In this document: positions 1 to 64,000 of the stretch, piece after piece
How the letters are laid out: each line of letters opens with the position of its first letter
Position numbering within the stretch: position 1 is the stretch's first letter
Origin: Acidimicrobiia bacterium
Lineage (GTDB): Bacteria > Actinomycetota > Acidimicrobiia > Spongiisociales > ZC4RG35
Assembly (NCBI GenBank): GCA_965248705.1
Contig: CBDFJY010000002.1
Coordinates: 1,322,980 to 1,386,979, forward strand
DNA: 64,000 nucleotides
Direction: 5' to 3'
Program-made: the position numbers and the translations under genes
The notes under the pieces: generated by a model
Database searches by the model: none
What the model was told of the DNA's origin: nothing
Seen by the model: only the letters and a program-made list of their open reading frames with translations

Positions 1-1186
1 GCTTGGCTTGCTCCAGTTCCCAGTACTCCACCTCGAACATGTCCCCCTCGGGTAGAGCGACATACCCGCCCAGATGATCCTCGGCCCGCACCAGGGTGGT
101 GATGGTGTGGTGATAGATGTCCGAAGCTATCCCCGCCGCCGACGCGTTGGCGCCGATCGCCAGCATCCCGATCTCGGGATCGAGCACCACCCGGGGCGCC
201 GGATCCAGCATGGTCGTCTCGCCGCGCGCCCGGCCCAGGTTGCGCTGGTAGTAGCTCCGGTAGTCATCGGCGTATCGGGCAATATCTCTGCCCACCATCG
301 GTGTCCGTTTGGTTCGGATGATGTGATCGGGGGTGAGCGGTCCTCGACTGGCCAGGGAGGCGAGGTCAGGACGGCGGACGAAGCGGGCCACCTCCGGACA
401 GGTATGGCGCACCGAGATCACAGGTTGTCCTACCGCCCGGGAGATCCCTGCTCTCAGGCGGGCCAACTCCACCGGGTCAACCCAACCGAGCGGCTCGCCT
501 TCCGCGGCCCGGTGCGGGGCGTGGATGTCCAGCCACCGGGCGGCGCGGGAGATAAGGTCCAGATGACGTTGATAGGCGTGTCTGGTAGTGGGCCCGTAGG
601 TGAACAGGCCGTGGTTCATGAGCACCATACCGCTCGAGGCATCCCCCCCATCTGGCCACATGTCCCGTACTTCTCGGGCCAGGTCGAAGCCGGGCATCAC
701 GTAGGGCACGATCATCACTCCCTTTCCCAGCACCTCTCGCACGCGGTCGACGCCATCGGCGAGATTGGTGAGGGTGACTATCACATCGGCGTGGCTGTGA
801 AGAACCGCCCGGTGGGGGATCAGGGCGTGGAGCAAGGACTCCACCGACGGCTGGGGAGCGGCCGGATCAAGCCGCGCCGCCGACAATTCCCGCATCATCT
901 CGGAGTCCGAGAGACTCTCCAGTTCCAGAAGTTGGCGCAGGCGATCAAGAGGCAGGGGAGCGAACCCGGCCTTCTCGATGCTGGCCAGATCCCATCCCGA
1001 CCCTTTCACCCACAGGGTTTCCACCTGCGCGCCGGTTATGTCTCGAAATGGCGCTTTCACCGAGGTGTTGCCCCCGCCGTGCAACACCAAAAACGGATCG
1101 GACCCCATCAGCCGGGAGCCGTACACACACTCGGCCAGGGGATCGGAATGACCCGAGGCTATTTCGTCGTTCCAAAGGTCCTTCAT
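1..1186 (-). CDS. bifunctional class II aldolase / short-chain dehydrogenase (rhamnulose-1-phosphate aldolase/alcohol dehydrogenase-like); 3' end cut by the window edge
   Basis: Manual minus-strand translation from the ATG at 1186..1184 (GGAGGAG RBS just upstream) gives MKDLWNDEIASGHSDPLAECVYGSRLMG..LVLHGGGNTSVK..MVLMNHGLFTYG, which carries class II aldolase/adducin motifs. It continues into a linker ..DPAPRVVLDPEIGMLAIGANASAAG. There is no stop before position 1, which explains its absence from the ORF track. The 387-aa plus-strand ORF 74..1237 is its antisense. Confidence 0.7.
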   Translation of the reverse strand, partial: MKDLWNDEIASGHSDPLAECVYGSRLMGSDPFLVLHGGGNTSVKAPFRDITGAQVETLWVKGSGWDLASIEKAGFAPLPLDRLRQLLELESLSDSEMMRELSAARLDPAAPQPSVESLLHALIPHRAVLHSHADVIVTLTNLADGVDRVREVLGKGVMIVPYVMPGFDLAREVRDMWPDGGDASSGMVLMNHGLFTYGPTTRHAYQRHLDLISRAARWLDIHAPHRAAEGEPLGWVDPVELARLRAGISRAVGQPVISVRHTCPEVARFVRRPDLASLASRGPLTPDHIIRTKRTPMVGRDIARYADDYRSYYQRNLGRARGETTMLDPAPRVVLDPEIGMLAIGANASAAGIASDIYHHTITTLVRAEDHLGGYVALPEGDMFEVEYWELEQAK

Positions 1187-1205
1187 CACCCTTCTCCTCC
1201 AGGAT

Positions 1206-1976
1206 TTAGTAGGGAGTGTCTCCGCCGTCGATGCTGATCGCCTGACCGCGGATGATCCCAGCATCGTCGGAGAGCAGGAAGGCGATCACCCGCCCCACTT
1301 CCACCGGCTTGATCTTCCGACCCAGTTGGGCAGGCCCCATCTGTCCCAGCAGTTCATCAGCGGGTACTCCCAAACGGGGAGATAGCCACTCCGCCACTCC
1401 GGCCAGCATGGGGGTGTCCACCCCACCGGGGCAAACCGCATTGACATTGATTTGATCTTCTGCCCATTCCATGGAAAGGGACCGAGTGAGTCCCAGAACT
1501 GCTGCCTTTGAAGCGTTGTAGGCAGCCATATTCGGATATCCGGCCTTGCCGCAGTTGGAACTCACGTTGACCACCGCCCCGCCCCCGTGTTCCCGCAGGT
1601 GGGCCCCTACCGCCTGAGCGAACACGAACGAGCCCGTGACGTTCACCTCCAACTGGCGGTTCCAATCAGACGCAGAGGCGTCCCAGGCGGTGTCAAGGAA
1701 CACCACCCCCGCGCAGTTCACCAGTCCATCCAGCCGCTCGAAACGCCCCAAGGTCTCTGCCACCACCCGCCGGGCATCGGTGGAGATGGTGACATCGGTT
1801 GCCAGGGCCAGTGTCCGGTCTCCGTCGGGGTCGACCTGTGAAGCCGCTTCCGAGGGAGTCTGCAGGTCCACCATCGCCACTCCCCGGGCGCCGTCCTCCA
1901 AGAGGGCTTGAGTGATGCCCCGGCCGATGCCTCCCCCCGCTCCGGTCACCACATATACACGATCGGCAAGTCTCAT
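1206..1976 (-). CDS. short-chain dehydrogenase/reductase (SDR)
   Basis: N-terminal VVTGAGGGIGRG Rossmann motif and an NASKAA (YxxxK) catalytic region. The ORF is 256 aa, and its stop lies 20 nt upstream of the next gene's start. Confidence 0.8.
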   Translation of the reverse strand: MRLADRVYVVTGAGGGIGRGITQALLEDGARGVAMVDLQTPSEAASQVDPDGDRTLALATDVTISTDARRVVAETLGRFERLDGLVNCAGVVFLDTAWDASASDWNRQLEVNVTGSFVFAQAVGAHLREHGGGAVVNVSSNCGKAGYPNMAAYNASKAAVLGLTRSLSMEWAEDQINVNAVCPGGVDTPMLAGVAEWLSPRLGVPADELLGQMGPAQLGRKIKPVEVGRVIAFLLSDDAGIIRGQAISIDGGDTPY

Positions 1977-1989
1977 TGCTGTGTTCCTC

Positions 1990-2760
1990 TCACCAGGTGG
2001 GATGGGCCAGGACGCCGCCGTCCACCACCAGGTTGGCGCCGGTGATCCACCGCGCCAGGGGTGACACCAAAAACAGACAGGCGTCCGCCACGTCCTCGGG
2101 GGTTCCCAGTCTGGTCAGAGGAGCGGCGGCCTGCCAGCGGGCCACTCCCTCGGGCCACTGCTCTTCGAGCCCTTGGCGATGGATCAACCCCGGTGACACC
2201 GCGTTGACCCGAATTCCGTGGCTCCCGTACTCCAGGGCGGCCGCCCGGGCGTGCATGATCAACCCGGCTTTGGTGACTGCATAATGGCCGTGGAAGGCGG
2301 CTGGCTGGCTGCCTTCTATGGAGGCGATGTGGATCACCGAGCCCGGAGAGCCGCGCGAGATGAGATGGTCCGCCACGGCCTGGGTGAGACGATGCACTGC
2401 GGTCAGATTGGTGTCCACCATCACCCGCCACTCCTCTTCGTCCATCTCCGGCATGGAGGCCAAGGTCTGGACCGCGGCGTTGTTAACCACCGCGTCGAGT
2501 TTGCCGAAGGAGGCTACGGCGGCCTCCATCACCCGGCACGGTCCTTCAGGGTCCCGTAGATCAGCGGTGATTTCTGAAGCAGGACCGGGCAGGGAGTGCA
2601 CCAGCGGCCCAAGATCGGTGGTGCGGGTGTGGGCCACGACCGATGCGCCGGCCTCGGAGAATCGACGGGCTATACCCTGGCCGATTCCCCCTCCCGCTCC
2701 GGTGACGGCCACCACCATCCCGGAGAGGTCGAGCATGGCCGAGGGTGAGGGAAGCGTCAT
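1990..2760 (-). CDS. short-chain dehydrogenase/reductase (SDR)
   Basis: The ORF 1990..3153 contains MTLPSPSAMLDLSGMVVAVTGAGGGIGQGIA, an SDR glycine motif. The long upstream extension is Arg/Pro-rich junk. I trimmed the start to the ATG near 2760 (MTLPS..), or alternatively 2738 (MLDLS..). Confidence 0.7.
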   Translation of the reverse strand: MTLPSPSAMLDLSGMVVAVTGAGGGIGQGIARRFSEAGASVVAHTRTTDLGPLVHSLPGPASEITADLRDPEGPCRVMEAAVASFGKLDAVVNNAAVQTLASMPEMDEEEWRVMVDTNLTAVHRLTQAVADHLISRGSPGSVIHIASIEGSQPAAFHGHYAVTKAGLIMHARAAALEYGSHGIRVNAVSPGLIHRQGLEEQWPEGVARWQAAAPLTRLGTPEDVADACLFLVSPLARWITGANLVVDGGVLAHPTW

Positions 2761-3215
2761 GGGAGGGGACGGTCGCGGGTGAGTTCGCAAATCCGGGTCC
2801 CTGCCTCGGGGTACCGGTGGGCCAGGTGAGCGCTGTCTCCCAGTTCGAAGCCGTCGGGATTCCAGGCCGGCGCCATGGTGGTTCCCACCAGGCTCCAGTC
2901 TCCCAGCGTGGAGGCTCCCATCCATACCCCTGCGGGCACCGTCACGCAGGGTCGCTGGCCTTCTGCCAGTTCCTTTCCCAGGATGGGCCGGTCGACCGAG
3001 CCGTTGGGATGGAGCAGCAGCATGCTGGCGGGGGCGCCCAGGTAGTGATGCCAGATCTCGGGCGCGTCCAGGCGGTGCAAGGCGGAGAAATCGCCGGGTC
3101 GCATCAGAAAGTAGATGGCGCTTCCGTGTTCGTCGAGCCAGGTTTGAGCCCACATCCCACCCTCTTCCGGCATGGGCTCCAAGCCCAATAAAGTGATGAC
3201 TTTGTCGGCGTTCAT
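2757..3215 (-). CDS. cupin-fold protein (DUF985-like)
   Basis: Translation MNADKVITLLGLEPMPEEGGMWAQTWLDEHGSAIYFLM..HRLDAPEIWHHYLGAP matches the DUF985/cupin signature HRLxxDEIWH. Its start overlaps the preceding gene's stop and its stop overlaps the next gene's start. Confidence 0.6.
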   Translation of the reverse strand: MNADKVITLLGLEPMPEEGGMWAQTWLDEHGSAIYFLMRPGDFSALHRLDAPEIWHHYLGAPASMLLLHPNGSVDRPILGKELAEGQRPCVTVPAGVWMGASTLGDWSLVGTTMAPAWNPDGFELGDSAHLAHRYPEAGTRICELTRDRPLP

Positions 3216-4528
3216 CCCGTCGCCAGGCGGGCGGCGCGCCGGGAGATATCTACCGGGGACGCTTCGACGTCCACCGTCAGCACCTTGCCCTCCGACATCA
3301 CCCGCCTTCCCCCCACCCACGAGGAGTGAACTGCGGCTGGAGAACCCGACCAGACCAGGCGGGAGATGAGATCATCCTCTTCGGGGATCACCGGGCCGAA
3401 GGCGGGGTCGGTGGTGGAGACGGCGATCATGTCGGCCGGATTCCCGGGGGAAAGCCTGCCCAGGTCGGGCCGGTCTATGGCGGCGGCCGCTTCCTTGGTG
3501 ACCATCGCCAGGGCGTCATGGGGCAGGAGAGCAGCGGCGTCATGTGAACGGATGCGGGCCAGGCGCAGGGCCATCCGCATCTCCTCGAACATGTCCAGGC
3601 GATGGTGCGATGCCGGTCCGTCGGTGGCGATGCCCACCGGAATCCCGGCCTTTCGCATCTCGGCCACCGGGGCGATGCCCGAGGCGTGCTTGCCGTTGGA
3701 GCAGGGACAGTGGGCCACTCCCGCTCCCGCCTCGGCCAGGATGGCGATGTCGTCGGGTGAGATCCACACCGAATGGGCGGCCATCGTCGGTGAATCCAGG
3801 ATGCCCACCTTCGCCAGGTAGGCGGTTGCCGACATTCCGGTCTGCTTCCTTACCGCCTCCACCTCCCATTCCTGTTCGTCGACATGGATGTGGATCAACA
3901 TTCCGTTGGCGGCCGCCGCATCGGCCACCCCCTGCATGCACCGCTCCGAGAGGGAATACACGGCGTGGGGGCCGATTCCTATCTGGATGAGGTCGCTTCC
4001 CTGCCAATCCTTGGCCATTTCGGTCATCTGATGCAACTGGTCCTGCCAGGCGCCGAACCTGCTCAGCTGGGCGTCTTCGATGAGAGGGGCGGTTACCACG
4101 CACCGCAAACCGGCTCGCACCGCACCCGCCGCCACTGCCTGGCCGTAGAAATACATCTCCATCGAAGTGGTTACCCCACCGGCCAGCAGTTCCGCAGCGC
4201 CGGCCATCATTCCCATCTCCACGTCCTCGGGGGTGAGACGGGCCTCCCGCGGCCACATGACCTCGTGCAGCCACCGGTCCACCGGAAGGTCCTCCCCGGC
4301 GCCCCGCAGCAGCACCATGGGAGTGTGGCAGTGGATGTTCACCATGCCGGGCAGGACCACCCCCTCCACCCGCTCGATGGTTGCGTCTTCCCGAGCCGGC
4401 GCGTCTTCGGCCTTCCCCACCCATGTCACTTTGCTTTCTTCCACATCCACGGCGCCCGGCGAGAAAATGGACTCCTCGGCGTCCACCGGGATCAGGTGAT
4501 CCGCCAGATATCGATGCGTCTCGGTCAT
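3212..4528 (-). CDS. mtaD: amidohydrolase of the MtaD/SsnA deaminase family (5-methylthioadenosine/S-adenosylhomocysteine deaminase-like)
   Basis: Contains VNIHCHTPMVLLRGAGEDLPVDRWL (the metal-binding HxH motif and the MtaD-like loop). ..HIHVDEQEWE.. and ..IATDGPASHH.. are typical of the metal-dependent amidohydrolase superfamily. The start is trimmed to MTETHRYLADHLIPVD. Confidence 0.7.
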   Translation of the reverse strand: MTETHRYLADHLIPVDAEESIFSPGAVDVEESKVTWVGKAEDAPAREDATIERVEGVVLPGMVNIHCHTPMVLLRGAGEDLPVDRWLHEVMWPREARLTPEDVEMGMMAGAAELLAGGVTTSMEMYFYGQAVAAGAVRAGLRCVVTAPLIEDAQLSRFGAWQDQLHQMTEMAKDWQGSDLIQIGIGPHAVYSLSERCMQGVADAAAANGMLIHIHVDEQEWEVEAVRKQTGMSATAYLAKVGILDSPTMAAHSVWISPDDIAILAEAGAGVAHCPCSNGKHASGIAPVAEMRKAGIPVGIATDGPASHHRLDMFEEMRMALRLARIRSHDAAALLPHDALAMVTKEAAAAIDRPDLGRLSPGNPADMIAVSTTDPAFGPVIPEEDDLISRLVWSGSPAAVHSSWVGGRRVMSEGKVLTVDVEASPVDISRRAARLATG

Positions 4529-4548
4529 CCCCAATAGGCTAGGGCTCC

Positions 4549-5625
4549 ATGGAGCCGAAATCACAGGAGAGTTCCGTCGAAACGGTGGAGTGGGATGGCG
4601 AAGTCGTAAAGCTGATTGACCAGACTCGGCTCCCCCACCAACTGGTCATCCTGGAAATCTCGGATGTGCCGACTCTGGTGGCGGCTATCCAGCGGCTGTC
4701 GGTGCGGGGCGCTCCCGCTATCGGGGTAGCCGGCGCCTACGGGGTGGCCTTGGCGGTTCGCCACCACGGCACGCAGGGCCCCGAACTCGATGAGGCGATC
4801 GCCGCGCTCCGCTCGGCCCGCCCCACCGCTGTCAACCTGGCCAAGATGGTGGATCGGACGGCTGCTTTGGTGTCCCAGGGCTTGGAAAGGGTGCTGGACG
4901 AAGCCCACAACATCCGCGATGAGGAGCTGGCCGCCTCCATCTCCATGGGCGAATACGGAGCGGATCTGGCGGACGAGTTGATTGGCGAGGCGGCGGCGCG
5001 AACCATGACCATCTGCAACACCGGCGGGCTGGCCACGGTCGCCCGGGGGACGGCGCTGGCTGTCATCCAGACGCTTCACGAACGCGGACGCCTGGAGATG
5101 GCGCTCCCCGTCGAAACCCGTCCCCTCCTGCAGGGAGGGCGTCTCACCACCTGGGAACTGGCCCGGATGGGGGCGCCGTTCCGGCTGCTGGTGGACGGTG
5201 CCGGGCCGTTTCTCCTGGCCAGGGGAGAGGCCAATCTGGTGCTGGCCGGCGCCGACCGGATAGCCCGTAACGGCGATGTGGCCAACAAAATCGGCACTTT
5301 CAGCCTGGCGCTGGCCGCCCGCCACGCCGGGGTGCCGTTCATAGTGGTGGCTCCCGAGTCGACAGTCGATCTCGACACTCCGTCCGGCGCCGAAATAGAC
5401 ATAGAGGACCGGGGATCGAGGGAGGTGGTTTCCCTGGCGGGAGTGGACGTTGCGCCGCCCACCGCCGAGGCGCTGAACCCGGCCTTCGACATCACCCCCG
5501 CCGAATTCATCACCGCTATCGTTACTGATCGGCGGGTCATCAGGCCTCACCACGGCCAAACTCCCGAGAATGTCCCCTGGGGAGCGCTCAGGCGTTCCCG
5601 TGAGGGGGAGACAGCACCAAAATGA
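4549..5625 (+). CDS. mtnA: methylthioribose-1-phosphate isomerase / eIF-2B alpha-beta-delta family (MtnA-like)
   Basis: ..KLIDQTRLPHQLVILEISDVPTLVAAIQRLSVRGAPAIGVAGAYG.. and ..TICNTGGLAT..VLAGADRIARNGDVANKIGT.. are hallmarks of MtnA and the ribose-1,5-bisphosphate isomerase family. It is divergent from mtaD with a 20-bp gap. Confidence 0.75.
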   Translation: MEPKSQESSVETVEWDGEVVKLIDQTRLPHQLVILEISDVPTLVAAIQRLSVRGAPAIGVAGAYGVALAVRHHGTQGPELDEAIAALRSARPTAVNLAKMVDRTAALVSQGLERVLDEAHNIRDEELAASISMGEYGADLADELIGEAAARTMTICNTGGLATVARGTALAVIQTLHERGRLEMALPVETRPLLQGGRLTTWELARMGAPFRLLVDGAGPFLLARGEANLVLAGADRIARNGDVANKIGTFSLALAARHAGVPFIVVAPESTVDLDTPSGAEIDIEDRGSREVVSLAGVDVAPPTAEALNPAFDITPAEFITAIVTDRRVIRPHHGQTPENVPWGALRRSREGETAPK

Positions 5626-5640
5626 GAAGGAGAAAGCGAC

Positions 5641-6672
5641 ATGAGAAACCGAAGAGTGGTTCTGGGAATCACAGTCATGCTGGCCCTTGCCTTGTTGGCC
5701 TCGGCCTGCGCCGAAGAAGAAGAAGCCGCACCCGACGGCCCGAGTTTGATCTATGTAACCCCCAATCCGATTGGCGTTAACAAGTTCCTGGAACTGGGCC
5801 AAGTCGGCACCCAGCGGGTGGCCGAGGAAATGGGAGGGTCTTGGAAAACCTTTGAGTCGACCAACGACTCCGACCGGCGCGCCAACGTCGAGGCCGCCAT
5901 TGACGAGGCGCCCGACGTGGTGGTGCTCACCACCTTCACACTCCTCGAGTTGGCCGACGAAGTTTCCAAGGCCAATCCCGATCAGCAGTTCATTCTGATC
6001 GACGCCTGTCCCAACGAGCCTGCCGCCAACCTGCACTGCGGGGTTTTCCGGGAGCACGAAGGGGCCTACCTGCTGGGCATCATGGCGGGCCGTCTCAGCC
6101 AGGCCAAGCAGATAGGCTCGGTAGTGGCGCTGGACATTCCGTTCCTGCACCGCTGGTCCGACAGCTTCGCGCTGGGCGCCCAGAGCATCGATCCTTCCAT
6201 TACCGACACGCAAGTGTTCATCGGTGGCGACAATCCCTTCTCCGATCCGGCTCGCGCCAAGGAACAGGCGTTGGCGGTGGCGGCGCGCGGCGCCGATCAC
6301 ATCTTCGCAGTGGGCGCCGGGTCCAACGGCGGCATTTTCGAAGCCGCCCAGCAGGAGGGCTTCTTGAGCTATGGTGTGGATATCAACCAGTGCCCGGACG
6401 CTCCGGGAAGCATCGTTGACAACAACCTGAAGCTGGTGGATGTCCTGGTCGAACAGTTAGCGAAGCAGGTGCTGGACGGAACGGCCGGCTCGGTGGTGGC
6501 CTTCGGTCTGGCCGAGGGCGGCACCGGTGTGGTGGCCCTCTTCTCCGATGACGAACTAGCAGCAAGCGAGTGTGTGATTGCCGACCATCCCGATATCGTG
6601 GCCGAGGTCCGCGCCGCCCGGGACGCCATCGTGGCAGGCGACATCGTAGTCCCCGACCCCCTGTTCGGTTGA
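5641..6672 (+). CDS. BMP-family ABC transporter substrate-binding lipoprotein (nucleoside-binding PnrA-like)
   Basis: Lipoprotein signal peptide MRNRRVVLGITVMLALALLASAC, where LASAC is the lipobox. BMP/PnrA-like body. It is immediately followed by the ATPase and two permeases. Confidence 0.75.
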   Translation: MRNRRVVLGITVMLALALLASACAEEEEAAPDGPSLIYVTPNPIGVNKFLELGQVGTQRVAEEMGGSWKTFESTNDSDRRANVEAAIDEAPDVVVLTTFTLLELADEVSKANPDQQFILIDACPNEPAANLHCGVFREHEGAYLLGIMAGRLSQAKQIGSVVALDIPFLHRWSDSFALGAQSIDPSITDTQVFIGGDNPFSDPARAKEQALAVAARGADHIFAVGAGSNGGIFEAAQQEGFLSYGVDINQCPDAPGSIVDNNLKLVDVLVEQLAKQVLDGTAGSVVAFGLAEGGTGVVALFSDDELAASECVIADHPDIVAEVRAARDAIVAGDIVVPDPLFG

Positions 6673-6679
6673 TGACTTC

Positions 6680-8203
6680 TTGACCTTCGAGCTGGAGCTC
6701 CGCGGAATAACCAAGCGGTTCCCCGGCGTCGTTGCCAACGACGCGGTGGACTTGGCGGTGCGGCCCGGAGATATCCACGCCATTGTCGGCGAGAACGGGG
6801 CAGGCAAGACCACCCTGATGTCGTTGCTCTACGGACTGTTCCCCCCCGACGAGGGAGAGATCCTCATCAGGGGGGAACCGGTCCGTTTCTCATCGGCGTT
6901 GGACGCCATCGGGGCCGGGCTGGGCATGGTCCATCAGTCATTCAAACTGTTCCCGACCCTGAGCGTGGCCGACAATGTGGTGTTCCGCCAGGAACCCACC
7001 CGTGGCGGGCTCATCGACCGAGCAGCCAGCGCCGTCCGGGTCCGGGATCTGGCCGACCGGTACGGCTTGGCGGTGGATCCCGAGGCAGCGGTGGAGGATC
7101 TCCCGGTGGGAGTACTGCAGCGGGTAGAGATACTGAAGGCTCTCTACCGGGACGCGCAGGTCCTCATTCTGGATGAGCCCACCGCGGTGCTCACCCCCCA
7201 GGAACGGGACCAGCTGTTCGAGGTTATCCGGAGACTGCGTGACGCGGGGCGAACGATTCTCTTCATCACCCACAAGCTGGGGGAGGTGATGGCGATCTCC
7301 GACCGAGTGACCGTACTCCGCAACGGTCGGTCGGTGGCCAACCTGGTGACCGCCCAGACCAACCCGACCGAGATAACCTTGCATATGACCGGCCGGGCGG
7401 TCGACTTGCATCGGAGGGCCCCCGAACACGAGCCCGACCGGGTCGTGCTCGAGGTGGAGAGTCTCACCGTGCTGGGCGGCCATGGGCGGCCGGTAGTGGA
7501 TGACGCTAACTTCGAGGTGAGATCGGGGGAGATAGTGGGAATAGCCGGGGTGGCGGGAAACGGCCAGAGCGAGTTGATCGAGGCGCTCTGCGGGCTGCGG
7601 GAGGCGGCCTTTGGCTCGGTGACCCTATCGGGTAAGGACATCACCGGTGTCGACGTGGCCGGACGGCGAGATGCCGGACTGGCATACATACCCGAGGATC
7701 GCTACGGGGTGGGTACCACCCGTCAGGCATCGGTCTCCGAGAACCTCCTGATGGGTCATCACCGGAGAACGAAGGTCCAGCGTAAGGGCTGGTTCGACCG
7801 CCGCGCGGTCACCGAACTCACCCGACGGCTGGTGGAGGTGTTCGGGATCAAGGTGGGTTCGGTATCAGATCCGGTTTCAACGCTCTCGGGCGGGAACCTG
7901 CAGAAGGTGGTGGTGGCTCGGGAGATGGAATACGGTTCGCCGCTCCTCATCGCCGAGCAGCCCACCCGCGGACTCGACATCGGCGCCATCGAGTTCGTTC
8001 ACAGCCAGTTAGTGGATTACCGGGACCAGGGCGGAGCGGTGCTGATGGTGTCGGCCGAATTGTCGGAGATCCTAGCGCTGAGCACCCGCATCCTGGTGAT
8101 GTTCGAGGGGCGCATCGTGGCGAGTCTTGATCCCCGTAGCGTCGCCGAGCCCGAGATCGGCCTTTACATGACCGGAGCGCACCTAGAGGCAGCGGTTGCT
8201 TAA
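6680..8203 (+). CDS. ABC transporter ATP-binding protein with duplicated ATPase domains (nucleoside/sugar type)
   Basis: GENGAGKTTLMS (Walker A) in the first half and a second NBD (GVAGNGQSEL) in the second half. LSGGNLQKV signature motifs are present. Confidence 0.85.
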   Translation: MTFELELRGITKRFPGVVANDAVDLAVRPGDIHAIVGENGAGKTTLMSLLYGLFPPDEGEILIRGEPVRFSSALDAIGAGLGMVHQSFKLFPTLSVADNVVFRQEPTRGGLIDRAASAVRVRDLADRYGLAVDPEAAVEDLPVGVLQRVEILKALYRDAQVLILDEPTAVLTPQERDQLFEVIRRLRDAGRTILFITHKLGEVMAISDRVTVLRNGRSVANLVTAQTNPTEITLHMTGRAVDLHRRAPEHEPDRVVLEVESLTVLGGHGRPVVDDANFEVRSGEIVGIAGVAGNGQSELIEALCGLREAAFGSVTLSGKDITGVDVAGRRDAGLAYIPEDRYGVGTTRQASVSENLLMGHHRRTKVQRKGWFDRRAVTELTRRLVEVFGIKVGSVSDPVSTLSGGNLQKVVVAREMEYGSPLLIAEQPTRGLDIGAIEFVHSQLVDYRDQGGAVLMVSAELSEILALSTRILVMFEGRIVASLDPRSVAEPEIGLYMTGAHLEAAVA

Positions 8204-9290
8204 GCGGTTCCTGGACGAACTCCGGAGTATGAGCCAACGGGCGTTGGTGAGTCCGGTGACCTTCTCGTTGCTCTTTGCCTTTGCTCTGGCCGCCGCCATT
8301 GTGGCTGTCACCGGTGGTGATCCCCTGGCGGCGGGGGAGGAGATGTTCACCGGGGCGGTCACCGGCTCCGGGCTGCGCAACACCCTGGGCCGAGCGATCC
8401 CGATAGTGGGTATGGCCCTGGCGGTCTCTATCGCCTTTCGATCGGGAATCATCAATCTGGGGGGAGAGGGTCAGATGGTGATCGGCGGGCTGGCAGGGAC
8501 GATCGTGGCCATATACGTGCCGGGTCCGGGGATTCTGATCGTCCCCCTGGCGATGCTCACAGGAGCCGTGGTGGGCGCCCTGTGGGCGCTCCTCCCCGCC
8601 TACGGTCAGACCAGGCTTCGTCTTCCCATTCTCATCACCACCCTGCTCCTCAATTACGTGGCCCGCGCCATCACCGGATACCTGGTGCGGTTCCCGCTGG
8701 CCGACGTTTCGGTCACTCTGGCGACCACCCGCCAGGTTCCCGAGTCCGCCCGCATGCCCAAGATGCCGGTCTTCGGAGGAGTCAGCCTGTCGCTGATTCT
8801 TGTCATATTGCTGGTGGTGCTTCTCTGGATGGTGTACACCCGCACCGTGGCTGGCTACGAGACGCAGATGGCAGGCTTCAACATGCGCTCCGCCCGCTAC
8901 GGGGGCATCGATGTGGAGCAGCGCACAGTACAGGTGATGGTGGTGGGCGGGGCGATCGGGGGACTGATCGGGACCCATCTCATCATCGGCGAGGCGATTC
9001 GTTACATCGACGGCGAGTTGGTGCTGAGCGGCTTTGCCTGGACCGGTCTCCTGGTCGCCCTCTTGGCGGTGAACCGGCCCATTCCCATTTTCATTACGGG
9101 GCTCTTCTTCTCGGGTCTTCAGATCGGCGGGCTGGCGATGCAGCGGAACGCCGGCGTGTCGTGGCGCCTATCGCAGGTGTTGCAGGCGGTGGTGATCGTG
9201 GCGGTGGCTTGTCGACTTGCCATCCGAAGGGGTGAGCGGCGCCAGGCCGAGCCAGGGGAAGCCGAAGCGGCGGGGGTGGGGGAGGTCTGA
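8196..9290 (+). CDS. ABC transporter permease
   Basis: Polytopic hydrophobic protein. Its start overlaps the ATPase stop, which is classic operon coupling. Confidence 0.75.
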   Translation: MLKRFLDELRSMSQRALVSPVTFSLLFAFALAAAIVAVTGGDPLAAGEEMFTGAVTGSGLRNTLGRAIPIVGMALAVSIAFRSGIINLGGEGQMVIGGLAGTIVAIYVPGPGILIVPLAMLTGAVVGALWALLPAYGQTRLRLPILITTLLLNYVARAITGYLVRFPLADVSVTLATTRQVPESARMPKMPVFGGVSLSLILVILLVVLLWMVYTRTVAGYETQMAGFNMRSARYGGIDVEQRTVQVMVVGGAIGGLIGTHLIIGEAIRYIDGELVLSGFAWTGLLVALLAVNRPIPIFITGLFFSGLQIGGLAMQRNAGVSWRLSQVLQAVVIVAVACRLAIRRGERRQAEPGEAEAAGVGEV

Positions 9291-10207
9291 TGTTCGAACA
9301 GATCTTCGACACCGCTCTCTTCGACTCGGCCACCCGGGCCATGATCCCCATCCTGCTGGCGGCGCTCGGCGGCATGATCTGCGAGCGTGCGGGGGTCTTC
9401 CAGATCGCCCTGGAGGGAATCATGCTAGCGGGGGCTTTTGCGGCGGTGGCCGGTTCCTATCTGGCCCTGAGCTCCGGCGTGGGGGTGATCTTCGGGATGG
9501 CGGCCGGGATGCTGATTGCCCTCGCTCTTGCATACGGCACGGTTACCCGCCAAGGCGATTCCATCGTGCTGGGGATAGCCTTGAACCTGCTGGCGATGGG
9601 CCTCACCGGCTTCTTACTACCGCAACTCTTCGATGTGCGAGGGGTCTTGCAGCATCCCCGCATCGACGGGCTGGACAGGATCGCCATTCCGGGCCTGTCA
9701 CAGCTCCCCTGGGTCGGGCCGGTGCTCTTCGACAACACCGTCCCCACCTACCTGGCGCTGCTGCTGGTACCGGCCCTGTGGGTGTTCCTGTTCCGCTCTC
9801 CGATTGGTTTGCGTCTCCGGGGGGTGGGTGAGCGGCCCCTGGCTGCGGAGACTCTCGGGGTGAGTCCGACCGTCTACAAATACGGAGCGGTTTTGGCGTC
9901 CGGCGCCTTGGCCGGGATGGCCGGGGCTCAACTCTCATTGGGCAACGTGGTGCAGTTCGCCGAGAACATGTCCAGCGGGCGGGGCTGGGTGGCGGTGGTG
10001 GCGGTGATGTTGGGCCGGGCCCATCCGGTGGGTGTCCTGGCTGCCGCCGCTCTTTTCGCTTTGGCCGAGGCGCTTGGCTTCCGCTTCCAGGGCAACGGCC
10101 TCCCGGTGCAGATAACCGACGCCCTTCCCTTCGTGGTGACCCTGTTGGCTCTGGTGGTCGCTCGCAAGCGATTCGCCCGCCTTCTCGACCTGACCACCGC
10201 CGGTTGA
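9290..10207 (+). CDS. ABC transporter permease
   Basis: Second permease. The start ATG overlaps the previous stop (ctgATGttc). The C-terminus is ..LLALVVARKRFARLLDLTTAG. Confidence 0.75.
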   Translation: MFEQIFDTALFDSATRAMIPILLAALGGMICERAGVFQIALEGIMLAGAFAAVAGSYLALSSGVGVIFGMAAGMLIALALAYGTVTRQGDSIVLGIALNLLAMGLTGFLLPQLFDVRGVLQHPRIDGLDRIAIPGLSQLPWVGPVLFDNTVPTYLALLLVPALWVFLFRSPIGLRLRGVGERPLAAETLGVSPTVYKYGAVLASGALAGMAGAQLSLGNVVQFAENMSSGRGWVAVVAVMLGRAHPVGVLAAAALFALAEALGFRFQGNGLPVQITDALPFVVTLLALVVARKRFARLLDLTTAG

Positions 10208-10249
10208 GTAGGCTGGGTTTGGGTGAGAGGCGGGGCCGGGAGCGGCCGC
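10135..10249. repeat. direct repeat copy A (3' end of permease gene plus about 40 nt downstream)
   Basis: ggtgaccctgttggctctggtggtcgctcgcaagcgattcgcccgccttctcgacctgaccaccgccggttga.. recurs imperfectly at 11204..11318. Confidence 0.7.
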
Positions 10250-10313
10250 GCTGTTCCTGATCACATCCAAGAAGCGATGACCGACCGGAAATGGGAATAC
10301 AAGGAGCAATGTC

Positions 10314-11159
10314 ATGAGCAACAGGGGGCTTTGGGAGCGTTTAGAGCGACGCTTGAATCACAAGATTGAGAAATTCGCGGGAGTAGCGGGAGTTTCAGTG
10401 ATGGATCTGAAGCGTGGAGACGGAGTGTCCATACGTGGCAGCGAGGTGTTTCCCACGGCGTCCACTATCAAGATCCACATTTTGACACAGCTCTTGAGCC
10501 GTGCCGAGAGAGGTGAGATAGACCTTGGTGAGCGCGTCAGGATCACACCCGAGATGCGCGGAACAGGTAGTGGAGTAATCCACTATATGGAAGGTGAGCC
10601 CGAGTTGTCAGTGCTGGATATAGCCATCCTGATGATCATTGTGTCGGACAATACGTCGACGAACATGTGCATAGATTGGGCGGGCATGGAGGCAACCAAT
10701 GCGCTGTTGCGTGACATGGGACTGACCGCGACGAAGTTACGGCGCAAGATGATGGACAGCGAGGCTATACACAGGGGTGACGAGAATGTTTCGACGCCGA
10801 ACGAACTCGTTGCGATGCTGGAGATGCTGTATCGGGGTAAGCCGTCATCCAAAGTGGCGGAGCAGGTCCTGCGGATCATTGGTAAGCCCAAGACTGCACC
10901 GTTGAACCGGGCGATACCGTCCAACTTGGTGGTTGCGAACAAATCGGGCGGCATGGAACGGGTCCGCTGCGATGCTGGAATTGTGTTTCTGGGAAACCGA
11001 CCCTACGCCATAGCGGTGATGACCAAATTCGCATTGGAGGACGTCGTAGGCCGGGAAGCATTCATCATGGATCTGGCACGGGACGTACATCAGACGATGG
11101 TGGCACTGGACAGCACCAACGATTTCGGGTTGGGCGTACTTACGTACACGGGTTACTAG
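10314..11159 (+). CDS. class A beta-lactamase-like serine hydrolase (no signal peptide detected)
   Basis: STIK (SxxK), SDN and KSGG (KTG-like) motifs in canonical order and spacing. The coding region is visibly lower in GC than its flanks. Confidence 0.65.
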   Translation: MSNRGLWERLERRLNHKIEKFAGVAGVSVMDLKRGDGVSIRGSEVFPTASTIKIHILTQLLSRAERGEIDLGERVRITPEMRGTGSGVIHYMEGEPELSVLDIAILMIIVSDNTSTNMCIDWAGMEATNALLRDMGLTATKLRRKMMDSEAIHRGDENVSTPNELVAMLEMLYRGKPSSKVAEQVLRIIGKPKTAPLNRAIPSNLVVANKSGGMERVRCDAGIVFLGNRPYAIAVMTKFALEDVVGREAFIMDLARDVHQTMVALDSTNDFGLGVLTYTGY

Positions 11160-11203
11160 CAACAGTGTTTGCTTGTTGCGACAATGGAGGATTTGCGTAA
11201 CCC

Positions 11204-11318
11204 GGTGACCCTGCTGGCCTTGGTGATCGCTCGCAAGCGTTTCGCCCGCCCCCGGGACCTCACCACCGCCGGATGACTAAGCTGGAATCTGTGAAAGGAA
11301 AGGACCGGAGGCGGCCGT
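11204..11318. repeat. direct repeat copy B (diverged remnant of the permease 3' end)
   Basis: ggtgaccctgctggccttggtgatcgctcgcaagcgtttcgcccgcccccgggacctcaccaccgccggatga.. encodes PVTLLALVIARKRFARPRDLTTAG*. Compare VVTLLALVVARKRFARLLDLTTAG* for the real C-terminus. Confidence 0.7.
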
Positions 11319-11352
11319 AGAATTCCTATACCTGTTCGGGTTAGCGGTCGGG

Positions 11353-11838
11353 TTGCCGCTATTGCTGGTTTTCGCTTTTGGGGGCGAAGTGGGCGCCGAC
11401 ACCGACACTGGTTCGGACGGAGGTTTTTTCTCGCGGGTGTCGATCAGTGCTGTCGCCTTTGGGGCTACCTTCTTTGGACTTTCCGGTCTGTTCACCGTGT
11501 GGGTGGGGCTATCCCCTCTGCCGGGGGTGTTGATCTCCGCGGGGGTGGGAGTTCTGGGGGCAGCCTTTCACAACGCCCTTTTTGGTTGGCTGCGCCGCAC
11601 GGAGGCGTCCAGTGAAGTCACCAACCAGGACCTCGAAGGCGCCACCGGTTTGGTCGTGTTGCCGGTTTCTACCGACAGGCGGGGGCAGATAGTTGTAGAA
11701 GTGGCGGGGCAGCGACTTCGGATTAGCGCCTCCCCCGCCAATCCGGAAGATCGGCTGGCAAAGGGAATCAGGGTGAAAATCGTGGAAATGGATGGCGGCG
11801 TGGCTCTGGTAATAGACTTAGGCACAGAAAGAAAGTAG
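11353..11838 (+). CDS. NfeD-like membrane protein (partner of flotillin)
   Basis: N-terminal hydrophobic segments followed by a C-terminal OB-fold-like region (GQIVVEVAGQRLRI..VKIVEMDGGVALVI). It lies immediately upstream of an SPFH/flotillin gene. Confidence 0.6.
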   Translation: MPLLLVFAFGGEVGADTDTGSDGGFFSRVSISAVAFGATFFGLSGLFTVWVGLSPLPGVLISAGVGVLGAAFHNALFGWLRRTEASSEVTNQDLEGATGLVVLPVSTDRRGQIVVEVAGQRLRISASPANPEDRLAKGIRVKIVEMDGGVALVIDLGTERK

Positions 11839-13142
11839 TGAATATGTTTGGAAATGCAGGAACTCCGTTGTTGCTCGGCGCGGCAGTTGCGTTGGTGATA
11901 TTGATTCTGATCGGAATCGTCAAGTCTTTGGTGGTGATTTGTCCTCCCAACCGGGTGGCGGTGATTTCCGGACGCAAGCGCGCACTGAGCGACGGGCGGA
12001 AGGTGGGCTATCGCCTGCTACAAGGAGGACGGACGCTGCGTGTCCCTCTCATTGAGCGGGTCCAGTGGATGAGTCTGAACACCATTCCGTTGGAAGTGGC
12101 GGTGACCAACGCCTATTCGCGGGGGACGATTCCTCTGAATGTGGCGGGGATCGCCAATGTGAAAGTGTCAAGCCGTGAAGGATTGCTGGAAAACGCCGCT
12201 GAGCGGTTCCTGGGACGGTCCAGTGCTCAGATCGGACAGATTGCGAAGGAGACGCTGGAGGCCAACCTGCGAGGCGTGTTGGCGACCTTGTCGCCCGAAG
12301 AGGTGAATGAAGACCGACTCAAGTTTTCGCACCAGTTGATTGATGAGGCCGACGACGACATCAAGACCCTGGGTCTGGAACTTGATGTCCTCAAAATCCA
12401 GAACGTCACCGACGATGTCCAGTATTTGACCTCGGTGGGGCGCCTTCTCACCGCCGAGGTGATTCGTAATGCCCGTGTGGCGGAAGCAGAACGCAAAGCA
12501 GAGGCGGAAAAGGCCGAGGCTGCCGGTCGGCAAGTTGGACAGGTCGCCGGCCTTGAGGCGGACAGGGCGATCGTGGTGGAGAACAATGGTCTGCGGGTCC
12601 GTACCGCCGAACTGGAGGCCGTCTCGAACGCACGAGAGGAGGAAGCGCTGGTGGCGGGAGAGGTCGCCAAAGTCGTGGCCAGTCAGGAGTTGGAAGGCCA
12701 GCGCATCGAGCTGGAGAAACGACGCGTGGAGGCGGCGGTGGTGGTTCCGGCCCGAGCCGAATTGGAAGCTCAACAACTGCATGCCCGGGCCGAAGCAGCG
12801 TCGATCATCGAGGACGGAAGAGCCCAGGTTGAGGTGTTCAAACTCCTCACCGATCAGTATCAGGCAGCCGGCAAGGACGGGCACCATGTGCTGGTGCTCA
12901 ACATGCTTCCCGAACTGATCGACAAGATCGTCGCTACCGTGCAAGGAGTCAAGATCGACCGGGTGGCGGTGGTGGACTCCAACAGCGACCGGGGCAGCAG
13001 CGGTGGAGGTATACCCGGCCTGGTTTCCCAACTGCCCGCCGCTCTGGTGGCCCTGACGGAACAGATAGATGCCGCCACCGGAGTGGACATCCTTGGCTCG
13101 CTACGCCGCCATGTCGACGAACCGACGGAGGACAACGGGTAG
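11838..13142 (+). CDS. flotillin / SPFH (band 7) domain protein
   Basis: N-terminal TM, an SPFH domain, then a long Ala/Glu-rich coiled coil (AEAERKAEAEKAEAAGRQ..). Typical of YqiK/FloA-like flotillins. Confidence 0.8.
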   Translation: MNMFGNAGTPLLLGAAVALVILILIGIVKSLVVICPPNRVAVISGRKRALSDGRKVGYRLLQGGRTLRVPLIERVQWMSLNTIPLEVAVTNAYSRGTIPLNVAGIANVKVSSREGLLENAAERFLGRSSAQIGQIAKETLEANLRGVLATLSPEEVNEDRLKFSHQLIDEADDDIKTLGLELDVLKIQNVTDDVQYLTSVGRLLTAEVIRNARVAEAERKAEAEKAEAAGRQVGQVAGLEADRAIVVENNGLRVRTAELEAVSNAREEEALVAGEVAKVVASQELEGQRIELEKRRVEAAVVVPARAELEAQQLHARAEAASIIEDGRAQVEVFKLLTDQYQAAGKDGHHVLVLNMLPELIDKIVATVQGVKIDRVAVVDSNSDRGSSGGGIPGLVSQLPAALVALTEQIDAATGVDILGSLRRHVDEPTEDNG

Positions 13143-13149
13143 GCCTAGC

Positions 13150-13212
13150 CACAAGTCGGCTTTTGCCGGCTTGCTCGTATGGGTGGAGGGCTACCAAGAA
13201 CCCGATGAACAA
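13150..13212 (-). pseudogene. remnant copy of the 3' end of membrane-protein gene 15341..15700
   Basis: Minus-strand translation FIGFLVALHPYEQ matches the C-terminus FLGFLVALHQYEES of the intact gene. The nucleotide repeat gtatgggtggagggctaccaagaacccgatgaa matches gtattggtggagggctaccaggaacccgaggaa at 15371..15403. Confidence 0.6.
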
Positions 13213-13307
13213 TCCCCGCCGACCAGGGCCGGGCAGCCCAAACTGTCGCAGTGCGCCGCCAACCTTGGTGGAACAGCCGGAGGCAACGGCTGTAGGTTGG
13301 GTAACGC

Positions 13308-14309
13308 TTGGAGGTCCCTATGGAAAGCGCTCTGCAGACCGAGCTCGAACTGGAGATTGATCATCCGAAGCAGGGTCGCGTAAAGACACCTGTTTACCTC
13401 ATCCAAGCTGGGATGACTGATAAAATTAGCCCTATCAGATCGCACCAAATCGAAGTTTCGCCTATTCCCGCGGTAAACGTCGCCTCGGTGCCGCAACGCA
13501 GTCCGCTCCGCTATCCAGGCGGCAAGACATGGCTGGTCCCTCATATCCGTGCTTGGCTCAGCAGCTTCTCCGAGAGGCCCAGGTTGCTGGTCGAACCCTT
13601 CGCCGGCGGGGGGATTGTTTCACTGACCGCCGTTATGGAAAATTTGGTTGAACGTTGTCTTATGGTTGAGCTGGATCGCGACGTGGCTGCCTTCTGGCAC
13701 GCAGCCCTGCGTAAAGGGGAGGAACTCGCTGAAAAGGTGTCATGCTTCACGCCCACGAGAGAAGCGGTGCACTTGCTGGCGAGCCGCGAGACACACGACA
13801 TCGTGGAACACGGTTTTCGCACCCTCGTGTTGAATCGGACCCGCCGGGGTGGCATTCTGGCTCCGGGCGCCTCGTTCAGCCGAGTGGGTGAAAACGGCAA
13901 AGGGCTTGCTTCTCGCTGGTATCCCGAAACGATCGTGAATCGCTTGCAGGAAATAACGAAACACGCCGACCGCATCAGCTTCTGTGAGACGGATGGCATG
14001 AAGATGCTGGAAGCTTTCTCGGGCGAACTTGGTGGTGGCGCAGCTGTTTTCGTGGATCCGCCTTACACCGCCGGGGGCAAACGGGCCGGCAAGCGATTGT
14101 ACGCGCACAGCGAAATAGACCACCCACTGCTCTTTGAGATGCTCGCCGAGAGTGGCGCCGATTTTCTTATGACATACGATCTCTCATACGAAGTCGCCGC
14201 CTTGGTGCAAAAGCACGGCTTCCATGCTGTCCAGGTGACCATGAAGAACACGCACCACGCCCGGATTCCTGAATTGGTGATCACCCCTCGACCTGTGTTT
14301 GGTCCATGA
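13308..14309 (+). CDS. DNA methyltransferase, Dam-like D12 class (N6-adenine type motifs)
   Basis: LRYPGGK, EPFAGGG (FxGxG SAM motif I) and FVDPPY (DPPY motif IV). The true start may be the internal ATG near 13413. Lower GC than the host. Confidence 0.8.
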   Translation: MEVPMESALQTELELEIDHPKQGRVKTPVYLIQAGMTDKISPIRSHQIEVSPIPAVNVASVPQRSPLRYPGGKTWLVPHIRAWLSSFSERPRLLVEPFAGGGIVSLTAVMENLVERCLMVELDRDVAAFWHAALRKGEELAEKVSCFTPTREAVHLLASRETHDIVEHGFRTLVLNRTRRGGILAPGASFSRVGENGKGLASRWYPETIVNRLQEITKHADRISFCETDGMKMLEAFSGELGGGAAVFVDPPYTAGGKRAGKRLYAHSEIDHPLLFEMLAESGADFLMTYDLSYEVAALVQKHGFHAVQVTMKNTHHARIPELVITPRPVFGP

Positions 14310-15184
14310 GCACCCGTTACGGGATCGCGGAATGGTATGGCCGCCTATTTTCAGAACTCTCTCCCGAAACCCGGCATACCCTGGCAAGGAAGGCGTTGCG
14401 AGAAGATCCAGAGGCTCCGCCCTGTCCGTTTCAGAAGAACAAACCTCCCTGCCGCAAGCGTGGCGGAGTGTGTTCCCTGCGCCGTTACCAAAGAGGTGAG
14501 AGTGATCGCATCGGCCTTCCCAAGGGCGATCCGGTCGTAGTGTGCCCTGCTCGATTTGAGGAAGGACAATTATTGGTCGAATGGCTCGCTGAGATTGTCG
14601 GTTTCTCATCGAGCGAGGCGAGGCTGGCCCGCGAAGTGCCTTTCATGCAGGGCACCAGCACCGGTAAACCGGCTGGGAAGATAGATTTGGTAGTGGCCAA
14701 GGCCTCCAACGGCGACCTCAAATGGTATGGCTTGGAGATCCAGGCTGTTTATTTCTCAGGCAGAGGAATGAACTCCGAGTATTTGGGTCTTCGAGATGAC
14801 GACTGTAAAGACCCGCCGTTTCCGGGAGCGGTTCGCCGGCCGGATTGGCGATCCTCAAGTGCAAAGCGCCTCATGCCACAGTTGCAGATCAAGGTACCAA
14901 CCCTCCGTCGGTGGGGATCGAAGCTAGCTGTAGCGGTGGATCGGCCTTTTTTCGATTCGATGGGAGGGCCGAGTTCTGCTCCAAGCAGTGATCTCAATGA
15001 TGGTGATATCGTGTGGATGGTCCCGAGGCTCCTACCCAACGACACGGGGGGCAACGCGTTGTCCCGTGGCCACTGGGAAGTTCTTACCTTGGAGGAATCC
15101 AGCAGGAGACTTCTTGCCGCGGAAACCATCCCGCGTCGCGCCTTCGAACAAACACTAAGAGAGAAGCTGGAGCCCATCGGCTAG
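14306..15184 (+). CDS. putative type II restriction endonuclease, NotI-family-like
   Basis: Its ATG overlaps the MTase TGA (ATGA). A Cys cluster PPCPFQKNKPPCRKRGGVCSL, then VVCPARFEE and YGLEIQAVYFSG, resemble the NotI motifs TGTCPFL..SCVK..RGVCVV, LVCPNRALD and YGVLEIQTMDFHG. The comparison is from memory. Confidence 0.5.
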   Translation: MSTRYGIAEWYGRLFSELSPETRHTLARKALREDPEAPPCPFQKNKPPCRKRGGVCSLRRYQRGESDRIGLPKGDPVVVCPARFEEGQLLVEWLAEIVGFSSSEARLAREVPFMQGTSTGKPAGKIDLVVAKASNGDLKWYGLEIQAVYFSGRGMNSEYLGLRDDDCKDPPFPGAVRRPDWRSSSAKRLMPQLQIKVPTLRRWGSKLAVAVDRPFFDSMGGPSSAPSSDLNDGDIVWMVPRLLPNDTGGNALSRGHWEVLTLEESSRRLLAAETIPRRAFEQTLREKLEPIG

Positions 15185-15340
15185 CTAGAGCCTTATGGCC
15201 TTTAGTGATCTGATTGCATATCGTGCAAAGAGCATGGCCGGTTCGTTTTTACAAAATACCTTATTGGTAAGGGAAAACCGCCAAGGGCGTGACGCAGCAA
15301 AGTTATGACCGAATATGGCCTCCGGGTCATGCGCTCGGGT

Positions 15341-15700
15341 TTAGAGGTCGGCTTTTTCGCGGGATTCTTCGTATTGGTGGAGGGCTACCAGGAACCCGAG
15401 GAAGAGCACGGCCGAGACCACGGTGAAGGTGATTGGGATGATCCGCACCTCGAAGGCGTTGAGTCCCTCGATGTTGGCCGGGCGGGGACCTCGGGGAGCG
15501 TAGAGGACGAAAAGCAGGCTGCCGATGGTCATCCAGGCCGAAATCCCGGCCCCGGTCACCAAGAAAGCCAGCTTCTTTCCCAGGTTGGTGTAGTTCAGTA
15601 GGTAGACGGTGCCGTAGAAAACCAGGATCGCCGTCACCAAGAGGATGATTCCGGTGACGAACAGATTGGCCGAAAGCAGGGATCGAAACAGTTCACGCAT
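15341..15700 (-). CDS. small integral membrane protein (3 predicted TM)
   Basis: Hydrophobic 119-aa ORF, last gene of the respiratory operon. Its 3' terminus is duplicated at 13150..13212. Confidence 0.5.
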   Translation of the reverse strand: MRELFRSLLSANLFVTGIILLVTAILVFYGTVYLLNYTNLGKKLAFLVTGAGISAWMTIGSLLFVLYAPRGPRPANIEGLNAFEVRIIPITFTVVSAVLFLGFLVALHQYEESREKADL

Positions 15701-15703
15701 AGC

Positions 15704-17410
15704 TCAGTTCCCCTTGCCGTTGAGGTTGCCTGCCCACAGGTAGTCCACCAGCAGATCCAGGTCGTCGGAGGAAAGCACCGCCCCGAAAGCGGGCATCTGC
15801 CCGTTCCCGAACCCGCTCACCCCGTAGGGCAGGTCGGCCACCGCCCCCACCAGCAGGAAGGAGCGAAGGTCTTCCTTGGCGATGAACTGCACTCGCGGTC
15901 TGCCCTTCCACACTGCCGGCCCGAACCCTCCCGAGCCTGGCTCGGAGGCATAGGGTGTCCCCGCTGACCAGCCGGAAGTGTGACAGCGCGCACAATAGCC
16001 GGTGAACACTCCAACCGCCCGGGTGGCCTGGTCCGTATCGCCGTCAAAAGCCGCGTCGGCCACTCCTTCCAGATCTATCTCCCACTTCCGCTCCATCTGG
16101 GCGTCCCGCAACTCTTCGAGGCCGGCGCGGGCGGGAACGAGCAGCCGCTCGGCGTTTTCGGTTCGCACCGACAGGTTTATCGCCGCGCTCGCCATACCGG
16201 AGACCGCGGTGGCGGCTGCCCGGTCGTCGGTGATCCCCCCGCCCGAGGAAGCCCGCTCAGGATCCAGGTTGACCACCATCAGGGTGTTGGGGCGGAGCGC
16301 TGTCCGGGCTATGGCCAGTTCGGCGGTGAGCACCCTTTCCAACCGGTCGGAGAGGCCGTCTCCATCCGAGTCTTCCTCGTCCTCGGCGTTAGCCGCCGTC
16401 TCGATAGAGGCAAGCCGCAACTGGAGAATCGGGGCCTGGGGCGCCATCGCCCGCAGGGTGGAGCGGGCAAGGTCGGCCACGGCGGCGTCGGGTCGCCCGT
16501 CCGTTGCGGGGTTTTGCGGATCGAAGGTCAAAGCTTCGATGTCGGTGAAGTCGAACAGGGCGGCGGCTGAGGCGGTTAGCTGGGAGATCGTCACCTCGGA
16601 GATATCCGACAGGTTGTCCCCGTCGCGGTCGATTCCCTGGTCCGAGAGTTCGAGGGTCCGGCGGGCGAGGACCACCAGTTCGGCCATGGTCTCGGCATGC
16701 CGTGGCGCCTGTTCTATATCGGCGATCAACTGCTGTTGCTCGATGATGGCCCTTTCCAGCGACTGGTCGGCGTTCTCCAGAAGGCTCAGCTGGTTCACGA
16801 CCATGCCGTCGGTTTTGCGAAGGGTCTCCTGTTGGGAGATTTGGATGCTCTCCAGGTAGTTGACGATGTCAAAGATCTGCTGTTCGTTCATGGGCCCCCC
16901 TCCCACGGTGCCCCAGGGGGGCATGGGGGAGTTGCCCCGCCCGTATGTAATCCAATAGGTGATGATGTCGCGGTCGTAACGCAGGAAGACGTCATCGAGA
17001 GCCGGCGCCGACCAGGACACGTTCACCCCGGTCCGCTTCTCCACATAGCTGGCCACTCCCCCCACTCCGCTAGGGCCGTGACAGCTCCAGCAGTCGGCAT
17101 CGTCAGGTCCCACCAACTCGGCGCCCCGTTCCACCGACTCCTCGTGGAACTGATCGACGAAGCTGAGTTGACGATCGGTCTCACTCAGGTAGTAAACCGC
17201 CAGTCCGACCGCCAGGAAGGCGGAGAGCAGAACTGCGCCCTGTTGGATGCGCTCCAGCCGGCGGGTCTCCAAAGCGTCGTCGGTGACCCCCGGCGCCTGG
17301 TTGGGAGGTATTCCTTCCCGGCGACGGGATCGAAGCGCGGCCACTCCCAAAAAAGAGAGCCAGATCACCGCTCCCACGACGACCAGGGTTATTACCAGCG
17401 AAGAGTCCAT
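15704..17410 (-). CDS. membrane-anchored diheme cytochrome c with a large acidic insertion
   Basis: Two CxxCH motifs (CWSCH near the N-terminus, CARCH near the C-terminus). Each has a downstream Met ligand context (MPPWG, MPAFG). Two N-terminal TM helices. A roughly 300-aa Asp/Glu-rich insert carries DRDGDNLSD and DSDGDGLSD motifs. Confidence 0.8.
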   Translation of the reverse strand: MDSSLVITLVVVGAVIWLSFLGVAALRSRRREGIPPNQAPGVTDDALETRRLERIQQGAVLLSAFLAVGLAVYYLSETDRQLSFVDQFHEESVERGAELVGPDDADCWSCHGPSGVGGVASYVEKRTGVNVSWSAPALDDVFLRYDRDIITYWITYGRGNSPMPPWGTVGGGPMNEQQIFDIVNYLESIQISQQETLRKTDGMVVNQLSLLENADQSLERAIIEQQQLIADIEQAPRHAETMAELVVLARRTLELSDQGIDRDGDNLSDISEVTISQLTASAAALFDFTDIEALTFDPQNPATDGRPDAAVADLARSTLRAMAPQAPILQLRLASIETAANAEDEEDSDGDGLSDRLERVLTAELAIARTALRPNTLMVVNLDPERASSGGGITDDRAAATAVSGMASAAINLSVRTENAERLLVPARAGLEELRDAQMERKWEIDLEGVADAAFDGDTDQATRAVGVFTGYCARCHTSGWSAGTPYASEPGSGGFGPAVWKGRPRVQFIAKEDLRSFLLVGAVADLPYGVSGFGNGQMPAFGAVLSSDDLDLLVDYLWAGNLNGKGN

Positions 17411-17420
17411 GACATTCCTC

Positions 17421-18287
17421 CTATATGCAGGAGGGGCCTTGCGGATAGGATACGGATTGGGCGATGGCCCGGGGGGTTTCCACGATCATTCCGGTTCTGA
17501 TGACCAACCGTCCTTCCTCGGTGACGTTGACCGCGAATCGGTCGAGATTCCGGGGGGCGGGACCGGCGAAATACTCTCCGATCGAGTTGTACTTGGATCC
17601 GTGGCAGGGGCATTCGAAACCTTGGGAGTCGTTGCACCAGGGCACCCGACATCCCAGGTGGACGCAGCGCTGATAGAGGGCCATCAGCCCACCGGCGACC
17701 ACGTCTCTGTCCGCGAATTGCTGGCTCATCTCGGTGGGCGCCGGGACTACATAGGCGCGGGCGTCGGGGATGAAAGCCGGGGTGACCAGGCCGGCGCTGT
17801 CGGTCATCGCCGGTACCAGGTCGGCGGCGAGTCCGGCGTCCACATCGCTCCCGAAGCCTCCGGTTATTTTGGGCCACAAAAAGGCCAGGATCTCTATCCC
17901 CATGATGCCAAACCACGCGACCGACATGGCGGCCAGGGACCGGTTGAAGAACTGCCGGCGGGTGACCCCCACCTCCTCGGGGGAGGCTTCCACGATCACC
18001 TGAGATTCGGTGATGGGCGCCAGCGCCTCCATCACCTCGACCGGGGCCTCTTCTTCCGCAACGGCCGGGGCTTCGGCCTCCGACGGCTCCGTGTCCACAG
18101 AGGTTTCCAGCACCAAATCCATGGAGGGAGCGGAACGGTCGGCCTTCCGGGCGCGGCGTTCTACCCGCTTGGGCCAGAGAGAGGCCGAGTCGGGATCCGC
18201 GCGGCGGAAGGCGATGGTGAAGGCGCCAATCGCGGCGGCGATGGCCACCGCCGCCACCCCGATGATGATCAGCTCGACGCTGTCCAT
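17421..18287 (-). CDS. Rieske [2Fe-2S] iron-sulfur protein
   Basis: CVHLGC..CPCHGS Rieske boxes. An internal twin-arginine-like TRRQFF sits ahead of the hydrophobic anchor. There is an extra N-terminal TM and an acidic extension. Confidence 0.85.
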
Positions 18288-18309
18288 CAGACCATCAGAC
18301 TATTCGACA

Positions 18310-19182
18310 TCAGTGGCCCCCAAAGTCGACCCAGTCTTTCAGGTCATCGAAAAATATCCCGTCCACCCACGGGTAGGCAAAGTTGAATCCCGGCCCCCGG
18401 AACAGCACTCCCAGGATGGTGAGGGTGGCTGCTCCGGCCAGGAAGATGGTGAACATCATGATGGCCAGTTTGCGGTCGGAGGGGCGGGTGGAGGGGTTGC
18501 GGTCTATATAGGGAATCATCATGAATCCCACCAGCCCGATCACGGTCGGCACCGTGACTCCGGCGATTTGGGGGTCAAAATAGGAGAGCATCTCCTGGAG
18601 ACCCAGGAAATACCAGGGTGCCTTGGAAGGGTTGGGGGTGGCATTGAAGTTGGCCGATTCCAGGAGGGGCGCCTGGAGGATGACCGAGAGAACCAGGAGA
18701 AAGGCGGTCATCGCCAAAAGGGCGGTGAACTCGGTGATCATCAGATGCGGCCAGGTGTTTACCTTGTCGGTGGGGTCGGCCTTTACCTGTTGGATGGCTC
18801 GGGCCTTGACCACGGTGAGCAGTCGCTGATGGCGGACTCCCTCGGGCAGGTCGGTGGGTGGGACCGAGGGACGAACCGAGACCGAAGCCGCCAATCGTCC
18901 GTTCCCGGCGCCGTTTTCCCCACTCGCCGGGGCGGCTGTGACGGCCGGGGTGATTACCGGAGCGGGCTCGGGCGGCGGGGGAGCGGGGGGAGTCTCGGAG
19001 ACGGATGGCGGGGGGGCGGTGGGAACCATGCGGGGGGCGGGCACCACGACCTTCTCTGCGGCTATTTCGGTGACCGGGGCCTCTCCGCGCATCTCGGCCA
19101 GAACCTGTTCAACCGGCAGGCCCAATGCCTTGGCCTTGGCTTCGGCGGACCGTCTCAACAGTTCTTCAGGGATTTGTGGCAC
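18310..19182 (-). CDS. cytochrome b C-terminal-domain protein (b6f subunit IV / PetD-like) with a Pro-rich N-terminal extension
   Basis: WPHLMITEF.., ..APWYFLGLQEMLSYF.. (the PEWY-type motif) and ..IMMFTIF... The first 130 aa are Pro/Ala-rich low complexity. Confidence 0.7.
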   Translation of the reverse strand: MPQIPEELLRRSAEAKAKALGLPVEQVLAEMRGEAPVTEIAAEKVVVPAPRMVPTAPPPSVSETPPAPPPPEPAPVITPAVTAAPASGENGAGNGRLAASVSVRPSVPPTDLPEGVRHQRLLTVVKARAIQQVKADPTDKVNTWPHLMITEFTALLAMTAFLLVLSVILQAPLLESANFNATPNPSKAPWYFLGLQEMLSYFDPQIAGVTVPTVIGLVGFMMIPYIDRNPSTRPSDRKLAIMMFTIFLAGAATLTILGVLFRGPGFNFAYPWVDGIFFDDLKDWVDFGGH

Positions 19183-19201
19183 TAGTGCTCACCTCGCATG
19201 T

Positions 19202-19990
19202 TCAGAGAGGCCCGGAGATGCCGCCGTCTTTGCGGACTCTCCAAAAGTGGACCGCCAGGAATATCACGATGATGAACGGCAGAAAGAGAACATGAAGCAC
19301 ATACCATCGCAAAAGTGTCCCCGCCGTTACCTCCACCCCGCCCAATAGGGCGAATTTCACCTGCGCGCCTATCACAGGAACGAACCCGGCCATGTTGGTG
19401 CCCACCGTCACCGCCCACAGAGCCAACTGGTCCCAGGGAAGCAGATAGCCGGTGAAGGAGAGGAGCAAGGTCAGGAGCAGCAGGATGACTCCCACCACCC
19501 AGTTGAACTCGCGGGGAGGCTTGTAAGCCCCGTGGTAGAAAACCCTGGACATGTGGAGAAACACGGTTAGCACCATCAGATGGGCGCCCCAGCGGTGCAT
19601 ATTCCTCATCAGGGAGCCAAAGGCGATGTCGGTGGAGAGCGCCTGCACATCGATGTAGGCCCGTTCCGCGGTGGGGGCGTAGTAGAACATCAGGAAAATG
19701 CCGGTCACGGTCAGGAGAATGAAGAGGAAAAAGCTCATCCCTCCCAGACAAAGCGTGTAGGAGAGCTTGACGCCGTGTCGCTTCACCTTCACCGGATGGA
19801 GGTGATAGAGCACGTTGTTCATGATCACATAGGAGCGGTTGCGGGGAGTGTCGGTGTAGCCCTTTTTGAAGGGAGAGCCGGGTCGCAGCATCGAATCCAT
19901 GAACTGGCCCGACCAGACTCGTCCCATCAACCCCGACACTGAGGTGCGGGCTTTGGTCAGAAGGCCTTGTCTGCCGTTTTGGTTGCTCAC
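19202..19990 (-). CDS. cytochrome b6-type (N-terminal heme-binding half of a split cytochrome b)
   Basis: ..YHLHPVKV.., ..[17 protein letters not shown].. and ..LPWDQL..WA..V.. show the characteristic b-heme His pairs on helices B and D. Confidence 0.85.
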
Positions 19991-19999
19991 CCTTACTCC

Positions 20000-20449
20000 T
20001 TACCAACGCATTCCATAGGTATAGCCGTGTTTGAAGTCCCTTTGGCCGGTGTCCACCTCCCAGGGCGCCGCGTTGAGGCCCATCTCCTCGGCCTGGGCGG
20101 CCAGGGACCCCTCGAACTTGCCCAGGGAGATGACCCCGGTGGGGCAGCGATCGATGCACAGGGCGCAGCGGGTGCACTCGTTTTCGTCGACCACGAAGAA
20201 ACCGTAATTGGTGACGTCTTCCCGTGGGTCATCGACGTTGACCGCTTCGTCGATGGCGTCCATAGAGAGATAGAAGATGCACTTCCACGGGCAGATGTCC
20301 ACGCAGCCCTCGCAAATGATGCACTCGGACTGATCGATGTGGAGAAACTGCTTGGGGCGAATCTTGCCCAGGTAGAAGTCGTTTTCCACCAGGGCGAGCT
20401 GGTAGTCGTCTCGAAAGGGCGGGGTCTCATCTACAACTCCGCGGGGCAT
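20000..20449 (-). CDS. 2[4Fe-4S] ferredoxin-like protein
   Basis: Two CxxCxxCxxxCP motifs: CIICEGCVDICP and CTRCALCIDRCP. Confidence 0.8.
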   Translation of the reverse strand: MPRGVVDETPPFRDDYQLALVENDFYLGKIRPKQFLHIDQSECIICEGCVDICPWKCIFYLSMDAIDEAVNVDDPREDVTNYGFFVVDENECTRCALCIDRCPTGVISLGKFEGSLAAQAEEMGLNAAPWEVDTGQRDFKHGYTYGMRW

Positions 20450-20450
20450 C

Positions 20451-21083
20451 TCAGCGGTCTCCCTTCACCAGCGGTCGGCCGTACGGGGACAACTGGACGG
20501 GGGGAGTGGGCTTCTTCTTGGGCGACTTGTATAGCTGCTGCAGTTGGTAGGCGAAAAAACCGGCGGCGCCCAAGGCCACCATGTTGTAGGTTGCCGAGAT
20601 GATGTCTTTGATGGCGCCCCAGCTTATCGCCACCTCGTTGCCCAGCATCAGCAACGGTGGAATGTTGAGTGCGATTCTCTGTCCCGACCAGTCGAGATCG
20701 GTCTGGGAGAGGTTGAGCCATTCGGAAGGGACGATCCCGAATATCATTACCAGTTCCATCCAGACCAAAAAGGCGGCGAAAGCGGCTCTCGCCCAGGTCA
20801 TTTTCTGGTTGAGCACCCACAGGAAGGCGGCGCCCGCCAACATCATCTGGGAGGCGGCCAGGGCTCCGAGGTAGCCGAGGCTCTTCCAGAACCAGCCCCG
20901 TGGTATCCAGTTGAAGAAGTCCACCACCAGGGTCGTGGAGACCCCGTTGACGATCTCGGTCTCCGGCAGCTTGGAATAGTGAATCCAGATCACCGCCACG
21001 GTCATGAGGGCGGCACCCATCAACAGCGACGACCACCCTATGAGGATCCTTTTTTGCTGGTCTAAAGAGCCGATGCGATGCAT
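20451..21083 (-). CDS. integral membrane protein, first gene of the cytochrome operon
   Basis: 210-aa Trp-rich polytopic ORF. Its stop abuts the ferredoxin start. No family recognised. Confidence 0.45.
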   Translation of the reverse strand: MHRIGSLDQQKRILIGWSSLLMGAALMTVAVIWIHYSKLPETEIVNGVSTTLVVDFFNWIPRGWFWKSLGYLGALAASQMMLAGAAFLWVLNQKMTWARAAFAAFLVWMELVMIFGIVPSEWLNLSQTDLDWSGQRIALNIPPLLMLGNEVAISWGAIKDIISATYNMVALGAAGFFAYQLQQLYKSPKKKPTPPVQLSPYGRPLVKGDR

Positions 21084-21222
21084 CTGTACCAGATGGCCTT
21101 CCAGAGTCGAACCACTCCTATTTTTACACCGGAGCGGGTCTCAAACAAAGTTCTAACGCCTTTCTTCTTCACAAAGCCGACCATACGCCCTGAACGCCCC
21201 CGCGCCAAGGTGGGTTTGGAAC

Positions 21223-22770
21223 TTGCTATCTTTTGGAGCGGCTCTCATAGCTAACCTTTCCTTTTCCGGGGGTAGCGCTCTGAGTACAACCAAGAATAAT
21301 CAAGTCGGACATCCGAAAAATCGAGTCGGACGTTACGCGGCCTGGTCGGACGCGCTGGGTCCTGACGCCGCGGCCAAATGGCACATCATCATCTCCACCG
21401 CCTTTTTGGCGGTGGCCGGGATCGTATGGGTGGTAGGGATGGTGGAGCTGCGCTTCTCCGGAACGCTGACCGGGCCTTTCTCGTACGGGCGCATCCGCCC
21501 GATCGCCCTGTTGCTGGCCGTGGTGGGCTGGCTGACCCTGTCGCTGGCCGGTGGGGCCTACTACATTCTGCCCCGGCTCACCGGAACCCGGATGCGCAGC
21601 GAAGGCTTGGCGTTGGCGGGTGGGGTGGGAACGGCGCTGGTGACGGTGGTGGGAGCGGCGGTGGTGTTGTTGGGCGGAGGAGACGGGACCGGCCCTTTTT
21701 CTCTTCCCTGGTGGGTCTCTTTTCCGCTGCTCGCCACCCTTCTGGCGCCGATGGTGGTGACCGTCTCCACGGTTCGCCATCGACAAGAACCCAACATCTA
21801 CGTTTCTTTGTGGTATGCCCTGGCCGGGGTGGTTTGGCTTCCTCTCCTCTACCTGGTGGGCGCGCTTCCCGCACCCTCAGCCTTGGGGAGCGCCCTCTCC
21901 GGGTCGATATCTCTCTTCGGGCTCTCCAACCTGTGGGTGGTGGGAATGGGAGTCGGGCTTGCCTACTACGCCCTGGTGAAGGAGACGGGCAACCCCCTGG
22001 CCAGCCGACAGTTGGCGAGAGTGGGATTCTGGTCTCTGGCCTTTGCCTCGGCGTGGGCGGGATCCGCCCCCTTGGTTTTCGGTCCCATTCCCGGCTGGCT
22101 GGAGGCGGTGGCATTCCTGATGACGCTGGCGCTTCCTGTCTCGGCGCTGGCCAACGCCGCCAACCTCGCTTTGACCACCGACCAGTTCTGGGCGGAAAGG
22201 AAAGAGCGTCCGGTGGTGGCCGCGGCCTTGGCGGGCGTCTTTTTTGCTTTGATGACGGCGGCTCTAACCAGCTTTGGAACCATCCGCTCGGCGGCGGCGG
22301 TGGTGGGACTCACCCCCTTCTGGGACGGGGTGCTCTATGCCACCCTGTTCGGCGCGGGAGGCCTCCTGGTGGCTGCCTGGTCCTATCAGGCGCTGCCGTC
22401 GATCATCGGGCGGAAGCTGGCGGGGGTGAGGCTCGCCCGTCTTCATCTGCGTCTCACCTTCTGGGGAGTGGGTTTGACTTCCGCGCTGCTGGTGGGGGCC
22501 GGCTTGGTTTCGGGCTATAGCTGGGCGGGGGGTTCCTACAGTGGCATAAGTCCCACGGGCGAAGGCTGGGGGAGCCTGGTGGGCATGTCCTCGCTGATGG
22601 TGGGGTTGTCCATACTGTCGGGCCTGTTGACCCTGGTGGGCCAGCTCTCTTTCTGTTTGGCCATTGCCAGGACCTTTACCTCCGGACCCGCGTCCACCCA
22701 GGAGATATTCACTTTGGTTGCTGCTGATCGGTCGCCCGATTCCGAAGCTGAGGAAGAGGAAGAGGAATGA
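21223..22770 (+). CDS. polytopic membrane protein resembling heme-copper oxidase subunit I (CcoN-like) but lacking canonical His ligands
   Basis: At least 12 hydrophobic helices. ..FSYGRIRPIALLLAVVGW..GGAYYILPRLTG.. parallels the CcoN FGRLRPLHTNAV..YYVVQR region, with His replaced by Ala. There are only 4 His in 515 aa. The C-terminal tail is acidic (EAEEEEEE). It precedes a CcoO-like gene with overlapping stop and start. Confidence 0.4.
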   Translation: MLSFGAALIANLSFSGGSALSTTKNNQVGHPKNRVGRYAAWSDALGPDAAAKWHIIISTAFLAVAGIVWVVGMVELRFSGTLTGPFSYGRIRPIALLLAVVGWLTLSLAGGAYYILPRLTGTRMRSEGLALAGGVGTALVTVVGAAVVLLGGGDGTGPFSLPWWVSFPLLATLLAPMVVTVSTVRHRQEPNIYVSLWYALAGVVWLPLLYLVGALPAPSALGSALSGSISLFGLSNLWVVGMGVGLAYYALVKETGNPLASRQLARVGFWSLAFASAWAGSAPLVFGPIPGWLEAVAFLMTLALPVSALANAANLALTTDQFWAERKERPVVAAALAGVFFALMTAALTSFGTIRSAAAVVGLTPFWDGVLYATLFGAGGLLVAAWSYQALPSIIGRKLAGVRLARLHLRLTFWGVGLTSALLVGAGLVSGYSWAGGSYSGISPTGEGWGSLVGMSSLMVGLSILSGLLTLVGQLSFCLAIARTFTSGPASTQEIFTLVAADRSPDSEAEEEEEE

Positions 22771-23729
22771 GCGAGATACTGGAAGCGGCCGCTCGCGCCG
22801 TGGGCGCCCCCGCCGAGTTGGTGCAGCGCTCCGCCGAAGCGCGCGCCGGCGCCAGCGGCGTCTCTGTCGAAGAAGTTCTGACCGCCTGGGCGGGAGGTGG
22901 AGTGGCGCCCCCCTCCGTTCCACCCGCGGCTCCCGTTCCACCCGCGGCTCCGGCGCCTGCCGCGGCTCCCGTTCCACCCGCGGCTCCGGCGCCTGCCGCG
23001 GCTCCCGTTCCACCCGCGGCTCCGGCGCCTGCCGCGGCTCCCGTTCCACCCGCGGCTCCGGCGCCTGCCGCGGCCCCCGCTCCTGCCGTACCATTTCCCC
23101 CGCCTGTGGCCCCTCCAGTCGCAGCGCCGCCTGCCGCAACCCCCGCACCCCAGCCGTCGCCCGCGCTTGGCGCCGCGCCGTCGGCGCCTACCGCCCCTGT
23201 CGCCCCTGCGAGGCCCGCCCTGGTCACGCCCGGGGTCGCGGCGGGCCCGCCCCCGGTGCTGAAAGGTCGGGTGGATCGGCCGTTCCGGTATCTGTTCGGC
23301 GCCACTGCCCTGTTGATCCTGTGCTTGGGCGCCACTCTGGTGGTCCCCGCCCTTTCGGAAACGGGCCGGGGAGCACTCCACTCCGAGATCCCCTTCACCG
23401 CGCCGGCGCGGGCGGGAAAAGAGATATATCTGGCGGAGGGATGTGCGGGCTGTCACACCCAGATGGTCCGTCCCATCGTCGCCGACGCCCAACTGGCCGC
23501 TCTGGCCGGGGTGGGCGGGGTTACCCTGTCCGACACCAATCAGGTGATCGGCCGCCAGCGTTACGGTCCCGACTTGGCCAACGTGGGCAGTCGGATGTCC
23601 CCCGAGGACATCGAGGCGGTGCTTTCCGGCGAGGGAGACCATCTTTCCTACCGGGGCGACTGGACTGATTCCCTGGTGGCATACCTGGTGGAGTCGCGAG
23701 TTTTGACCGAGGACGGATCCAGTGAGTGA
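22767..23729 (+). CDS. CcoO/FixO-like monoheme cytochrome c with an N-terminal cytoplasmic domain and Pro/Ala repeat linker
   Basis: [34 protein letters not shown] closely follows the CcoO signature (G.x.Y..GC..CHSQM.RP..GPDL..VGGRYS). One TM ([20 protein letters not shown]) lies upstream of the heme domain. Confidence 0.6.
22914..23075. repeat. perfect 36-bp tandem repeat, 4 copies plus a partial copy, in frame ([12 protein letters not shown])n
   Basis: cccgttccacccgcggctccggcgcctgccgcggct repeated head-to-tail at 22932, 22968, 23004 and 23040. The last copy has one substitution. Confidence 0.9.
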
Positions 23730-24729
23730 GAATTTGGCGAGAGCGGCCCAGGCCATGGGTGCGCCGGAGGTTTTGGTGCAACGCTCGGCCGAAGCCCGGT
23801 CCCAGGCAAGCGGGGTCCCCGTCGAAGAAATTCTGGCGGCCTGGGCGGGTGGTGGCTCGGCGCCGACGGCCTCCTCCGCGGCTCCGGCTGGCGCTCCCGA
23901 TCCCGTACCTCCCCCGGCCCCAACCCAACCAGCCGCGCCGCCGCCCGTGGTTACCGCGCCTGTGGTTACCCCGCCCGCGGCTCCGAGGCCGGTGTCCCCC
24001 TCACCCGCTCCGGCGGCCCCGGTCGTGGCGCCGCCTCTTCCTCCTCCCTCGGAGGTGAGCACCAAGGAAGCGATTTCCTTCCCGGTGGTGGTGTCGGTGC
24101 CCACCGCCCGCCTGACGGAGAGAACCTCATCCACCCTTCCCCGCTGGCTCGCCGCTCTCTTCCTGGTCGTTCCGGTGATAGGTCTGCTCTATCTGGCGGG
24201 AAACTCCGCCCGGGCGGGATGTGTGGAGGGGGGAGTGGAGTTGGCTGTCAACCGGATCAACTCCACGGTGGTCAACTGCGACGGCAGCGAGTTCACCGGT
24301 CGCGCCGACCAATCGGCGGGGATTTTCCTGGTGATGGGGGAAACGATTTTCGAAACTTGTGCCGGATGTCATGGGGCCACCGGTGAAGGGGGAGTGGGGC
24401 CGGCGCTCGCCACCGTGCTCTCCACTTTTTCGGCTTGCGCGGCCCACATCGAGTGGGTGACCCTGGCCACCGGCGGCTTTCAGAACGCCGGAGAAACCAC
24501 CTACGGAGATTTGGCCAAATCGGTGGGCGGCGGGGGCTTCATGCCCGGATTCGCGACCAGTAACAGCCCCGAAGAGATTGCTTCGGTGGTCTCCTTCGAG
24601 CGGATCCGCTTCGGCGGGGCTGATCCCGATCAAACGCTGATGGAGTGTGGATTGGTAGAGGGCGACACGGGTGAGAGTGACACGGGAGAAGGCGAGGCGC
24701 CTCCCGCGGAGGAGGAAGGAAGCGAATGA
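23722..24729 (+). CDS. membrane-anchored c-type cytochrome (CxxCH) paralogous in its N-terminus to 22767..23729
   Basis: CAGCHGATGEGGVGPAL (class I cytochrome c). The N-terminal 45 aa, [45 protein letters not shown], are about 70% identical to the N-terminus of the preceding protein. A Pro/Ala linker and one TM follow. Confidence 0.6.
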   Translation: MSENLARAAQAMGAPEVLVQRSAEARSQASGVPVEEILAAWAGGGSAPTASSAAPAGAPDPVPPPAPTQPAAPPPVVTAPVVTPPAAPRPVSPSPAPAAPVVAPPLPPPSEVSTKEAISFPVVVSVPTARLTERTSSTLPRWLAALFLVVPVIGLLYLAGNSARAGCVEGGVELAVNRINSTVVNCDGSEFTGRADQSAGIFLVMGETIFETCAGCHGATGEGGVGPALATVLSTFSACAAHIEWVTLATGGFQNAGETTYGDLAKSVGGGGFMPGFATSNSPEEIASVVSFERIRFGGADPDQTLMECGLVEGDTGESDTGEGEAPPAEEEGSE

Positions 24730-24744
24730 GTCCCTGGGGGTGCG

Positions 24745-25019
24745 CTATTGGGCGGTCAGGCCCAAGCGTTTCCCGAGGATCGCTCTCCACAGCCGGAAAG
24801 TACTGATCTGTCCCTCGGCCAGTACCTGTCCGGCGGGATCTTCCACCACCGGGATGCGCAGCCCGTAGTCGACGGCCAACTCGGGGCGCTGATCGATGTC
24901 CACTTCTTGCAGGGCCAGGCCCGTGAGGAGCGCCACTCGTCGCACCCGGGGCGCCGCCACCGCGCACAGGTGGCACTCGGGGCGGGTGTAGAACACCAGG
25001 TAGCGCCGTTCTCTCTTCA
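24745..25019 (-). CDS. glutaredoxin-like thioredoxin-fold protein (DUF836-like)
   Basis: ..RYLVFYTRPECHLCAVAAP..LQEVDID..P..YG.RIPVV.. carries the CxxC motif. The likely GTG start at 25019 follows GGGAGGAG. The longer annotated ORF has a His/Arg-rich junk N-terminus. Confidence 0.5.
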
Positions 25020-25123
25020 CTCTCCTCCCTCCCGCGGGATATCCTGGGTAGTTCCCGTCCCCGATTTTGGGAGGAGTAGAATGCGACCCGCCACCGCGGT
25101 AGTGATAGTGACGCTGGCGTTGA

Positions 25124-25966
25124 TCATCGTTGTGGCGGCGGTGGTGCAACTGTGGGGATTGGTGTTCTCTCCATGACCACCGCCATTCCCTCGGCGAGGG
25201 AAAGCCGGTCACAAGCCCGCCCTCCCCTCATTGCCAAGGCCAAAAGTCCCGCCGAGTCGATGTGGATCAGCAAATCGCCCTCTCCAACTTGGGCGTAGGC
25301 CGCCGCTCTCCGAATCCGGTGGACGGATGCGCCCACCCGCACAGTCAGCTCTGAGCAGTCCTCCAAGCCGGCGGCTTCCAGATCACCAGGAGAGATGTTG
25401 GTTTGGACGTTGCCGTAGGTGTCCACCCACCAGGCCGCTCCGCTCACCCGCCCGGTGCTCACCTCGGGCAGGGGCAGCAGCAGGGGGGTTACCTCGTGGG
25501 GGCCAATCGGAGGGCCCAACTCGGAGAGCCGGACTTCTCCCGCGGCCAGGGCCGCCGCCGCCGGAGCGAAGACGTCCCGTCCCCAGAAGGTGTCTCCGGC
25601 GCCCGGCAGACGATATTCGAGGTTTTCGATGGAGACCATCCGCTGGGCGCCTCCCACCATAGCGACTGCCGGCGAGAGGAGACCGTTGTCAGGCCCGACG
25701 AAGGCCATTTCGGAGGTTTCGACCGCCAAGGCCCGCCGGTCGGTTCCCACCCCGGGATCCACCACCGCCAACACCACCCCGGCGGGCAGGTACTGGACGG
25801 CGCGGAGAAGCGATAGGGCGCCGGCCCGCACGTCTCCGGGAGCGATCCGGTGATTGATGTCGATTACCCGTGATTGGGGAGCAATCCGGGCAATTACCCC
25901 GTGAACCACCCCCACGAACTCGTCATCGGTTCCAAAATCGGAGAGAAAGCTGATGGGAAGGCTCAT
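25124..25966 (-). CDS. SAM hydroxide adenosyltransferase family protein (DUF62, fluorinase/chlorinase-like SAM hydrolase)
   Basis: N-terminal ISFLSDFGTDDEFVGVVHGVI matches the conserved (T/S)DFGxxDxYVG start of DUF62 proteins. Confidence 0.7.
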   Translation of the reverse strand: MSLPISFLSDFGTDDEFVGVVHGVIARIAPQSRVIDINHRIAPGDVRAGALSLLRAVQYLPAGVVLAVVDPGVGTDRRALAVETSEMAFVGPDNGLLSPAVAMVGGAQRMVSIENLEYRLPGAGDTFWGRDVFAPAAAALAAGEVRLSELGPPIGPHEVTPLLLPLPEVSTGRVSGAAWWVDTYGNVQTNISPGDLEAAGLEDCSELTVRVGASVHRIRRAAAYAQVGEGDLLIHIDSAGLLALAMRGGRACDRLSLAEGMAVVMERTPIPTVAPPPPQR

Positions 25967-26342
25967 AATGTCCCGGTGGGGTTGACAGCGTAAGCCCAGG
26001 TTACGAGTAAAGGCTAGAGACTTGGCGATTCAAAAGAAGAAGCCCACCCCGGCCGGGCCTGATCATGAGATCATCCCGACTCCGAGTCGGAAGAAAATTC
26101 CTAGATCGGCAAACAATCCAAGCCAAAAGAGTTGACTCCTGTCACAGGCCGGATACACACTGATGAAAGCTGAAACCACCTCACGGCCCGATCCGACGCG
26201 TCGTTCGGACCGCTCCAGGGATCATATTTCAAAAAGGCACCCCTCCAGAGGACTGGCAGAGCGCGTTTTGACCAAAGGAACGGTGGCGAGCTCCTATGAT
26301 GCTATGATTTCCAAATCGGGTTCGGGAGGTGTTGGGCTGGGG

Positions 26343-27389
26343 TTAGGAGGGGGGTGCTTCGCTTGATGGCGGCGGGTTTTCAAGTAGTCGGTATAGCTGT
26401 CGGGCGATGTACCGTTTGAGGCAGCGGCGGGTTTCTCGGGTGGTTTTGCCTTGGCTGGTGCGTTTGGTGATGTAGGCGCGGGTTTTGGGACAGTATCGGG
26501 CGCGGCTGATGGCGATGGTGTGGATGGCTTGGTTGAGTTGGCGGTCACCGCGTCGGTTCAGCCGGTGGCGGGTGTGTTGTCCCGATGAGGCTTCCAAGGG
26601 GGCTACGCCGGCTAGCCGAGCGAAGGCTGCTTCGTTGCGGCAGCGGCGAGGATGGGACCAGGCAATGAACACTTGGGCGGCTGTGATGGGGCCGATCCCG
26701 GGTTGTTGGAGCAGTTGGGGAGCTACGGTTTGGACTAGTTCGGTGATAGTTGTTTTGAGTTGGGCTGCTTCGGTGGTGAGTGCATTGATTCGCCGGGCGA
26801 GGGAACGCATGGCCTGTTTGGTGGCGGTGTGTTCGTTGGCCGGTGCTGATGTGAGTCGAAACCTGTGGCATTTAGCGACCAGAGCAGCAGTGGTAACACC
26901 TCGGAGTTGGTCTCTGAGATCGACTGGCGCGGTCACTAGGAGAGCTTTCAGTTCGTTGATCGCCGATGTTCTAGCTGTTATTGCGCCTCGTCGGGTGGTT
27001 TCCAACACTCGTAAGGCTTCTCGGTCTCCCCGAACTCGCGGTACAGAAGGTCGGAAGCGGCCCAGCGCCTGGCGGGCGGCCCGGCGAGCGTCCAGGGCAT
27101 CGGTCTTGGCGCCGTCGCCGCTGGGGGTGGGATCGTTGAACTCGGTCACCAGTTCCCCACTAGCGACCAAATAGGAGGTCACACCAGCTCCGTAACTGCC
27201 TGTGCCTTCCACAGACCATACCCGATCGGCGGCCTGGGTGTATTGGTCTACCCACTTCAACAACCGCTTGTATCCCAGCCCGCTGGTCTCGAACACCGCA
27301 GACGCCTGTTCTCCGGTGGTGGCGGTGTCCACTACCGACGCGGTGACCCGGTCACGATCCGGGTCGATCCCGATCACATGTTCTACCAA
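26343..27389 (-). mobile_element. IS110-family transposase gene (copy 1)
   Basis: ..HVIGIDPDRDRVTASVV.. DEDD N-terminal domain. C-terminal ..EASSGQHTRHRLNRRGDRQLNQAIHTIAISRAR.. is the Transposase_20-like region. The ATG-defined ORF extends to 27560, but the conserved core begins near 27389. Confidence 0.75.
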
Positions 27390-27474
27390 TGAGGCCAACA
27401 CAACAACCTTCTTTCCTTGTTTGCTACCTGGTTTGTCCAAGGAGGTGCGATCCGAACGGCAGGACTGTGATGAG

Positions 27475-28649
27475 TCACACCCCTTTGGGGTGGACAGGCT
27501 TCTGATCAGGCCAGCGCGGTACGCCAGGTCGGCGCTGGTGGTCAATGTCGGACAGATCATAGGAAAGACACCAAACCGGGTCAGTCAAATTGAGGGTCAC
27601 GACATCAATTCCAGCACCGTACCTGATAGCCTCCAAGGGCACCCGCCATATTCTCACAGTCAAATTGGGGGGGGGGGGTTGGAGGTGTTTGTAGACGCGG
27701 TTGGAGATGTGGCGTTTGAGGTTGCGGATGGCTTCTTTGGGGGTTTTGCCTCGGGCGAGTTGTTTTTGGTAGTAGCGGTGTCCTTCGCTGCCGGGTTGGG
27801 AGATTTGGGTGAGGGCTGCGGTGTAGAGGGCTTGGTTGATGCGGCGGTTTCCTCCTCGGTTGAGTCGATGGCGTGTTATGCGTCCCGAGCTGGCTTCCAG
27901 TGGTGCGGTGTCGTTGGCCATGGCAAATTTGGCTTTGGTGGGGTAGTGGGCGGGGTTCCCGACCTGGGCGATGATCTCGGCGGCGGTGAGGTTGCCGATG
28001 CCGTGGATGTGGGTGAGGGTGGCGCCGGTGGTTTTGACCACCGTGGTGATCTGTTGGGTGAGTTCTTGGATCTGTCGGCTCAGGGAGCGTATGTGGCGGG
28101 TTCTTTGTTTGGCGATCCGGGCGCGGGTGGTGGTGTCACGGGCGAGCATTCGTGTCACGCGGTCAACAGCGGACGGGTTGGTGAGAGCGGTGGGAAGTTT
28201 GGGATGATCGCCGCGCAGTTGGGTGAGATCGGCGTGGAGCCGGTTGATCTGGCGGGTGCGGGTTTCGACCAGTTCACGGCGGTATCCGACCAAAAGCCGC
28301 AGGTCTTCTGTGATACCGTCGGGGCGGCTACCCGGGCGATTAACAAAGCGTCAGTGGAATCGTTCTTGACAGGCGTGCGTTGTCTCCGCCGTTGCCTACT
28401 GGTCATCTGTGGTGGTACTTCCACCACCTCGATACCCGCTTCCACAAGCGCCAAAGCCGCGGGACGTCCGTAATGACCGGACCCTTCGATAGCTACCCGC
28501 CCGGCGCCGGTTTCCCGCGCCCAGGCCACCAACCGGGCACGACCCCCGGAGGTGTTAGGGACACAACGGGTCCCGACCTGGCGCAGGGCCTGGTCGATAA
28601 CACAGCCCATCAAAGTATCCTTGTGCGAGTCGATTCCAATAACAAACAT
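27475..28649 (-). pseudogene. IS110-family transposase (copy 2), split by a frameshift
   Basis: The N-terminal frame reads MFVIGIDSHKDTLMGCVI..ALLIARVAAP and runs to junk after about 28300. The C-terminal frame reads ..LLVGYRRELVETRTRQINRLHADL..EASSGRITRHRLNRGGNRRINQALY... A single-nucleotide shift near the gccgcccc run at about 28300 would join them. The C-terminus reads through a C12 tract (PPPP). Confidence 0.7.
27667..27678. repeat. G12 homopolymer tract
   Basis: caaattgggggggggggggttggagg. It encodes PPPP on the minus strand inside the IS110 copy 2 C-terminus. With 11 G the frame would stop two codons later (..PPPPI*), which resembles the copy 1 C-terminus. Confidence 0.9.
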
Positions 28650-29172
28650 GATTCGCGGTTCCTCTCTGAAGTCGGGAACATGGGATCGGCGGGTTCGGCG
28701 AAGCGCAGCCGTGCGTCGGTTCACACCCTCTGGGTGGAGAACCTCATGCTCCTATCAAGCGACAACACCGAACGAAACAGCCGGTGGGGAGACACTCGCC
28801 AACCAAAGTTACCAACCTGGGAACCAAGAACCGGGACAGACGGGGGAAGAGCCATCCCCACCGGCAACACCCATTCAAACACGCACGGCGGGGGAGGGCC
28901 CAACGGGTTAAAAAGATTCCCACGATTTTCGCGAGATAGAATTGTTCGGATCGGTGACCGGACAGGGTGGCTGTGTACGCAGCGGCGCTTGAGTAGTCGG
29001 GCGGTTGTGAACCGGCCCTCGGTGTCATCCCGCCTTCCCTTTAGGTGACGATCGAAGGATGCCCGATTTCCCGCCCGACCGATTACAGGATGGAGCAAAC
29101 CGGACGGGATTATCAAGTTTTTCGGAGCGCTCTTTTCGCGGATCGGAGAATCGCTGACCCGACGTCTCTTGC

Positions 29173-29592
29173 TCAGCTCTTTTGGAAGGCCATCATCGCC
29201 AGGGGCCGGAAGCTGAGCTCCACCGCCTCATAGATCTCTCCCAACAGCAGATCCAGGGACTCGGGGTTCACCTCGGAGACCGCCAGCCGGCCGGTCAGTA
29301 TCACCGCTCCCTCCCGGTCGAGCGCAAAGTGACATTGCCACAGGCGGTGGTTGCGCAACAGACAAAGCCGGTACACCTCAGCCTGGTTGGCGGGAGGGGC
29401 GGGCAGCACGTAGGCCTCGGCAATGATGCTCCGGTCTCCCACCGTCCACCAGACGGTGGTGGCCGATCGGACGCTCTGGCGCATCCGCACCGCCCAGCGA
29501 CCGTCCACCTGCTCGGAGTACTCGACATCGCTTTCGGGATCCTCCACCCACAAGGAGATGGTCTGAACGAGAGTTGCGGCGGGGTCGCTCAT
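29173..29592 (-). CDS. YbjN-like protein (putative sensory-transduction/chaperone-like fold)
   Basis: Start trimmed to MSDPAATLVQTISLWVEDPE... The family call is weak and made from memory. Confidence 0.4.
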   Translation of the reverse strand: MSDPAATLVQTISLWVEDPESDVEYSEQVDGRWAVRMRQSVRSATTVWWTVGDRSIIAEAYVLPAPPANQAEVYRLCLLRNHRLWQCHFALDREGAVILTGRLAVSEVNPESLDLLLGEIYEAVELSFRPLAMMAFQKS

Positions 29593-30809
29593 CTCCCAAA
29601 GAGTACGCTTCGATAGAGTTCTAATAGGCGGTCGGAGGCGACTTGCCAGGAGTACTGGCTGGCCCATTCCACCGCCCGTTCGGACATGGCGGCGCGCAGT
29701 TCGTCATCCTCCAGCACCTTGGCTATGGCCGCCACGTATCCCTCCGGTTCCCATCCTTCCACCAACAAGCCCGAGCCGCCGTCCTCCACGACATACATGA
29801 GCCCTCCTTTCCGGGCGGCCACCACCGGCAGCCCGCATGCCTGCGCCTCGGCGACCACCAACCCGAAGGACTCGCTGCGAGAGGGCGCCACCAACACATC
29901 CGCCGCCCGGTAGAAGTCGGCGAGCCGGTTGTGGCCGACCGGGGGGTGGAAGCGGACCGTCTCCGGTCCCAGGTCGTCGGCGGCGCTGCGCAGAGCTTGC
30001 ATCTCCCGCTGTCCCTCGGGTCCGCTCGGTCCCCCCACTATCAGCAGCCGGAGATCCGCAATGCGTTCCCGAGCCAGGGCCACCGCCGCCAGAGCCACGT
30101 CCGGTCCTTTCAGGGATTGAATTCTTCCCACGAATAGTGCCAGCGGCCCCTCCCCCAAGCCCAGCTTCGCCCGGGCTTCGGCCTGGTCTCCCGGCTGAAA
30201 GTGGGTGCGGTTGACCCCCGGAGGGGAGACGCACAACTTGGTGGGGTCGGCCCCGTAGTGGTCCATCAGGTCGTCCGCCTCGAAAGGGGTGGACGCCACC
30301 ACGCAGTTGGCGCTGGAAATCAGAGTCTGCTCGGCGGCGATTCGCCGCGGGTCGGTGGGGGATTGATCCGCCCGTCGGGTGGCGTCCTTCACTCTGCCCA
30401 GAGTGTGAAAAGAGTTCGCCATGGGGATGTTCAACCTCTGTTTGACCTCCAGCGCCGCCCATCCCGAAAGCCAGTAATGGCTGTGAACCAGGTCGGGCAG
30501 GGCCTCCCCGGCTTCCAACCGCTCCAACAGCGCCTTGCTGAATTCCTCCACATGCGGGAACTGCGCTTCGATGGAGAGCGATCGAAGCGGTCCGGCCTCC
30601 AAGTGGTGGACCCGATAGCCGGGCGCCACCTCCACCGTCTCTTCAAGCTCGGGGTGATCCTTGCGAGTGAACACGTCCACCACCACTTCCTGGGCGGCCA
30701 TGGTTGCGGAGAGCTCGTGCAGGTAGACATTCATGCCACCCGCGTCGCCCTCCCCGGGATCCCGGAGCGGAGAGGTGTGCATGGAAATAAAAGCGACCCG
30801 GGCGATCAT
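29589..30809 (-). CDS. mshA: D-inositol-3-phosphate glycosyltransferase MshA (GT4), mycothiol biosynthesis
   Basis: MIARVAFISMHTSPLRDPGEGDAGGMNVYLHEL is the characteristic MshA N-terminus (HTSPL..PG.GDAGGMNVY). The C-terminal EAQACGLPVVA is the GT4 motif. Confidence 0.8.
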   Translation of the reverse strand: MIARVAFISMHTSPLRDPGEGDAGGMNVYLHELSATMAAQEVVVDVFTRKDHPELEETVEVAPGYRVHHLEAGPLRSLSIEAQFPHVEEFSKALLERLEAGEALPDLVHSHYWLSGWAALEVKQRLNIPMANSFHTLGRVKDATRRADQSPTDPRRIAAEQTLISSANCVVASTPFEADDLMDHYGADPTKLCVSPPGVNRTHFQPGDQAEARAKLGLGEGPLALFVGRIQSLKGPDVALAAVALARERIADLRLLIVGGPSGPEGQREMQALRSAADDLGPETVRFHPPVGHNRLADFYRAADVLVAPSRSESFGLVVAEAQACGLPVVAARKGGLMYVVEDGGSGLLVEGWEPEGYVAAIAKVLEDDELRAAMSERAVEWASQYSWQVASDRLLELYRSVLFGR

Positions 30810-31720
30810 TTTCGACAGCTCACCGTGTAGAGGGGCCGCCGGACCGCGCCCAGCCGACGCTTGTAGGTCTCGTCACCTTTCAGGAAATCGAAGCGGGTGA
30901 GCCCCTCGCTGATCACCTTTTCGATCAAAGATGACAGCAAAACCATTCCCGGGGAGAAGGCCGAATAGGACGGATCGAACGAAGAGTTGTACAGGTAGTA
31001 GCAGTCGACGTCCGAATAACCGAACACACAAGCGGCGGTTTCCCCGTCTTCGGTGGCCAACAGGTCGACTCGCCATCCCCGAAGGTCGGCCAGCCGTCGG
31101 AACAGTGGCGTCGTTTCCTCATCCATGAACTGTCCTTTGGCCCCGCCCGCCAGTTTGTGCAGCCGCACGAACTCCTCAAACCCCCATCCCGGTCCCCGTT
31201 GGGTCCGAAGCGTCGCTTCTCCCAGCCCCTTGTGATAGCGTCTGGTCTTGCGACGTATCTCGTGGCGCTCTTTTTTGCCGACCAGTTGCAGGTACTCGTC
31301 GAAGGTGGGGGGCAGGTGCAGCACCGCCGCCACGGCGGTCTGTTCCCTGGTGGGGGTGGCGCCGGCCATGCCCAGTCCTTCTTCGGCCACCTCGGCGGCC
31401 CGATGGGGAAGAGAGTCCCAACTGAGTTCCACGCCTTGTTCCTGACCTTGCCACCACTCCGCCACCAAAGCAGGGACGCCTGAGCCCCGCGGACTGTGAT
31501 AGTCCGTCAAAGAAGATCGACCCGCCATGCGAACCGTGCGCTCCTCTCGCTCCAACGCCAGCAGGCCGTCTTCTCCCTCCACCAGCTCCACCCGGGTTGG
31601 AGCGCCGGGGGACCGCTCGGTTACGGCCCGCAGGAATTCCCGGTCGGGGAAGGGTCCAAGATGATCGCCCACCGTGGGAAGATGAAATGAAGCGGCGTCC
31701 CAGTCTTGATGAAGGCGCAT
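30806..31720 (-). CDS. GNAT-fold protein of the CelD/BioF2-like (FemAB-related) family
   Basis: Start trimmed to MRLHQDWDAASFH... The C-terminal ..CYYLYNSSFDPSYSAFSPGMVLL.. pattern resembles the cellulose-biosynthesis CelD-like acetyltransferase fold. Confidence 0.5.
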   Translation of the reverse strand: MRLHQDWDAASFHLPTVGDHLGPFPDREFLRAVTERSPGAPTRVELVEGEDGLLALEREERTVRMAGRSSLTDYHSPRGSGVPALVAEWWQGQEQGVELSWDSLPHRAAEVAEEGLGMAGATPTREQTAVAAVLHLPPTFDEYLQLVGKKERHEIRRKTRRYHKGLGEATLRTQRGPGWGFEEFVRLHKLAGGAKGQFMDEETTPLFRRLADLRGWRVDLLATEDGETAACVFGYSDVDCYYLYNSSFDPSYSAFSPGMVLLSSLIEKVISEGLTRFDFLKGDETYKRRLGAVRRPLYTVSCRK

Positions 31721-31724
31721 CCGG

Positions 31725-32927
31725 CTAACAGGCCGCTCGTACGGTCGGGTAGGGGTTGTAAGCGGGCCCCTCCCTTCCGTTGGGGTGGAGTTGGAGGTGG
31801 AGGTGGGGGAGTCCTCCGTAGGCGTTGCCGGAGGCGCCGTTGTATCCCACCACTTGGCCCGCATTCACTCGTTGGTCCTCACTCACCGCCCATCCACTCA
31901 GGTGAGCGTAGTAGTAGTCGACCCCGGTGTCGGAGTGCAGCCAGAGGCCCCTCCCCCCCAGGCCGCCGTTGGTTATGGTGATTGTTCCGTTGGCCACCGC
32001 ATACAGGGGAGCGCCTTGCCGGCCGAACATGTCCACTCCCTTGTGGGCTCTTCCTCCCGAGCGGGGCGCGCCCCAGGAATCCACGAACGCCGACCCCGGG
32101 AAAGGACAGACCAAACTGGGAATGGGCCCCACTCCCTGTCCTTGCCGGGAAGAGAGGGCGATCGCCTGGATGCGAGCCTGCTCACGGCGCCGGGCCGCGG
32201 CGGCTCTCTGGCGGGCTTCCTCCGCTCTTTGGCGGGCCTCTTCGGCTCTCTGGCGGGCTTCCTGTGCCTCCCATTGTCTGACCAGTTCCTGGCAGTCCTC
32301 GTCGAGCTCTTCCCAGGCTGTGTACTGATTTCGGGCCGCCAGCGCCAGTTGTCCCATCCAGGCCTGGCGATCCTCTTCCAACTCCGCCAACTCGCCTTGC
32401 AGGGCGGCGACGTCTTCCCGATGGAGGTCGAGGTCCCTTTGGGAACTCAGGTAGTTGTTGATATCGGCGAGCTTCGTGTCCGTGTCGCTTTCCAGATACT
32501 GGCGGCCCACTATCAGTTCTCCGGGGGTTTCTCCGAGAAAGGGCGTCAGGCTCACGACGCCTTGCTGCATATAGATATCGATGGCTGTTTGTTCCAATCC
32601 GGCGCGGAGTTTTTCCACCTCATCGGCTTTGAGAGCCGCCAGTGATAGCGCCACATCTTGGCGCCCTTGCGCGATCTCGATGTCTTCTAATACGATATCC
32701 CATTCCGCGGTTGCCTCATGGAAGGAGTCCAGAGCGTTCTCGTAGGCGGCCAACTGGTCGAGCGAAACCGCGCACGCCTCTTCAACTTCTCCCTTTTCTA
32801 TCTGGGAGGTTTCCTGCTGCTCCTCCTCCTGAGCTATCGAGAGCAAGGCTCCGCTGGCGGCCAAGACCACTCCCATGAGGATCACTACGAGAACCCGACC
32901 AGCCGGGATGCGCTCTGATCTTCCCAT
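31725..32927 (-). CDS. M23 family metallopeptidase with N-terminal anchor and coiled coil
   Basis: HKGVDM..(N)G..G..HLHLQLH LytM catalytic motifs. An internal EARQRAEEARQRAEEARQRA repeat. Confidence 0.75.
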   Translation of the reverse strand: MGRSERIPAGRVLVVILMGVVLAASGALLSIAQEEEQQETSQIEKGEVEEACAVSLDQLAAYENALDSFHEATAEWDIVLEDIEIAQGRQDVALSLAALKADEVEKLRAGLEQTAIDIYMQQGVVSLTPFLGETPGELIVGRQYLESDTDTKLADINNYLSSQRDLDLHREDVAALQGELAELEEDRQAWMGQLALAARNQYTAWEELDEDCQELVRQWEAQEARQRAEEARQRAEEARQRAAAARRREQARIQAIALSSRQGQGVGPIPSLVCPFPGSAFVDSWGAPRSGGRAHKGVDMFGRQGAPLYAVANGTITITNGGLGGRGLWLHSDTGVDYYYAHLSGWAVSEDQRVNAGQVVGYNGASGNAYGGLPHLHLQLHPNGREGPAYNPYPTVRAAC

Positions 32928-32972
32928 GTGAGATAGGTTAAAGGATTTGCCTGGCTAAATAGTCCGCTGCCT

Positions 32973-33965
32973 CTAGAGAACCAGTGTGAGCAAAGCGAAA
33001 AAGACCATTCCCGCACAGAGGGGCCCGTCCAGGCTGGCCAGGATCCCGGGCAGGGAGGTAGACCACAGCCGTCCGGAGCGAAGCGCCGTGCCGAAACCTT
33101 CCCCGGCCAGATAAGCCGCGGCCAAGCCGAATCCGATCAGGAGAAAGTCCGTGAGGGAGAACCCCCACACGTACGCTCCCACCAACGAAAGGATCACCAC
33201 TCCTAGCACCACCGTATTCTGACGGTTGAAAAGTCGGTTGGAACTCATCCGCCGAGCAACTTCCGCCAAAGTTATGGTTCCCACGGTCACCACCAAAAAG
33301 AACCCGATTGTCCGCCCCCCCGGCTCGAAGACGGTTCGGGCCAGCATCAACGACGCCAGTGCGCCGCAGGTCAGCGTGCCGATTCCGGCCGTGATTCCAA
33401 TCGAGGCGAGATTGCGGCGGTGGGGCACGAAAGCCGCCGCGCCCAGAGGGAAAATGACTCCCATCGCCAGGGCGGGCAGCAGAGCCGAGGGGCCCATCAG
33501 GTGGGTGATCGCCATGGCCGCCACCTGGCCTCCCAGCAGCGCTCCCACCGCGAGCTGATATCCCCGTTCTCCGGCCGCGGCGGTGATGTCGATTGTCCAC
33601 AGCCCCACCATGGCGGCCAGGATGGGTGTCCACAGGTCGAATCCGCTCGCCAGGTTGCCCAGGATCAGAGCCAATACCACTATCAGGGTGGCGAATCCTC
33701 CAGAGCCGATCTGTTTTCCCCAGGCCATGGAGCCGCCGGAGACGGGAGGCAGCAGCGCTATTTCATCGTCGGGGGCCACCGGTTGGAAAACGTCGGTCTC
33801 TTCTCCGTTTCGCCATATCTTGGCAGTGGCCACCCCGGCGGCGAACTGCTCTCCGAAGCGGGAGGAAGCGGCCTCCAGCACCTCTCCCACCGTGGCGCCC
33901 TCGATCACCACTTCCGAGGCGCGCGCCGCCTCTCTCAAACCGGCGAAAAGACGGACCCGCGGCAT
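32973..33965 (-). CDS. MoaD/ThiS-like beta-grasp domain fused in frame to a polytopic membrane domain
   Basis: The N-terminal 82 aa, MPRVRLFAGLREAARASEVVIEGATVGEVLEA..ETDVFQPVAPDDEIALLPPVSGG, end in the Gly-Gly typical of sulfur-carrier proteins. The frame continues without a stop into roughly 245 aa of hydrophobic helices. Confidence 0.5.
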   Translation of the reverse strand: MPRVRLFAGLREAARASEVVIEGATVGEVLEAASSRFGEQFAAGVATAKIWRNGEETDVFQPVAPDDEIALLPPVSGGSMAWGKQIGSGGFATLIVVLALILGNLASGFDLWTPILAAMVGLWTIDITAAAGERGYQLAVGALLGGQVAAMAITHLMGPSALLPALAMGVIFPLGAAAFVPHRRNLASIGITAGIGTLTCGALASLMLARTVFEPGGRTIGFFLVVTVGTITLAEVARRMSSNRLFNRQNTVVLGVVILSLVGAYVWGFSLTDFLLIGFGLAAAYLAGEGFGTALRSGRLWSTSLPGILASLDGPLCAGMVFFALLTLVL

Positions 33966-34077
33966 CTTTTACCAGCATAGACAGAATTGCCACTTTCTGG
34001 ATGCTTCTTGGCGGGTGGGAAATGGCCGGGGGCTATAGTCTGCGGTGCCAATCGAGAAACACTGAACCTGGAGGTGA

Positions 34078-35047
34078 GATGCACTCCATAAGGGTCGAAA
34101 GCCACGGGGGCGCCGAGCAGTTGAAGTGGAGGAAGACCCCCGATCTTCGTCCGGGTCCGGGTCAGGCGCTGGTCACGGTGCTGGCCGCGGGAGTGAATTT
34201 CATCGACACCTATCAGCGGACCGGCCTCTATCCGGTGGAACTCCCCTTTACTCCCGGTTTGGAGGGAGCGGGGATAGTGCGGGAGTTGGGGGAGGGGGTG
34301 GAGGGGATCGAAGTGGGCGACCGGGTGGCCTGGAGCCAGTGCCTGGGCTCCTACGCCGAGCAGGTGGTGGGGCCGGCGGAGAAGATGGTTCCCGTGCCCC
34401 CGGATCTCGAGATCGAGTCGGCGGCGGGGGTGCTGGTGCAGGGGCTGACCGCCTACTTCCTGGCGCACGACACCTTCCCCCTCCGAGAAGGTCATCGGGC
34501 GCTGGTGCATGCCGGGGCGGGGGGAGTGGGGCTGCTGCTGATCCAGATGGCCAAACAGCGCGGGGCGGAAGTGTTCACCACCGTGGGCTCCGAAGAGAAA
34601 GGCGGGCTGGCCAAGAGCGCGGGGGCCGACCATGTCATCTACTACCGGGAGACCGACTTCGGGGACTCAGTGGAGGAGATCGCGGGTCCCAGGCCGCTCG
34701 ATGTGGTCTATGACGGGGTGGGCGCCGTTACTTTTGACCGGGGGCTCTCCCTGCTTCGTCCCCGGGGGATGATGGTCACCTTCGGAAACGCCAGCGGGCC
34801 GGTGCCTCCCGTGGCGCCGCTGCGCCTCACCCAGGAGGGGTCGCTGTTCTTGACCCGCCCCACGGGGTCCGACTATGTGTCGACCCGCGCCGAACTGCTG
34901 GAAAGAACCTCCTCGTTGTTCGGAATGGTGCTCAGCGGCGAGTTGGGCTTGCGGATCGCACACAGCCTTCCCATTCGGGAAGCCGCCCGCGCCCATCGGA
35001 TGCTGGAGGGGAGAGAGACCACCGGAAAGGTGATCCTCATCCCCTGA
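34078..35047 (+). CDS. qor: NADPH:quinone oxidoreductase / zinc-type MDR alcohol dehydrogenase family
   Basis: MHSIRVESHGGAEQLKWRK..VLAAGVNFIDTYQRTGLYP.. and HAGAGGVGLLLIQ (AxxGxxG cofactor motif). The longer annotated ORF 33593..35047 has a junk N-terminus. Confidence 0.8.
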
Positions 35048-36197
35048 GCCCCTCCATTCGCTTCAGGGCGGCGCGGAGCGTGGATTCGCTCTTGCAGAAG
35101 GCGAAACGGACCAACTCGGCGCCGTCGGTGGGATCGTCGTAAAAGACTGAGGGCGGAATCGCCGCCACCCCTACTTCGTCTATCAGGTGGTTGACGAAGG
35201 CCACGTCGTCGGGGTGTCCGAAGGGGCGATGATCGGCCAGCAGGAAATAGGTGCCCTCCGGTGTGTAGACCTCAAACCCCAGCCGGTCCAGCCCCTCGGC
35301 CAAGAGGTCCCGCCGTGCGGTGTACAGCCCTCGCAGATCCTCAAAATACTCCTCAGGGGCCGAGAGAGCGGCGACCGCGCCATATTGCATGGGGTTGGGA
35401 GTGGTGAAAGTGAGGAACTGGTGGGCGGCGCGCACCCCGGAGGTGAGAGTCTCCGGCGCCACCGCCCATCCGGTTTTCCAACCGGTGAGGGAAAAGCTCT
35501 TCCCCAAGGAAGATAAGGTCACGGTCCGTTCCCACATTCCCGGCAGAGAAGCGAGGGAGAGATGAGAACGCTGGTCGAAGAGGATGTGCTCGTAGACTTC
35601 GTCGGTGAAGGCGATGACGTCGTGGGCAACGCACAGCTCGGCCACCAGTGCTAGCTCATCGTGGTCAAAGACCCGGCCGGTGGGGTTGTGGGGCGTGTTG
35701 AAGACGATCGCCCGGGCGCCGGCCTCGAAAGCCGTCCGCAGTGCGGCTTCGGGCAGTCGGAAACCCGGGGGACGGAGCGTTACGAACCGGGGCAGGGCGC
35801 CGGCCAGGGCGCAGCCCACCGGGTAGGCGTCGTACCAGGGCTGGAGAAGAATCACCCGGTCTCCGGGCTCCACCAGACCCAGAAAGGAGGCCGCCAGCGC
35901 CTCGGTACATCCCGAGGTGACGGTCACATGCCGATCTGGATCGGCCTTGATCCCGGTCTGATCATGGAAACGGGCGGCGATCTCCTCCCGCAGGACGGGA
36001 ATGCCCATCGAAGGCGGATACTGGTTGGATTCGAGGTCGATTCCCGCCTTGGCGGCCTGCTTGACGAAATCCGGACCCTCGAAATCGGGGAAACCCTGCC
36101 CGAGATCGATTGCCTTCCGCTGCCGGGCCCGATGCGATATCTCGGTGAAGATAGTGTTCCCAAAAGGGCGCAGACGAGTAGCGACGGCCATGATCAA
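35037..36197 (-). CDS. PLP-dependent aminotransferase, class I/II
   Basis: ..NTPHNPTG.. and ..SLGKSFSLTGWKTGW.. (the PLP-lysine region). Confidence 0.8.
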   Translation of the reverse strand: MIMAVATRLRPFGNTIFTEISHRARQRKAIDLGQGFPDFEGPDFVKQAAKAGIDLESNQYPPSMGIPVLREEIAARFHDQTGIKADPDRHVTVTSGCTEALAASFLGLVEPGDRVILLQPWYDAYPVGCALAGALPRFVTLRPPGFRLPEAALRTAFEAGARAIVFNTPHNPTGRVFDHDELALVAELCVAHDVIAFTDEVYEHILFDQRSHLSLASLPGMWERTVTLSSLGKSFSLTGWKTGWAVAPETLTSGVRAAHQFLTFTTPNPMQYGAVAALSAPEEYFEDLRGLYTARRDLLAEGLDRLGFEVYTPEGTYFLLADHRPFGHPDDVAFVNHLIDEVGVAAIPPSVFYDDPTDGAELVRFAFCKSESTLRAALKRMEGLRG

Positions 36198-36373
36198 ACC
36201 AGATTAGGTGAGATTGTCCGGAGGTGCGGAACACTATTGCTCCATCCAACGTCCCTGAGAGGGAGCCCTGTTCGTCGGATCACCAATGTCACAGCGGAGT
36301 CCCATAGTTAAGGGGTAAGGCCAGGGACGGGTTAGATGTCGGGCCGGAGACGCGATAAAGAGAGGAGTTTTGC

Positions 36374-37183
36374 ATGTCGGAGGACCAGAGATACAGGACA
36401 TCAGAGAACGAGTTGATGCGGCGATTGTTGAATGCGGGAATAGAAGTGACTGGGGGTTCGGCTACCAGTGTCGTAAGTGCCGCGCTTGGCTTCCTCGTAG
36501 CTGGTCCGGTTGGGGTGGCGATTGGCGGTGCGGCCGGTGCGGGTCTCATGATGGCATTGAGGAAGGTCGGTAGTGAGGTTGATCAACGCTTGCTGGGCCC
36601 GAGAGAAAGAAGACGTGTCGGAGAAGTGTTGACCCTTGGGGCAGTGGCGATTCAAAAGCGTATCAAGAGGGGAGACATTCTCCGTACTGATGGGTTTTTT
36701 GACTCTAAGCAGTCAGGGAGATCGGATGCGGAGGAAGTCGCAGAAAGCGTGTTGCTAAAAAGCCAGAGAGAACCTGAGGAACAAAAACTGCCGTACATGG
36801 CGCACCTGTTGGCGAACATATCCTTTGATATCGAGATCAGCCCAGAGATGGCGCATCAGATTACGAAGGCTGCCGAACAACTTACCTATCGGCAACTCTG
36901 TTTGCTTAAGCTCGCGGTCAATAAAGACGCATACGGTCTACGTCGCGCCGACTACAGGGGGCAGGAAGGCTTTTCGAAAGAGCTATATCAGGTGCTCGAT
37001 GAGTGCTTCGATCTCTATCGCAGGGCGTATGTCAACTTTGGCGGCAAAGTTGCATTCGGCCCTACAGATGTAAAACCTGGGGAGATGACCGTCCAAGGGA
37101 TCGGAGCAGACATGTTCAACCTTATGGATCTCTCCTTGGTTCCAAATGAAGACATAGAGCCAATGGCTATGCGACTGCAATGA
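36374..37183 (+). CDS. hypothetical protein with an N-terminal glycine-zipper transmembrane segment (low-GC gene)
   Basis: GGSATSVVSAALGFLVAGPVGVAIGGAAGAGLMMAL glycine zipper, followed by a roughly 200-aa soluble domain. GC is clearly below that of the flanking genes. No family recognised. Confidence 0.45.
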   Translation: MSEDQRYRTSENELMRRLLNAGIEVTGGSATSVVSAALGFLVAGPVGVAIGGAAGAGLMMALRKVGSEVDQRLLGPRERRRVGEVLTLGAVAIQKRIKRGDILRTDGFFDSKQSGRSDAEEVAESVLLKSQREPEEQKLPYMAHLLANISFDIEISPEMAHQITKAAEQLTYRQLCLLKLAVNKDAYGLRRADYRGQEGFSKELYQVLDECFDLYRRAYVNFGGKVAFGPTDVKPGEMTVQGIGADMFNLMDLSLVPNEDIEPMAMRLQ

Positions 37184-37220
37184 TGAAAAACCCGGGAGCC
37201 TGAGGGGTACGGGGTGGGGG

Positions 37221-37874
37221 CTACAGCAGCACCGCGTGGATTTCGCCGGGTCCGTGCACTCCTTTGGTAAGGATAAGTTCGATGTCTCCGGTGCGGCTGG
37301 GTCCGGTTATGACCACCATGTTTGCCAATAGTTCGGGCGATTCGGCATGTGCCGCCCAATGTGAGAGGGAGCGGAAGATTCGGTCGGTGGGTACCAGCAC
37401 TATGTGCACCGCCGGGATCACCGAGGCCAGCCGGGACCGTCCCCGTCCGGAAGCCACCACCATTGAGCCGGACTCGGCGAAGGCGGCCACAGCCGCGGAG
37501 ACTCCCACCTTTGCGTCCATGTAGCCCATCTGATGGGGGATCCGGCCGTCCGGGTCCGAAGGCAGGACGGTCTCGGTCCGCCGGTATCCCTTCTTTGCCA
37601 GAGCGGCCAGTAATCCGTCGGCGGGAAGCTGCTCGTCGTCCCAGGCCAGGAACTTCGCCGCCTGGCGTTCCTCCATAATCCCGGTTATCACTTCCAGGGG
37701 CGATTGGCGGTGGACGATCCCGTCCAGCGCTTGGAAGGCCTCGACGAAGTGAGCGGTCAGGTCTACGTCGGCCAGGTCGGGGAGGGCATGGCCGGGATGG
37801 GGAGCGGGAAGCCCGGGGAGAGAACCGGCCCCCACCGCTTCTTCGACCCGCTTCAGAAACCGGCTACGCTCCAC
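37221..37874 (-). CDS. lutC: lactate utilization protein C (LutC/YkgG, LUD domain)
   Basis: The conserved core begins near VERSRFLKRVEEAVG, probably from the GTG near 37874. Operon position after lutB. The annotated longer ORF has an Arg/Trp-rich junk N-terminus. Confidence 0.55.
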   Translation of the reverse strand: MERSRFLKRVEEAVGAGSLPGLPAPHPGHALPDLADVDLTAHFVEAFQALDGIVHRQSPLEVITGIMEERQAAKFLAWDDEQLPADGLLAALAKKGYRRTETVLPSDPDGRIPHQMGYMDAKVGVSAAVAAFAESGSMVVASGRGRSRLASVIPAVHIVLVPTDRIFRSLSHWAAHAESPELLANMVVITGPSRTGDIELILTKGVHGPGEIHAVLL

Positions 37875-39267
37875 CGCGGTTCTCTTTCCACCATTGCCGG
37901 AAAGACTGGGTCGCCGGCGACGGAAAGTCCCGGCTGTTGGTCCACCCCTTGGCGTGAAAGGGCAGGTGGCGGAACCACTCGTCCTTCTTTTTGATCCGTC
38001 CTGCCACTCGCCCGGCCGCCAGCACCGTCTTCCACAGCGCGGGGCGTTTGCCCACCTGTCGGTAGACCGCCAGCCCCGGTCCCATCCATCGGAACGGATC
38101 ATTCTCCTTGGTTGCCCGAACCCGTTGGTTCACCAACAGCTTGGGGATGTCGATCCGCACCGGGCACACCTCTCGGCACGCTCCGCACAGGCTGGAGGCG
38201 TAGGGCAGGTCGACCCATTCCTTGAAATCCGCCAGCCCGGGCGCCAGCACCGCGCCCACCGGACCCGAATAGACCTGTCCGTAGGCATGGCCGCCCACCT
38301 CTCGGAAGACGGGGCAGACGTTCAGGCAGGCCCCGCAGCGGATGCAGGCCAGTATCTCGGAGGCGTCGCTTGCCAGGACCAGGCTGCGTCCGTTGTCCAC
38401 GATCACCACCACGAACTCGTCGGGTCCGTCCGGATCGCCGGGTCTTCTCGGCCCGGTTACCACATTGGTGTAGACACTGAGCCGCTGACCCGTGGCTGAT
38501 CGGGCCAGTATCTCCACAATGGTGGCCGCGTCACGGAAAGTGGGAACCAGCCTCTCCATGCCCATCACTGCGATGTGCATCCGGGGGGCGGCGGTGGTCA
38601 GCCAGCCGTTGCCCTCGTTGGTGACGGTTATGATCGACCCGGTCTCGGCTATTCCCATGTTCACCCCCGAGATACCCACATCGGCGGAGAGGAAAAAACG
38701 GCGCAGGTGGCGGCGGGCCACCTTGTTGAGTTCTTCGTGATCATCGGTGTAGGGAATACCCAGCCGCTCGTGGAAAAGAGTGCCGATGTCTTGGCGGGTG
38801 AGGTGCATCACCGGCGCAATGATGTGTGAAGGATGATCCTCGGCCAGTTGGGCGATGAACTCTCCCAGGTCGGTCTCCACCACGGTGTGCCCCTCGCTCT
38901 GTAGGTGGTGGTTAAGTTCGAGTTCTTCGGTGACCATCGACTTGGATTTGATCACCAACGACTCTCTTTTCCCCCCGACCAGGCTGGCGATTAGTTCATT
39001 GGCTTCCGCCGCGTCGTCCGCCCAAAGCACTTTGCCTCCGGCTCGCTCAACTCCTTCGGCGAACTGATCCAGGTAGCTGTGGAGGTTGGCCAGGGTGTGT
39101 AGCCGGATTTCCCGGGCCCGGTCCCGGGTCTCCTCCATGGCCGTGAAATCGTCGACCGCCCACTGGCGCTGGGAGGTGAAGCGGCGAGCCGCCCGGCCCA
39201 CCGCCGATGGTTTGGAGGTAGCCATTTGCTCAATGGCGCGGCGACGGAAGGTGACCGGTTGGTTCAT
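37864..39267 (-). CDS. lutB: lactate utilization protein B (LutB/YkgF, 4Fe-4S cluster-binding)
   Basis: Start trimmed to MNQPVTFRRRA (RBS GGAGGAATCGGAGAA). Two CxxCxxCxxxCP ferredoxin motifs (CIRCGACLNVCP, CGACREVCP). Confidence 0.85.
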   Translation of the reverse strand: MNQPVTFRRRAIEQMATSKPSAVGRAARRFTSQRQWAVDDFTAMEETRDRAREIRLHTLANLHSYLDQFAEGVERAGGKVLWADDAAEANELIASLVGGKRESLVIKSKSMVTEELELNHHLQSEGHTVVETDLGEFIAQLAEDHPSHIIAPVMHLTRQDIGTLFHERLGIPYTDDHEELNKVARRHLRRFFLSADVGISGVNMGIAETGSIITVTNEGNGWLTTAAPRMHIAVMGMERLVPTFRDAATIVEILARSATGQRLSVYTNVVTGPRRPGDPDGPDEFVVVIVDNGRSLVLASDASEILACIRCGACLNVCPVFREVGGHAYGQVYSGPVGAVLAPGLADFKEWVDLPYASSLCGACREVCPVRIDIPKLLVNQRVRATKENDPFRWMGPGLAVYRQVGKRPALWKTVLAAGRVAGRIKKKDEWFRHLPFHAKGWTNSRDFPSPATQSFRQWWKENRGGA

Positions 39268-40040
39268 TTCTCCGATTCCTCCGCACGGCCGCCGACCAGC
39301 GCCGAGGCGATGTGCAGCACCTGCATGCGGTTTTCCCGGCGCCGGAGGCCCCCTTCCAGGTGTATTAGGCAGGCCGCGTCCGCTCCCACCAGCATCTCGA
39401 CGCCCGCTTCTTCCAACTGATCCAGCTTGGTGTTCATGATCTCGGTGGAAATCTCGGGCATTTCCACCGAGAACAGGCCACCGAACCCACAGCAGTCCTC
39501 GGCGCCTTCGATCTCCACCCGCTCCACCCCTTTCACCGATTCCAACAGCGTCTCCCCTTCCCGGCGCAGACCCAGGCCGCGGAGTGCATGACATGAAGGG
39601 TGGTAGAAAGCCCGGCGCGACGGCTCCGAGCTCCGATGATCGCTTGTTTTCGGTTGGTCGGCTACGTCTTCTCCCCGTCTTTCGACCGCATAGGAGGTGA
39701 ATTCTCGGATTCGCGCGGCGACTCGCTCGGCCAAAGCAGCCTTTTCCGGGCGGTCGGCTGCCAGCCGCGGGCCGTGATGCATAAGGAAGTCCGCACAGGA
39801 GCCGGAGGGAATCACTATGGGGCCGTCGGTGGCGTCCAGCACCTCCAGATTGTGGATCAGCACCTCGGTCGATGCCCGACGATGCCCGGCGTTGTAGGCG
39901 GGCTGGCCACAGCAGGTTTGATTTGTGGGAAACTCCACCGTTACGCCACTCCGTTCCAGCTCTGCCACTACATCCCGGCCCACTTGCGGGAAGACCGCGT
40001 CAATAACGCAGGTGACGAACAGTTGAACGGTTTCGGACAT
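39264..40040 (-). CDS. lutA: lactate utilization protein A (LutA/YkgE, CCG-domain Fe-S oxidoreductase)
   Basis: Two Cys-rich CCG motifs (..TCCGQPAYNAG.., ..DCCGFGGLFS..). Confidence 0.85.
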   Translation of the reverse strand: MSETVQLFVTCVIDAVFPQVGRDVVAELERSGVTVEFPTNQTCCGQPAYNAGHRRASTEVLIHNLEVLDATDGPIVIPSGSCADFLMHHGPRLAADRPEKAALAERVAARIREFTSYAVERRGEDVADQPKTSDHRSSEPSRRAFYHPSCHALRGLGLRREGETLLESVKGVERVEIEGAEDCCGFGGLFSVEMPEISTEIMNTKLDQLEEAGVEMLVGADAACLIHLEGGLRRRENRMQVLHIASALVGGRAEESEK

Positions 40041-40093
40041 GGATGAGACAATACAGAGGCTTGCGCCGCTGACTTGCCAAACTAGGCAGGGTC

Positions 40094-40942
40094 ATGCCGG
40101 ATTTTGGGTTACGCGTCGCCCCGCCCTACCGCGGCCCGATTCATGGAGTGATTCTCGACTGGAGCGGAACTGTTTGCGACGCATATGTGATTGCTCCGGC
40201 CAGGGTGTTTGTGGAAGTGTTCAGGAGAAGAGGGGTGGAGATCAGCATGAGCGAGGCTCGCGGGCCGATGGGCTTGACCAAGGATCTTCACATCAAGAAG
40301 CTGATCGAGGTTCCCGTCATTCGAGAAAGGTGGCGAGCGGTCCACAGCAGGTATCCCGATCAGACCGACGCGGAGGACATGTTCGAAGATTTCGTGCCTC
40401 TCCAGATCGAATGTCTGCCCGATCACGCGGCGCTCTTGCCGGGGGTTAGTGAGATGGCCGGAACGTTGCAGCGGGACTATGGCATCAAGATCGGCATGAC
40501 CACCGGCTTTACCCGGCCGATGGTCGATGTCTTGTTGGAGCACACCCGGATTCAGGGCTTTTTTCCCGACTGCACGGTGGCGGGCGACGAAGTGGCGCAC
40601 GGCGCCAGGCCCCGTCCTTTCATGGTGTATCGCAACCTCGATCTCTTGGATGTCCATCCCATCCGGTCGGTGGTCAAAGTGGATGACACCACCTCGGGAG
40701 TGGGGGAGGGGCTGGCGGCGGGATGCTGGTCGGTGGGGATCGCTCGGTACAGCAACTATATGAATGCCGACACTTTGGAGGAGGCCCGGGACTGGTCGCC
40801 GGCGCAGGTGGCAGAACGCCTCGAAGGTGTCCGCCGCTTGCTGTGGGAGGCGGGCGCCCACTATGTGATAGACGAGCCATTGGAATTGTTGGGGGTGGTG
40901 GACGACATCAATGTCCGGTTGGGGAGGGGCGAGCAGCCGTAG
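40094..40942 (+). CDS. phnX: phosphonoacetaldehyde hydrolase (HAD family, PhnX)
   Basis: VILDWSGTVCDAY..ARGPMGL..GIKIGMTTGFTRPMVD..KVDDTTSGVGEG follows the PhnX signature (DWAGT..ARKPMGL..GIKIG.TTGYTR.M.D..KVGDT..D). The start may be a few codons downstream. Confidence 0.7.
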   Translation: MPDFGLRVAPPYRGPIHGVILDWSGTVCDAYVIAPARVFVEVFRRRGVEISMSEARGPMGLTKDLHIKKLIEVPVIRERWRAVHSRYPDQTDAEDMFEDFVPLQIECLPDHAALLPGVSEMAGTLQRDYGIKIGMTTGFTRPMVDVLLEHTRIQGFFPDCTVAGDEVAHGARPRPFMVYRNLDLLDVHPIRSVVKVDDTTSGVGEGLAAGCWSVGIARYSNYMNADTLEEARDWSPAQVAERLEGVRRLLWEAGAHYVIDEPLELLGVVDDINVRLGRGEQP

Positions 40943-41012
40943 CGGTTACCACTCCCAGAAGATAAGACTTTTTAGCGATATTTCCGTGTTTTGGTGCTAC
41001 TCTTTTAGAGAC

Positions 41013-42008
41013 ATGTTTAACCTCGCTTCTCAGGCTCTTTTTCGTCGAATTCTTTGGCCAGCGCTGTTGATGATCCTGGTGGCGGCAACAGCCTGCGGCG
41101 GCGACGACGGGGAAGAACCCGATGCTACCGCTTCCGCGGATGGGGGGACGGTTGCGACTGCGGATGGGACTTCGGCGGGTAACGGGACGGGTACCACCAC
41201 GGACGCCGCTCCCACCCCCTCTGAGGCGCCTGCTACCACTACCGCCACAACCCTTCCTCCCCGACGGAGCATGGGAGTGGTGTTGCTTGCTCCCGATGAC
41301 GCAAACAACAGCTTGAACATTCGGGAAGGCCCCGGCACCGACAATCCCGTCGTCGGTGAACTTCTGCCGGCTCAAGCAGAACTTTCTCCCACCGGCGACA
41401 TTGAGGTGGTTGAAGGTCGGGTGTGGCATGAACTGCTGACCGCAGAGTTTGGGGGATGGGTGTACGGCTATTACCTCACCGAGATTTGGACGCCCGCAGA
41501 GGTCGAGGAGGAGTGGGACTGGGAGTTGGCTCTCGACGACTTCGCCAACGCTCTGGTATTGGGTGAAGGCTTGACGGAGACCGTGTCTTGGAGAGGCCTC
41601 TTCGCCATCTATTTCGACCAGACCCTGCGTCGTTGGACACCTGAGGAGTTGCCTGGCCTTGCGGCGGACGAAACCGAGTTGCAATGGTCCAACACCGGAG
41701 CCTCGGCCGAGGAGGGTGACGCCACAGTCGGAACATGGAAAGAGGTAATCGCCGATGCCTTCTTGTCCGATTATCTCGATTCGGATGTGGAGATCGAGGA
41801 GGGAGGCCTGACTCTGGGCCCCAACGCGGTTCTGCCGGGTTCAGCTATCTCCTCGGCCTTCGCCAACTTCCCATGGGTGGCCATACACGATCCGGGAGAC
41901 GATGAGAACCTGGACGGACTCGACTGGTCCACCTGGCTGGTGTTCATGGAGTTGGAAGAGGGCGAATCCCGAGTGGTAGGTCTCCAACCGCAGTTCGGCT
42001 ATCCCTGA
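41013..42008 (+). CDS. secreted lipoprotein of unknown function
   Basis: Start trimmed to MFNLASQALFRRILWPALLMILVAATACGG (lipobox). A Thr/Ala-rich linker, then an acidic Trp-rich domain. Confidence 0.5.
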   Translation: MFNLASQALFRRILWPALLMILVAATACGGDDGEEPDATASADGGTVATADGTSAGNGTGTTTDAAPTPSEAPATTTATTLPPRRSMGVVLLAPDDANNSLNIREGPGTDNPVVGELLPAQAELSPTGDIEVVEGRVWHELLTAEFGGWVYGYYLTEIWTPAEVEEEWDWELALDDFANALVLGEGLTETVSWRGLFAIYFDQTLRRWTPEELPGLAADETELQWSNTGASAEEGDATVGTWKEVIADAFLSDYLDSDVEIEEGGLTLGPNAVLPGSAISSAFANFPWVAIHDPGDDENLDGLDWSTWLVFMELEEGESRVVGLQPQFGYP

Positions 42009-42327
42009 GCGGATTGCCCAGCGGTGGGGACGGACACCTGATCTGAAAACGCCGTCCAATCCTATCTCGCGAAAATCGCTCCTGAATTTCCCCTGCCAGG
42101 GCCCTCCCCCGCCACCAGCCTACCGTTGGTCAAAAACGCGCTCCGCCGGTCCCTGAGGGGTCGTTTTTGAAAGAAAATAATCCCTGGAGCGGCCTGAACG
42201 ACGCGTCGGATCAGACCGTGAGGTTGTTGTGACTACTTACCACTATGGGCCGGGCCTGGGATAAGAGTCAAGCCTTGCTAAGGCCGTTTTTTCCCAACTA
42301 TGTGATGTGGAGCGTTAAGCCGGGAAG

Positions 42328-42882
42328 CTATACCCAGGCTTCTATCCGGTCGGCCAGATAAACGCTGACCTCTTTTGCCAAATCCAGGGTTTCGCACAGT
42401 TGCTCGCGACCCATCACCATCTCCACCAGGGAGATATGCACGGTTCCGGTGATCATCAGGCGACGTTGGGGAGACTCGCCCAGCGGTGCGTAGGAGTCGA
42501 TCGCCTGCACCTCGATGGGGAGAGAGAGGTTTCCCACCCCGGCCAGATCGGTGGCCAGCACCAACAGGTCGGGTGGGTTGGTGAGAGGGGGAACCGACCA
42601 GTTGAAGTACAAATGCATCTGATAGATGTCCTCGGGTTCCTCGAAATCGTCTTCCATCTCGTCCAGGCGGTCGATGAGGGCGAGGAGCGCTCGGGGTTCT
42701 ACATCCAGCGACAAGTGGAGGTCGATCGGCAGGTTGCAGGACTCAGCGGGATGCAGGTCCACCTCCCAAGACTGGCGAAGAGAGTAGGTCTCCACGAAGT
42801 GCCGCTCGTCGTGGATATGAAATCCGTGTTTGATCGCGTGTTCTTTGACGTTGTGGATGAACCCGGCGATATCGATGGACAT
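42328..42882 (-). CDS. hypothetical protein
   Basis: 184-aa ORF with no recognised motifs. Moderate GC. Confidence 0.35.
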   Translation of the reverse strand: MSIDIAGFIHNVKEHAIKHGFHIHDERHFVETYSLRQSWEVDLHPAESCNLPIDLHLSLDVEPRALLALIDRLDEMEDDFEEPEDIYQMHLYFNWSVPPLTNPPDLLVLATDLAGVGNLSLPIEVQAIDSYAPLGESPQRRLMITGTVHISLVEMVMGREQLCETLDLAKEVSVYLADRIEAWV

Positions 42883-43034
42883 ACTGGCAAGAGATTACCG
42901 GAGCGGATGACTAACAGATCGATCCGGCGTTGGAAATGTTTGGCGGGACGCGTCAGCCAGATGAGGTAAATCAACGAACGCCTGCCCGGTGCGGAGCCGT
43001 AACATTGATGGTGGGGTTGACCAAAGGATTATCG

Positions 43035-44048
43035 ATGATCATCGTGATGCGAAAAGATGCCACCCAGGATCAGATCAAGGTGGTGGTGAACAGGCTTGAG
43101 TCGATAGATTGCGAAGCACATGTGTCGGTGGGACGTTTTAGAACTGTTATCGGGGCGGTGGGTGATCGCCAGCAAATCCTGCAGCTACCGCTGGAGGCGC
43201 TGGGCGGAGTGGAGCGGGCGGTGCCGGTGATGAGGCCTTACAAGCTGGTTAGTCGCGAGTTTCGGGAGACCAACACGGTGGTCGAGATCAGGGGGGTAAG
43301 AATCGGAGACGGCTCGTTCACTGCCATCGCCGGGCCGTGCGCGGTGGAATCGCGCGACCTGTTGTTCGAGACAGCCGCGGCCGTCAAAGAAGCGGGCGCC
43401 ACCGTGCTGCGGGGAGATGCCTTCAAGCCGCGCACTTCTCCCTTTTCCTTCCAGGGGCTGAAAGAGAAGGCGCTGATTTTTCTGGCCGAGGCTCGCGAGG
43501 AATTCGATATGCCCTTCGTGGCCGAGGTGCTGGACCCCAGAGATGTGAAACTGGTAGCCGAATACGCCGATATGCTTCGCATCGGCACCCGCAATATGTC
43601 CAACTTCGCTCTTTTGACCGAGGTGGGCCGCACCAACACTCCGGTAATGCTCAAGCGAGGCTTCACAGCCACTCTGGAAGAATGGTTGAACGCTGCCGAG
43701 TACATCTACAAGGAGGGAAACCAGGAGATCGTATTGGCGGAGCGGGGCATCCGCACTTTCGAGACCGCTTCCCGCAACACCCTCGATATCACCGCGGTTC
43801 CCCTGCTTAAGGAGTTTTCGCATCTGCCGGTGCTTATTGATCCTTCCCACTCCTCGGGCAAAAGACAATTGGTGGCACCCCTTTCCCGGGCGGCTTTGGC
43901 GGTGGGATCTGATGGAATCATGATCGATGTTCATCCTGTCCCCGAGCAAGCTCTGGTCGACGGTTCCCAGGCGATTCTGCCCGAAGAGTTCGCCGAGTTG
44001 ATGAAAAGCATTGAGGTGATAGCCAAAGCTCTTTGCATTCCCATCTAG
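43035..44048 (+). CDS. aroG: 3-deoxy-7-phosphoheptulonate (DAHP) synthase, type I-beta with N-terminal regulatory domain
   Basis: Start trimmed to MIIVMRKDATQDQIKVV (ferredoxin-like regulatory domain). Core motifs ..AGPCAVES.. and ..LKRG..AT..EW... Its stop abuts the tyrA start. Confidence 0.75.
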   Translation: MIIVMRKDATQDQIKVVVNRLESIDCEAHVSVGRFRTVIGAVGDRQQILQLPLEALGGVERAVPVMRPYKLVSREFRETNTVVEIRGVRIGDGSFTAIAGPCAVESRDLLFETAAAVKEAGATVLRGDAFKPRTSPFSFQGLKEKALIFLAEAREEFDMPFVAEVLDPRDVKLVAEYADMLRIGTRNMSNFALLTEVGRTNTPVMLKRGFTATLEEWLNAAEYIYKEGNQEIVLAERGIRTFETASRNTLDITAVPLLKEFSHLPVLIDPSHSSGKRQLVAPLSRAALAVGSDGIMIDVHPVPEQALVDGSQAILPEEFAELMKSIEVIAKALCIPI

Positions 44049-45131
44049 ATGCGTTCGGTCACCATTGTCGGTACCGGGCTGATCGGGACTTCGATCGGGA
44101 TCGGGCTTTCCGGCGCCGGATGGGAAGTGTGCGGATGGGACACCAACCCCCAACATCTTGCTCAGGCGGTTTCCATAGGGGCGGTCGCAAAGCAGGCATC
44201 CAGTTTCGAGGAGGCAGTCACCGCCTCGGAGTTGGTAATTCTGGCGGTCTCTCCCAAGGGCACGATTTCTATGCTTTCAGACTTGCGCACCCAGGCGTTG
44301 GTCACCGATGTGGCGGGAATCAAACAGCCAGTGGTGGAAGCCGCCGCTGGTCTTTCCCGGTTTGTGGGCGGCCATCCTATGTCCGGACGGGAGGTCTCGG
44401 GTCCGCTCGGAGCCAGCGGGGGGCTTTTCCGAGGCGCCACTTGGGTGCTCACCACCGACCACGCCGCTCCGAACGACCTGGAAACGCTTTCGGAAGTAGT
44501 GCGGTCACTGGACGCCCATCCGGTGGAAATGACCGCCGCTCGTCACGACCACATAGTGGCGCTGGTCAGCCACCTTCCCATGGTGCTGGCCGCCACCTTG
44601 GTCGACCAGTTGACCACGACCGGCCAATCCGCCGACACTTTGGTGGCGGGAGGATTCCGCGACCTGACCAGGATTGCGCTGTCGAGTTCGGACTGGTGGG
44701 CGGACCTGTTGGTGGCAAACCGTCGATCTCTTGTCTCTGTGCTTCGGAACATGTCGGCCGGGTTGGAGGACTGGGCGAAGCACCTGGACGAGTTAGAACT
44801 GGAATGGGTCTCCGAATTGTTGGGTTCGGCACGACAGACGCGTGCCGGGCTCGCTCCACCCGGAGAAAGCGTAGGGGTGCTCTTGGATGACCATCCGGGG
44901 GAGATTGCCCGGGTGGGCCATGCGCTGGCGGAGAGCGGAGTGGATATACGGGATTTGCAACTTCGTCACTCCACTCATGGCGGAGGGGGTGTGCTCACCC
45001 TGTCAGTCCGACCGAAAGAGGCCGCCAGTCTGCGGGACGCCCTGATCTTGGAGGGGTTCCGGATTCTGGAGATTGAGTCCGGAGAGCGACCCTTAGCCGA
45101 CGATCGGTTGGGACAAAAGGCCCAGCACTGA
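44049..45131 (+). CDS. tyrA: prephenate dehydrogenase with C-terminal ACT domain
   Basis: MRSVTIVGTGLIGTSIGIGL NAD-binding motif, ..GGHPMSGRE.., and a C-terminal ACT-like region. Confidence 0.8.
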   Translation: MRSVTIVGTGLIGTSIGIGLSGAGWEVCGWDTNPQHLAQAVSIGAVAKQASSFEEAVTASELVILAVSPKGTISMLSDLRTQALVTDVAGIKQPVVEAAAGLSRFVGGHPMSGREVSGPLGASGGLFRGATWVLTTDHAAPNDLETLSEVVRSLDAHPVEMTAARHDHIVALVSHLPMVLAATLVDQLTTTGQSADTLVAGGFRDLTRIALSSSDWWADLLVANRRSLVSVLRNMSAGLEDWAKHLDELELEWVSELLGSARQTRAGLAPPGESVGVLLDDHPGEIARVGHALAESGVDIRDLQLRHSTHGGGGVLTLSVRPKEAASLRDALILEGFRILEIESGERPLADDRLGQKAQH

Positions 45132-46274
45132 GGCTATTCCAATCTTGACCCCGACTTCCAGACAGTCTTCGTCTATCTGGAACCACGCCGAATGGATATC
45201 CCGTCGATTGCCGTCGGTCATGGTGCCCAGCCTCACCATCACGCCCGGCGCGCGGTCGAGGTAGAAGGAAAAATCTTCCGCTCCAAGGGAGGTAAAGGTG
45301 TCCGTCACCGCTGGGCCGCCCAGCAACTCGGTCAGGGAGCGTCGCAGAGTATCGACGGTGGAGGGATCGTTGTACACCGGCGCCAAGACCGGCTGCCATT
45401 CGGTCTGCACCTCTGCTCCAGTGGGCGCCGCGATTTCGGCCGTTAGTCGCCGCACCAGTTGCGGAAGGCGCTCGCGCAGCTGAGGATCGGAGGTGCGGCA
45501 GGTGCCCCTGATCGTCACTTCGGTGGGGATCACGTTCTCGGCTTGGCCTCCCCGTATGGAGCCGAAGGTCAGCGTGAAAGGCAGGCGGGGGTCGACCAGG
45601 CGACCGAGCAGACCGGGGAGTTCGGTGACCACCTTCCCCGCCGCATAGATGAGATCGGTGGTCAGATGAGGTCGGGCGGTGTGGCCTCCCGGGCCCCGGA
45701 GAACTATTCGCATGCGGTCGACCGAACTGGTGATCGGGCCTTCTTTCAATCCCACCTTCCCCACTTCCAAAGAAGCGTCGACATGCAGCGCCGCGATTGC
45801 TTCCACTTCGTCCATCACTCCCTCCTCCACCATCTCCGCCGCTCCACTGGGAACAGACTCCTCAGAGTGTTGGAAGACCATCCGGACTCTGCCCTCCAGG
45901 TGCGGCAGCCTGTTCAGGGCGGCCGCCACCCCCAAACCGATGGCCGCATGGGCGTCGTGGCCGCAGGCGTGCATCACCCCCGGCCTCTCCGACGGGTAGG
46001 CATTGGTGGACGGCTCCTCGATGGGCAACGCGTCCAGATCACAGCGCCAGGCAACCAGACGACCTGCCGATCCGACCTCGGCCACCAGACCTGTCTGGGA
46101 GGGAAACCGAATCCGGGGGTTTATCCCCTGGTTTCCGAGCGCGTCCGCCAGTAGGGCGGTGGTGCGGTGCTCAGAATGCGCCAGCTCCGGATGGCGGTGG
46201 AGCATTCTTCGCACCGCAATCACCTCATCGAGAACTGCCCGGACCGCTTTTTCGATCAGTTTGCGCTCCACCAT
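45093..46274 (-). CDS. M20 family amidohydrolase (N-acyl-amino acid amidohydrolase / hippuricase-like)
   Basis: ..HRHPELAHSEH.., ..MHACGHDAH.., ..FQHSEE.. metal-binding motifs. Confidence 0.8.
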   Translation of the reverse strand: MVERKLIEKAVRAVLDEVIAVRRMLHRHPELAHSEHRTTALLADALGNQGINPRIRFPSQTGLVAEVGSAGRLVAWRCDLDALPIEEPSTNAYPSERPGVMHACGHDAHAAIGLGVAAALNRLPHLEGRVRMVFQHSEESVPSGAAEMVEEGVMDEVEAIAALHVDASLEVGKVGLKEGPITSSVDRMRIVLRGPGGHTARPHLTTDLIYAAGKVVTELPGLLGRLVDPRLPFTLTFGSIRGGQAENVIPTEVTIRGTCRTSDPQLRERLPQLVRRLTAEIAAPTGAEVQTEWQPVLAPVYNDPSTVDTLRRSLTELLGGPAVTDTFTSLGAEDFSFYLDRAPGVMVRLGTMTDGNRRDIHSAWFQIDEDCLEVGVKIGIASVLGLLSQPIVG

Positions 46275-46383
46275 GTCTTCGAGAGGCTATCGAAGAAGCG
46301 GGCGGTGGCGAAGATCGTAGCCCTGACACGCGAAACCAACACCTTGTCGAGAAAACGCTGCCGGAACACTCACCATGGGTCGA

Positions 46384-46740
46384 TCACATGACACCGCTGC
46401 CGATCCACGCCAGTGCGATTCCGGTGAGGGCCAGGGGTACGGTCCGTAACCAGGCGTTTCTCGGTTTCCTCACAGATTCTTCGAGAGTTTCAACCATCCA
46501 CGTCGAAAACGTGGTCAACCCGCCCAGGAGGCCGACCCCAAGCACCAGTCCCAAATCCGAGTGGAGTCGCCCGTTGTCCACGAGGGCGACGACGACCCCG
46601 AGTGCGAAGGCGCCGACCAGATTGACCACCGCCGTGCCGGTTCCTCGTCGACAGCGATCGGCGAACCAGGCCGTCACCAGCCACCGTATGCATGCCCCGA
46701 CCCCACCAGCCAGCGCCACGCCGATGATCACCACGCGATA
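46384..46740 (-). CDS. crcB: fluoride ion channel CrcB/Fluc (second of a tandem pair)
   Basis: Small 4-TM protein. ..GGLTTFSTWMVE.. is the Fluc signature. Likely GTG start overlapping the upstream crcB. Confidence 0.7.
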   Translation of the reverse strand, partial: YRVVIIGVALAGGVGACIRWLVTAWFADRCRRGTGTAVVNLVGAFALGVVVALVDNGRLHSDLGLVLGVGLLGGLTTFSTWMVETLEESVRKPRNAWLRTVPLALTGIALAWIGSGVM

Positions 46741-47120
46741 CTCCGCTTGCGGGCGGTGGTGGCGATCCACAGACCGGCGAGCACACTACCGCCGGCGTAG
46801 AGCACCGCGGTGGCCAGGCCCTGGTCGTTGAAAATGGTTATTGCTTCCAAAGCGAAGGTGGAGAAGGTCGTGAGGGCGCCGGCGAAGCCGACGCCCAGCA
46901 GCGGCCAAGCCACACCTCGACCGACCCGCCGCGCCGTGAGCCCGGCCAAGACCCCGAGGATCGCCGATCCCACGAGGTTGGCGATCAAAGTCGCGGTGAC
47001 GACCTCGCCCACCGGCGCCAGCCACTCGCCGAGTCCGTAGCGAGCCAGTGCACCCAACGACCCGCCACCGAAGACAGCGGCGGCCGTGGCGCCGCGGCCG
47101 ATCAGGGCAGGAGTGGTCAC
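46728..47120 (-). CDS. crcB: fluoride ion channel CrcB/Fluc (first of a tandem pair)
   Basis: ..GALTTFSTFALE.. signature. GTG start. Confidence 0.75.
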   Translation of the reverse strand: MTTPALIGRGATAAAVFGGGSLGALARYGLGEWLAPVGEVVTATLIANLVGSAILGVLAGLTARRVGRGVAWPLLGVGFAGALTTFSTFALEAITIFNDQGLATAVLYAGGSVLAGLWIATTARKRSIAW

Positions 47121-47215
47121 CGCAGCTGAGCGTATCAGGTGATCTCCGCTTAGGGCGCAAACCCCGGGTTCAGAGGACTAACTGTCGGTGTAGCGGTGTT
47201 TTCCTCCGTATCCTT

Positions 47216-48883
47216 ATGGACATGGCGTTGCGGATTGCGGGTGCCCAACTCAACCTGGTCGTCGGGGATTTGGACGGAAACTGTCGACGGCTCCTGGATG
47301 CCATGGATTGGGCGGAGGAGGAAAACGCCGACCTTCTGGTGTTCCCCGAACTGGCTATCAGTGGATATCCGCCCGAGGACCTGGCATTGCGCGGTGGTTT
47401 CCTGGAAGCCAACCGGGCGGTGCTGTCCCAACTTGCCGACCGGTCCCGCCGCACGGTTACCGTGGTGGGCTTCTTGGATTCCTCCCGCCCCGTGGCAGGC
47501 GGGTCGATGGCGGGCGACACCTTCTCTGGTCGGGTGTCCAACGCGGCGGCGATTCTGGGAGGAGGCCGTGTTCAGGGGATCTATCGCAAGACGATTCTGC
47601 CCAACTACGGAGTTTTCGACGAGCGGCGCTGGTTTTATCCCGGCCGTGATCCGGTCCGCACCTGGCTGGTCGGCGAGGTAACGGTGGGGGTCTCTATCTG
47701 TGAGGACTTGTGGATGGAAGACGGTCCCTGGCGGCGGCAGGCCGCGGCCGGCGCCAGGGTGATCGTCAACCTCAACGCATCTCCCTATCACATGGGAAAG
47801 GCCGCTGAGCGAGAAGTGTTGGTGTCCCGGCGAGCCCGGGCGGCGGGTGTGCCGGTGGTTTATTTGAACCTGGTGGGAGGCCAGGACGAGCTGGTTTTCG
47901 ACGGCGCCTCGCTGGTTGCCGGCGCCAACGGCGCCATCCTCCATCGGTCTGCCCAGTTCGAAGAGGACCGGTTCGTTCTCGACGTCCCCCTGGCCGGCGA
48001 GCCTGTCGCACCTTGTCGGCCGGAGCGGAACTGGATGGAACCCGAAGAGGAGATCTGGGCCGCTTTGATCCTGGCCACCGGTGACTACGTGCGCAAAAAC
48101 GGTTTCGACTCAGCAGTGGTGGGTCTTTCGGGGGGTATCGACTCGGCGGTCACCGCCTGCCTGGCAGCCGATGCCCTGGGCGCCGACCGGGTTTGGGGGG
48201 TCTCCATGCCGTCGGTCTACAGCTCCGAGCACTCCAAGACCGACGCCAAGCGGCTGGCGTCCAATCTGGGCATCCGCTTCGACATGGTTCCGATCGAACG
48301 CGCCCACACTGCGTTTTTGGACACCTTGTCGCCGGTGATGGGCAAAGACGGATGGGGAGTGGCCGGTGAGAACTTGCAAGCCCGCGCCCGGGGGTCGATT
48401 CTCATGGCCCTCTCCAACCGCCACGGTGGATTGGTGCTTGCCACCGGCAATAAATCGGAGTTGTCGGTGGGCTATGCCACCCTCTATGGCGACATGGTGG
48501 GGGGATTCGCTCCCCTCAAAGACATCTACAAGACCTGGGTGTACCGCTTGGCCCAGTGGAGAAACCGCCAACGCCTCGACATCCCCGAGGACATCCTCAT
48601 CAAGCCGCCCTCCGCCGAACTGCGCCCCGATCAGCTTGATACCGACTCACTGCCTCCCTATGATGTTTTGGATGCCATTCTTACCATGTACATCGATTCT
48701 GAACGTTCCATAGAAGAGATAACCGCGGCTGGGTTCGACCCAGCGTTGGTGCACCGGGTGGTGGGCCTGGTGGAGCGATCCGAGTACAAGAGACACCAAT
48801 CGGCGCCGGGTCCCAAGATCACCACCAAATCCCTGGGGCGGGAGAGGCGACGTCCCATCACCAGCAGATGGAACCTCCGATGA
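47216..48883 (+). CDS. nadE: glutamine-dependent NAD+ synthetase (N-terminal CN-hydrolase domain plus NadE)
   Basis: Start trimmed to MDMALRIAGAQLNLVVGDLDGN.. The C-N hydrolase region contains ..VFPELAISGYPPEDL... The synthetase domain contains ..VVGLSGGIDSAV.. (PP-loop SGGxDS). Confidence 0.85.
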   Translation: MDMALRIAGAQLNLVVGDLDGNCRRLLDAMDWAEEENADLLVFPELAISGYPPEDLALRGGFLEANRAVLSQLADRSRRTVTVVGFLDSSRPVAGGSMAGDTFSGRVSNAAAILGGGRVQGIYRKTILPNYGVFDERRWFYPGRDPVRTWLVGEVTVGVSICEDLWMEDGPWRRQAAAGARVIVNLNASPYHMGKAAEREVLVSRRARAAGVPVVYLNLVGGQDELVFDGASLVAGANGAILHRSAQFEEDRFVLDVPLAGEPVAPCRPERNWMEPEEEIWAALILATGDYVRKNGFDSAVVGLSGGIDSAVTACLAADALGADRVWGVSMPSVYSSEHSKTDAKRLASNLGIRFDMVPIERAHTAFLDTLSPVMGKDGWGVAGENLQARARGSILMALSNRHGGLVLATGNKSELSVGYATLYGDMVGGFAPLKDIYKTWVYRLAQWRNRQRLDIPEDILIKPPSAELRPDQLDTDSLPPYDVLDAILTMYIDSERSIEEITAAGFDPALVHRVVGLVERSEYKRHQSAPGPKITTKSLGRERRRPITSRWNLR

Positions 48884-49698
48884 GCGGGCATCCTATCCTG
48901 GTCGACGGGAAGCCCTCGGGGCCGATGATTTTCTCCATAAACAGTCCCACCATCACCCGGGGCGACGGCTGCTTCGAGGTGATGCGCGTCTACGAGGGAC
49001 ATCCTTTCGAATGTGACTCCCACCTCGACCGTCTGGACCGTTCCGCCGAGATGCTCGATCTCCGGGTTCCCGACCGCGCCGATCTGGACTCCTGGGTGGA
49101 GCAGGTGGCGGCCTGTGGCACAGAAGGGCTGATCAGGGTGGTGCTCGGCCGGGGGAACCAGCCCGGCGAAGAACAATGCGTGGTGACCTGGCATGACCTT
49201 CCCTCCCGGCCCGACCAGATCCGCCTGCTGCCGGTCAGCGCTCCCTGGCATTCGGCCGGTCGACCCTGGGATCTGGCCGGCGGCAAGACGCTCTCCTATG
49301 CGCCCAACATGGCGGCCGCCCGCCGCGCCGTGAAGGAGGGGTATGATGATGCCCTGCTGATCTCCGACGACCAGACGGTTCTGGAGGGCCCGGTCTTTTC
49401 GGTGGCCTGGGTTTACCGGGGAGTGTGGGAAACCCCTTCCTTGGATCTGCTGATCCTCGACTCCATAACCCGTCGGGTAGTGCTGGAGCTTGTGTCGGAG
49501 TCGGGTGTGCCTTTTCGGGAGGGACGCTTCGGCCTCGATCGGGTTCTGGATGCAGACGAGGTGATGGTGATCGGAACCACCCGGGAAGTGACGCCCGTGG
49601 TTGCTGTGGGGGAGCAGGAGTTTTCCCACGGGCCGGTCTCCAAACTGCTGAGAGAGGCTTTTTTCAGACGCGTCCGACAGGCCATTGACCAAGCCTGA
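48880..49698 (+). CDS. class IV aminotransferase (branched-chain amino acid aminotransferase / aminodeoxychorismate lyase-like)
   Basis: Its ATG overlaps the nadE TGA (ATGA). ..FEVMRVYEGHPFE.. and a ..E.G..S.. fold-type IV pattern. The subfamily is not resolved. Confidence 0.65.
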   Translation: MSGHPILVDGKPSGPMIFSINSPTITRGDGCFEVMRVYEGHPFECDSHLDRLDRSAEMLDLRVPDRADLDSWVEQVAACGTEGLIRVVLGRGNQPGEEQCVVTWHDLPSRPDQIRLLPVSAPWHSAGRPWDLAGGKTLSYAPNMAAARRAVKEGYDDALLISDDQTVLEGPVFSVAWVYRGVWETPSLDLLILDSITRRVVLELVSESGVPFREGRFGLDRVLDADEVMVIGTTREVTPVVAVGEQEFSHGPVSKLLREAFFRRVRQAIDQA

Positions 49699-49746
49699 GG
49701 GTAGTTCACCCCGATGGGCAAACGGAGCAGGCGTGGGCTTTTTGGC

Positions 49747-50304
49747 ATGACAGAGTCGAGAAGGATGCTCGGTGCCTACGCCGTGGCGGGGTTGGCGGTC
49801 CTGGCGATGGCCGCAGCTTGCGGAAGTGACGACGGCCCGGCCTTGGTCACCACCTCCTCTCGGGTGGTCACTACCGCCGCGCCCACTACCACCGCGCCCA
49901 CCACCACCGCGCCCATCACGACCGCCGCGGCGCCCACCACGACCCCCGCGCCCACCACCATCGCAGAGGAGCAGGACACCAATCAGATTTATTATCGGGT
50001 GGCACGCCAGGAGTCAACCCGCGATGGCAGCGTTTTGTATGTGGAGATCCCTCCGGGCGACTACACCGACATTGATCTGGAGAACCTGGTGCTCTCCGTA
50101 TACGAAGAGCGGGGTGATCTCTATGAGCTGCATGTGGTGGACGATCGGGAGGCGGTTGCGGCGTTGCTCAAAGCAGAGGGGGAGCGGACTCCCGAAGAGG
50201 CCGACTCGCTGGAACGCCACTATCTGGTCAGCTTTCTGGAGGGATCAATCTTGCGTTTCCAGGGACCCTTTGCCGAGTTGGAGGGATTCATCGTCGGCTC
50301 GTAG
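49747..50304 (+). CDS. secreted lipoprotein with Thr/Pro-rich linker
   Basis: MTESRRMLGAYAVAGLAVLAMAAACGS (lipobox), then (TTAPTTT)n low complexity. Confidence 0.5.
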   Translation: MTESRRMLGAYAVAGLAVLAMAAACGSDDGPALVTTSSRVVTTAAPTTTAPTTTAPITTAAAPTTTPAPTTIAEEQDTNQIYYRVARQESTRDGSVLYVEIPPGDYTDIDLENLVLSVYEERGDLYELHVVDDREAVAALLKAEGERTPEEADSLERHYLVSFLEGSILRFQGPFAELEGFIVGS

Positions 50305-50632
50305 ATGTTCGACGCCGGGTGTCCGCCCCGGCGGTCTGCGTTTGTCAATTCTTGGGTTTACCCTCCCGACCCGCCGCCGCCGGTCCGGTTGAAACCTTTA
50401 GGGTGGGCGCGTAGGGCCTGCCCGAACCTGGGATTGGTCGTCGGCTAAGCGCTCGGTCCCCGGGGATGCGTTGTCGAAGGCCGCTTTTCGGGGAGCGAGA
50501 CTTTTGATGATCGAGCCGGTCCGGACCTTGCTCTGATGTTTGTTCTTATCACTATGTAGAACCGCGGTGACGAAAATTCAAGGCTCCAAGCCGATTTGTT
50601 GGGGGACTTTTCCGCGACTCCTCGCTTGCTGT

Positions 50633-52036
50633 TCAGAGCAGTGCGGCGGCCACCATCAGGAATCCTCCGAATCCCACCACGTCGGTGATCAGGGTCAGGA
50701 AGATGCTGGAGGCCAGCGCCGGGTCGAATCCCATCCGACGCAGCGCCATGGGGATGCCGGCGCCGGCCAGGGTGGCGATGGTCAGGTTGGCCAACGCCGC
50801 CACGCCCACCACCACCGCCACCTGCACTGCGCCGAAGTTGGAGGAAAACAGTTTCAGCGACAAGAGAGCGATGGTCAGGCCCATGGCCGCCAGAGCCAAA
50901 AAGGCGCCGTTGATTAGCCCGATGCCTATTTGACGTTTCATCACCTCCCGGATCCGCGCTCGGGGAAGATCGCCGGAGGCCATGGAGCGGATCACCACCG
51001 CCAGGCTCTGGATGCCCCCGTTTCCGCCTAGGAGCGCCACCACCGGCATGAGCGCGGCCAACACCGGCTCAGCGGAGATGATCCCGGTCTGCAGTTCGAT
51101 GACAAACGCCACGATCAGAGCCAGACACAAGTTGAGCGTAAGCCAGGGAAGCCGCATCCTCACCGAGGACCGCACCGGCGTGTAGATGGTCTCCTCAGCG
51201 CCCGCACCCACCGAGGCGGCGAAGTCTTCGGAGGCCTCGGCCTGCACGGCGTCGATCACCTCGTCGTATGTCACCATCCCCTGCAGGTGTCCCAGGTCGT
51301 CCACCACCGGCAACCCCAGCAGCCGGTAGCGCTGCATCAGCTCGGAGACTTCTTCCCGGTCGGCGGTGGTGTGCACCACTATCGGGTTGGCCTCCATGGC
51401 CTCGTCGAGACCCACCGACGGTCTTGCAAACACCAGGTCTCGAAAAGAGAGCACCCCCCGCAGCACTCCGAAGTCGTCGACGATGTACACATAGGTAAGG
51501 TCGTTCACTGTTTCGCGGATGTTTCGGATCCGCTCTATGGCCTCTCCGGCGGTGAGGCCGATGGGCAGCACCGCCACTTCGGTGGTCATGAGACCCCCGG
51601 CGGTGTCGGACGGGTAGTGAAACAGCCGGCTGACTTCCGAGCTGGCCGGCTCCGCCATCAGTTCGATCAAGGCGCTCACCGTCTCGGTGGGCATATTCTC
51701 CAGAATGTCCACCGCTTCGGTGGAGGGCATTTCCTCCAGCACCGAGGCCGCCTCCAAGAGGGGCAGCTCTTGCAGAAGAGTGGCGGCCAGTTCGTCGCGC
51801 AGCTCCTCGAGAATGAAGGCGCTTTGCTTCTGGGCGAGCGGACTAAGGAGCTCCCCGGCGATCTCGGGGGAAACCGATTCCAGGATGTCCGCCGCATCGT
51901 GGGGAGACGCCTCCGCCAAAGCCATCCACATTTCGGTGTTGGCGCCCAGGTACTCCTCGACGTCGGTGGGTCGGAGATGGGCGATCCTGCGCAGACGCTG
52001 GGCAAGCTCCCGGGGACGATGCAGTCGCAATTTCAT
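50633..52036 (-). CDS. mgtE: magnesium transporter MgtE
   Basis: N-terminal MgtE-N helical domain, tandem CBS domains, and a C-terminal 5-TM MgtE channel domain. Confidence 0.85.
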   Translation of the reverse strand: MKLRLHRPRELAQRLRRIAHLRPTDVEEYLGANTEMWMALAEASPHDAADILESVSPEIAGELLSPLAQKQSAFILEELRDELAATLLQELPLLEAASVLEEMPSTEAVDILENMPTETVSALIELMAEPASSEVSRLFHYPSDTAGGLMTTEVAVLPIGLTAGEAIERIRNIRETVNDLTYVYIVDDFGVLRGVLSFRDLVFARPSVGLDEAMEANPIVVHTTADREEVSELMQRYRLLGLPVVDDLGHLQGMVTYDEVIDAVQAEASEDFAASVGAGAEETIYTPVRSSVRMRLPWLTLNLCLALIVAFVIELQTGIISAEPVLAALMPVVALLGGNGGIQSLAVVIRSMASGDLPRARIREVMKRQIGIGLINGAFLALAAMGLTIALLSLKLFSSNFGAVQVAVVVGVAALANLTIATLAGAGIPMALRRMGFDPALASSIFLTLITDVVGFGGFLMVAAALL

Positions 52037-52109
52037 CCCTCAAGAGACTACGGCTTCTTCGGGCGACAGCCACCGATTGAGGGGTCCAGGCCTAGCGGTA
52101 GGGGAGGGG

Positions 52110-52586
52110 TTAGCTGGAGTAGGGACGGACCGAGGTTACTTTTACCTCGAAAGTGCCGCCGGGAGCGACATAGGTGACCAGATCTCCGGGCGTTTTGGTC
52201 AACACGGCTTTTCCCAGGGGGCTGGTGGGCGAGACCACCAACCGGGCCGATCCCTTGTTCTCCGCCGGCGCCAACAAGAACTCCATCTCGTCCCCGTCGC
52301 TGTCCACCACGGTCACCATGGTGCCGATCTCCACCCGTCCGGTGTCGTCAACCTCCATCACCGTGACGTCTCTCAACACCGACTCAAGATGTGCGATCCG
52401 CGCTTCCATCAGACCCTGTTGCTCCTTGGCGGCGTGATAGTCGGCGTTCTCTCGGATGTCGCCGTGTGAACGAGCCTCGGCGATGCGATCGGAGATCTCG
52501 ATCCGCTTGGGTCCTTTCAACTCGTCCAGTTCGGCCACCAGCCGCCGGTGCGCCTCGGGAGTGAGAAAGGTGCTAGGGGTTTGCAT
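52110..52586 (-). CDS. greA: transcription elongation factor GreA
   Basis: N-terminal coiled coil ..AEARSHGDIRENADYHAAKEQQ.. and a C-terminal FKBP-like domain. Confidence 0.85.
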   Translation of the reverse strand: MQTPSTFLTPEAHRRLVAELDELKGPKRIEISDRIAEARSHGDIRENADYHAAKEQQGLMEARIAHLESVLRDVTVMEVDDTGRVEIGTMVTVVDSDGDEMEFLLAPAENKGSARLVVSPTSPLGKAVLTKTPGDLVTYVAPGGTFEVKVTSVRPYSS

Positions 52587-52654
52587 CGTACCCAGAAAGG
52601 ATATCGCCCACCGGTTGGGGGATAACCCGGTCCGGCTTTGGTAGCTTTGTGGCG

Positions 52655-53680
52655 ATGAGCACCAAGCTGACCCGGTTCAGTCACGGCGCCGGCTGAGGCT
52701 GCAAGCTCGGATCAGCCGAGCTGGCGCAGGTTCTGCGCCCCTTGCAGGGTCATCCCGCCTATTCCTCCCCCCATCTGCTAGTGGGGGTGGATACCCGTGA
52801 CGATGCAGGCGTATATCGCCTGTCGGATGGACGCGTCCTCATCCAGACGGTCGATTTTTTCACTCCGGTGGTGGATAGCCCCGAGGATTGGGGGCGGATT
52901 GCCGCCGCCAACGCTTTGTCCGATATCTACGCCATGGGCGGGACGCCGCTCACTGCTCTCCAGTTGGTGTGCTGGCCAGCACAATCCCTATCACTGGAGA
53001 TCCTGACAACGGTTGTCCGGGGAGGAGCGGAGGTGATGGCTCGAGCGGGATGCACGGTGGTGGGCGGCCACTCCGTTGACGATCCTGAGCCAAAATACGG
53101 GTTCGCGGTGACCGGGATCGCTACGGAGGTGACCACCAACTCCGGCGCCCGACCGGGCGATCGGCTAGTGCTAACCAAGCCGCTCGGAACCGGGATCATC
53201 ACCACCGCCCACAAAGCGGGTGATTGCCCCCCGTCCTCCCTGGATGCGGCGGTGGAGGCAATGATCTCCCTCAACGACCGAGCTTCTCGGGCGATGATCT
53301 CGGTCGGAGTTTCCGCCGCCACCGATGTCACCGGCTACGGATTGGCGGGCCACCTCCTTTCCATGCTGGACGCCTCGGAGGCGGCGGCCCGGATAGAGAC
53401 CGCCCGGCTGCCGCTCCTGGCGGGGGCCGAACAAATCCTGGCCGCCGGATTCTATCCGGGGGGAAGCCTTCGCAATCTGGAGGCGGCCGGCGACCGGCTC
53501 CGGGGCGGAAACGAGATGTCCCGACGTCTGGTGTGCGACGCGCAGACCAGCGGGGGACTGCTGATGTCGGTTCACCCATCCAAGCTGGCCGAACTCAAGG
53601 GCAGGCTCAAAGAAGAAGGCGTGCGCGGGACGGTGATTGGAGCGGTGGTGGAGGGTAAACCTTCGGTGGAGCTGTTCTAG
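52655..53680 (+). CDS. selD: selenide, water dikinase SelD, selenocysteine-containing (in-frame TGA at 52694..52696)
   Basis: Manual translation from the ATG at 52655 gives MSTKLTRFSHGAG-U-GCKLGSAELAQVL..LLVGVDTRDDAGVY..VDFFTPVVD..GRIAAANALSDIYAMGG. This aligns position-for-position with the E. coli SelD N-terminus (..YSHGAGCGCKISPKVL..LLVGNETRDDAAVY..), with the TGA at the Cys17 position. The ORF track's 52742 start would delete the catalytic loop. Confidence 0.85.
52705..52721 (+). promoter_or_regulatory. SECIS-like hairpin 11 nt downstream of the selD UGA
   Basis: Perfect stem gctcgg / ccgagc with loop atcag, extendable to agctcgg/ccgagct. This is the expected position for a bacterial SECIS. 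Confidence 0.55.
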
Positions 53681-54852
53681 CCCAGAATCGCCTGAAGACC
53701 GGGTTCAAACTTTTCGGGCTCCAACAGAAAGGCGTCGTGTCCCTTGTCGGAGTGGACGGTGTGCCAGAGAACCGGCACTCCCGCCTCGTTGAGCGTCTTG
53801 ACCATGGTCTCCTGCTCCTCGGGGTAGAAGCAGACGTCGGAGTCGATGGTGAAGATCAGCCACTGTTGGTGGCGACAGCGGCTCAGCAGCTCCTCGACGC
53901 TATCTCCACCCACCTCTTTGAGCAGATTGAACTTCTGCCAGATCCGCACCACCCGCAGATAGGTGTTGGCGTCGAATCGTTCCACGAACTTTTGCCCCTG
54001 ATGCAGCATGTAGGACTCCATGGGATGCTGCACCCGGTATCCGCCCAGGTCTTCCTGCTCGATAATCTCGTGGCGGATCCGCTCCCGGAAAGCCGACAGG
54101 GAGACGAAGGTCTTGTGGCTGATCATCCGGGCCAGGGCCAGTCCCAGGTCCGGCCGGGTCCCCCCGTAGAAGTCGCCGCCCGCGAAATGTGGATCGGTGA
54201 CGATGGCGAACATCTGCTCGAAGTTGTGAATCACTTGCAGGGTGGTTACCTCGAGGCCCGCGGCGATGGGGATCACCACCTTCACCTGGTCGGGATAGCG
54301 GGTACCTAACACCAACGCCATCAAACCGCCCACCGAGCCTCCCGTGCAGGCGTGGATCCGCTCCACGCCGAGATGATCCAAGAGTTTCATCTGAGAGTCG
54401 ACGATATCGGTGATGGTCAGGGCGGGGAAAGCCGAGCCGTAGGGGCGGCCGGTGGAAGGGTTGGTGGAGGACGGACCGGTGGAGCCATAGCAGCCACCCA
54501 GGTAGTTGACGCACAAAACCGCGTATTTGTCGGTGTCCAGAGCCCGTCCCGGTCCGATGAACCCGTCCCACCAGCCCACCTGCATCTCTTCGGTCCACTG
54601 GGCGCCCACCCCGGGCACCGAGGGATTGAATCCGGCCGCGTGCTGGCTTCCGGTGAGGGCGTGGAATACCAGAATGACGTTGTCCCGGGCCTCGTTGAGC
54701 TCCCCGTACAGCTCATAGGCCAGGGTTACTTCGGGAATGGTCTTGCCGCCCAAAGTGGTGTAAGGATCGTCCAGACGAAGAAACCGGGTCTCGGTGCGCG
54801 TCAGGTCTGGTGGGATGGGGGAACTGTTTGTCACCGACTCTCCTTTACTCAT
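53677..54852 (-). CDS. metX: homoserine O-acetyltransferase MetX
   Basis: ..IPEVTLAYELYGELN.. MetX N-terminus and an alpha/beta-hydrolase nucleophile elbow. Alternative GTG start at 54834 behind AAGGAGAG. The 3' end overlaps the selD 3' end by 4 nt (convergent). Confidence 0.85.
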   Translation of the reverse strand: MSKGESVTNSSPIPPDLTRTETRFLRLDDPYTTLGGKTIPEVTLAYELYGELNEARDNVILVFHALTGSQHAAGFNPSVPGVGAQWTEEMQVGWWDGFIGPGRALDTDKYAVLCVNYLGGCYGSTGPSSTNPSTGRPYGSAFPALTITDIVDSQMKLLDHLGVERIHACTGGSVGGLMALVLGTRYPDQVKVVIPIAAGLEVTTLQVIHNFEQMFAIVTDPHFAGGDFYGGTRPDLGLALARMISHKTFVSLSAFRERIRHEIIEQEDLGGYRVQHPMESYMLHQGQKFVERFDANTYLRVVRIWQKFNLLKEVGGDSVEELLSRCRHQQWLIFTIDSDVCFYPEEQETMVKTLNEAGVPVLWHTVHSDKGHDAFLLEPEKFEPGLQAILG

Positions 54853-54938
54853 CGGTCAGGCGTTGGCACCGTGTCGGCTGGCCGACCGGTTGCCGCGGTT
54901 TCACGGGGCCTGATCCCTCCACCGCTCTGGATGAGCGT
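54848..54938 (-). ncRNA. SAM-I (S-box) riboswitch candidate in the metX leader
   Basis: Minus-strand RNA: ACGCUCAUCCAGAGCGGUGGAGGGAUCAGGCCCCGUGAAACCGCGGCAACCGGUCGGCCAGCCGACACGGUGCCAACGCCUGACCGAUGAG. It matches the SAM-I consensus CUUAUCAAGAGNGGNGGAGGGANNGGCCCNAUGAANCCCGGCAACC..GGUGCNAANUCC..AGAUGAG. The P1 arms are CUCAUC/GAUGAG. The P4 hairpin is reduced to about 5 nt. Confidence 0.65.
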
Positions 54939-55108
54939 CTGGTGACGCTACCTGTCCCAGTTTGGCAGAAGTCTCCGCCAAAATCAACCCGGATGCCACA
55001 TCGGGTACTGGGAGACGGCTGGGGCCATTTGGTTCAGCCGGGCGCGGAGTTCACGAGGAGAACGAGAGTTGCCTCCCGCCCCGTGGAGGAGCGCCGCCCC
55101 TATCGGCG

Positions 55109-56236
55109 CTAGTGCATTTGGGGGTGGTTGCTCACCCAAACGGTATTCCCTTCGGGATCGGTTACTCCCGTCAGGTCGAGAGGCAGGCTTGTTCGAGAGG
55201 CTGGCATCTTCATCACTGCCAGGCCCTGAGCGGTCAGATAATCTTCCCACTCTCCTATGTCGTCCGCCCACAGCACGGTCTCTCTTGATCCGGAGGGCGG
55301 CGAATTGGCTTGCCTTTTGCGGAGGATGAGGTAGGCGCCGCCGATCGCCATCCACACAAACCCGCGGGTGGCCATCCGGGGCGCGGTGATCTCATGCAGG
55401 CCGAGGGCCGTGGAGTAAAAGTTGGACATCTTTTCCAGGTCGTCCACCCAGACAATCATGCTCATCCCTCCTCGGCGGCTGAGCGACGGCGCCTCTTCCC
55501 CGGCCATTACCGTTTTCTTGGCTTGCGCCAGGCTGAATCGGCCGTGGGTTACCTCTCTTCCCACGATCACCCCGGCCAGTTTGCGGCCCGACACCGACAA
55601 CCGGGCCAGGGCGCTGAGGTCATCCACCGATCCCACGCCGCCCGCCACTATCACCGGCTCGGGCACCAATCCCAGTACTTCCCCGTAGATGTCCAGGTCG
55701 ACTGGTTCCTTCAGCGGATCACGCCCGGCTTCGGCCACCAAAAAGGAGGCCACTCCCGCCGAAGACATCTCCAAGAGCACCTCTTCGAGGTAGCGTCCGC
55801 TTCGTTCCGACCACCCCTGGGTGACGATCTCATGGTCGGACCGGACATCGAGGGACACCGTGATCTTGCCTGGATAGTCCCGGCAGAGGTCCCAAATCAT
55901 GATCTGGTCTTCGATGGCGGCGGTTCCCATCACCACTCTCCAGGCGCCGTTTCGGATCAACCGGGCGGCCTCGAGATGCGAGCGGATTCCTCCCGCCACC
56001 TGTACCGGTGTCTCCAGTTCCGAGACGATGGCGTCGATCAGGGGCCGGTTCTGGTAGTCGCCCAACGCCGCAGCGTTGAGATCCACGACATGCAAATAGT
56101 CGGCGCCCTGATTGACCCAGCTCTTGGCGCGGCTCAGGGGATCGTTGTCCAAGACAATGGCCTGGGTTACGTCACCGGTGGGGAGGCGGACCGATCTGCC
56201 GCCCAGAATGTTTATTCGCCCATAGACGTCCATGCT
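55109..56236 (-). CDS. HisA-like (beta/alpha)8 isomerase domain fused to a C-terminal VOC/glyoxalase-like domain
   Basis: Start trimmed to MDVYGRINILGGRSVRLPTGD. HisA-like motifs HVVDLNAA, VAGGIRS, SLDVR, VIVAGGVGS and GVIVGRE. The first catalytic Asp of HisA (IDL) reads N (INIL). The C-terminal 120 aa (MSMIVWVDDLEKMSNFYSTALGLHE..) look VOC-like. Confidence 0.6.
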   Translation of the reverse strand, partial: SMDVYGRINILGGRSVRLPTGDVTQAIVLDNDPLSRAKSWVNQGADYLHVVDLNAAALGDYQNRPLIDAIVSELETPVQVAGGIRSHLEAARLIRNGAWRVVMGTAAIEDQIMIWDLCRDYPGKITVSLDVRSDHEIVTQGWSERSGRYLEEVLLEMSSAGVASFLVAEAGRDPLKEPVDLDIYGEVLGLVPEPVIVAGGVGSVDDLSALARLSVSGRKLAGVIVGREVTHGRFSLAQAKKTVMAGEEAPSLSRRGGMSMIVWVDDLEKMSNFYSTALGLHEITAPRMATRGFVWMAIGGAYLILRKRQANSPPSGSRETVLWADDIGEWEDYLTAQGLAVMKMPASRTSLPLDLTGVTDPEGNTVWVSNHPQMH

Positions 56237-56282
56237 GTTAAGAAGAATACCCGCTCTCGGGCTGGTTTTCCATACCAAATTG

Positions 56283-58169
56283 CTACAGAGGTTCGAGTTC
56301 CAAAGCCTGCTCGGCCGATTCCAGGGTTTGATTTCCCGCCAGCACCGGCAGGAACAGGTCGCCATAGCGGGAAAGACGCTCCCAGAGGTTGGTGATATCA
56401 ATGTCGCCGTTGCGGAAATGTCCCACCTCTTCCCAGAGCAGGGGAACAGAGACGGGAGCGCCGGGAAGGGGGCGTACCGAGTACACCGAGGCGATCGTCT
56501 GGCCGAAAGCGTTGCGGTTGTGGTCGATGAACACCTTCCCCGCCCGCTTGGGCTTGTCCCAGGCGATGGTCAGGTCGTCGGGGTTGGCCGCCACCAACAA
56601 CCCGGCCACTGCTCCCACGAAACGCCGCACCCGCTCATAGGTGTGGACGGGCCGGAGGGGAAGGTAGACGTGCATGCCGCGGCTTCCCGAAAGCTTGGCG
56701 ACCGACCGCAGCCCCAGTTGCTCCAGCGCCATCCCCAGCAGGCGGGTTCCCGCCACCACCTGGGACCATGAGGAGCCCTCGGCCGGATCGAAGTCGAATA
56801 CTGCCCAGTCGGGGTATCCGAGGTCCGGGTGGCGGGAATGAAAAGGGTGGGTTTCCACACACCCCATGTTGGCGAACCACATCAGGGACTCGGGGTGGTC
56901 GGCGCAGAGAAAGTCGATATTCCCGCCCGCCGAGTGCGAGCCCACCGGGAGGGTACGCATCCACTCGGGCTGGTGTCCCGGCGCTCGCTTCTCATAAAAA
57001 GACGGTCCCCCGATCCCGTCTGGATAGCGGGACATCGAGAGGGGGCGGTCCCGGAGATGGGGGAGGAGCGTGGCGGCTATCGAGGAGTAGTAGGTGATCA
57101 GATCACCCTTGGTGTAGCCCTCGGGAAAAAACGGCTTCGACAGGTTGGAGAGCCGTAGGGGAAGAGTGGCGTCGGTTGGCCGGTAGCGGTCTTCCACCGG
57201 CTCGACCGGCGTGGGGTCGGGGAAGTCCACCAGCCCCGATCCGGCCGGCAGGCGGGTGGACGGCTCTTCTTCCAGCCGGTGGAGAACCGAGCGAAGTTCG
57301 GCGCCGATGGCCAGGTGGCTCTTCCACTCCCGCGCCTCGGAGATGACCACCATCGCCAATCCCGTCTCATGGGCGGCCTCGGCCAGAGGGCCGATCCGAA
57401 GAGTCCCCTCTCCGTAGGGAAGATGGCTGATCTCCCCGGCGGGTCCGAATCGGTTGTCGGTGAACTGGGTGTGGAGGGGAGAGAGCATCCAGGCGGGGAA
57501 GGAGTCTTTTATGAAGGCCATCACCGTTTTGAAGCGCTCTGTTCCGGTCAGTCCGCCGCCCGACATGGCGTGAAGATGCGCCCAGTCGATCACCGGTCTC
57601 ACGAAGGGGAACTCCGCAGCCAGCAGGGCAATGTCGCCCAGCGTTCCGAAAGAGCGGTTATTGCCGGCGGTCTCGATCCCCAGTCCCACCCCCAGGTGGG
57701 CCACTTTGGGCGCCAGCATCTCCAAACGTTCTCGGATCGTCTCCATTACCTCGTGCGGCGGACGACCCTTCAGATGACCGGCGTGGGCGACGATCAAGGG
57801 AGCGCCCAGTTCCCGTCCGAGTTTCATGGTGTGCTCCAAAGCCGAGAGGCACATGCGGGCCTTCTCGGGGTCTTCGACGGTCAGCACCGCGAAATAGGGA
57901 GCGTGCGCAGAGAGCCGAAATCCCCGGGCGGCGGCCTGTGTTCCGAACTGGGCGCACCGCGCCTCTTTCCAAGGGAAACCTTTGACGAACGAAAGCTCAT
58001 AGGATGAGATATTCTGCTTTGCTAGGCCGTCCAGGAAAGCTCCGTCGTCGGCGCCCCGAGGAGGTGGGGGGCCCGACACTCCGAACAGGATGGGTTCCCG
58101 GCGTTTGCGGGTGGTGGCCATGGCCGCTATTAATGGTTGCCGAGGCACCGTCCAACCCCGCGCGGGCAA
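56283..58169 (-). CDS. fusion protein: AP endonuclease IV-like TIM-barrel domain plus LigD-type primase-polymerase (PolDom)
   Basis: N-terminal ..LSAHAPYFAVLT.. and ..VAHAGH.. resemble Nfo (HAPYLINL). The C-terminal half contains ..GSRGMHVYLPLRP.. and ..KVFIDHNRNAFGQT.., typical of the NHEJ LigD polymerase domain. Confidence 0.6.
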   Translation of the reverse strand: MPARGWTVPRQPLIAAMATTRKRREPILFGVSGPPPPRGADDGAFLDGLAKQNISSYELSFVKGFPWKEARCAQFGTQAAARGFRLSAHAPYFAVLTVEDPEKARMCLSALEHTMKLGRELGAPLIVAHAGHLKGRPPHEVMETIRERLEMLAPKVAHLGVGLGIETAGNNRSFGTLGDIALLAAEFPFVRPVIDWAHLHAMSGGGLTGTERFKTVMAFIKDSFPAWMLSPLHTQFTDNRFGPAGEISHLPYGEGTLRIGPLAEAAHETGLAMVVISEAREWKSHLAIGAELRSVLHRLEEEPSTRLPAGSGLVDFPDPTPVEPVEDRYRPTDATLPLRLSNLSKPFFPEGYTKGDLITYYSSIAATLLPHLRDRPLSMSRYPDGIGGPSFYEKRAPGHQPEWMRTLPVGSHSAGGNIDFLCADHPESLMWFANMGCVETHPFHSRHPDLGYPDWAVFDFDPAEGSSWSQVVAGTRLLGMALEQLGLRSVAKLSGSRGMHVYLPLRPVHTYERVRRFVGAVAGLLVAANPDDLTIAWDKPKRAGKVFIDHNRNAFGQTIASVYSVRPLPGAPVSVPLLWEEVGHFRNGDIDITNLWERLSRYGDLFLPVLAGNQTLESAEQALELEPL

Positions 58170-58277
58170 AGATAGGCCGGGTTGGCTGTCATAAGGCCAT
58201 TTTTTAAGAAAGTGATGTTTATAGTATCATACGAAAGTGAGTCAATACCGGCTCATCACCTAGGTAAGGAAGTAAAT

Positions 58278-58478
58278 ATGGATCTCCAAGGTATAAGCAT
58301 TGTGGTAGCGGCCATCGGGGCTATCAACTGGGGTTTGATCGGACTGTTCGGCTTTGACCTGGTAGCGGCCATCACTACCGCTGGCAAGTTCGGGTCAACC
58401 AACCTCATCTCACGAATTGTTTATGTCATCGTCGGGATAGGGGGCGGCTGGGCGCTTTACATCCAACTCTTTGGGTAG
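58278..58478 (+). CDS. DUF378-like small membrane protein
   Basis: MDLQGISIVVAAIGAINWGLIGLFGFDLVA. The ATG follows an AAGGAAG RBS in a locally AT-rich, promoter-like stretch. Confidence 0.5.
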   Translation: MDLQGISIVVAAIGAINWGLIGLFGFDLVAAITTAGKFGSTNLISRIVYVIVGIGGGWALYIQLFG

Positions 58479-58510
58479 GGAGCACCAGAGCATCCACTGA
58501 TAATCGCCGT

Positions 58511-58568
58511 CGTCCCATCCTGGCGACCTTTTTCCCAAGCGGGAGTCGGCAGGATGGGACGGCTTTTT
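58511..58568 (+). terminator. putative intrinsic terminator after the DUF378 gene
   Basis: 11-12 bp stem (cgtcccatcctg .. caggatgggacg) with a long loop, followed by gcTTTTTg. Confidence 0.4.
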
Positions 58569-58709
58569 GTTGCACGGGCTAAGGTTTTGGATGGGGCAGG
58601 AAAGAGAAAGCACATTGATGAACATGCTTAAGCGTCCAAAATGGCGTTCACCGGATCACCGCCGGGTGATAGGGGGCGAGGTGATGACCTGATGGGAGGT
58701 GATGACCTG

Positions 58710-59576
58710 ATGGATGGAGACATCCGGTTCGGGATCTGCACCGATCAGTCGATGCCCTACGCCACTTTGGTGGACCGGTGGCGCTACTTTGAGGAACTGG
58801 GGTTCGACAGTGTCTGGGACTGTGACCATTTCCTCCGGCCCAGCAATCCCTCCCATCCCTACTTCGAGGGGTGGACTCTGTTGGCCGCCCTTGCCACCCA
58901 AACCACCCGGATCCGGGTGGGGGTGCTGGTGGGAAGCAACACTTTCCGTCACCCCGCGCTCTTGGCGCAGCAGGCCATCACCATCGACCACATCTCGGAG
59001 GGGCGCTTGGAGTTCGGTTTCGGCGCCGGATGGTTTGTGGAGGAACATCAGCGGTTCGGGATACCTTTCGGTGATCCGCCGGTGCTGGTCGAAAGGTTCC
59101 GAGAAGCGGTCGAGATTATCGACTCGCTCCTCTGTGGCCGGGAAGTCACCTATGAGGGTCGGCACTATCAGCTGAGTGAGGCCCGGCTCCGGCCCCGGCC
59201 GGTGCAGTCTCCCCGTCCGCCTCTCACCCTGGGCGCACACCGTCCTCGTATGCTGGCGATTTGCGCGCGGTTCGCCGACCGGTGGAACTCGTTCGGGACG
59301 GTGGAGGAGATCGCCGAGCGCAATCGGCTGCTGGATCAGGCCTGTGGGAGGATCGGGAGGGATCCCACCGAGATCATCCGCTCCTTCTACGGGTGGTCAT
59401 CCAACATGGCCGCCCAGGGTCTGCCCGACCCGTGGTCGAGCCCCGACGCCTTCACCGAGGTGGTGGGCAGATACGTCGAGGCGGGGGTGAACGAGTTCAT
59501 TCTGGATCAACCCCGTCCCGAACAGTTCAAGATCGCCGAACGGATCGTCTCGGACGTCATCGAGCCGACTCGTTGA
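58710..59576 (+). CDS. LLM-class (luciferase-like monooxygenase family) flavin/F420-dependent oxidoreductase, tandem copy 1
   Basis: MDGDIRFGI..VDRWRYFEELGFDSVWDCDHF..GW..LAAL..T..IR.G.LV..N..RHPALLAQQA.T.DH.S.GRLE.G.G.GW is the LLM fold pattern. Start chosen at the ATG after the GGAGGTGA RBS. Confidence 0.7.
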   Translation: MDGDIRFGICTDQSMPYATLVDRWRYFEELGFDSVWDCDHFLRPSNPSHPYFEGWTLLAALATQTTRIRVGVLVGSNTFRHPALLAQQAITIDHISEGRLEFGFGAGWFVEEHQRFGIPFGDPPVLVERFREAVEIIDSLLCGREVTYEGRHYQLSEARLRPRPVQSPRPPLTLGAHRPRMLAICARFADRWNSFGTVEEIAERNRLLDQACGRIGRDPTEIIRSFYGWSSNMAAQGLPDPWSSPDAFTEVVGRYVEAGVNEFILDQPRPEQFKIAERIVSDVIEPTR

Positions 59577-59791
59577 GTGGCGACGGGCCGTTTGGCCGGC
59601 GCTGTAGGGCGGGCATCCGCAAATTGTTTTGTGTTATGTTGGTTATGACATTGGAAATGGCCGAATGATCGTGCCGCTCGGCCCCAACGGCGTGCGCAGC
59701 GCGGGGGGAACCACCGATGCGCACCGTGGATGGCGCACCGAAGGCGGTTCGAGGAAAACCGGTTTGTGATGAGAGTCGAGGTGATGCTCTG

Positions 59792-60655
59792 GTGAAAGGA
59801 ATGAGGTTCGGTGTTTACACCCCCCAGTGGAAGCCGTATCGGGTTCTGGTGGAGAATTGGCGGTATTTCGAAGAATTGGGGTTCGACAGCGTGTGGCCCT
59901 GTGATCATTTCCACAATCCCGGGCATCCGGACAAGCCCTTTTTCGAGGGGTGGACTGTACTGGCCGCCCTGGCTGCCGAAACCTCCCGGATCAGGGTGGG
60001 AGTGCTGGTGAGCAGCAACACGTTCCGCCATCCGGCGCTCCTGGCGCAGCAGGCCATCACCCTGGATCACATCTCCGAAGGGCGGCTCGACTTTGGGATC
60101 GGCGCCGGGTGGTACGAGTTGGAGCACGAGTGGTTCAGGATCCCCCTGTATGAGCCACGGGTGCGGGTGGACCGCTTTTCCGAGGCGATGGAGATCATCG
60201 ATCCCCTGATGCGCGGGGAGACCGTCTCCTATGAGGGTCGGCACTATCAGCTGAGTGAGGCCCGGCTCCGTCCCCGCTCCGTTCAGTTGCCCCGCCCACC
60301 GTTCATGCTGGCCGGCCACCGCCCCCGGATGCTGGGGATCTGCGCGCGGTACGCGGACGCGTGGAACTCCACCGGGACGGTGGAGGATCTCACCGAACGT
60401 AACCGCCTGGTTGACGAGGCCTGTCGGAGGATCGGGAGGGATCCGACCGAGATAGTCCGTTCCTATCTGGGAGGAAACTCCACCCTGGGCCCCCAGGGTC
60501 TGCCCGATATGTGGTCGAGCCCCGATGCCTTCTCGGAGGTGGTGGGGCGATACGCCGAAGCGGGGGTGAACGAGTTTATCTTCGTCGAACCCCTGCCCGA
60601 GCAGTACAAGATGGTCGAGCGGATCGCCTCTGAGGTGATCGAGCCGAGCCGTTGA
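59792..60655 (+). CDS. LLM-class oxidoreductase, tandem copy 2
   Basis: Paralog of copy 1 (..NWRYFEELGFDSVWPCDHF..). GTG start 7 nt after AGGTGA. The annotated 59717 start adds unrelated leader residues. Confidence 0.7.
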   Translation: MKGMRFGVYTPQWKPYRVLVENWRYFEELGFDSVWPCDHFHNPGHPDKPFFEGWTVLAALAAETSRIRVGVLVSSNTFRHPALLAQQAITLDHISEGRLDFGIGAGWYELEHEWFRIPLYEPRVRVDRFSEAMEIIDPLMRGETVSYEGRHYQLSEARLRPRSVQLPRPPFMLAGHRPRMLGICARYADAWNSTGTVEDLTERNRLVDEACRRIGRDPTEIVRSYLGGNSTLGPQGLPDMWSSPDAFSEVVGRYAEAGVNEFIFVEPLPEQYKMVERIASEVIEPSR

Positions 60656-60706
60656 GTGCGACTGCCCGGCGGGCCCGTTTGTGATGAGAGTGGAGGCGAT
60701 GCTCCG

Positions 60707-61570
60707 GTGAAGGGATTGAAGTTCGGACTCACCGTGACTCCGTCCGAGCCGTATCCGGTCCTGGCGAAGAAGTGGCGGTACTTCGAGGAGTTGGGGTTCG
60801 ACAGCATCTGGCATTGTGATCATCTCCTTCGTCCCAACGATCCGACCGGTCCCCTCTTCGAGGCGTGGACTCTGCTGGCCGCCCTGGCCACCGAAACCTC
60901 CCGGATCCGGGTGGGTGTGATGGTGACCAGCAACGTCCTCCGTCATCCCGCCCTCCTGGCGCAAGAGGCTATCACCGTCGATCACATCTCCGAGGGGCGC
61001 CTGGAGCTGGGGATTGGCTGCGGGTGGTTCGAGGAGGAACACAAGCGGTTCAGGATCCCCCTCTATGAGCCACGGGTTCGGGTGGACCGATTTGAGGAGG
61101 CCTTGGAGATCATCGACCCCCTGCTGAGGGGGGAGACCGTCTCCTATGAGGGTCGGCACTATCAGCTGAGCGAGGCCCGGCTCCGTCCTATGCCGGTGCA
61201 GTCGCCCCGCCCGCCCCTCACCCTGGCCGCCCACCGTCCCCGGATGCTTCGGATCTGCTCCCGCTATGCGGACCGGTGGAATTCCTCAGGAACGATCGAG
61301 GAGATGGCCGGACGGAACCGGCTCTTGGACGAGGCCTGTGAGAGAATCGGGAGGGATCCGACCGAGATCATCCGTTCTTTCCGCGCGGGAGTCTCCAACG
61401 TGGGCAGCCGGGGCCTGCCCGATATGTGGTCGAGCCCCGATGCTTTCACGGAGGTGGTGGGGATATTCGGAGAGGCCGGCGCGACCGAGTTCATCATGGA
61501 CCAGCCCCGTCCCGACCAGTACCAGACGGTCGAGCGGATCGCGTCGGAGGTCATCGAACCCAGTCGTTAA
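60707..61570 (+). CDS. LLM-class oxidoreductase, tandem copy 3
   Basis: Paralog. GTG start (VKGLKFGL) overlaps the uORF stop. Confidence 0.7.
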   Translation: MKGLKFGLTVTPSEPYPVLAKKWRYFEELGFDSIWHCDHLLRPNDPTGPLFEAWTLLAALATETSRIRVGVMVTSNVLRHPALLAQEAITVDHISEGRLELGIGCGWFEEEHKRFRIPLYEPRVRVDRFEEALEIIDPLLRGETVSYEGRHYQLSEARLRPMPVQSPRPPLTLAAHRPRMLRICSRYADRWNSSGTIEEMAGRNRLLDEACERIGRDPTEIIRSFRAGVSNVGSRGLPDMWSSPDAFTEVVGIFGEAGATEFIMDQPRPDQYQTVERIASEVIEPSR

Positions 61571-61609
61571 GGTGGAACCGTCTGTGATGAGAGTGAAGGT
61601 GATGTTCCG

Positions 61610-62473
61610 ATGAAGGGCTTTAGAGTCGGAATTTCCGCCATGCAGTACGAGCCGTATCCGGTTCTCCGGAAGAAGTGGCGATATTTTGAGGAGTTGGGGT
61701 TCGAGAGCATTTGGCACTGTGATCATTTGCTTTTCACCTCGGATTCGACCGTTCCCCTCTTCGAGGGTTGGACTGTCCTGGCCGCCCTGTCCGCCGAAAC
61801 CTCCCGGATCCGGCTGGGGGTGCTGGTGAGCAGCAATGTCCTCCGTCATCCCGCTCTCCTTGCCCAGGAGGCCATCACCGTCGATCACATCTCCGAGGGG
61901 CGCCTGGAAGTGGGGATTGGCTGCGGGTGGTTCGAGGAGGAACACGAGCGGTTCGGAATCCCGCTGTATGAGCCGGGGGTTCGGGTGGACCGATTTGAGG
62001 AGGCCTTGGAGATCATCGACCCGCTGTTGCGGGGAGAGACCGTCTCCTATGAGGGTCGGCACTATCAGTTGGCAGAGGCCCGGCTCCGTCCTCTCCCCGT
62101 TCAGTTGCCCCGCCCGCCCCTCACCCTGGCCGCCCACGGTCCCCGCATGCTTCGGATCTGCGCCCGCTACGCGGACCGGTGGAACTCCACCGGGACAGTG
62201 GAGGAGATGGCCGGACGGAACCGGCTCCTGGACGAGGTGTGTCGCAAGATCGGGAGGGATCCCACCGGGATCATCCGCTCCCTCCGCTTATCGATCCCCA
62301 AATTAGTCTCCCGGGGTCTGCCCGATCCGTGGTCGAGCGCCGGTGCCTTCACGGAGGTGGTGGGCAGATACGGAGAGGCCGGCGTGGACGAGTTCATTAT
62401 CGACCAGCCCCGTCCCGACCAGTACAAGACGGCCGAGCGAATCGCGCTGGAGGTCATCGAACCGAGTGGTTGA
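61610..62473 (+). CDS. LLM-class oxidoreductase, tandem copy 4
   Basis: Paralog. ATG start (MKGFRVGI) overlaps the uORF stop (ATGA). Confidence 0.75.
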   Translation: MKGFRVGISAMQYEPYPVLRKKWRYFEELGFESIWHCDHLLFTSDSTVPLFEGWTVLAALSAETSRIRLGVLVSSNVLRHPALLAQEAITVDHISEGRLEVGIGCGWFEEEHERFGIPLYEPGVRVDRFEEALEIIDPLLRGETVSYEGRHYQLAEARLRPLPVQLPRPPLTLAAHGPRMLRICARYADRWNSTGTVEEMAGRNRLLDEVCRKIGRDPTGIIRSLRLSIPKLVSRGLPDPWSSAGAFTEVVGRYGEAGVDEFIIDQPRPDQYKTAERIALEVIEPSG

Positions 62474-62681
62474 GTTGGGACTGGCGGGTGGGCTGGAGGG
62501 CCATCGTGGGGACGGAGAACTCGGTGTATGTTGGTGACGACATTGGAAGAGGCCGAGTGATCGGGTTGCCGGGGCCATGCCGGCGGGTGCGGCTCGGGTA
62601 GGATCACCGATGCGCGCCGCGGGTGGCGGTAGAGAATATGATCGGGGAATGCCCGTTTGTAACGAGAGTGGAGGTGATGGT

Positions 62682-63560
62682 GTGACGAAAGGACTGAGGT
62701 TCGGTATTACCGTCGTTCAGTCGGATCCGTATCCGGTTCTGGCCGAGAAGTGGCGGTACTTCGAGGAGTTGGGGTTCGACAGCATCTGGCACTGCGACCA
62801 CCTCCTCCGTTCCTTGGATCCGACCGCTCCCCTCTTCGAGGCATGGACCCTGCTGGCCGCCCTGGCCGCCGAGACTTCCCGGATCCGGGTGGGAGCGCTG
62901 GTGAGCAGCAACGTCCTCCGCCATCCGGCGCTCCTGGCGCAGCAGGCCATCACGGTCGATCACATCTCCGAGGGCCGCCTGGAAGTGGGGATTGGCTGCG
63001 GGTGGTTCGAGGAGGAGCACCGCCGGTTCGGGATCCCCCTCTATGAGCCGGGGGTGCGGGTGGACCGCTTCTCCGAGGCCCTGGAGATCATCGACCTCTT
63101 GCTGGTGGGGAAGACGGTCTCCCATGGGGGGCGGCATTATCAGTTGAGCGAGGCCCGGCTCCGTCCCCGCCCCGTGCAGTTGCCCCGCCCGCCGTTCATG
63201 CTGGCCGCTCACGGTCCCCGGATGCTGCGGATCTGCGCACGCTATGCGGACCGGTGGAACTCGTTCGGGACGGTGGAGGAGATGGCCCGAAGGAACCGCC
63301 TGCTGGACGAGGCCTGTGAGAGGATCGGGAGGGATCCCACCGGGATAAGCCGTTCCCTCTGCGTCGAGGACTCCACCAACCTGGCCTCCCAGGGCCTGCC
63401 GGACATATGGTCAAGCCCCGGCGGCTTCGCCGAAGTGGCGGGGAGGTACGCCGAGGCAGGGGTGAACGAGTTCATCATCGAACAGCCCCGGCCCGACCAG
63501 CACAAGACGGTCGAGCGGATCGTTTCAGAGGTGATCGAGCCGGGACGTCGATCTTTGTGA
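62682..63560 (+). CDS. LLM-class oxidoreductase, tandem copy 5
   Basis: Paralog. GTG start (VTKGLRFGI). The leader is degenerated (ATG to ACG). Confidence 0.65.
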   Translation: MTKGLRFGITVVQSDPYPVLAEKWRYFEELGFDSIWHCDHLLRSLDPTAPLFEAWTLLAALAAETSRIRVGALVSSNVLRHPALLAQQAITVDHISEGRLEVGIGCGWFEEEHRRFGIPLYEPGVRVDRFSEALEIIDLLLVGKTVSHGGRHYQLSEARLRPRPVQLPRPPFMLAAHGPRMLRICARYADRWNSFGTVEEMARRNRLLDEACERIGRDPTGISRSLCVEDSTNLASQGLPDIWSSPGGFAEVAGRYAEAGVNEFIIEQPRPDQHKTVERIVSEVIEPGRRSL

Positions 63561-63989
63561 TCAGGCGCTGGCGCTGAGCGGTTTGGTGGGGCGTGACAGC
63601 ACGTACCACCAGGCTACGGCAGCCACCGCCACCAGTATCACCCGCAGCGCGGTGTCGTTGGTGAGCAAGACCGCGGAGACGCTGATCGAGGCTGTGATGC
63701 CCACCAACGCGATGGTCTTGGCGCGGACGGTGAGGCCTCCCTGGTAGCTTCGGATGATCTTTCCGAACACCGGATGGTTGCGGAGCCACATCTCAAAGCG
63801 GCGGGAGGAGCGGGTGAAAAAGAACAGGGCGAGGACCACGAAGTCCGCGGTGGGGATGCCTGGCAGCCAACTCAGGAAAACAAACCCGAGACAGATCAGT
63901 CCCAGGATGAAATAGATCAGGCGGACGAGGGGGAAGCGGGCGATCTTTGCCACGGCCCACAAGGCTACGAAAGTCGGGGCCTTTATCAA
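63561..63989 (-). CDS. DUF454/YbaN-like inner membrane protein
   Basis: Small 3-4 TM protein. ..SWLPGIPTADFVVLALFFFTRSS.. resembles the YbaN family. Confidence 0.45.
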   Translation of the reverse strand: MIKAPTFVALWAVAKIARFPLVRLIYFILGLICLGFVFLSWLPGIPTADFVVLALFFFTRSSRRFEMWLRNHPVFGKIIRSYQGGLTVRAKTIALVGITASISVSAVLLTNDTALRVILVAVAAVAWWYVLSRPTKPLSASA

Positions 63990-64000
63990 AAGCCTCTTGC

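Follow-up and report, generated by a model that had tools for sequence, protein, structure and literature searches.

A dicluster ferredoxin gene within a conserved split Rieske/cytochrome b operon of Acidimicrobiia

Split cytochromes b with a heme cn have been listed not only for Firmicutes, heliobacteria and b6f complexes but also for Planctomycetes, Chloroflexi, Deltaproteobacteria, Rubrobacteridae and the acidimicrobial Ilumatobacter, under the names groups A1/A2, 'APWY clade' and 'subfamily G' (PMC3509893, PMC4122944, PMC5600118). APWY is the marker of this clade (PMC4122944), and a split APWY-clade cytochrome b was recorded in Acidimicrobiia in 2014. For anammox bacteria, an architecture has been discussed in which GltD-like subunits are encoded in Rieske/cytochrome b operons, and in AF3 models of the complexes of these bacteria an Fe-S chain lies beside hemes bn/cn and an extra heme b on histidines of cytochrome b. 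It is a long-standing idea for b6f and b6c complexes that heme cn can exchange electrons with a ferredoxin on the n-side. To our knowledge, the heme-cn complexes of Firmicutes, heliobacteria and cyanobacteria do without a ferredoxin subunit of the kind reported below, which is therefore not required for b6-type function in general. We found no description of a ferredoxin subunit of such complexes in the literature.

We analyzed a stretch of 64,000 nucleotides from an uncultured Acidimicrobiia bacterium (the window). Its list of open reading frames contains seven tightly packed minus-strand genes at 15341–21083, all of which had been named in a preliminary description and all of which are present. 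They are given here from first to last gene, followed by a hairpin:

20451–21083, minus strand: o210, 210-aa membrane protein with four TM helices, first gene (ORF)
20000–20449, minus strand: 2[4Fe-4S] ferredoxin, 149 aa (Fer4 families; two CxxCxxCxxxCP motifs)
19202–19990, minus strand: cytochrome b6-type N-terminal half, 262 aa, four TM helices (Pfam Cytochrome_B; alignment to 1vf5_A)
18310–19182, minus strand: subunit IV-type C-terminal half, 290 aa, three TM helices (Pfam Cytochrom_B_C; alignment to 1q90_D)
17421–18287, minus strand: Rieske [2Fe-2S] protein, 288 aa (Pfam Rieske)
15704–17410, minus strand: membrane-anchored diheme cytochrome c, 568 aa (Pfam Cytochrom_C, Cytochrome_CBB3)
15341–15700, minus strand: o119, 119 aa, three TM helices, last gene (ORF)
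15279–15294, minus strand: putative operon-end hairpin, 47 nt downstream of the o119 stop; weak, with a score no better than chance

The gaps between the genes measure 1, 9, 19, 22, 10 and 3 nt in this order, and Shine-Dalgarno-like sequences precede most of the genes. No terminator-like sites were found between the operon genes, and the frequency of such sites was not above that in shuffled sequence; the hairpin may, tentatively, mark the end of the operon. Pfam and NCBIfam bore out the Fer4, Cytochrome_B, Cytochrom_B_C, Rieske and two cytochrome c domains assigned previously, while o210 and o119 matched no family in either collection.

The cytochrome b half aligns with the b6 of 1vf5_A at four histidines (His132, His146, His233 and His248, ligands of hemes bp/bn), at the cysteine of CxGG (Cys81 in TLCLGG, for covalent heme cn) and at the C-terminus ...GISGPL, and these features are conserved in 79–80 of 80 sequences. 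It scored 167 bits against cyanobacterial/chloroplast b6 and 79–84 bits against solved actinobacterial QcrB. Its N-terminal extension of ~55 aa, basic and conserved, carries a 12-residue segment, residues 1–83 hold 13 K/R against 2 D/E, and an LYHLHP segment before helix A is conserved throughout the family. In subunit IV, the Qo motif is APWY, aligning with PEWY of 1q90_D (KAPWYF, invariant in 74/74), and Glu151-Phe152 occupies the position that faces heme cn (E151 in 74/74). Its N-terminal extension of ~130 aa, noted before, is present, and consists of a conserved tag of ~40 aa followed by a Pro/Ala-rich linker. The preliminary description, which called a split cytochrome b typical of Firmicutes, heliobacteria and b6f complexes, was right that it is foreign to the qcrCAB type; the split form is, however, not confined to those three, given the other groups listed above. 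On these motifs and alignments, we assign the complex to the 'APWY-clade / subfamily G' Rieske/cytochrome b type rather than to actinobacterial QcrCAB; the earlier core reading, a b6-type split Rieske/cytochrome b operon with an internal ferredoxin gene, is upheld.

The Rieske protein has the extra N-terminal TM helix and acidic extension reported earlier; the helix and acidic linker are followed by an internal Tat motif (RRQFF), another TM helix and finally the cluster domain. Its motifs CVHLGC and CPCHGSKY are invariant in 70/70 sequences, including Ser231 and Tyr233, two residues that raise the potential of the Rieske protein. Among solved structures, it is matched best by 9rk4_A, the Kuste4569 protein of an anammox Rieske/cytochrome b complex. 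The diheme cytochrome c binds its hemes at CWSCH (107–111) and CARCH (473–477), domains separated by a ~270-aa acidic periplasmic insertion with two conserved DxDxDxxxDxxE loops. By sequence it matched no solved chain in the PDB, and therefore no solved QcrC. The membrane protein o210 ends in a basic, invariant tail (SPYGRPL) and is a candidate anchor or partner of the ferredoxin; o119 has an APRGPRP loop, and in the distant lineages compared (L084–L088) the same frame carries an additional periplasmic insertion of 130–220 aa.

The preliminary label 'polyferredoxin' does not hold: the gene encodes one dicluster ferredoxin, conserved in its N- and C-terminal tails. It has no signal peptide, Tat motif, TM or hydrophobic segment, hence we place it in the cytoplasm. 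It is acidic (27 D/E against 13 K/R, net charge about –14), and an AF2 model gave a pLDDT of 40. All eight cluster cysteines are invariant across homologues, conservation is high in both tails, and Cys57, in a CPWxC motif beside cluster I, is an additional conserved cysteine. The gene occurs in at least 560 GTDB species, and its product has more than 2000 homologues with identities of 70% or higher.

Synteny in related genomes, proposed earlier as a check, proved strict. Gene order was colinear in 83/83 Acidimicrobiia loci and was kept in four distant Actinomycetota lineages, in which the ferredoxin is 33–39% identical; the ferredoxin gene adjoined b6 in all loci examined (88/88). Cytochrome b6 and the ferredoxin were the best-conserved products (median identity to the window 82% and 81%), ahead of o119 (72%), Rieske (55%) and cytochrome c (48%). 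Apparent natural fusions of o210, ferredoxin and b6 turned out to be frameshifted reads.

Outside its family, the ferredoxin is closest to the dicluster domains that form the C-terminal part of GltD-like NAD(P) oxidoreductases (Fer4_20 + Pyr_redox_2), proteins encoded in Rieske/cytochrome b operons in three of the four contexts checked. In L089, L091 and L092, the GltD-like gene lies beside cytochrome b6, subunit IV and Rieske genes, and the cytochrome b is 56–64% identical to that of the window; in L089 and L092, it also has the LYHLHP segment. Judged by this homology, the ferredoxin corresponds, as a protein of its own, to the ferredoxin domain nearest the membrane in GltD-like subunits, including those of anammox bacteria. 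An iron-sulfur protein gene inside a bc operon, earlier called unusual, has a precedent in the GltD-like subunits of anammox complexes.

Collectively, these observations lead us to favor, with somewhat better than even confidence, the reading that the seven genes form one operon for a b6c-type menaquinol:cytochrome c oxidoreductase in which the ferredoxin is a bound n-side subunit. Split b6 and subunit IV, with hemes bp, bn and covalent heme cn, would form the core, joined by a Tat-inserted Rieske protein and by the membrane-anchored diheme cytochrome c as p-side acceptor. The ferredoxin would be held at the n-side by o210 and the basic N-terminal extension of b6; the charge complementarity between the acidic ferredoxin and b6 residues 1–83 suggests such binding. 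It is probably a cytoplasmic-side electron port wired to hemes bn/cn, its two clusters linking these hemes with cytoplasmic redox partners, and an extra interfacial heme on the conserved HLHP histidines may lie on the path. As the likeliest direction, though with a little less than an even chance, low-potential electrons might enter from reduced soluble ferredoxin or a ferredoxin-linked dehydrogenase and help to reduce menaquinone at Qn; if true, a ferredoxin:menaquinone reductase activity would be built into the complex and feed the Q cycle. The opposite direction, in which quinol oxidation at Qp would push a low-potential electron to the ferredoxin, bifurcating as proposed for anammox, seems to us less likely. 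The Ser/Tyr Rieske protein together with menaquinone (cultured Acidimicrobiia use MK-9) fits bifurcating output at least as well as input. Hundreds of related species encode a b6-type quinol-oxidising complex with its own ferredoxin, a predicted extra electron port.

It is also conceivable that the ferredoxin and o210 are maturation factors rather than a stable subunit, acting as n-side reductant for heme cn attachment (a CCB analogue) or in Fe-S/heme insertion. The ferredoxin always co-occurs with a CxGG b6 in Actinomycetota operons, no CCB-type Pfam family is present in the operon, and cytochrome c maturation genes (Ccm or ResB/CcsA/DsbD) adjoin it in L084, L087 and L088. Nevertheless, we hold this improbable, since in related operons the homologous domain is fused to a GltD-like NAD(P) oxidoreductase, as would suit electron transfer, L092 has the Fe-S module without the CxGG cysteine, the ferredoxin is as strongly conserved as the catalytic b6, and Firmicutes and heliobacteria, as far as we know, attach heme cn without such a gene. 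We give the same low credence to a regulatory or sensing subunit that would gate or tune the complex by way of clusters labile to oxygen, NO or redox state, without a share in catalytic electron flux. The respiratory context, the invariant extra cysteine of CPWxC and the Rex-like regulator genes that adjoin the operon in L003 and L088 would suit that role; both clusters, however, have full canonical CxxCxxCxxxCP ligation in a fold related to NuoI/FwdF-type wires, the protein is homologous to the electron-wire domain of GltD-like subunits, and no sensor-type motif was seen in it.

Less credible still is that ferredoxin and o210 are unrelated passengers on the bc transcript (a housekeeping ferredoxin or misannotated NuoI), even if homologues are publicly annotated as 'NADH-quinone oxidoreductase subunit I', 'PreA' or 'ferredoxin'. 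On the NuoI model (NCBIfam) the ferredoxin reached 37.8 bits (cutoff 113), no nuo genes adjoin it, b6 adjacency persists in lineages down to 33% identity, the GltD-fused homologue takes the same gene position, and the gene lies 1 nt from its upstream neighbour and 9 nt from b6, which speaks against a separately transcribed unit. Finally, a conventional fused actinobacterial QcrCAB, mis-split or broken by a sequencing frameshift, is refuted, its sole footing being weak sub-threshold matches to QcrA and QcrB models: the stop follows the ten residues of the natural b6 C-terminus (GISGPL), subunit IV has its own start codon and a Shine-Dalgarno-like sequence in the 19-nt gap, the same split recurs in 70+ independent assemblies, and the NCBIfam QcrB model gave 113 bits against a cutoff of 500.

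A conserved divergent 'cbb3-like' operon at 21223–24729, overlooked previously, lies next to o210:

21084–21222, no strand: divergent intergenic region, 139 bp, between o210 and the CcoN-like gene
21223–22770, plus strand: CcoN/COX1-like membrane protein, 515 aa (Pfam COX1, 96.7 bits)
22767–23729, plus strand: FixO/CcoO-like monoheme cytochrome c (CAGCH), with N-terminal tag, Pro/Ala-rich linker and one TM helix
23722–24729, plus strand: monoheme cytochrome c (CAGCH), with one TM helix, a Pro/Ala-rich linker and the N-terminal tag of the preceding protein

Both operons presumably have their promoters in the intergenic region, where we found no sigma-70 consensus and no Rex operator with up to three mismatches allowed. 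The divergent arrangement of the CcoN-like gene and the b6c operon recurs in 80/80 loci. The CcoN-like protein has about 10–12 TM helices (10 in the hydropathy scan) and scored 109 bits on the ccoN model (cutoff 583). Aligned to cbb3 CcoN, it has none of the six canonical His ligands and no cross-linked Tyr; only H54 of its four histidines is conserved, and the window, L001, L003, L084 and L087 all have other residues at the ligand positions. As all heme and copper ligands are missing, we regard it as a cofactor-less 'pseudo-CcoN'. The N-terminal tag is common to three subunits of the island, namely subunit IV and both CAGCH cytochromes c.

Compared with b6f and the firmicute/heliobacterial b6c complexes (QcrABC / PetCBDA), the cytochrome b is split at the same position, shares the four His, the heme-cn cysteine and the C-terminus ...GISGPL, and is most similar to solved b6. 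The window differs in APWY for PEWY or PDWY, in the absence of cytochrome f and small Pet subunits, in the order b6-IV-Rieske-c with a dedicated ferredoxin gene, and in the extensions of b6 (~55 aa, basic) and subunit IV (~130 aa). With the actinobacterial bcc complex (QcrCAB) it shares the Actinomycetota host, menaquinone, a diheme c-type acceptor, and a Rieske protein with extra N-terminal TM helix(es) and an internal Tat motif, whereas its cytochrome b is split and b6-like (below the QcrB cutoff), its Rieske protein scores 33 bits on the QcrA model (cutoff 275), its gene order differs and a ferredoxin is present. Relative to ExtOPQ of the Geobacter selenite/tellurite cluster (extHIJKLMNOPQS), b6 passes the NCBIfam ExtP equivalog cutoff (308 bits; cutoff 290) and subunit IV matches ExtQ weakly; the name ExtP would be a misannotation here, because the Ext multiheme cytochromes, porin and rhodanese are absent and ExtM is a 12-heme cytochrome, not a ferredoxin. 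NuoI/NdhI, PsaC and FwdF-type modules, protein-bound electron wires at a membrane complex, give the best PDB and NCBIfam matches of the ferredoxin, all far below family cutoffs; they share its two CxxCxxCxxxCP motifs with a long insert between, but its tails are unique and its genomic partner is a Rieske/cytochrome b complex.

The anammox-type complexes with an NAD(P) oxidoreductase subunit on the n-side (Kuenenia Kuste4569-4574 and Kustd1480-1485), and subfamily G / APWY-clade complexes more widely, share the split b6-type cytochrome b with CxGG and APWY, the Rieske Ser/Tyr pair, an Fe-S protein gene beside cytochrome b and an HLHP segment before helix A. The ferredoxin is 33–36% identical to the GltD-like C-terminal dicluster domain, with the same long insert between motifs, and His63/His65 of b6 are candidate equivalents of the heme-ligating His43/His62 of Kuenenia, with a His-to-Arg spacing that differs by 16 residues. 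In contrast to those systems, the window has the dicluster module only, without Fer4_20, FAD or NAD(P) domains; subunit IV has three TM helices instead of five; on the p-side, a diheme class-I cytochrome c takes the place of multiheme cytochromes or HAO; instead of anaerobic autotrophs, the hosts are probably aerobic Actinomycetota that use menaquinone; and two conserved membrane subunits, o210 and o119, are added.

The seven ORFs of the operon follow one another on the minus strand from 21083 to 15341, with intergenic gaps of 1, 9, 19, 22, 10 and 3 nt and SD-like sequences ahead of most genes. Terminator-like hairpins occur no more often than shuffled sequence would give, and none lies between operon genes; a single weak hairpin follows the last gene, o119. 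A sigma-70 promoter scan returned no matches, and a search of the divergent intergenic region for a Rex operator, allowing up to three mismatches, was likewise negative, with window-wide matches below chance. We noted a gene for a Rex-like regulator (Put_DNA-bind_N and CoA_binding domains) directly downstream of the operon at two other loci, one acidimicrobial (L003, 12868-13497, minus strand) and one from a distant actinobacterial lineage (L088, 12829-13491, minus strand). Pfam and NCBIfam name five of the products: a 2[4Fe-4S] ferredoxin (149 aa), a b6-like cytochrome, a subunit IV-like protein, a Rieske protein and a diheme cytochrome c (568 aa). As the preliminary description had proposed, the first and last genes encode small membrane proteins; neither o210 (210 aa, four TM helices) nor o119 (119 aa, three TM helices) matched any Pfam or NCBIfam family. 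The gene order that it had reported, with a ferredoxin inside a bc-type operon, is a kept one: detectable operon genes are colinear and on a single strand in 83/83 fetched Acidimicrobiia loci. Named homologues are all from Acidimicrobiia or unclassified Actinomycetota MAGs, and the G+C content of the window is ~62%. Median identity to the window proteins is 81% for the ferredoxin, 82% for b6, 74% for subunit IV and 72% for o119, and 55%, 54% and 48% for the Rieske protein, o210 and the diheme cytochrome c, respectively.

Cytochrome b is encoded by two ORFs: that of b6 ends in a stop codon, and an SD sequence lies in the 19-nt gap ahead of subunit IV. Pfam domains Cytochrome_B and Cytochrom_B_C fall on separate proteins, for which a hydropathy scan gave four and three TM helices, respectively; the split b6/IV-type cytochrome b claimed at the outset is therefore real. 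The NCBIfam QcrB model scored 113 bits against a cutoff of 500 and the QcrA model 33 bits against 275, which, together with the split, disposes of a fused QcrB that had been mis-split and upholds the proposed departure from actinobacterial qcrCAB. Against solved structures, b6 scored 167 bits with cyanobacterial/chloroplast b6 and 79–84 bits with actinobacterial QcrB. Residues H132, H146, H233 and H248, invariant in 80/80 homologues, align with His86, 100, 187 and 202 of 1vf5_A and are the predicted ligands of hemes bp and bn. The sequence TLC81LGG (79/80) aligns with FYC35LGG of 1vf5_A, and Cys81 within this CxGG motif is the predicted attachment residue for heme cn (ci), as in b6f. Both proteins also share the C-terminus GISGPL. 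The first 83 residues of b6 are basic (13 K/R vs 2 D/E), and residues 36–78 are nearly invariant. Subunit IV aligns with PetD, with APWY (KAPWYF in 74/74 sequences) rather than PEWY/PDWY as the Qo motif.

The best NCBIfam model for b6 was ExtP (307.9 bits vs a cutoff of 290), while ExtQ reached 58 bits against 150 for subunit IV. We rejected the ExtP identity because the rest of the Geobacter selenite/tellurite cluster is absent: no extH-N or extS context (rhodanese, porin, multiheme cytochromes) was found in the window or the loci, and the name would be a misannotation here. Nor does the Ext cluster provide a precedent for the ferredoxin, as ExtM is a 12-heme cytochrome. The ExtP cutoff, which b6 passes, is likely to cause systematic misannotation across Actinomycetota genomes.

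The Rieske gene follows cytochrome b, as had been claimed, in the order b6-IV-Rieske-c. A hydropathy scan gave two TM helices for its product, and both cluster-binding boxes (CVHLGC and CPCHGSKY) and an internal Tat motif (RRQFF) are invariant among 70–80 homologues. The best solved match of the Rieske domain is Kuste4569, the Kuenenia Rieske protein, from an anammox complex with an NAD(P) oxidoreductase. In Kuste4569 and other Rieske proteins a Ser and a Tyr raise the potential to ~+300 mV, and the window protein carries both. We also noted that the diheme cytochrome c (15704-17410, minus strand) has an acidic insertion of ~270 aa between its two heme domains. Two conserved DxDxDxxxDxxE loops within it, at residues ~259–272 (D261/263/265/269/E272) and ~347–358 (D347/349/351/E358), resemble calcium-binding loops; the cytochromes c of the distant lineages are shorter and lack the insertion.

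Ferredoxin homologues number more than 2000 at 72–95% identity, and species-representative genomes with one number at least 560; nearly all of the best 80 matches bear the label Acidimicrobiia, or else a generic or evidently mis-binned one. No variation was seen in the eight cluster cysteines, in an extra Cys57 or in either terminal tail. Cys57, the ninth cysteine of the protein (20000-20449, minus strand), lies four residues after the last cluster I ligand (C53-P-W-x-C57). The stand-alone family keeps it without exception, lineages at 33–39% identity included, and the fused GltD-type domain of locus L089 lacks it. The protein is acidic and has neither a hydrophobic segment nor a Tat signal, which places it in the cytoplasm. 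An identity as NuoI was rejected (TIGR01971, 37.8 bits vs a cutoff of 113), and no nuo genes adjoin the ferredoxin gene in the window or in any locus. Apparent natural o210-ferredoxin-b6 fusions among library representatives have the same gene order and proved to be frameshifted reads with out-of-frame stretches, hence they are not evidence of fusion. The AF2 prediction for the ferredoxin, built on 15 aligned sequences, had a pLDDT of 40 and was unusable.

A search of 1.84 billion cluster representatives yielded one full-length representative of the ferredoxin family and several groups at 33–39% identity, the latter named merely "Actinomycetota bacterium". In four distant groups, the ferredoxin gene lies between a small membrane protein gene and a cytochrome b6-subunit IV-Rieske-cytochrome c-membrane protein series; homologues of o210 and o119 are recognisable as the first and last genes. 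Next to these operons are genes for cytochrome c maturation, as well as COX1-like or COX2/CtaA/CtaB genes. The b6 segment LYHLHPxKxKRH is kept in them, as is a motif opening with Cx (14 further protein letters not shown). Besides truncated or frameshifted copies from its own family, many of the strongest ferredoxin matches were the C-terminal dicluster domains of 550–616-aa proteins. The latter also carry Fer4_20 and Pyr_redox_2 domains and are GltD-like NAD(P) oxidoreductases. In 3/4 cases with readable contigs, the gene sits in a Rieske/cytochrome b operon:

L089: GltD-like gene directly upstream of cytochrome b6, the position of the window ferredoxin
L091: GltD-like gene after subunit IV
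L092: GltD-like gene before Rieske and a fused cytochrome b

The cytochrome b of these GltD-type operons is 56–64% identical to that of the window. AlphaFold3 models of the anammox complexes with an NAD(P) oxidoreductase place an Fe-S cluster chain next to hemes bn/cn and predict an extra heme b to which both cytochrome b monomers contribute one His ligand. L089 and L092, of which L092 lacks the heme-cn Cys, share the conserved HLHP histidines of the window b6, and we regard these as candidate ligands of such an extra heme b, a lead to follow. Judged by sequence, the ferredoxin would be the minimal form of the Fe-S module of these related complexes.

Outside the operon coordinates, and within the same conserved island, a divergent operon (21223-24729, plus strand) carries ccoN-like, ccoO-like and cytochrome c genes, the CcoN-like gene being divergent from o210 in 80/80 loci. 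The CcoN-like protein (21223-22770, plus strand) matches Pfam COX1 at 96.7 bits and cbb3 CcoN in the PDB at E = 7e-20, and the monoheme FixO/CcoO-like protein matches Pfam FixO at 48.8 bits and conserves CAGCH. Upon a closer inspection of the CcoN-like protein, we found four His in 515 aa, with H54 as the sole conserved one. At all seven positions that should hold the six His ligands (for heme b, heme b3 and CuB) and the cross-linked Tyr, another residue stands (A, F, S, A, P, V and Y in the window), so an identity as a cbb3 (C-family) oxidase was rejected. The same loss was seen in two further acidimicrobial loci (L001 and L003), two distant lineages (L084 and L087) and six other loci. Since 72 positions are nonetheless at least 90% conserved, this protein is a maintained scaffold that lacks cofactors, not an oxidase. 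In addition, a motif of ~40 aa (..L..RSAEA[KR]A.A.G.PVE[EQ]VLA..) opens subunit IV, the CcoO-like protein and the third, monoheme cytochrome c, and in all three it is followed by a Pro/Ala-rich linker and then a TM helix. The 64-kb window holds exactly three copies of this tag:

19063-19182, minus strand: tag of subunit IV
22767-22901, plus strand: tag of the CcoO-like protein
23722-23856, plus strand: tag of the third cytochrome c

There are three copies per locus in 56/83 loci, and one L003 protein has two in tandem; the tag is absent from the distant lineages. Searches of Pfam with the three tags (E up to 10) gave nothing meaningful, and a likeness to PSBD or HeH motifs is a visual impression for which we make no claim. 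The pseudo-CcoN and the tag may have a structural or recruiting role.

Several other features flank the island or lie farther away in the window:

13308-15184, plus strand: D12-class adenine methyltransferase and NotI-family restriction endonuclease, directly past the operon end
25124-25966, minus strand: SAM hydroxide adenosyltransferase gene, near the island
26343-27560, minus strand: IS110-family transposase (DEDD_Tnp_IS110 and Transposase_20), ~1.6 kb past the divergent operon neighbourhood
54846-54937, minus strand: SAM-I riboswitch (Rfam RF00162, 71.9 bits), immediately upstream of an ORF at 53677-54852 (minus strand, 391 aa)

In the acidimicrobial loci L001 and L002, which are closely related to that of the window, a Peripla_BP_6 gene for a solute-binding protein stands between the operon and methyltransferase/restriction-type genes, and of these two loci only L002 has a NotI-family endonuclease; the 3' flank of the operon is therefore variable. 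The SAM hydroxide adenosyltransferase gene is also found near the island in L001 (2594-3812), L003 (13534-14728) and L002, accompanied in these loci by a glutaredoxin-like gene. Its retention there, including in the more distant L003, suggests a wider conserved neighbourhood.

The gene content, the cofactor motifs, the strict linkage and the homologies are shown; our conclusion is that the seven genes specify a b6c-type menaquinol:cytochrome c oxidoreductase, and we infer that a dicluster ferredoxin is bound on its n-side. Cultured Acidimicrobiia contain MK-9, and with this quinone and a high-potential Rieske protein (Ser and Tyr), the low-potential chain could be very negative, which would permit either direction of electron flow. 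We lean towards electron input through the ferredoxin: reduced ferredoxin, or a ferredoxin-linked dehydrogenase, would deliver electrons to the clusters, from which they would pass via hemes cn/bn to menaquinone at Qn. The neighbouring genes for oxidase biogenesis and cytochrome c maturation suggest that the operon specifies a housekeeping respiratory complex of probable heterotrophs, and input is favoured because such a complex could not divert half of its electrons into ferredoxin. Output by bifurcation, as proposed and still undemonstrated for anammox bacteria, is a serious alternative, and would likewise be allowed if the low-potential chain is very negative. A more elaborate possibility is that the ten-gene island builds a respiratory supercomplex in which the large menaquinol-Rieske gap drives a low-potential electron across the membrane into the bound ferredoxin, with the metal-less CcoN scaffold and the three tagged subunits organising the complex or recruiting a soluble flavoprotein in place of the GltD module. 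We consider this unlikely; if true, it would amount to respiration-driven bifurcation that makes ferredoxin-level reductant in aerobic Actinomycetota. Roles for the ferredoxin as a maturation factor, sensor or passenger agree less well with both the GltD-fused homologues and the level of ferredoxin conservation.

The locus bears on the role of heme cn and on direct exchange between ferredoxin and b6-type complexes (the "FQR" problem of cyclic electron flow), an open question in bioenergetics. It bears on a second one as well: do Rieske/cytochrome b complexes that have Fe-S subunits on the cytoplasmic side bifurcate to low-potential acceptors? The window operon is a minimal, hard-wired version, a b6 core with a dicluster ferredoxin alone. 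Cultured aerobic non-phototrophs belong to the class, among them Ilumatobacter with its recorded split cytochrome b, and cultured members, if they carry the operon, would be far easier material than anammox enrichments or thylakoids. The result also indicates that much of Actinomycetota probably departs from the textbook QcrCAB design. It also exposes two annotation traps, as PGAP-style rules would turn b6 into "ExtP" and the ligand-less CcoN homologue into a "cbb3 oxidase". Already published are the split cytochrome b of the APWY type in Acidimicrobiia and the idea that such complexes have Fe-S subunits on the cytoplasmic side. Our literature search, for which most subscription journals were outside the scope and which is weak evidence to that extent, found neither a ferredoxin subunit in an actinobacterial Rieske/cytochrome b complex nor a description of a ligand-less CcoN; within the same partial scope, there was nothing on the o210/o119 companions, the breadth in Actinomycetota or the shared tag.

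Among known systems, b6f and b6c complexes share with the window the split cytochrome b, the four His and CxGG, but their PEWY/PDWY motif is absent here, and they use cytochrome f or a subunit IV-fused or monoheme cytochrome c in place of a separate 568-aa diheme class-I cytochrome c. QcrCAB, by contrast, has a single long QcrB, a QcrA with three TM helices and the order qcrC-qcrA-qcrB, whereas the window has a split cytochrome b, a Rieske protein with two TM helices and the order b6-IV-Rieske-c. The combination of APWY with a short, CxGG-bearing split cytochrome b matches the signature of the APWY clade, to which the window protein probably belongs. Actinobacterial split cytochromes b, including that of Ilumatobacter, the single acidimicrobial genome then available, were put in either the APWY or the PEWY-cytochrome c clade, and the APWY clade had no characterised members at that time (Kao & Hunte, 2014; PMC4122944); the corresponding group of Dibrova et al. 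(2013/2017) is subfamily G. Part of this clade has a large cytoplasmic NAD(P)-binding Fe-S subunit. The window operon instead has a 149-aa ferredoxin alone, the homologue of that subunit's C-terminal domain, and carries no Fer4_20 or Pyr_redox_2 domains. A GltD-like gene within a Rieske/cytochrome b operon, as in the relatives of the window ferredoxin, is the architecture of the two anammox complexes with an NAD(P) oxidoreductase.

Follow-up and report, generated by a model that had tools for sequence, protein, structure and literature searches.

What remains of a haem-copper oxidase when its catalytic subunit carries none of the residues that hold the metals, and why would such a protein be kept together with intact cytochromes? 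This question is raised by three genes at 21223-24729, all on the + strand, in the 64-kb window (the whole stretch of 64,000 nucleotides analysed here, from an Acidimicrobiia bacterium). The genes are divergent from a Rieske/cytochrome b6 operon and, as the preliminary description had it, their stops and starts overlap. ORF1 (21223..22770) encodes a CcoN homologue of 515 aa with 12 TM segments, recognized by profile, fold and alignment; it shares 4 nt (ATGA) with ORF2 (22767..23729), which encodes a CcoO-like monohaem cytochrome c. ORF2 in turn overlaps by 8 nt with ORF3 (23722..24729), which stands in the CcoP position and encodes a membrane-anchored cytochrome c with one haem; both cytochromes were assigned through Pfam and motifs. 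The divergent intergenic region between both operons (21084..21222) contains blocks conserved in relatives: one is CCTATTTTTACACCGG, and another, CTTGCTATCTTTTGGAGCGGC, is invariant across relatives and extends over the TTG start of ORF1. No sigma-70 consensus promoter was found in this region. The source genomes named for the module are all MAGs.

The relationship of ORF1 to CcoN, proposed earlier from sequence patterns, is borne out by profile searches, matches to solved structures and fold comparison. Against PF00115 (COX1), ORF1 scores 96.7 bits (gathering cutoff 34.8) over profile positions 2-414 of 436, and the TIGR00780 ccoN equivalog gives 109.5 bits, below its cutoff of 583.15. The closest solved relatives are cbb3 CcoN chains (6xkw_n, E = 6.7e-20). 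An AF2 model (pLDDT 89.5, pTM 0.89) contains 12 long TM helices, in agreement with the earlier estimate of at least 12, and Foldseek superimposes it on CcoN chains with a TMq of 0.80, a TMt of 0.87-0.89 and an rmsd of 2.6-3.2 A. Judged by its profiles and predicted fold, ORF1 is a true C-family haem-copper-oxidase homologue. A transporter family, the alternative that had been considered for it, is excluded by these profile and fold comparisons, and Pfam and NCBIfam profile searches returned no similarity to transporter families.

In CcoN, H60 and H347 bind the low-spin haem b and H345 the high-spin haem b3, while H207, H257 and H258 are the CuB ligands. These positions, given in P. stutzeri numbering, were mapped by profile alignment, and the ORF1 family was represented by 100 aligned homologues. 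All six canonical histidines turn out to be replaced in ORF1. H60 is A95 (codon 21505-21507, all codons here on the + strand), so that RPLH reads RPIA, as had been noticed at the outset; the family has A in 88 members, S in 8, T in 3 and G in 1. H207 is F232 (21916-21918), the cross-linked tyrosine Y251 is S276 (22048-22050), and H257 and H258 are A282 and P283 (22066-22071). H345 is V370 (22330-22332; V 55, I 40, T 3 in the family) and H347 is Y372 (22336-22338; Y 81, V 5, A 3, H 3 and others). Not one of the 100 members has His or Tyr at the CuB-ligand positions or at Y251, and His is conserved at none of the six metal-ligand positions. Canonical CcoN sequences taken through the same pipeline read HHYHHHH at these positions, which shows that the alignment can be trusted and that neither an alignment artefact nor chance explains the missing ligands. 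The possibility that the histidines are conserved and were mis-assigned is thereby ruled out, the absence holding across the family. ORF1 contains exactly four His, the number first reported (H30, H54, H186 and H408); none is at a ligand position and all lie on the cytoplasmic side of the model. Throughout the protein, no His, Met, Cys or Lys column reaches at least 90% conservation in the family. Since the ligand residues are missing, ORF1 would have no haem b, b3 or CuB site.

The losses extend beyond the ligands themselves. They also affect the residues of the K_C proton path (Buschmann 2010, Ahn 2014): Ala takes the place of S240 in 100% and Gly that of H243 in 99% of the 100 homologues, and in nearly all of them Y317 is replaced by A, G or T and E323 by L, A or V; Y223 and N289 are retained. 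E125 is S160 in ORF1 and is replaced in nearly all family members. E122, which in CcoN belongs to the Ca2+/haem-propionate site (PMC10256718), is G157, and the family has Q, G or E at this position (Glu in 26/100). The surroundings of the former active site in TM6-TM7 (YY..VK, W245, W253, G255) are strikingly conserved.

Conservation can also be read at the level of the gene and its neighbourhood. Relatives of ORF1 are encoded by 199 GTDB species representatives, apparently all Acidimicrobiia, and the protein has 20 invariant and about 65 near-invariant alignment columns. The dN/dS of ORF1 is 0.13-0.16, similar to that of the Rieske protein and the dihaem cytochrome c, and identity among loci is 39-87% for ORF1 compared with 75-99% for cytochrome b6 and the ferredoxin. 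The 10 genes all keep their synteny in every related locus with enough flank, including those in which ORF1 identity has dropped to 39%. ORF1 is not decaying; it is under purifying selection. Homology, loss of cofactor residues and purifying selection coincide in ORF1, and on this sequence evidence it may be regarded as a pseudo-enzyme.

The adjoining bc-type complex mentioned in the preliminary description is real and lies on the - strand. Its operon of seven genes begins with one for a membrane protein of 210 aa that contains at least 3 hydrophobic segments (20451..21083); this protein is conserved in all related loci and has no Pfam or NCBIfam family. There follows a ferredoxin-like subunit found by profile search (20000..20449; 149 aa, 2x[4Fe-4S], no TM), which is the most conserved gene of the cluster, with 75-99% identity and a dN/dS of 0.004-0.04. 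Next are a split-type cytochrome b6 (19202..19990; PF00033, 165 bits), a PetD-like subunit IV (18310..19182; PF00032, 34 bits) and a Rieske [2Fe-2S] protein with an N-terminal TM and a long linker (17421..18287; PF00355, 33 bits). The CLGG cysteine of the cytochrome b6 falls in alignment on Cys35 of M. laminosus cytochrome b6, the haem-ci cysteine, and the protein scores 307.9 against the NCBIfam ExtP equivalog, above the cutoff of 290. The operon ends with a membrane-anchored dihaem cytochrome c of 568 aa (15704..17410), which has two Cytochrome_CBB3/Cytochrom_C domains, and a small membrane protein of 119 aa with 3 hydrophobic segments (15341..15700), again found in all related loci. By its predicted content of split b6 and subunit IV, Rieske protein and haem-ci Cys, the operon is of the b6 type. 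No ccoQ or ccoGHIS (FixG, FixH, FixI, FixS) was found among the ORFs of the 64-kb window scanned with Pfam, in a genome of ~2.56 Mb, and the window holds no terminal oxidase. Among 86 loci (L001-L086), 85 lack a terminal oxidase within 10 kb of the module, the exception being L085.

The two cytochromes encoded after ORF1 appear intact around their haem motifs. ORF2 had been called a clear CcoO-like monohaem cytochrome, and it does carry the corresponding features: it scores 48.8 bits against PF02433 FixO (cutoff 29.6), and has CAGCH (23442-23456, aa 226-230) and the CcoO signature GPDL (23565-23576, aa 267). It matches 3mk7_B at 7.9e-14 and reaches 49.8 bits against the TIGR00781 equivalog, below the cutoff of 200.65. 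Its TM segment (aa 173-200) is N-terminal of the FixO N-half, and the TM anchor, CxxCH followed by QM(I/V)RP, and GPDL are all kept in 69 ORF2 homologues. Of the 219 FixO profile positions the match takes in only 14-114, and ORF2 has nothing that corresponds to the C-terminal half of canonical CcoO, in which the region of the sixth ligand Met136 lies. No conserved Met follows GPDL in the ORF2 homologues, and one His after GPDL is kept in at least 95% of them. With the Met136 half absent from ORF2 in the clade of the window, haem ligation and docking on ORF1 may differ from those in cbb3. The third gene, described as a second membrane-anchored cytochrome c, likewise proves to be one: ORF3 matches PF00034 (26.2 bits, cutoff 21.3) and has a single TM segment (aa 137-163), with a weak FixP_N match there (13.3 bits, E = 0.068), and a single CxxCH, CAGCH (24358-24372, aa 213-217). 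With one such motif it falls outside the two-haem CcoP/FixP definition (TIGR00782, PF14715 plus 2x PF13442), scoring 11.5 bits against TIGR00782 (cutoff 179.95). An 'MP' Met-ligand motif and four more Cys are conserved in it as well. The CxxCH is kept in the homologues of both ORF2 and ORF3.

One further element links these cytochromes to the divergent operon. A cytoplasmic N-terminal domain of ~40 aa (36-45) is common to subunit IV, ORF2 and ORF3 in all loci and is novel. Domain comparison places it in the first ~45 aa of ORF2 (22767-22901) and of ORF3 (23722-23856). It is followed by a Pro-rich linker in ORF3 and subunit IV and by a Pro/Ala-rich linker with a 36-bp tandem repeat in ORF2 (22924-23083). 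In the case of subunit IV, distant relatives have two tandem copies of the domain.

More divergent ligand-free clades show what else can be built on this fold. In some, natural fusions join a CcoN-like to a CcoO-like part (CxxCH and GPDL) in the same Rieske/b6/Fd cluster; the fusion models as one unit with a pTM of 0.88, and its CcoO part retains an S.MPSY motif. Another clade has a cupredoxin in place of the haem domain and sits between the Fd/b6 operon and the canonical caa3 COX2 and COX1 genes. One ligand-free clade, P0146 (L083), is away from any Rieske/b6 genes, next to a multihaem cytochrome, an Fe-S/cNMP-binding protein, an FHA-flavoprotein and a nuo operon, so the ligand-free scaffold can apparently operate in other contexts. 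A fully liganded cbb3 was also found in one operon with Rieske and cytochrome b.

Taken with the loss of ligands, conservation beside an unusual Rieske/b6 complex in about 200 Acidimicrobiia species suggests that the module is most likely an electron-relay scaffold, not the oxidase of its annotation. ORF1-ORF3 would descend from a ccoN-ccoO-ccoP operon for a cbb3 oxidase, in which the 12-helix subunit turned into a cofactor-free pseudo-enzyme. Such a protein, unable to bind haem b, b3 or CuB, could not reduce O2 or NO, and selection would have retained its fold together with the two membrane-anchored c-type cytochromes. The CcoN-like scaffold would place the CcoO-like and CcoP-position haems c beside the co-regulated Rieske/b6/subunit IV/ferredoxin/dihaem-c complex. 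Electrons could then leave quinol via the Rieske centre, move on over the dihaem cytochrome c to the haems of ORF2 and ORF3, and finally reach a terminal acceptor that is separate from the module, for which a caa3-type oxidase with its genes elsewhere is the likeliest candidate. This mechanism, in which haem c relays bridge both units, is modelled on bc1-cbb3 supercomplex structures. The ~40-aa domain probably tethers both halves, or links them to one and the same partner in the cytoplasm, for instance the ferredoxin subunit. A structural or pseudo-enzymatic supercomplex subunit was one of the options raised at the start, and it is favoured here by genomic association, namely selection, synteny, fusions and the shared domain. 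The best reading, in our view, is a pseudo-enzyme scaffold by which c-type cytochromes are kept at the b6c complex, and we give it a somewhat better than even chance of being right. Counting against it, a terminal oxidase is missing from the window and from the surroundings of the module in 85 of the 86 loci, a 12-helix protein is costly for two single-helix cytochromes, ORF1 evolves faster than cytochrome b6 or ferredoxin, the shortened ORF2 may ligate its haem and dock on ORF1 in another way than in cbb3, and the conserved TM6-TM7 core could reflect a retained non-redox activity.

Other explanations must be weighed against the same evidence. The three genes could encode a free-standing membrane cytochrome c module that is co-regulated with the b6 complex without being physically part of it. 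It would serve some other partner, perhaps a periplasmic dehydrogenase or an alternative reductase, by delivering electrons to the periplasmic side or withdrawing them from it. The location of P0146 apart from Rieske/b6 genes fits this idea, as does the lack of an adjacent oxidase gene in the window and in most related loci. It is nevertheless a minority prospect, given that divergent-promoter synteny with Rieske/b6 holds without exception in the Acidimicrobiia family and in the fused clade, and that the domain common to subunit IV and both cytochromes is not easily accounted for unless they share an assembly or a partner. A non-redox membrane activity of the CcoN-like protein, such as conducting protons or ions as a channel or acting as a transporter with conformational coupling, which the cytochromes would regulate or merely ride on, seems improbable to us. 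In the only known C-family proton path the polar residues are replaced by Ala, Gly or Leu, the membrane core has no conserved charged or polar residue, and there is no transporter-family similarity. These points outweigh the retention of a 12-TM fold with very high model confidence, the conserved TM6-TM7 core motif with N289, T293 and W298, and a cytoplasmic-face cluster of conserved charged residues (R118, R187, E189, K253, R262, R397, E494).

It is slightly harder still to credit that ORF1 binds haem or another cofactor through unconventional ligands, as a new type of catalytic oxidoreductase. The idea draws on the Tyr present at the H347 position in 81% of the family, as Tyr can ligate haem, and on the GRxRP motif kept directly before the lost H60. 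That Tyr, however, gives way to V, A, T, F or I elsewhere in the family and to other residues in deeper clades, and Ala, Gly, Val, Ile, Gln or Pro occupy the remaining ligand positions. In the window, Gly and Ser stand in place of the Ca/propionate-site residues E122 and E125, and nowhere in the protein does a His, Met, Cys or Lys reach 90% conservation. Finally, ORF1 as a decaying, functionless remnant of a dead cbb3 operon can hardly be entertained. Its catalytic residues are all lost and it outpaces cytochrome b6 and ferredoxin in evolution, but an intact frame, the low dN/dS, a confident structure prediction and persistence over 199 species and several deep clades effectively refute this reading.

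The pseudo-enzyme scaffold can be set beside several known systems. One is the cbb3 CcoNOP oxidase (P. stutzeri 3MK7/5DJQ, R. capsulatus 6XKW), whose gene order is that of ORF1-ORF3. CcoN and ORF1 share their fold (TM 0.80-0.89) and the motifs GRxRP, YY..(V/P)K, FW, WAG and P.W, and ORF2 retains the CcoO signature CxxCH-QM(V/I)RP...GPDL. Unlike CcoN, ORF1 is without the metal ligands, Y251, E122/E125 and most K_C-channel residues. ORF3 is monohaem and CcoP dihaem, and ORF2 and ORF3 carry an extra cytoplasmic domain and Pro/Ala linker that the cbb3 cytochromes do not. Supercomplexes of canonical cbb3 with bc1 exist, going by PDB titles, in R. capsulatus (6XKW), P. aeruginosa (8SMR) and an alphaproteobacterium (9G83). 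As proposed here, they bring a C-family haem-copper-oxidase unit and membrane-anchored c cytochromes together with a Rieske/cytochrome b complex. Their CcoN is an active terminal oxidase, however, whereas ORF1 would lack redox centres. The partner differs too: here b6 and subunit IV are split, b6 has a haem-ci cysteine, and a 2[4Fe-4S] subunit is present. The association of ORF1-3 with b6 is suggested by synteny and the shared domain only.

In the literature searched, no description was found of this module or of a haem-copper oxidase subunit I without any cofactor ligand. The offshoots cNOR, qNOR, NOD and eNOR/sNOR/gNOR/nNOR keep the haem ligands and FeB/CuB, and no more than one His has been exchanged in them (Murali et al. 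2024, PMC11214002). Like the ORF1 family, these are divergent members found from environmental sequence, and they no longer reduce O2 (PMC11214002); unlike them, the ORF1 family retains no complete metal site. The ExtP/ExtQ pair (NF040969/NF040970, 'selenite/tellurite reduction operon') also has a 4Fe-4S protein alongside, and subunit IV matches ExtQ at 58 bits, below the cutoff of 150. The pair here differs in coming with a Rieske protein, a dihaem cytochrome c and the pseudo-cbb3 trio. A further parallel is offered by mitochondrial bc1, whose M16-peptidase-like core proteins are catalytically dead enzyme homologues that serve as structural subunits. These are homologues of soluble-domain peptidases, unlike ORF1, and yet, as in ORF1, a fold has remained under selection after the loss of catalytic residues, in or near an electron-transfer complex.

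The three-gene module examined here appears, from sequence and comparative genomics, to be a ligand-free and selected cbb3 oxidase derivative within an uncharacterised Rieske/b6 respiratory module. As described preliminarily, it encodes three products with overlapping stops and starts: ORF1 (21223-22770, +, 515 aa, TTG start), ORF2 (22767-23729, +, 320 aa) and ORF3 (23722-24729, +, 335 aa), with overlaps of 4 nt and 8 nt, divergent to a seven-gene − strand operon at 15341-21083. A 12-TM subunit followed by a CcoO-like protein and an anchored cytochrome c repeats the ccoN-O-(Q)-P gene order. Around the module lie ordinary housekeeping genes of a chromosome, and the window has about 63% G+C. The public gene call for ORF1 (P0001, 443 aa) starts at Met73 and loses TM1 (ORF1 residues 1-72, window 21223-21441); the longer frame is correct, because homologue conservation begins at about residue 45 and the AlphaFold2 model has a helix at 49-77. 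A 21-nt block, CTTGCTATCTTTTGGAGCGGC, lies over the putative TTG start (21221-21241) and is invariant, third-codon positions included, while codon 9 is ATA in the window and ATG in several relatives. Nucleotide blocks in the region between the operons are also invariant among relatives, and the block CCTATTTTTACACCGG (21118-21133) is kept in 11 of them. A promoter and terminator scan gave no signal above shuffle expectation.

ORF1 is, on sequence and predicted fold, a real C-family haem-copper-oxidase (HCO) homologue. It matches PF00115 with 96.7 bits against a cutoff of 34.8 and covers nearly the whole profile, whereas its score for TIGR00780 (ccoN), 109.5 bits, falls far short of the equivalog cutoff of 583. 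Its solved sequence relatives are cbb3 CcoN chains only (6xkw_n, 6.7e-20, or 3e-32 using the family profile). An AlphaFold2 model built with 100 homologues has 12 long helices (pLDDT 89.5, pTM 0.89) and is placed by Foldseek on CcoN of 9G83, 6XKW, 3MK7 and 8SMR with TMq 0.80, TMt 0.87-0.89 and an rmsd of 2.6-3.0 Å; NorB and ba3 subunit I rank next. The CcoN relationship first read from short sequence patterns is thus upheld. A transporter family, the alternative considered at that time, is ruled out by the Pfam, NCBIfam, PDB and fold results.

The residues that define the metal sites are replaced family-wide. A numbered profile alignment to P. stutzeri CcoN (3mk7_A), together with an hmmalign read-out of 100 family members, was used to read the ligand columns. 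The haem b ligand H60 is A95 in the window (family: A 88, S 8, T 3, G 1) and the other haem b ligand, H347, is Y372 (Y 81; others V, A, H, T, F), while the haem b3 ligand H345 is V370 (V 55, I 40). The CuB ligands H207, H257 and H258 are F232 (A, F, S, W, G), A282 (mostly A) and P283 (Q 77, P 20), and the cross-linked Y251 is S276 (A, S, G). The ligand columns are reliable, because canonical sequences give HHYHHHH when aligned in the same way. The absence of the heme/CuB histidines, first noticed as RPIA in place of RPLH (H60 to A95), thus extends to the whole family, and with all six canonical His mapped and none kept in ORF1 there had been no mis-assignment. The count of only four His in ORF1 was also correct (positions 30, 54, 186 and 408); the model puts all four at the cytoplasmic side, well away from the haem positions near the periplasm, and some family members have no His at all. 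The Ca2+-site glutamates of CcoN are replaced in ORF1 as well. CcoN E122 is a ligand of the Ca2+ that bridges two haem propionates (PMC10256718); it is G157 in ORF1, E125 is S160, and the CcoO contact to this site, Ser102, aligns with an Arg in ORF2. In the alignment to 3mk7_A, E122 falls in a periplasmic loop and the invariant E189 of an R-x-E motif, which is family-specific, in a cytoplasmic one. Since the ligand residues are replaced family-wide, binding of haem b, haem b3 or CuB by ORF1 is regarded as very unlikely.

Both partner proteins are cytochromes that keep their haem sites, in agreement with the preliminary description of a CcoO-like monoheme cytochrome followed by a second, membrane-anchored cytochrome c. 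ORF2 scores above the cutoff for PF02433 (FixO), matches P. stutzeri CcoO at 7.9e-14, and has a CxxCH, a QMVRP motif and a GPDL that are kept in 69 homologues. Of the CcoO profile, ORF2 has the N-terminal half only, the Met136-ligand region is missing, and a His about 20 residues past GPDL is found in at least 95% of ORF2 homologues, so the sixth haem ligand may differ from that of cbb3. ORF3 has one TM segment (a weak FixP_N match), one CxxCH, a conserved ‘MP’ motif and four more conserved Cys. A near-perfect 36-bp tandem repeat in ORF2 (22924-23083, 4.4 copies, 98% match) encodes 12-aa units of the cytoplasmic linker that joins the N-terminal domain to the TM anchor, and the length of this linker is apparently variable among relatives.

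The divergent operon encodes, in order, a 210-aa membrane protein of no known family, a 2×[4Fe-4S] ferredoxin-like protein, a split cytochrome b6 (19202-19990, −; PF00033, 165 bits), subunit IV, a Rieske protein, a 568-aa dihaem cytochrome c and a small membrane protein. The bc-type complex proposed beside the trio is thereby accounted for by b6, subunit IV and Rieske. The b6 scores 307.9 against NCBIfam ExtP (‘selenite/tellurite reduction operon b-type cytochrome’; equivalog cutoff 290), and its CLGG cysteine aligns with the haem-ci Cys35 of b6f. With the neighbouring 2[4Fe-4S] protein, it seems to make up a separate b6c-type complex that is so far uncharacterised. The two operons are putatively linked by an N-terminal domain of about 40 aa common to subunit IV, ORF2 and ORF3 (core PExLVxRSAEA(R/K)A…G…V(E/D)xVLAxWAGG), carried by each of the three proteins family-wide and in two tandem copies on subunit IV of distant relatives (loci L016, L017, L018, L021, L022 and L079). 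A Pro/Ala-rich linker separates it from the first TM segment; with this linker ahead of an N-in anchor, the domain must be cytoplasmic. No Pfam model exists for it, and a profile search with the domain returned only 47-83-aa fragments, which are uninformative on other architectures.

Ligand loss is, judging from wider homologue searches, older and wider than the window's clade. A filter-free HMM search covering 1.84 billion representatives gave 1452 relatives, 164 of them below 1e-30; the best matches, about 45, are without any ligand residue, and several more divergent ligand-free groups outrank the first canonical CcoN (about 195 bits). A neighbour-joining tree, which is rough, supports only the existence of several deep ligand-free lineages. 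In one group (620-750 aa), the ligand-free domain is naturally fused to a CcoO-like haem domain (CxxCH, with GPDL 40 residues on) that keeps the canonical S.MPSY Met motif. The fusion is predicted to fold as a single unit of 13 helices plus cytochrome (pTM 0.88), and two members of the group (L081, L084) lie within the same Rieske/b6/subunit IV/ferredoxin/dihaem-c cluster. In P0139 (L085) the fusion partner is a cupredoxin instead of a haem domain; the ferredoxin/b6 operon and cytochrome c maturation genes lie on one side, and canonical caa3 COX2 and COX1 on the other. A tblastn search with caa3 COX1 and COX2 sequences against the window and 86 loci (L001-L086) found L085 itself only. A third ligand-free type, P0146 (L083, 8309-9703), has a separate FixO partner and adjoins the nuo operon; it is divergent from genes for an FHA-domain flavoprotein, an Fe-S/cNMP-binding protein, an 871-aa multihaem cytochrome and CcmE.

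Two further proteins bear on how such forms may have arisen. P0155 (L086, 7756-9210) is CcoN-like with a partial ligand set (YHYHLYQ) and may represent an intermediate or another kind of rewiring; downstream of it are a FixO-cytochrome c-cupredoxin fusion, more cupredoxin proteins and a Caa3_CtaG copper chaperone. P0158 (L087, 9001-10467), a cbb3 CcoN with its full ligand set, shares an operon with FixS, Rieske, a full-length cytochrome b and a 1355-aa cytochrome c, and this canonical bc-cbb3 ‘super-operon’ may resemble the ancestor of the window module.

The function of the module can be proposed from comparative genomics, and the structural or pseudo-enzymatic supercomplex subunit first offered as one alternative is the reading these data support. 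The 12-helix ORF1 would be a cofactor-free scaffold, descended from CcoN and still able to carry a CcoO-type cytochrome, for which the natural CcoN-like::CcoO-like fusions provide ‘Rosetta-stone’ evidence. It would bring two membrane-anchored haems c up to the b6c complex's dihaem cytochrome c, and the two would pass electrons on to a separate terminal enzyme; the cupredoxin-fused variant beside caa3 genes suggests an A-family oxidase in this role. On the cytoplasmic face, a conserved charged cluster (R118, R187, E189, K253, R262, R397, E494) and the shared domain suggest this as the side of assembly, or of contact with the ferredoxin subunit. We lean slightly towards this relay through a cofactor-free ORF1.

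Several rival readings were weighed against this scaffold. The trio may instead be an independent cytochrome module; for this, no Rieske/b6 genes lie near P0146 in L083, and against it, a tblastn search with the ten window proteins over 80 related loci recovered the ten-gene arrangement in every related locus with enough flank, down to 39% ORF1 identity. ORF1 could also bind a cofactor in an unconventional way; against this, no column of His, Met, Cys or Lys reaches 90% conservation in the 100-sequence alignment. A neo-functionalised channel would make new use of the retained helical fold; against it, among the residues that Buschmann 2010 and Ahn 2014 reportedly place in the C-family proton path (S240, H243, Y317, E323, Y223, N289), only Y223 and N289 persist in the family, S240 being Ala in 100 of 100, H243 Gly in 99 of 100, Y317 A/G/T and E323 L/A/V.

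A relic would fit the loss of the ligands in ORF1, yet selection on the gene speaks against it. Its dN/dS is 0.13-0.16 (Nei-Gojobori, against six relatives), in line with 0.13-0.20 for Rieske, 0.12-0.19 for the dihaem cytochrome c and 0.14-0.21 for a flanking housekeeping gene; values are tighter for cytochrome b6 (0.05-0.08) and ferredoxin (0.004-0.04). A pseudogene is ruled out by dN/dS and conservation. A word-indexed search found 108 ORF1 homologue clusters at 38-88% identity, and those that are named are all ‘cbb3-type cytochrome c oxidase subunit I’ from Acidimicrobiia MAGs. Scanning one genome per GTDB species gave 199 species with an ORF1 relative; the best 80 of the 199 are MAGs throughout, labelled mostly Acidimicrobiia/Actinomycetota, some generic or other.

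The rest of the window holds several other features. A NotI-type restriction-modification pair (13308-15184), consisting of a D12-class N6-adenine methyltransferase and a NotI-family endonuclease (PF12183, 150 bits), occupies a stretch of lower GC (0.58-0.60), with an SPFH gene on one side and the respiratory cluster on the other. It is absent at this position in the closest relatives, L001-L003, and present in L008 and in L012, where it precedes the SPFH gene upstream; a strain-specific insertion is the probable explanation. Two IS110-family transposase ORFs (26343-28293, −), one full length (26343-27560) and one with the Transposase_20 domain only (27475-28293), lie directly downstream of a conserved SAM hydroxide adenosyltransferase gene and have no counterpart in related loci. 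Further along are a 628-aa protein (56283-58169, −) with an N-terminal xylose-isomerase-like TIM barrel/AP endonuclease 2 domain and a C-terminal LigD primase-polymerase domain, and five consecutive luciferase-like monooxygenase (PF00296) paralogues (58641-63560, +).

A wider reading, which we hold tentatively and with some doubt, is that the ligand-free CcoN-like proteins form a large unrecognised HCO branch with stand-alone, CcoO-fused and cupredoxin-fused deep clades. These would be cofactor-free adaptors, obligate subunits of a new Acidimicrobiia supercomplex architecture that wires a haem-ci/ferredoxin Rieske/b6 complex to terminal oxidases via tethered c haems or copper domains, with the shared cytoplasmic domain as assembly latch. 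If so, calling a ‘cbb3 oxidase’ in Acidimicrobiia MAGs would be a systematic error, and so would the microaerobic life styles deduced from such calls. Public pipelines do name the ORF1 family ‘cbb3-type cytochrome c oxidase subunit I’, and MAG studies report caa3- and cbb3-type oxidases (for example PMC8357290); where such a cbb3 call rests on the ORF1 family, there is no basis for deducing a high-affinity oxidase. The uncharacterised respiratory module defined here, a Rieske/b6 complex with a haem-ci cysteine and a 2[4Fe-4S] subunit putatively joined to a pseudo-cbb3, is found in about 200 species of Acidimicrobiia from sponges, corals, seawater and soil. The variety of its clades, with a haem c fusion and a cupredoxin fusion beside caa3 genes, yields direct predictions for cryo-EM and multimer modelling. 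Such a module would surprise respiratory-enzyme specialists, and it corrects a recurrent annotation.

In the full-text literature searched, subscription literature possibly excepted, we found no description of His-less or cofactor-less HCO homologues, Acidimicrobiia cbb3 or such pseudo-enzymes, and a survey of HCO diversity mentions families without the Tyr and none without the His ligands (Murali 2024, PMC11214002). As far as that literature shows, this would be the first described HCO subunit I fold selected without any redox cofactor, a case that bears on the recycling of respiratory enzymes into structural parts. Sequence and fold place ORF1 in the HCO superfamily, yet it lacks every cofactor-defining feature of CcoN, and it should carry no cbb3 oxidase annotation or classification. 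NOR-type offshoots of the HCO superfamily retain haem ligands and a metal site, whereas the ORF1 family does not. Functionally, one of its closest analogies is the peptidase-like core proteins of bc1, which are dead-enzyme structural subunits. The other is the bc1-cbb3 supercomplexes (6XKW, 8SMR, 9G83).

Follow-up and report, generated by a model that had tools for sequence, protein, structure and literature searches.

A recurrent N-terminal module on respiratory-chain proteins of Acidimicrobiia and its possible role as a cytoplasmic docking handle

We analysed a 64,000-nucleotide stretch of an Acidimicrobiia genome (contig CBDFJY010000002.1; hereafter the window), in which two adjacent open reading frames on the plus strand, 22767..23729 (320 aa) and 23722..24729 (335 aa), were both confirmed to encode c-type cytochromes. 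The ATG of the first overlaps the stop codon of a CcoN-like gene (ATGA), and the second starts with GTG and overlaps the end of the preceding gene by 8 nt. In a hydropathy and motif scan, each protein showed a single strongly hydrophobic segment followed by a single CxxCH. The first, referred to here as FixO-like, matched Pfam PF02433 (FixO/CcoO) with 48.8 bits (cut-off 29.6), over profile positions 14-114 of 219 only, and scored 49.8 against NCBIfam TIGR00781 ccoO, for which the cut-off is 200.65. The second matched PF00034 (Cytochrom_C, class-I) with 26.2 bits (cut-off 21.3). Its assignment as CcoP/FixP was rejected, as it carries one CxxCH instead of two and reached 13.3 bits against FixP_N (cut-off 24.9), and TIGR00782 ccoP was absent from its NCBIfam matches at E<=0.01. 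A sequence-only reading of the locus had described a Pro/Ala-rich linker, one transmembrane (TM) helix and a different type of haem domain in each protein, and this description held (PF02433 versus PF00034, one TM helix each). The coordinates of all features are collected in Table 1; the near-perfect tandem repeat in the FixO-like linker indicates a recent change in the length of that linker.

Table 1. Features of the cytochrome operon and the divergent bc operon, in window coordinates
Feature	Position	Strand	Remarks
Rieske/cytochrome b operon, divergent from the cytochrome operon	15341..21083	-	
Remainder of the subunit-IV-like protein	18310..19077	-	P/A/E-rich linker aa 36-154 and three TM helices (PF00032)
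Short module copy lacking helix 1 (MPQIPEELLRRSAEAKAKALGLPVEQVLAEMRGEA)	19078..19182	-	N-terminus of the PetD/subunit-IV-like protein
CcoN-like haem-copper-oxidase subunit I homologue	21223..22770	+	first gene of the cytochrome operon
N-domain, FixO/CcoO-like monohaem cytochrome c	22767..22901	+	45 aa, full three-helix form
Pro/Ala-rich low-complexity linker, FixO-like protein	22902..23288	+	aa 46-174; inferred cytoplasmic
36-bp tandem repeat within the FixO-like linker	22924..23083	+	4.4 copies, 98% match
Membrane anchor and extracytoplasmic FixO-type haem domain	23289..23729	+	anchor aa 175-193; CAGCH aa 226-230, nt 23442-23456
N-domain, second monohaem cytochrome c	23722..23856	+	45 aa
Pro/Ala-rich linker, second cytochrome c	23857..24144	+	aa 46-141
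Membrane anchor and class-I cytochrome c domain	24145..24729	+	anchor aa 142-160; CAGCH aa 213-217, nt 24358-24372

The first 45 residues of the two cytochromes aligned without gaps, with 33 of 45 identical (BLASTP E=1e-14), in agreement with the roughly 70% identity noted earlier (73% at the protein level). The corresponding 135 nt of DNA were 71% identical, and the identities fell on 36, 38 and 22 of the 45 codons at positions 1, 2 and 3, respectively; this divergence, concentrated at third positions, indicates an old duplicate under purifying selection. We found no homology between the linkers of the window pair. Thus, the recent local duplication that the sequence-only reading had raised as an alternative was ruled out for this pair by its 71% nucleotide identity and unrelated linkers. 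A third, shorter copy of the module was identified at the N-terminus of a PetD-like protein on the other strand (18310..19182), and a profile built exclusively from the cytochrome-type copies of other genomes detected it with E=7e-9 when the window was translated in all six frames, with no further match to this profile; a reciprocal profile linked the subunit-IV-type and cytochrome-type copies with E=3e-9. The other alternative raised earlier, a cleaved signal peptide, was ruled out by the absence of a hydrophobic core from the N-terminus: the highest 15-aa Kyte-Doolittle mean within the first 60 aa was 0.9-1.0, which argues against a Sec signal. A Tat signal was rejected as well, because in the subunit-IV form a charged stretch, SAEAKAKA, comes after the RR, and QR stands in the cytochrome forms.

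The PetD-like protein is of the PetD type, with a PF00032 (Cytochrom_B_C) match of 34.4 bits (cut-off 20.7) and three predicted TM helices, and it lies beside a split cytochrome b6 (PF00033 at 165 bits); the N-terminal module and its linker are additions to the PetD/subunit IV family. The operon runs from a membrane protein of unknown function (210 aa) through a 2x[4Fe-4S] ferredoxin (20000..20449), cytochrome b6 and the module-bearing subunit IV to a Rieske protein, a dihaem cytochrome c (568 aa) and a small membrane protein (119 aa), and this order is kept across the class in all clades examined. On the opposite strand, the CcoN-like protein that opens the cytochrome operon has none of the six canonical His ligands. 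In CcoN, the motifs PLHTS, GHNAVGF, GPHHLHY and GHVHSG are those which we take to hold the metal ligands. When aligned with Rhodobacter capsulatus CcoN (6xkw_n), all of these motifs lay opposite non-His residues, and no conserved His column was seen in 68 CcoN-like orthologues. With the haem and copper ligands all missing, the CcoN-like complex cannot be an oxidase. Our literature search returned no description of a ligand-less CcoN in Acidimicrobiia.

The module consists of helix 1 (xE.L..AA.A.G), P-E, helix 2 (LV.RSAEA(R/K)A.A), G-V-S/P and helix 3 (VEEVLAAWAGG). AlphaFold2 (AF2) modelled the N-domain as a three-helix bundle (helices 3-12, 16-30 and 34-41; pLDDT 89), and the module is predicted to fold independently. 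In tandem arrays, 2-7 copies are separated by low-complexity linkers. For a natural, related protein with three copies (P0103), the AF2 model resembled beads on a string, with each copy at pLDDT >90, linkers <50 and a pTM of 0.31; this pTM leaves packing of copy on copy unsupported, although the test is a weak one. Between the module and the first TM helix runs a disordered Pro/Ala/Glu-rich tether of ~45-220 residues. Helix 2 carries the conserved polar residues R21, S22, E24 and R26 and, at alternating positions, the nearly invariant small residues A23, A25, A27 and A29, and the net charge of the module is -3 to -6 by a hand count from the sequences.

In every carrier examined (window and 77 loci), the module stands ahead of the first TM helix. 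Lys and Arg are enriched ahead of that helix, and in the cytochromes the haem motif follows it. Since the haem domain has to face outward and Lys and Arg are enriched ahead of the anchor, we place the module in the cytoplasm, which bears out the conserved, soluble N-domain on the cytoplasmic side proposed by the sequence-only reading. No Pfam, NCBIfam or PDB family matched the module in scans of all carriers and in PDB sequence and fold searches. A PDB profile search with the module returned designed repeat proteins only, matches to the short domain in an index of 5.8 billion proteins were only fragments of <100 aa, and a literature search gave no description of it. Judged by its sequence, the module is an undescribed domain family. 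In current annotation it is misnamed HpaF or TonB, or left blank.

We then considered how widely the module occurs. A profile search of 1.84 billion proteins gave 425 cluster representatives at E<=1e-3, of which the best 150 were listed, and 338 module stretches were confirmed in GTDB species genomes, the best 80 of which were almost all titled Acidimicrobiia, Actinomarina, OCS155 or unclassified Actinomycetota/bacterium. Among the matches listed, the module appears restricted to Acidimicrobiia, and it is retained in the streamlined, ~1-Mb genomes of Actinomarina, an abundant marine group. A census of the 77 fetched loci and the window comprised 198 module-bearing ORFs: 56 subunit-IV-like proteins, 58 second cytochromes c, 31 FixO-like proteins, 27 other proteins with TM helix and CxxCH, 6 polytopic proteins and 20 others, mostly fragments. 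The kinds of carrier are thus subunit IV, the CcoO-like cytochrome c, the second cytochrome c and a polytopic protein beside aa3 genes; a small membrane protein or subunit encoded in the bc operon carries the module too in some genomes. TM-less ORFs among the matches listed were rejected as soluble carriers, being frameshifted or truncated gene calls. All carriers seen in the 77 loci, the window and the matches listed are part of, or genetically linked to, the aerobic respiratory chain.

Subunit IV, the FixO-like protein and the second cytochrome c all bore the module in 40 of 50 full-cluster loci, which confirmed the expected co-occurrence with the CcoN-like gene. The suggestion that the module is specific to this complex did not stand, given its presence on subunit IV and on the aa3-adjacent polytopic protein. 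In some genomes FixO is fused to CcoN, and there the module is gone from that FixO. In related genomes, the polytopic carrier is headed by 1-7 tandem module copies and adjoins COX1-COX3-COX4_pro-CtaG in 8 of 8 loci; in one of them (L071) it lies on the same strand, directly 3' of CtaG. This gene linkage makes the polytopic carrier a candidate link to complex IV and only a putative subunit. Both the CcoN-like and the polytopic protein have an acidic C-terminal tail, which was weighed as a possible ligand of the module and rejected as not specific, since the second cytochrome c has such a tail too, at its end on the outer side.

Within one genome, the FixO and second-cytochrome copies are ~82-84% identical, compared with ~64% between genomes. 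In many genomes, including many of Actinomarina, the 5' ends of the cytochrome pair share 94-100% DNA identity over 152-279 nt, linker start included, which indicates that the pair is kept alike by gene conversion. The near-identical DNA that the sequence-only reading had named as the mark of a duplication was absent from the window (71%) but present elsewhere. Linker length is unstable across genomes. That copies of the same genome are most alike, and often identical in DNA, fits one shared function for both; gene conversion alone could also keep them alike, without selection for a common partner.

We tentatively favour the reading, drawn from sequences and structural models, that the module serves to dock, in the cytoplasm, a partner common to all carriers, which would link complex III, the cytochrome c relay and complex IV; we regard it as a real possibility short of a probable one. 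Borne on a flexible arm, the module would act as a handle for protein-protein docking, and all carriers would offer the same conserved polar surface of helix 2 to one cytoplasmic partner, either a soluble protein or the cytoplasmic face of the complexes, with the valency set by the number of module copies (1-7). In effect, complex III, the cytochrome c relay anchored in the membrane on its CcoN-like scaffold, and complex IV would be drawn or kept together. To our knowledge, the actinobacterial respiratory chains studied so far make no use of soluble cytochrome c, and Acidimicrobiia bacteria are Actinomycetota. More broadly, the whole aerobic chain of Acidimicrobiia, including Actinomarina, might be organised via a single module common to its members, multivalent, cytoplasmic and borne on flexible arms, that ties complex III, a cytochrome c relay on a cofactor-stripped former cbb3 oxidase and the aa3 oxidase; we consider this larger picture doubtful, but if true it would be a new way to build a respiratory supercomplex or a membrane respiratory patch.

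Of the rival explanations, self-association fares best, although we regard it as unlikely. The modules would bind each other like velcro, in homo- or hetero-oligomers, and cross-link subunit IV, the cytochromes and the aa3-linked protein into a supercomplex or a patch of membrane with no separate partner, as the same module on several complexes, the multivalent tandem arrays, the paralogues kept identical and the near-invariant alanines of helix 2, as in tightly packed helices, would suggest. However, AF2 left the three-copy array unpacked, with low-confidence linkers, and a net acidic module disfavours homotypic contact. Somewhat less likely still is an aid to biogenesis or topology, close to the assembly or targeting role suggested by the sequence-only reading. 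A fast-folding acidic N-domain and its long spacer would hold the N-terminus inside, or recruit a targeting or assembly factor to the nascent chain, after which the first TM helix would insert with its N-terminus inside and the haem domain would be moved out. The position of the module, always at the extreme N-terminus of N-in proteins and ahead of the first TM helix, is what such a role predicts, but canonical CcoO and PetD insert into the membrane without any N-terminal module, the usual positive-inside signal is already there, a topology anchor would need neither as many as 7 copies in a row nor a strongly conserved polar surface, and FixO proteins fused to CcoN do without the module.

A functionless passenger, that is, a local duplicate whose shared 5' end is kept alike by gene conversion between neighbours, would account for 5' ends of 94-100% DNA identity into the linker in many genomes and for unstable linker length, but is very improbable: the old window pair is still 73% protein-identical with changes mostly at third codon positions, the module also occurs on genes without linkage to the pair, namely that of subunit IV on the opposite strand and, at a different locus, that of the aa3-linked protein, and it is conserved class-wide and kept even in ~1-Mb genomes. 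We give equally little weight to a degenerate HTH or ANTAR-like domain tying respiratory complexes to DNA or RNA, as the HTH/ANTAR matches were all under family thresholds, the net acidic module has no basic patch and the structures that match it best are those of designed repeat proteins.

If the docking-handle reading is true, it would offer an experimental way into the supercomplex organisation of uncultivated or rarely cultivated organisms, in a class with a bacterial group that ranks among the most abundant in surface ocean waters. Either way, the module is a new domain family, at present misnamed or unannotated.

Among known systems, the designed left-handed alpha/alpha toroid repeats (PDB 4yxz, 9h3c) are artificial, and their match reflects generic helix-loop-helix geometry that is functionally uninformative. 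The PSBD/lipoyl arms of 2-oxo-acid dehydrogenase E2 (E3_binding) offer an analogy only, with a ~40-residue helical domain, Ala/Pro-rich linkers, variable copies and docking of partner enzymes; here the module sits on membrane respiratory proteins. Homology was rejected, as hhalign gave a probability of 0.5% against an alignment of five PSBD sequences, and the module had no Pfam match to E3_binding at E<=0.1.

The FixO-like protein resembles CcoO of cbb3 oxidases in its N-in anchor and in a monohaem domain that exceeds the PF02433 cut-off over the first half of the profile only and stays far below that of NCBIfam ccoO, and the order CcoN-like, CcoO-like, further cytochrome c is like that of ccoNOP, but the extra cytoplasmic N-domain and long linker belong to the Acidimicrobiia protein, the third gene is monohaem whereas CcoP is dihaem, and the CcoN partner is ligand-less. 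In the membrane-anchored cytochrome cy of R. capsulatus, which likewise has a flexible Ala/Pro-rich arm, and where complex III associates with a CcoN-type protein, the arm lies between anchor and haem domain, in the periplasm. Here, by contrast, the order N-domain, linker, anchor, haem domain puts the linker on the cytoplasmic side, so that the arm precedes the anchor and ends in a folded domain, which argues against a tethered carrier of the cytochrome cy type. In the bc1-cbb3 supercomplex of R. capsulatus (PDB 6xkw; PMC7876108), chain n is the best PDB sequence match of the CcoN-like protein.

Of the same phylum is the obligate bcc-aa3 supercomplex of Mycobacterium and Corynebacterium, which has a dihaem QcrC, an unsplit QcrB and no known shared cytoplasmic module, whereas in Acidimicrobiia cytochrome b is split (b6 and subunit IV) and a ferredoxin gene and an operon for the CcoN-like scaffold are attached. 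As far as is known, the bcc-aa3 chain works without soluble cytochrome c, hence complexes III and IV are physically coupled, with lineage-specific accessory subunits. We know of structural detail for such coupling only from these two genera, and the Acidimicrobiia as a class have other components: a complex whose cytochrome b is split and whose operon includes a ferredoxin gene, a CcoN homologue that has lost its metal ligands, and a small cytoplasmic domain that recurs on members of each module of the chain.

The two cytochromes c encoded side by side, the FixO-like protein and the second cytochrome c, begin with the same module, a three-helix N-terminal domain of about 45 residues. BLASTP aligned their first 45 residues without gaps and with 33/45 identities (E=1e-14), bearing out the similarity noticed in the sequence-only reading, and found no significant alignment between the two proteins beyond this stretch. 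The 135-nt stretches encoding the two copies are 71% identical, with identities at 36/45 first, 38/45 second and 22/45 third codon positions; this concentration of differences at the third position shows that the two copies stem from an old duplication, not a fresh one, and have since evolved under purifying selection. A recent local duplication, which had been considered as the alternative, is contradicted by the 71% nucleotide identity and by the linkers, which are unrelated in sequence. The linker of the FixO-like protein carries a 36-bp tandem repeat. As predicted earlier, each cytochrome has one strongly hydrophobic segment, with a single CxxCH downstream of it, and the haem domains differ in type, FixO/CcoO (PF02433, 48.8 bits) in the FixO-like protein and class-I cytochrome c (PF00034, 26.2 bits) in the second. 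The FixO-like start codon overlaps the CcoN-like gene in an ATGA, and the second cytochrome c starts with a GTG 8 nt inside the preceding ORF; these overlapping starts indicate that the three genes form one operon.

Features of the respiratory gene cluster and of compared loci
Feature	Sequence	Coordinates	Strand	Remark
CcoN-like protein	window	21223-22770	+	
FixO-like protein	window	22767-23729	+	320 aa; hydrophobic segment aa 175-193; CxxCH aa 226
Second cytochrome c	window	23722-24729	+	335 aa; hydrophobic segment aa 142-160; CxxCH aa 213
ATGA overlap	window	22767-22770	+	
Tandem repeat, FixO-like linker	window	22924-23083		4.4 copies, 98% match
Acidic tails	window	22735-22767; 24690-24726		
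210-aa membrane protein	window	20451-21083	-	
Ferredoxin	window	20000-20449	-	
Split cytochrome b6	window	19202-19990	-	
Subunit-IV-like (PetD-like) protein	window	18310-19182	-	N-terminus MPQIPEELLRRSAEAKAKALGLPVEQVLAEMRGEA
Rieske protein	window	17421-18287	-	
Small membrane protein	window	15341-15700	-	119 aa; zero module copies
Restriction-modification pair	window	13308-15184	+	
Putative IS110-like ORFs	window	26343-28724	-	two or three ORFs
Near-identical 5' ends, FixO-like / second cytochrome c	L013	9213-9411; 10000-10198		likewise L034, L060, L072
CcoN-FixO fusion	L080	7737-9998		FixO without module; also L044

A third copy lies on the subunit-IV-like protein, encoded in the Rieske/cytochrome b operon. 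Compared pairwise with the cytochromes by BLAST, it gives a weak match (E=0.34); a profile built from cytochrome-type copies of other genomes only matched the subunit-IV copy at E=7e-9, and the reciprocal subunit-IV-type profile matched both window cytochromes (E=3e-9 and E=3e-8). The cytochrome-type profile gave no further match in a six-frame translation of the window. The subunit-IV copy is a short form without helix 1, and subunit-IV-type copies always cluster with other subunit-IV-type copies; the internal copies of multi-copy proteins retain all three helices.

No family matching the module was found in Pfam, NCBIfam or the PDB, and names given to module proteins in their sources, where any, are accidental ('HpaF', 'energy transducer TonB'). 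A search of 1.84 billion proteins with a 39-position profile recovered 425 cluster representatives at E<=1e-3, of which 182 reach E<=1e-10; many of the 425 have 2-7 tandem copies. When each GTDB species was scanned through a single genome, 338 stretches were confirmed; nearly all of the best 80 are titled Acidimicrobiia, Candidatus Actinomarina, OCS155 or unclassified Actinomycetota/bacterium, and the few bins among them labelled Acidobacteria or Gammaproteobacteria are taken to be mis-binned. AlphaFold2, run on a 45-sequence alignment, predicted a three-helix unit (helices 3-12, 16-30 and 34-41; mean pLDDT 89, pTM 0.67). Taken together, these results show the module to be a small, folded and conserved domain, confined to Acidimicrobiia-type genomes to judge from almost all titles of the best 80 of 338 stretches.

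We then counted carriers in 77 fetched loci from related genomes plus the window (78 sequences), which hold 198 module-carrying ORFs: 58 second cytochromes c, 56 subunit-IV-like proteins, 31 FixO-like proteins, 27 further proteins with the module, one TM helix and CxxCH (divergent FixO-type, Actinomarina), 6 polytopic proteins without known family, and 20 others, mainly fragments. The polytopic carrier is encoded at a separate genome location, where it adjoins COX1-COX3-COX4_pro-CtaG, genes of an aa3-type oxidase, in 8/8 loci (in L071 immediately 3' of CtaG on the same strand). Contrary to the earlier proposal, the module is thus not specific to one complex, since subunit IV and this polytopic protein also carry it; its carriers belong to, or are linked with, complex III, the cytochrome c module and complex IV. 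In the 618-aa protein P0131, seven tandem copies precede a region homologous to the small three-TM protein whose gene closes the bc operon.

The module stands ahead of the first TM helix, with a few exceptions that trace to read-through or fusion of gene calls. Matches lacking a TM helix are frameshifted or truncated gene calls, which leaves no soluble carrier among them. The linkers have median lengths of 63-119 aa (range 44-219) and are rich in P, A, V and E; those of Actinomarina are Glu-rich rather than Pro/Ala-rich. For the natural three-copy N-terminal region of another carrier, P0103, AlphaFold2 predicted three units with pLDDT >90 separated by disordered linkers (<50; pTM 0.31), a model resembling beads on a string and giving no support to self-packing of the copies. 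These results show that the module sits on a disordered tether ahead of the first TM helix. We infer that it is cytoplasmic, because the haem domains must be outside and positive charges precede the TM helix.

The gene order of the cluster is kept from the window's relatives through Actinomarina. One strand encodes the 210-aa membrane protein, a 2x[4Fe-4S] ferredoxin, cytochrome b6, subunit IV, Rieske, a dihaem cytochrome c and the small membrane protein, and the divergent strand encodes the CcoN-like, FixO-like and second cytochrome c proteins. The proposed co-occurrence with the CcoN-like gene holds: in 40/50 complete clusters the module is on subunit IV, FixO-like protein and second cytochrome c. 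The exceptions are fragmented gene calls, CcoN-FixO fusions whose FixO part lacks the module (in L080 alongside a second cytochrome c with three copies), and Actinomarina genomes without the FixO-like gene, the second cytochrome c being directly 3' of the CcoN-like gene in L030, L035, L041 and L042. The ferredoxin, with neither TM helix nor signal sequence, and the 210-aa protein, with no family match, stay at the operon head in all clades examined; bc-type operons do not usually include a ferredoxin gene. A D12-class adenine methyltransferase is encoded together with a NotI-family restriction endonuclease immediately beyond the respiratory cluster, on its 3' side. About 1.6 kb downstream of the cytochrome operon, where GC dips locally to 0.59, are ORFs that we take to resemble IS110-family transposases (for example, ...APLEASSG..TRHRLNRRGDRQLN...).

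Within a genome, FixO-type and second-cytochrome copies share on average about 82-84% protein identity, and between genomes identity is about 64%, orthologues included. In 19 loci the 42 compared residues are identical and the DNA is 97-100% identical. The near-identical tract runs from the start codon for 152-279 nt into the linker at 94-100% DNA identity, which indicates that direct repeats lying about 760-800 bp from each other undergo gene conversion. Some Actinomarina may have lost the FixO-like gene simply by deletion between these repeated 5' ends. In the window pair, synonymous-site identity is 0.55 (GC3 0.74), so the last conversion there occurred long ago.

The CcoN-like protein matches COX1 (96.7 bits) and ccoN (TIGR00780, 109.5 bits against a cut-off of 583) only weakly. 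Aligned to R. capsulatus CcoN (6xkw_n), it has non-His residues opposite each His-containing motif, motifs that we take to hold the metal ligands, and 68 orthologues from across Acidimicrobiia share no conserved His column. All six canonical His ligands of haem b, haem b3 and CuB are absent, so the protein cannot bind two haems or CuB canonically. It looks like a former oxidase without cofactors, probably retained to serve the two cytochromes c as a scaffold in the membrane. In many lineages (C-termini in L001-L077), the CcoN-like protein, the second cytochrome c and the aa3-linked polytopic protein end in acidic tails (Glu/Asp runs), and the GAGGAA repeat encoding the CcoN-like tail in the window may double as a ribosome-binding site for the gene that follows. 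The split cytochrome b6 has a Cys within an 11-residue stretch, which presumably corresponds, as aligned by eye, to the haem ci-binding cysteine of b6f and Firmicutes b6c (NIFYCIGGITF). Ahead of its TRRQFF-type second anchor, the Rieske protein carries an additional TM helix at the N-terminus and an acidic Pro/Ala/Glu-rich segment; this segment is probably cytoplasmic, in which case long low-complexity cytoplasmic segments recur in several subunits.

No description of the module was found in the literature, and it is an undescribed domain family. Its most conserved part is the polar helix-2 motif R-S-A-E-A-R/K. An assembly or targeting role, as first suggested, is plausible. We infer that the module would be a handle by which its carriers dock to one common partner; candidates for this partner are the module itself, a soluble protein (for instance the operon's ferredoxin) and a cytoplasmic face of the complexes. 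Its copy number would vary as in avidity-tuned systems, paralogous copies would be interchangeable, and the likely outcome would be that respiratory modules co-assemble or co-localise. The class is ecologically important, and the respiratory gene set to which the module belongs is unusual.

Among known systems, CcoO and CcoP resemble the window cytochromes in gene order and anchor type, but the latter lack decisive family traits: their CcoN-like partner has no canonical His ligands, and the second cytochrome c has one CxxCH where CcoP has two. Homology with the peripheral-subunit-binding domain of E2 enzymes was tested and rejected; that small helical domain between Ala/Pro-rich arms is alike in function only. 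The arm of cytochrome cy is periplasmic. The idea of a tethered carrier is shared with cytochrome cy in the bc1-cbb3 supercomplex of R. capsulatus (PMC7876108).
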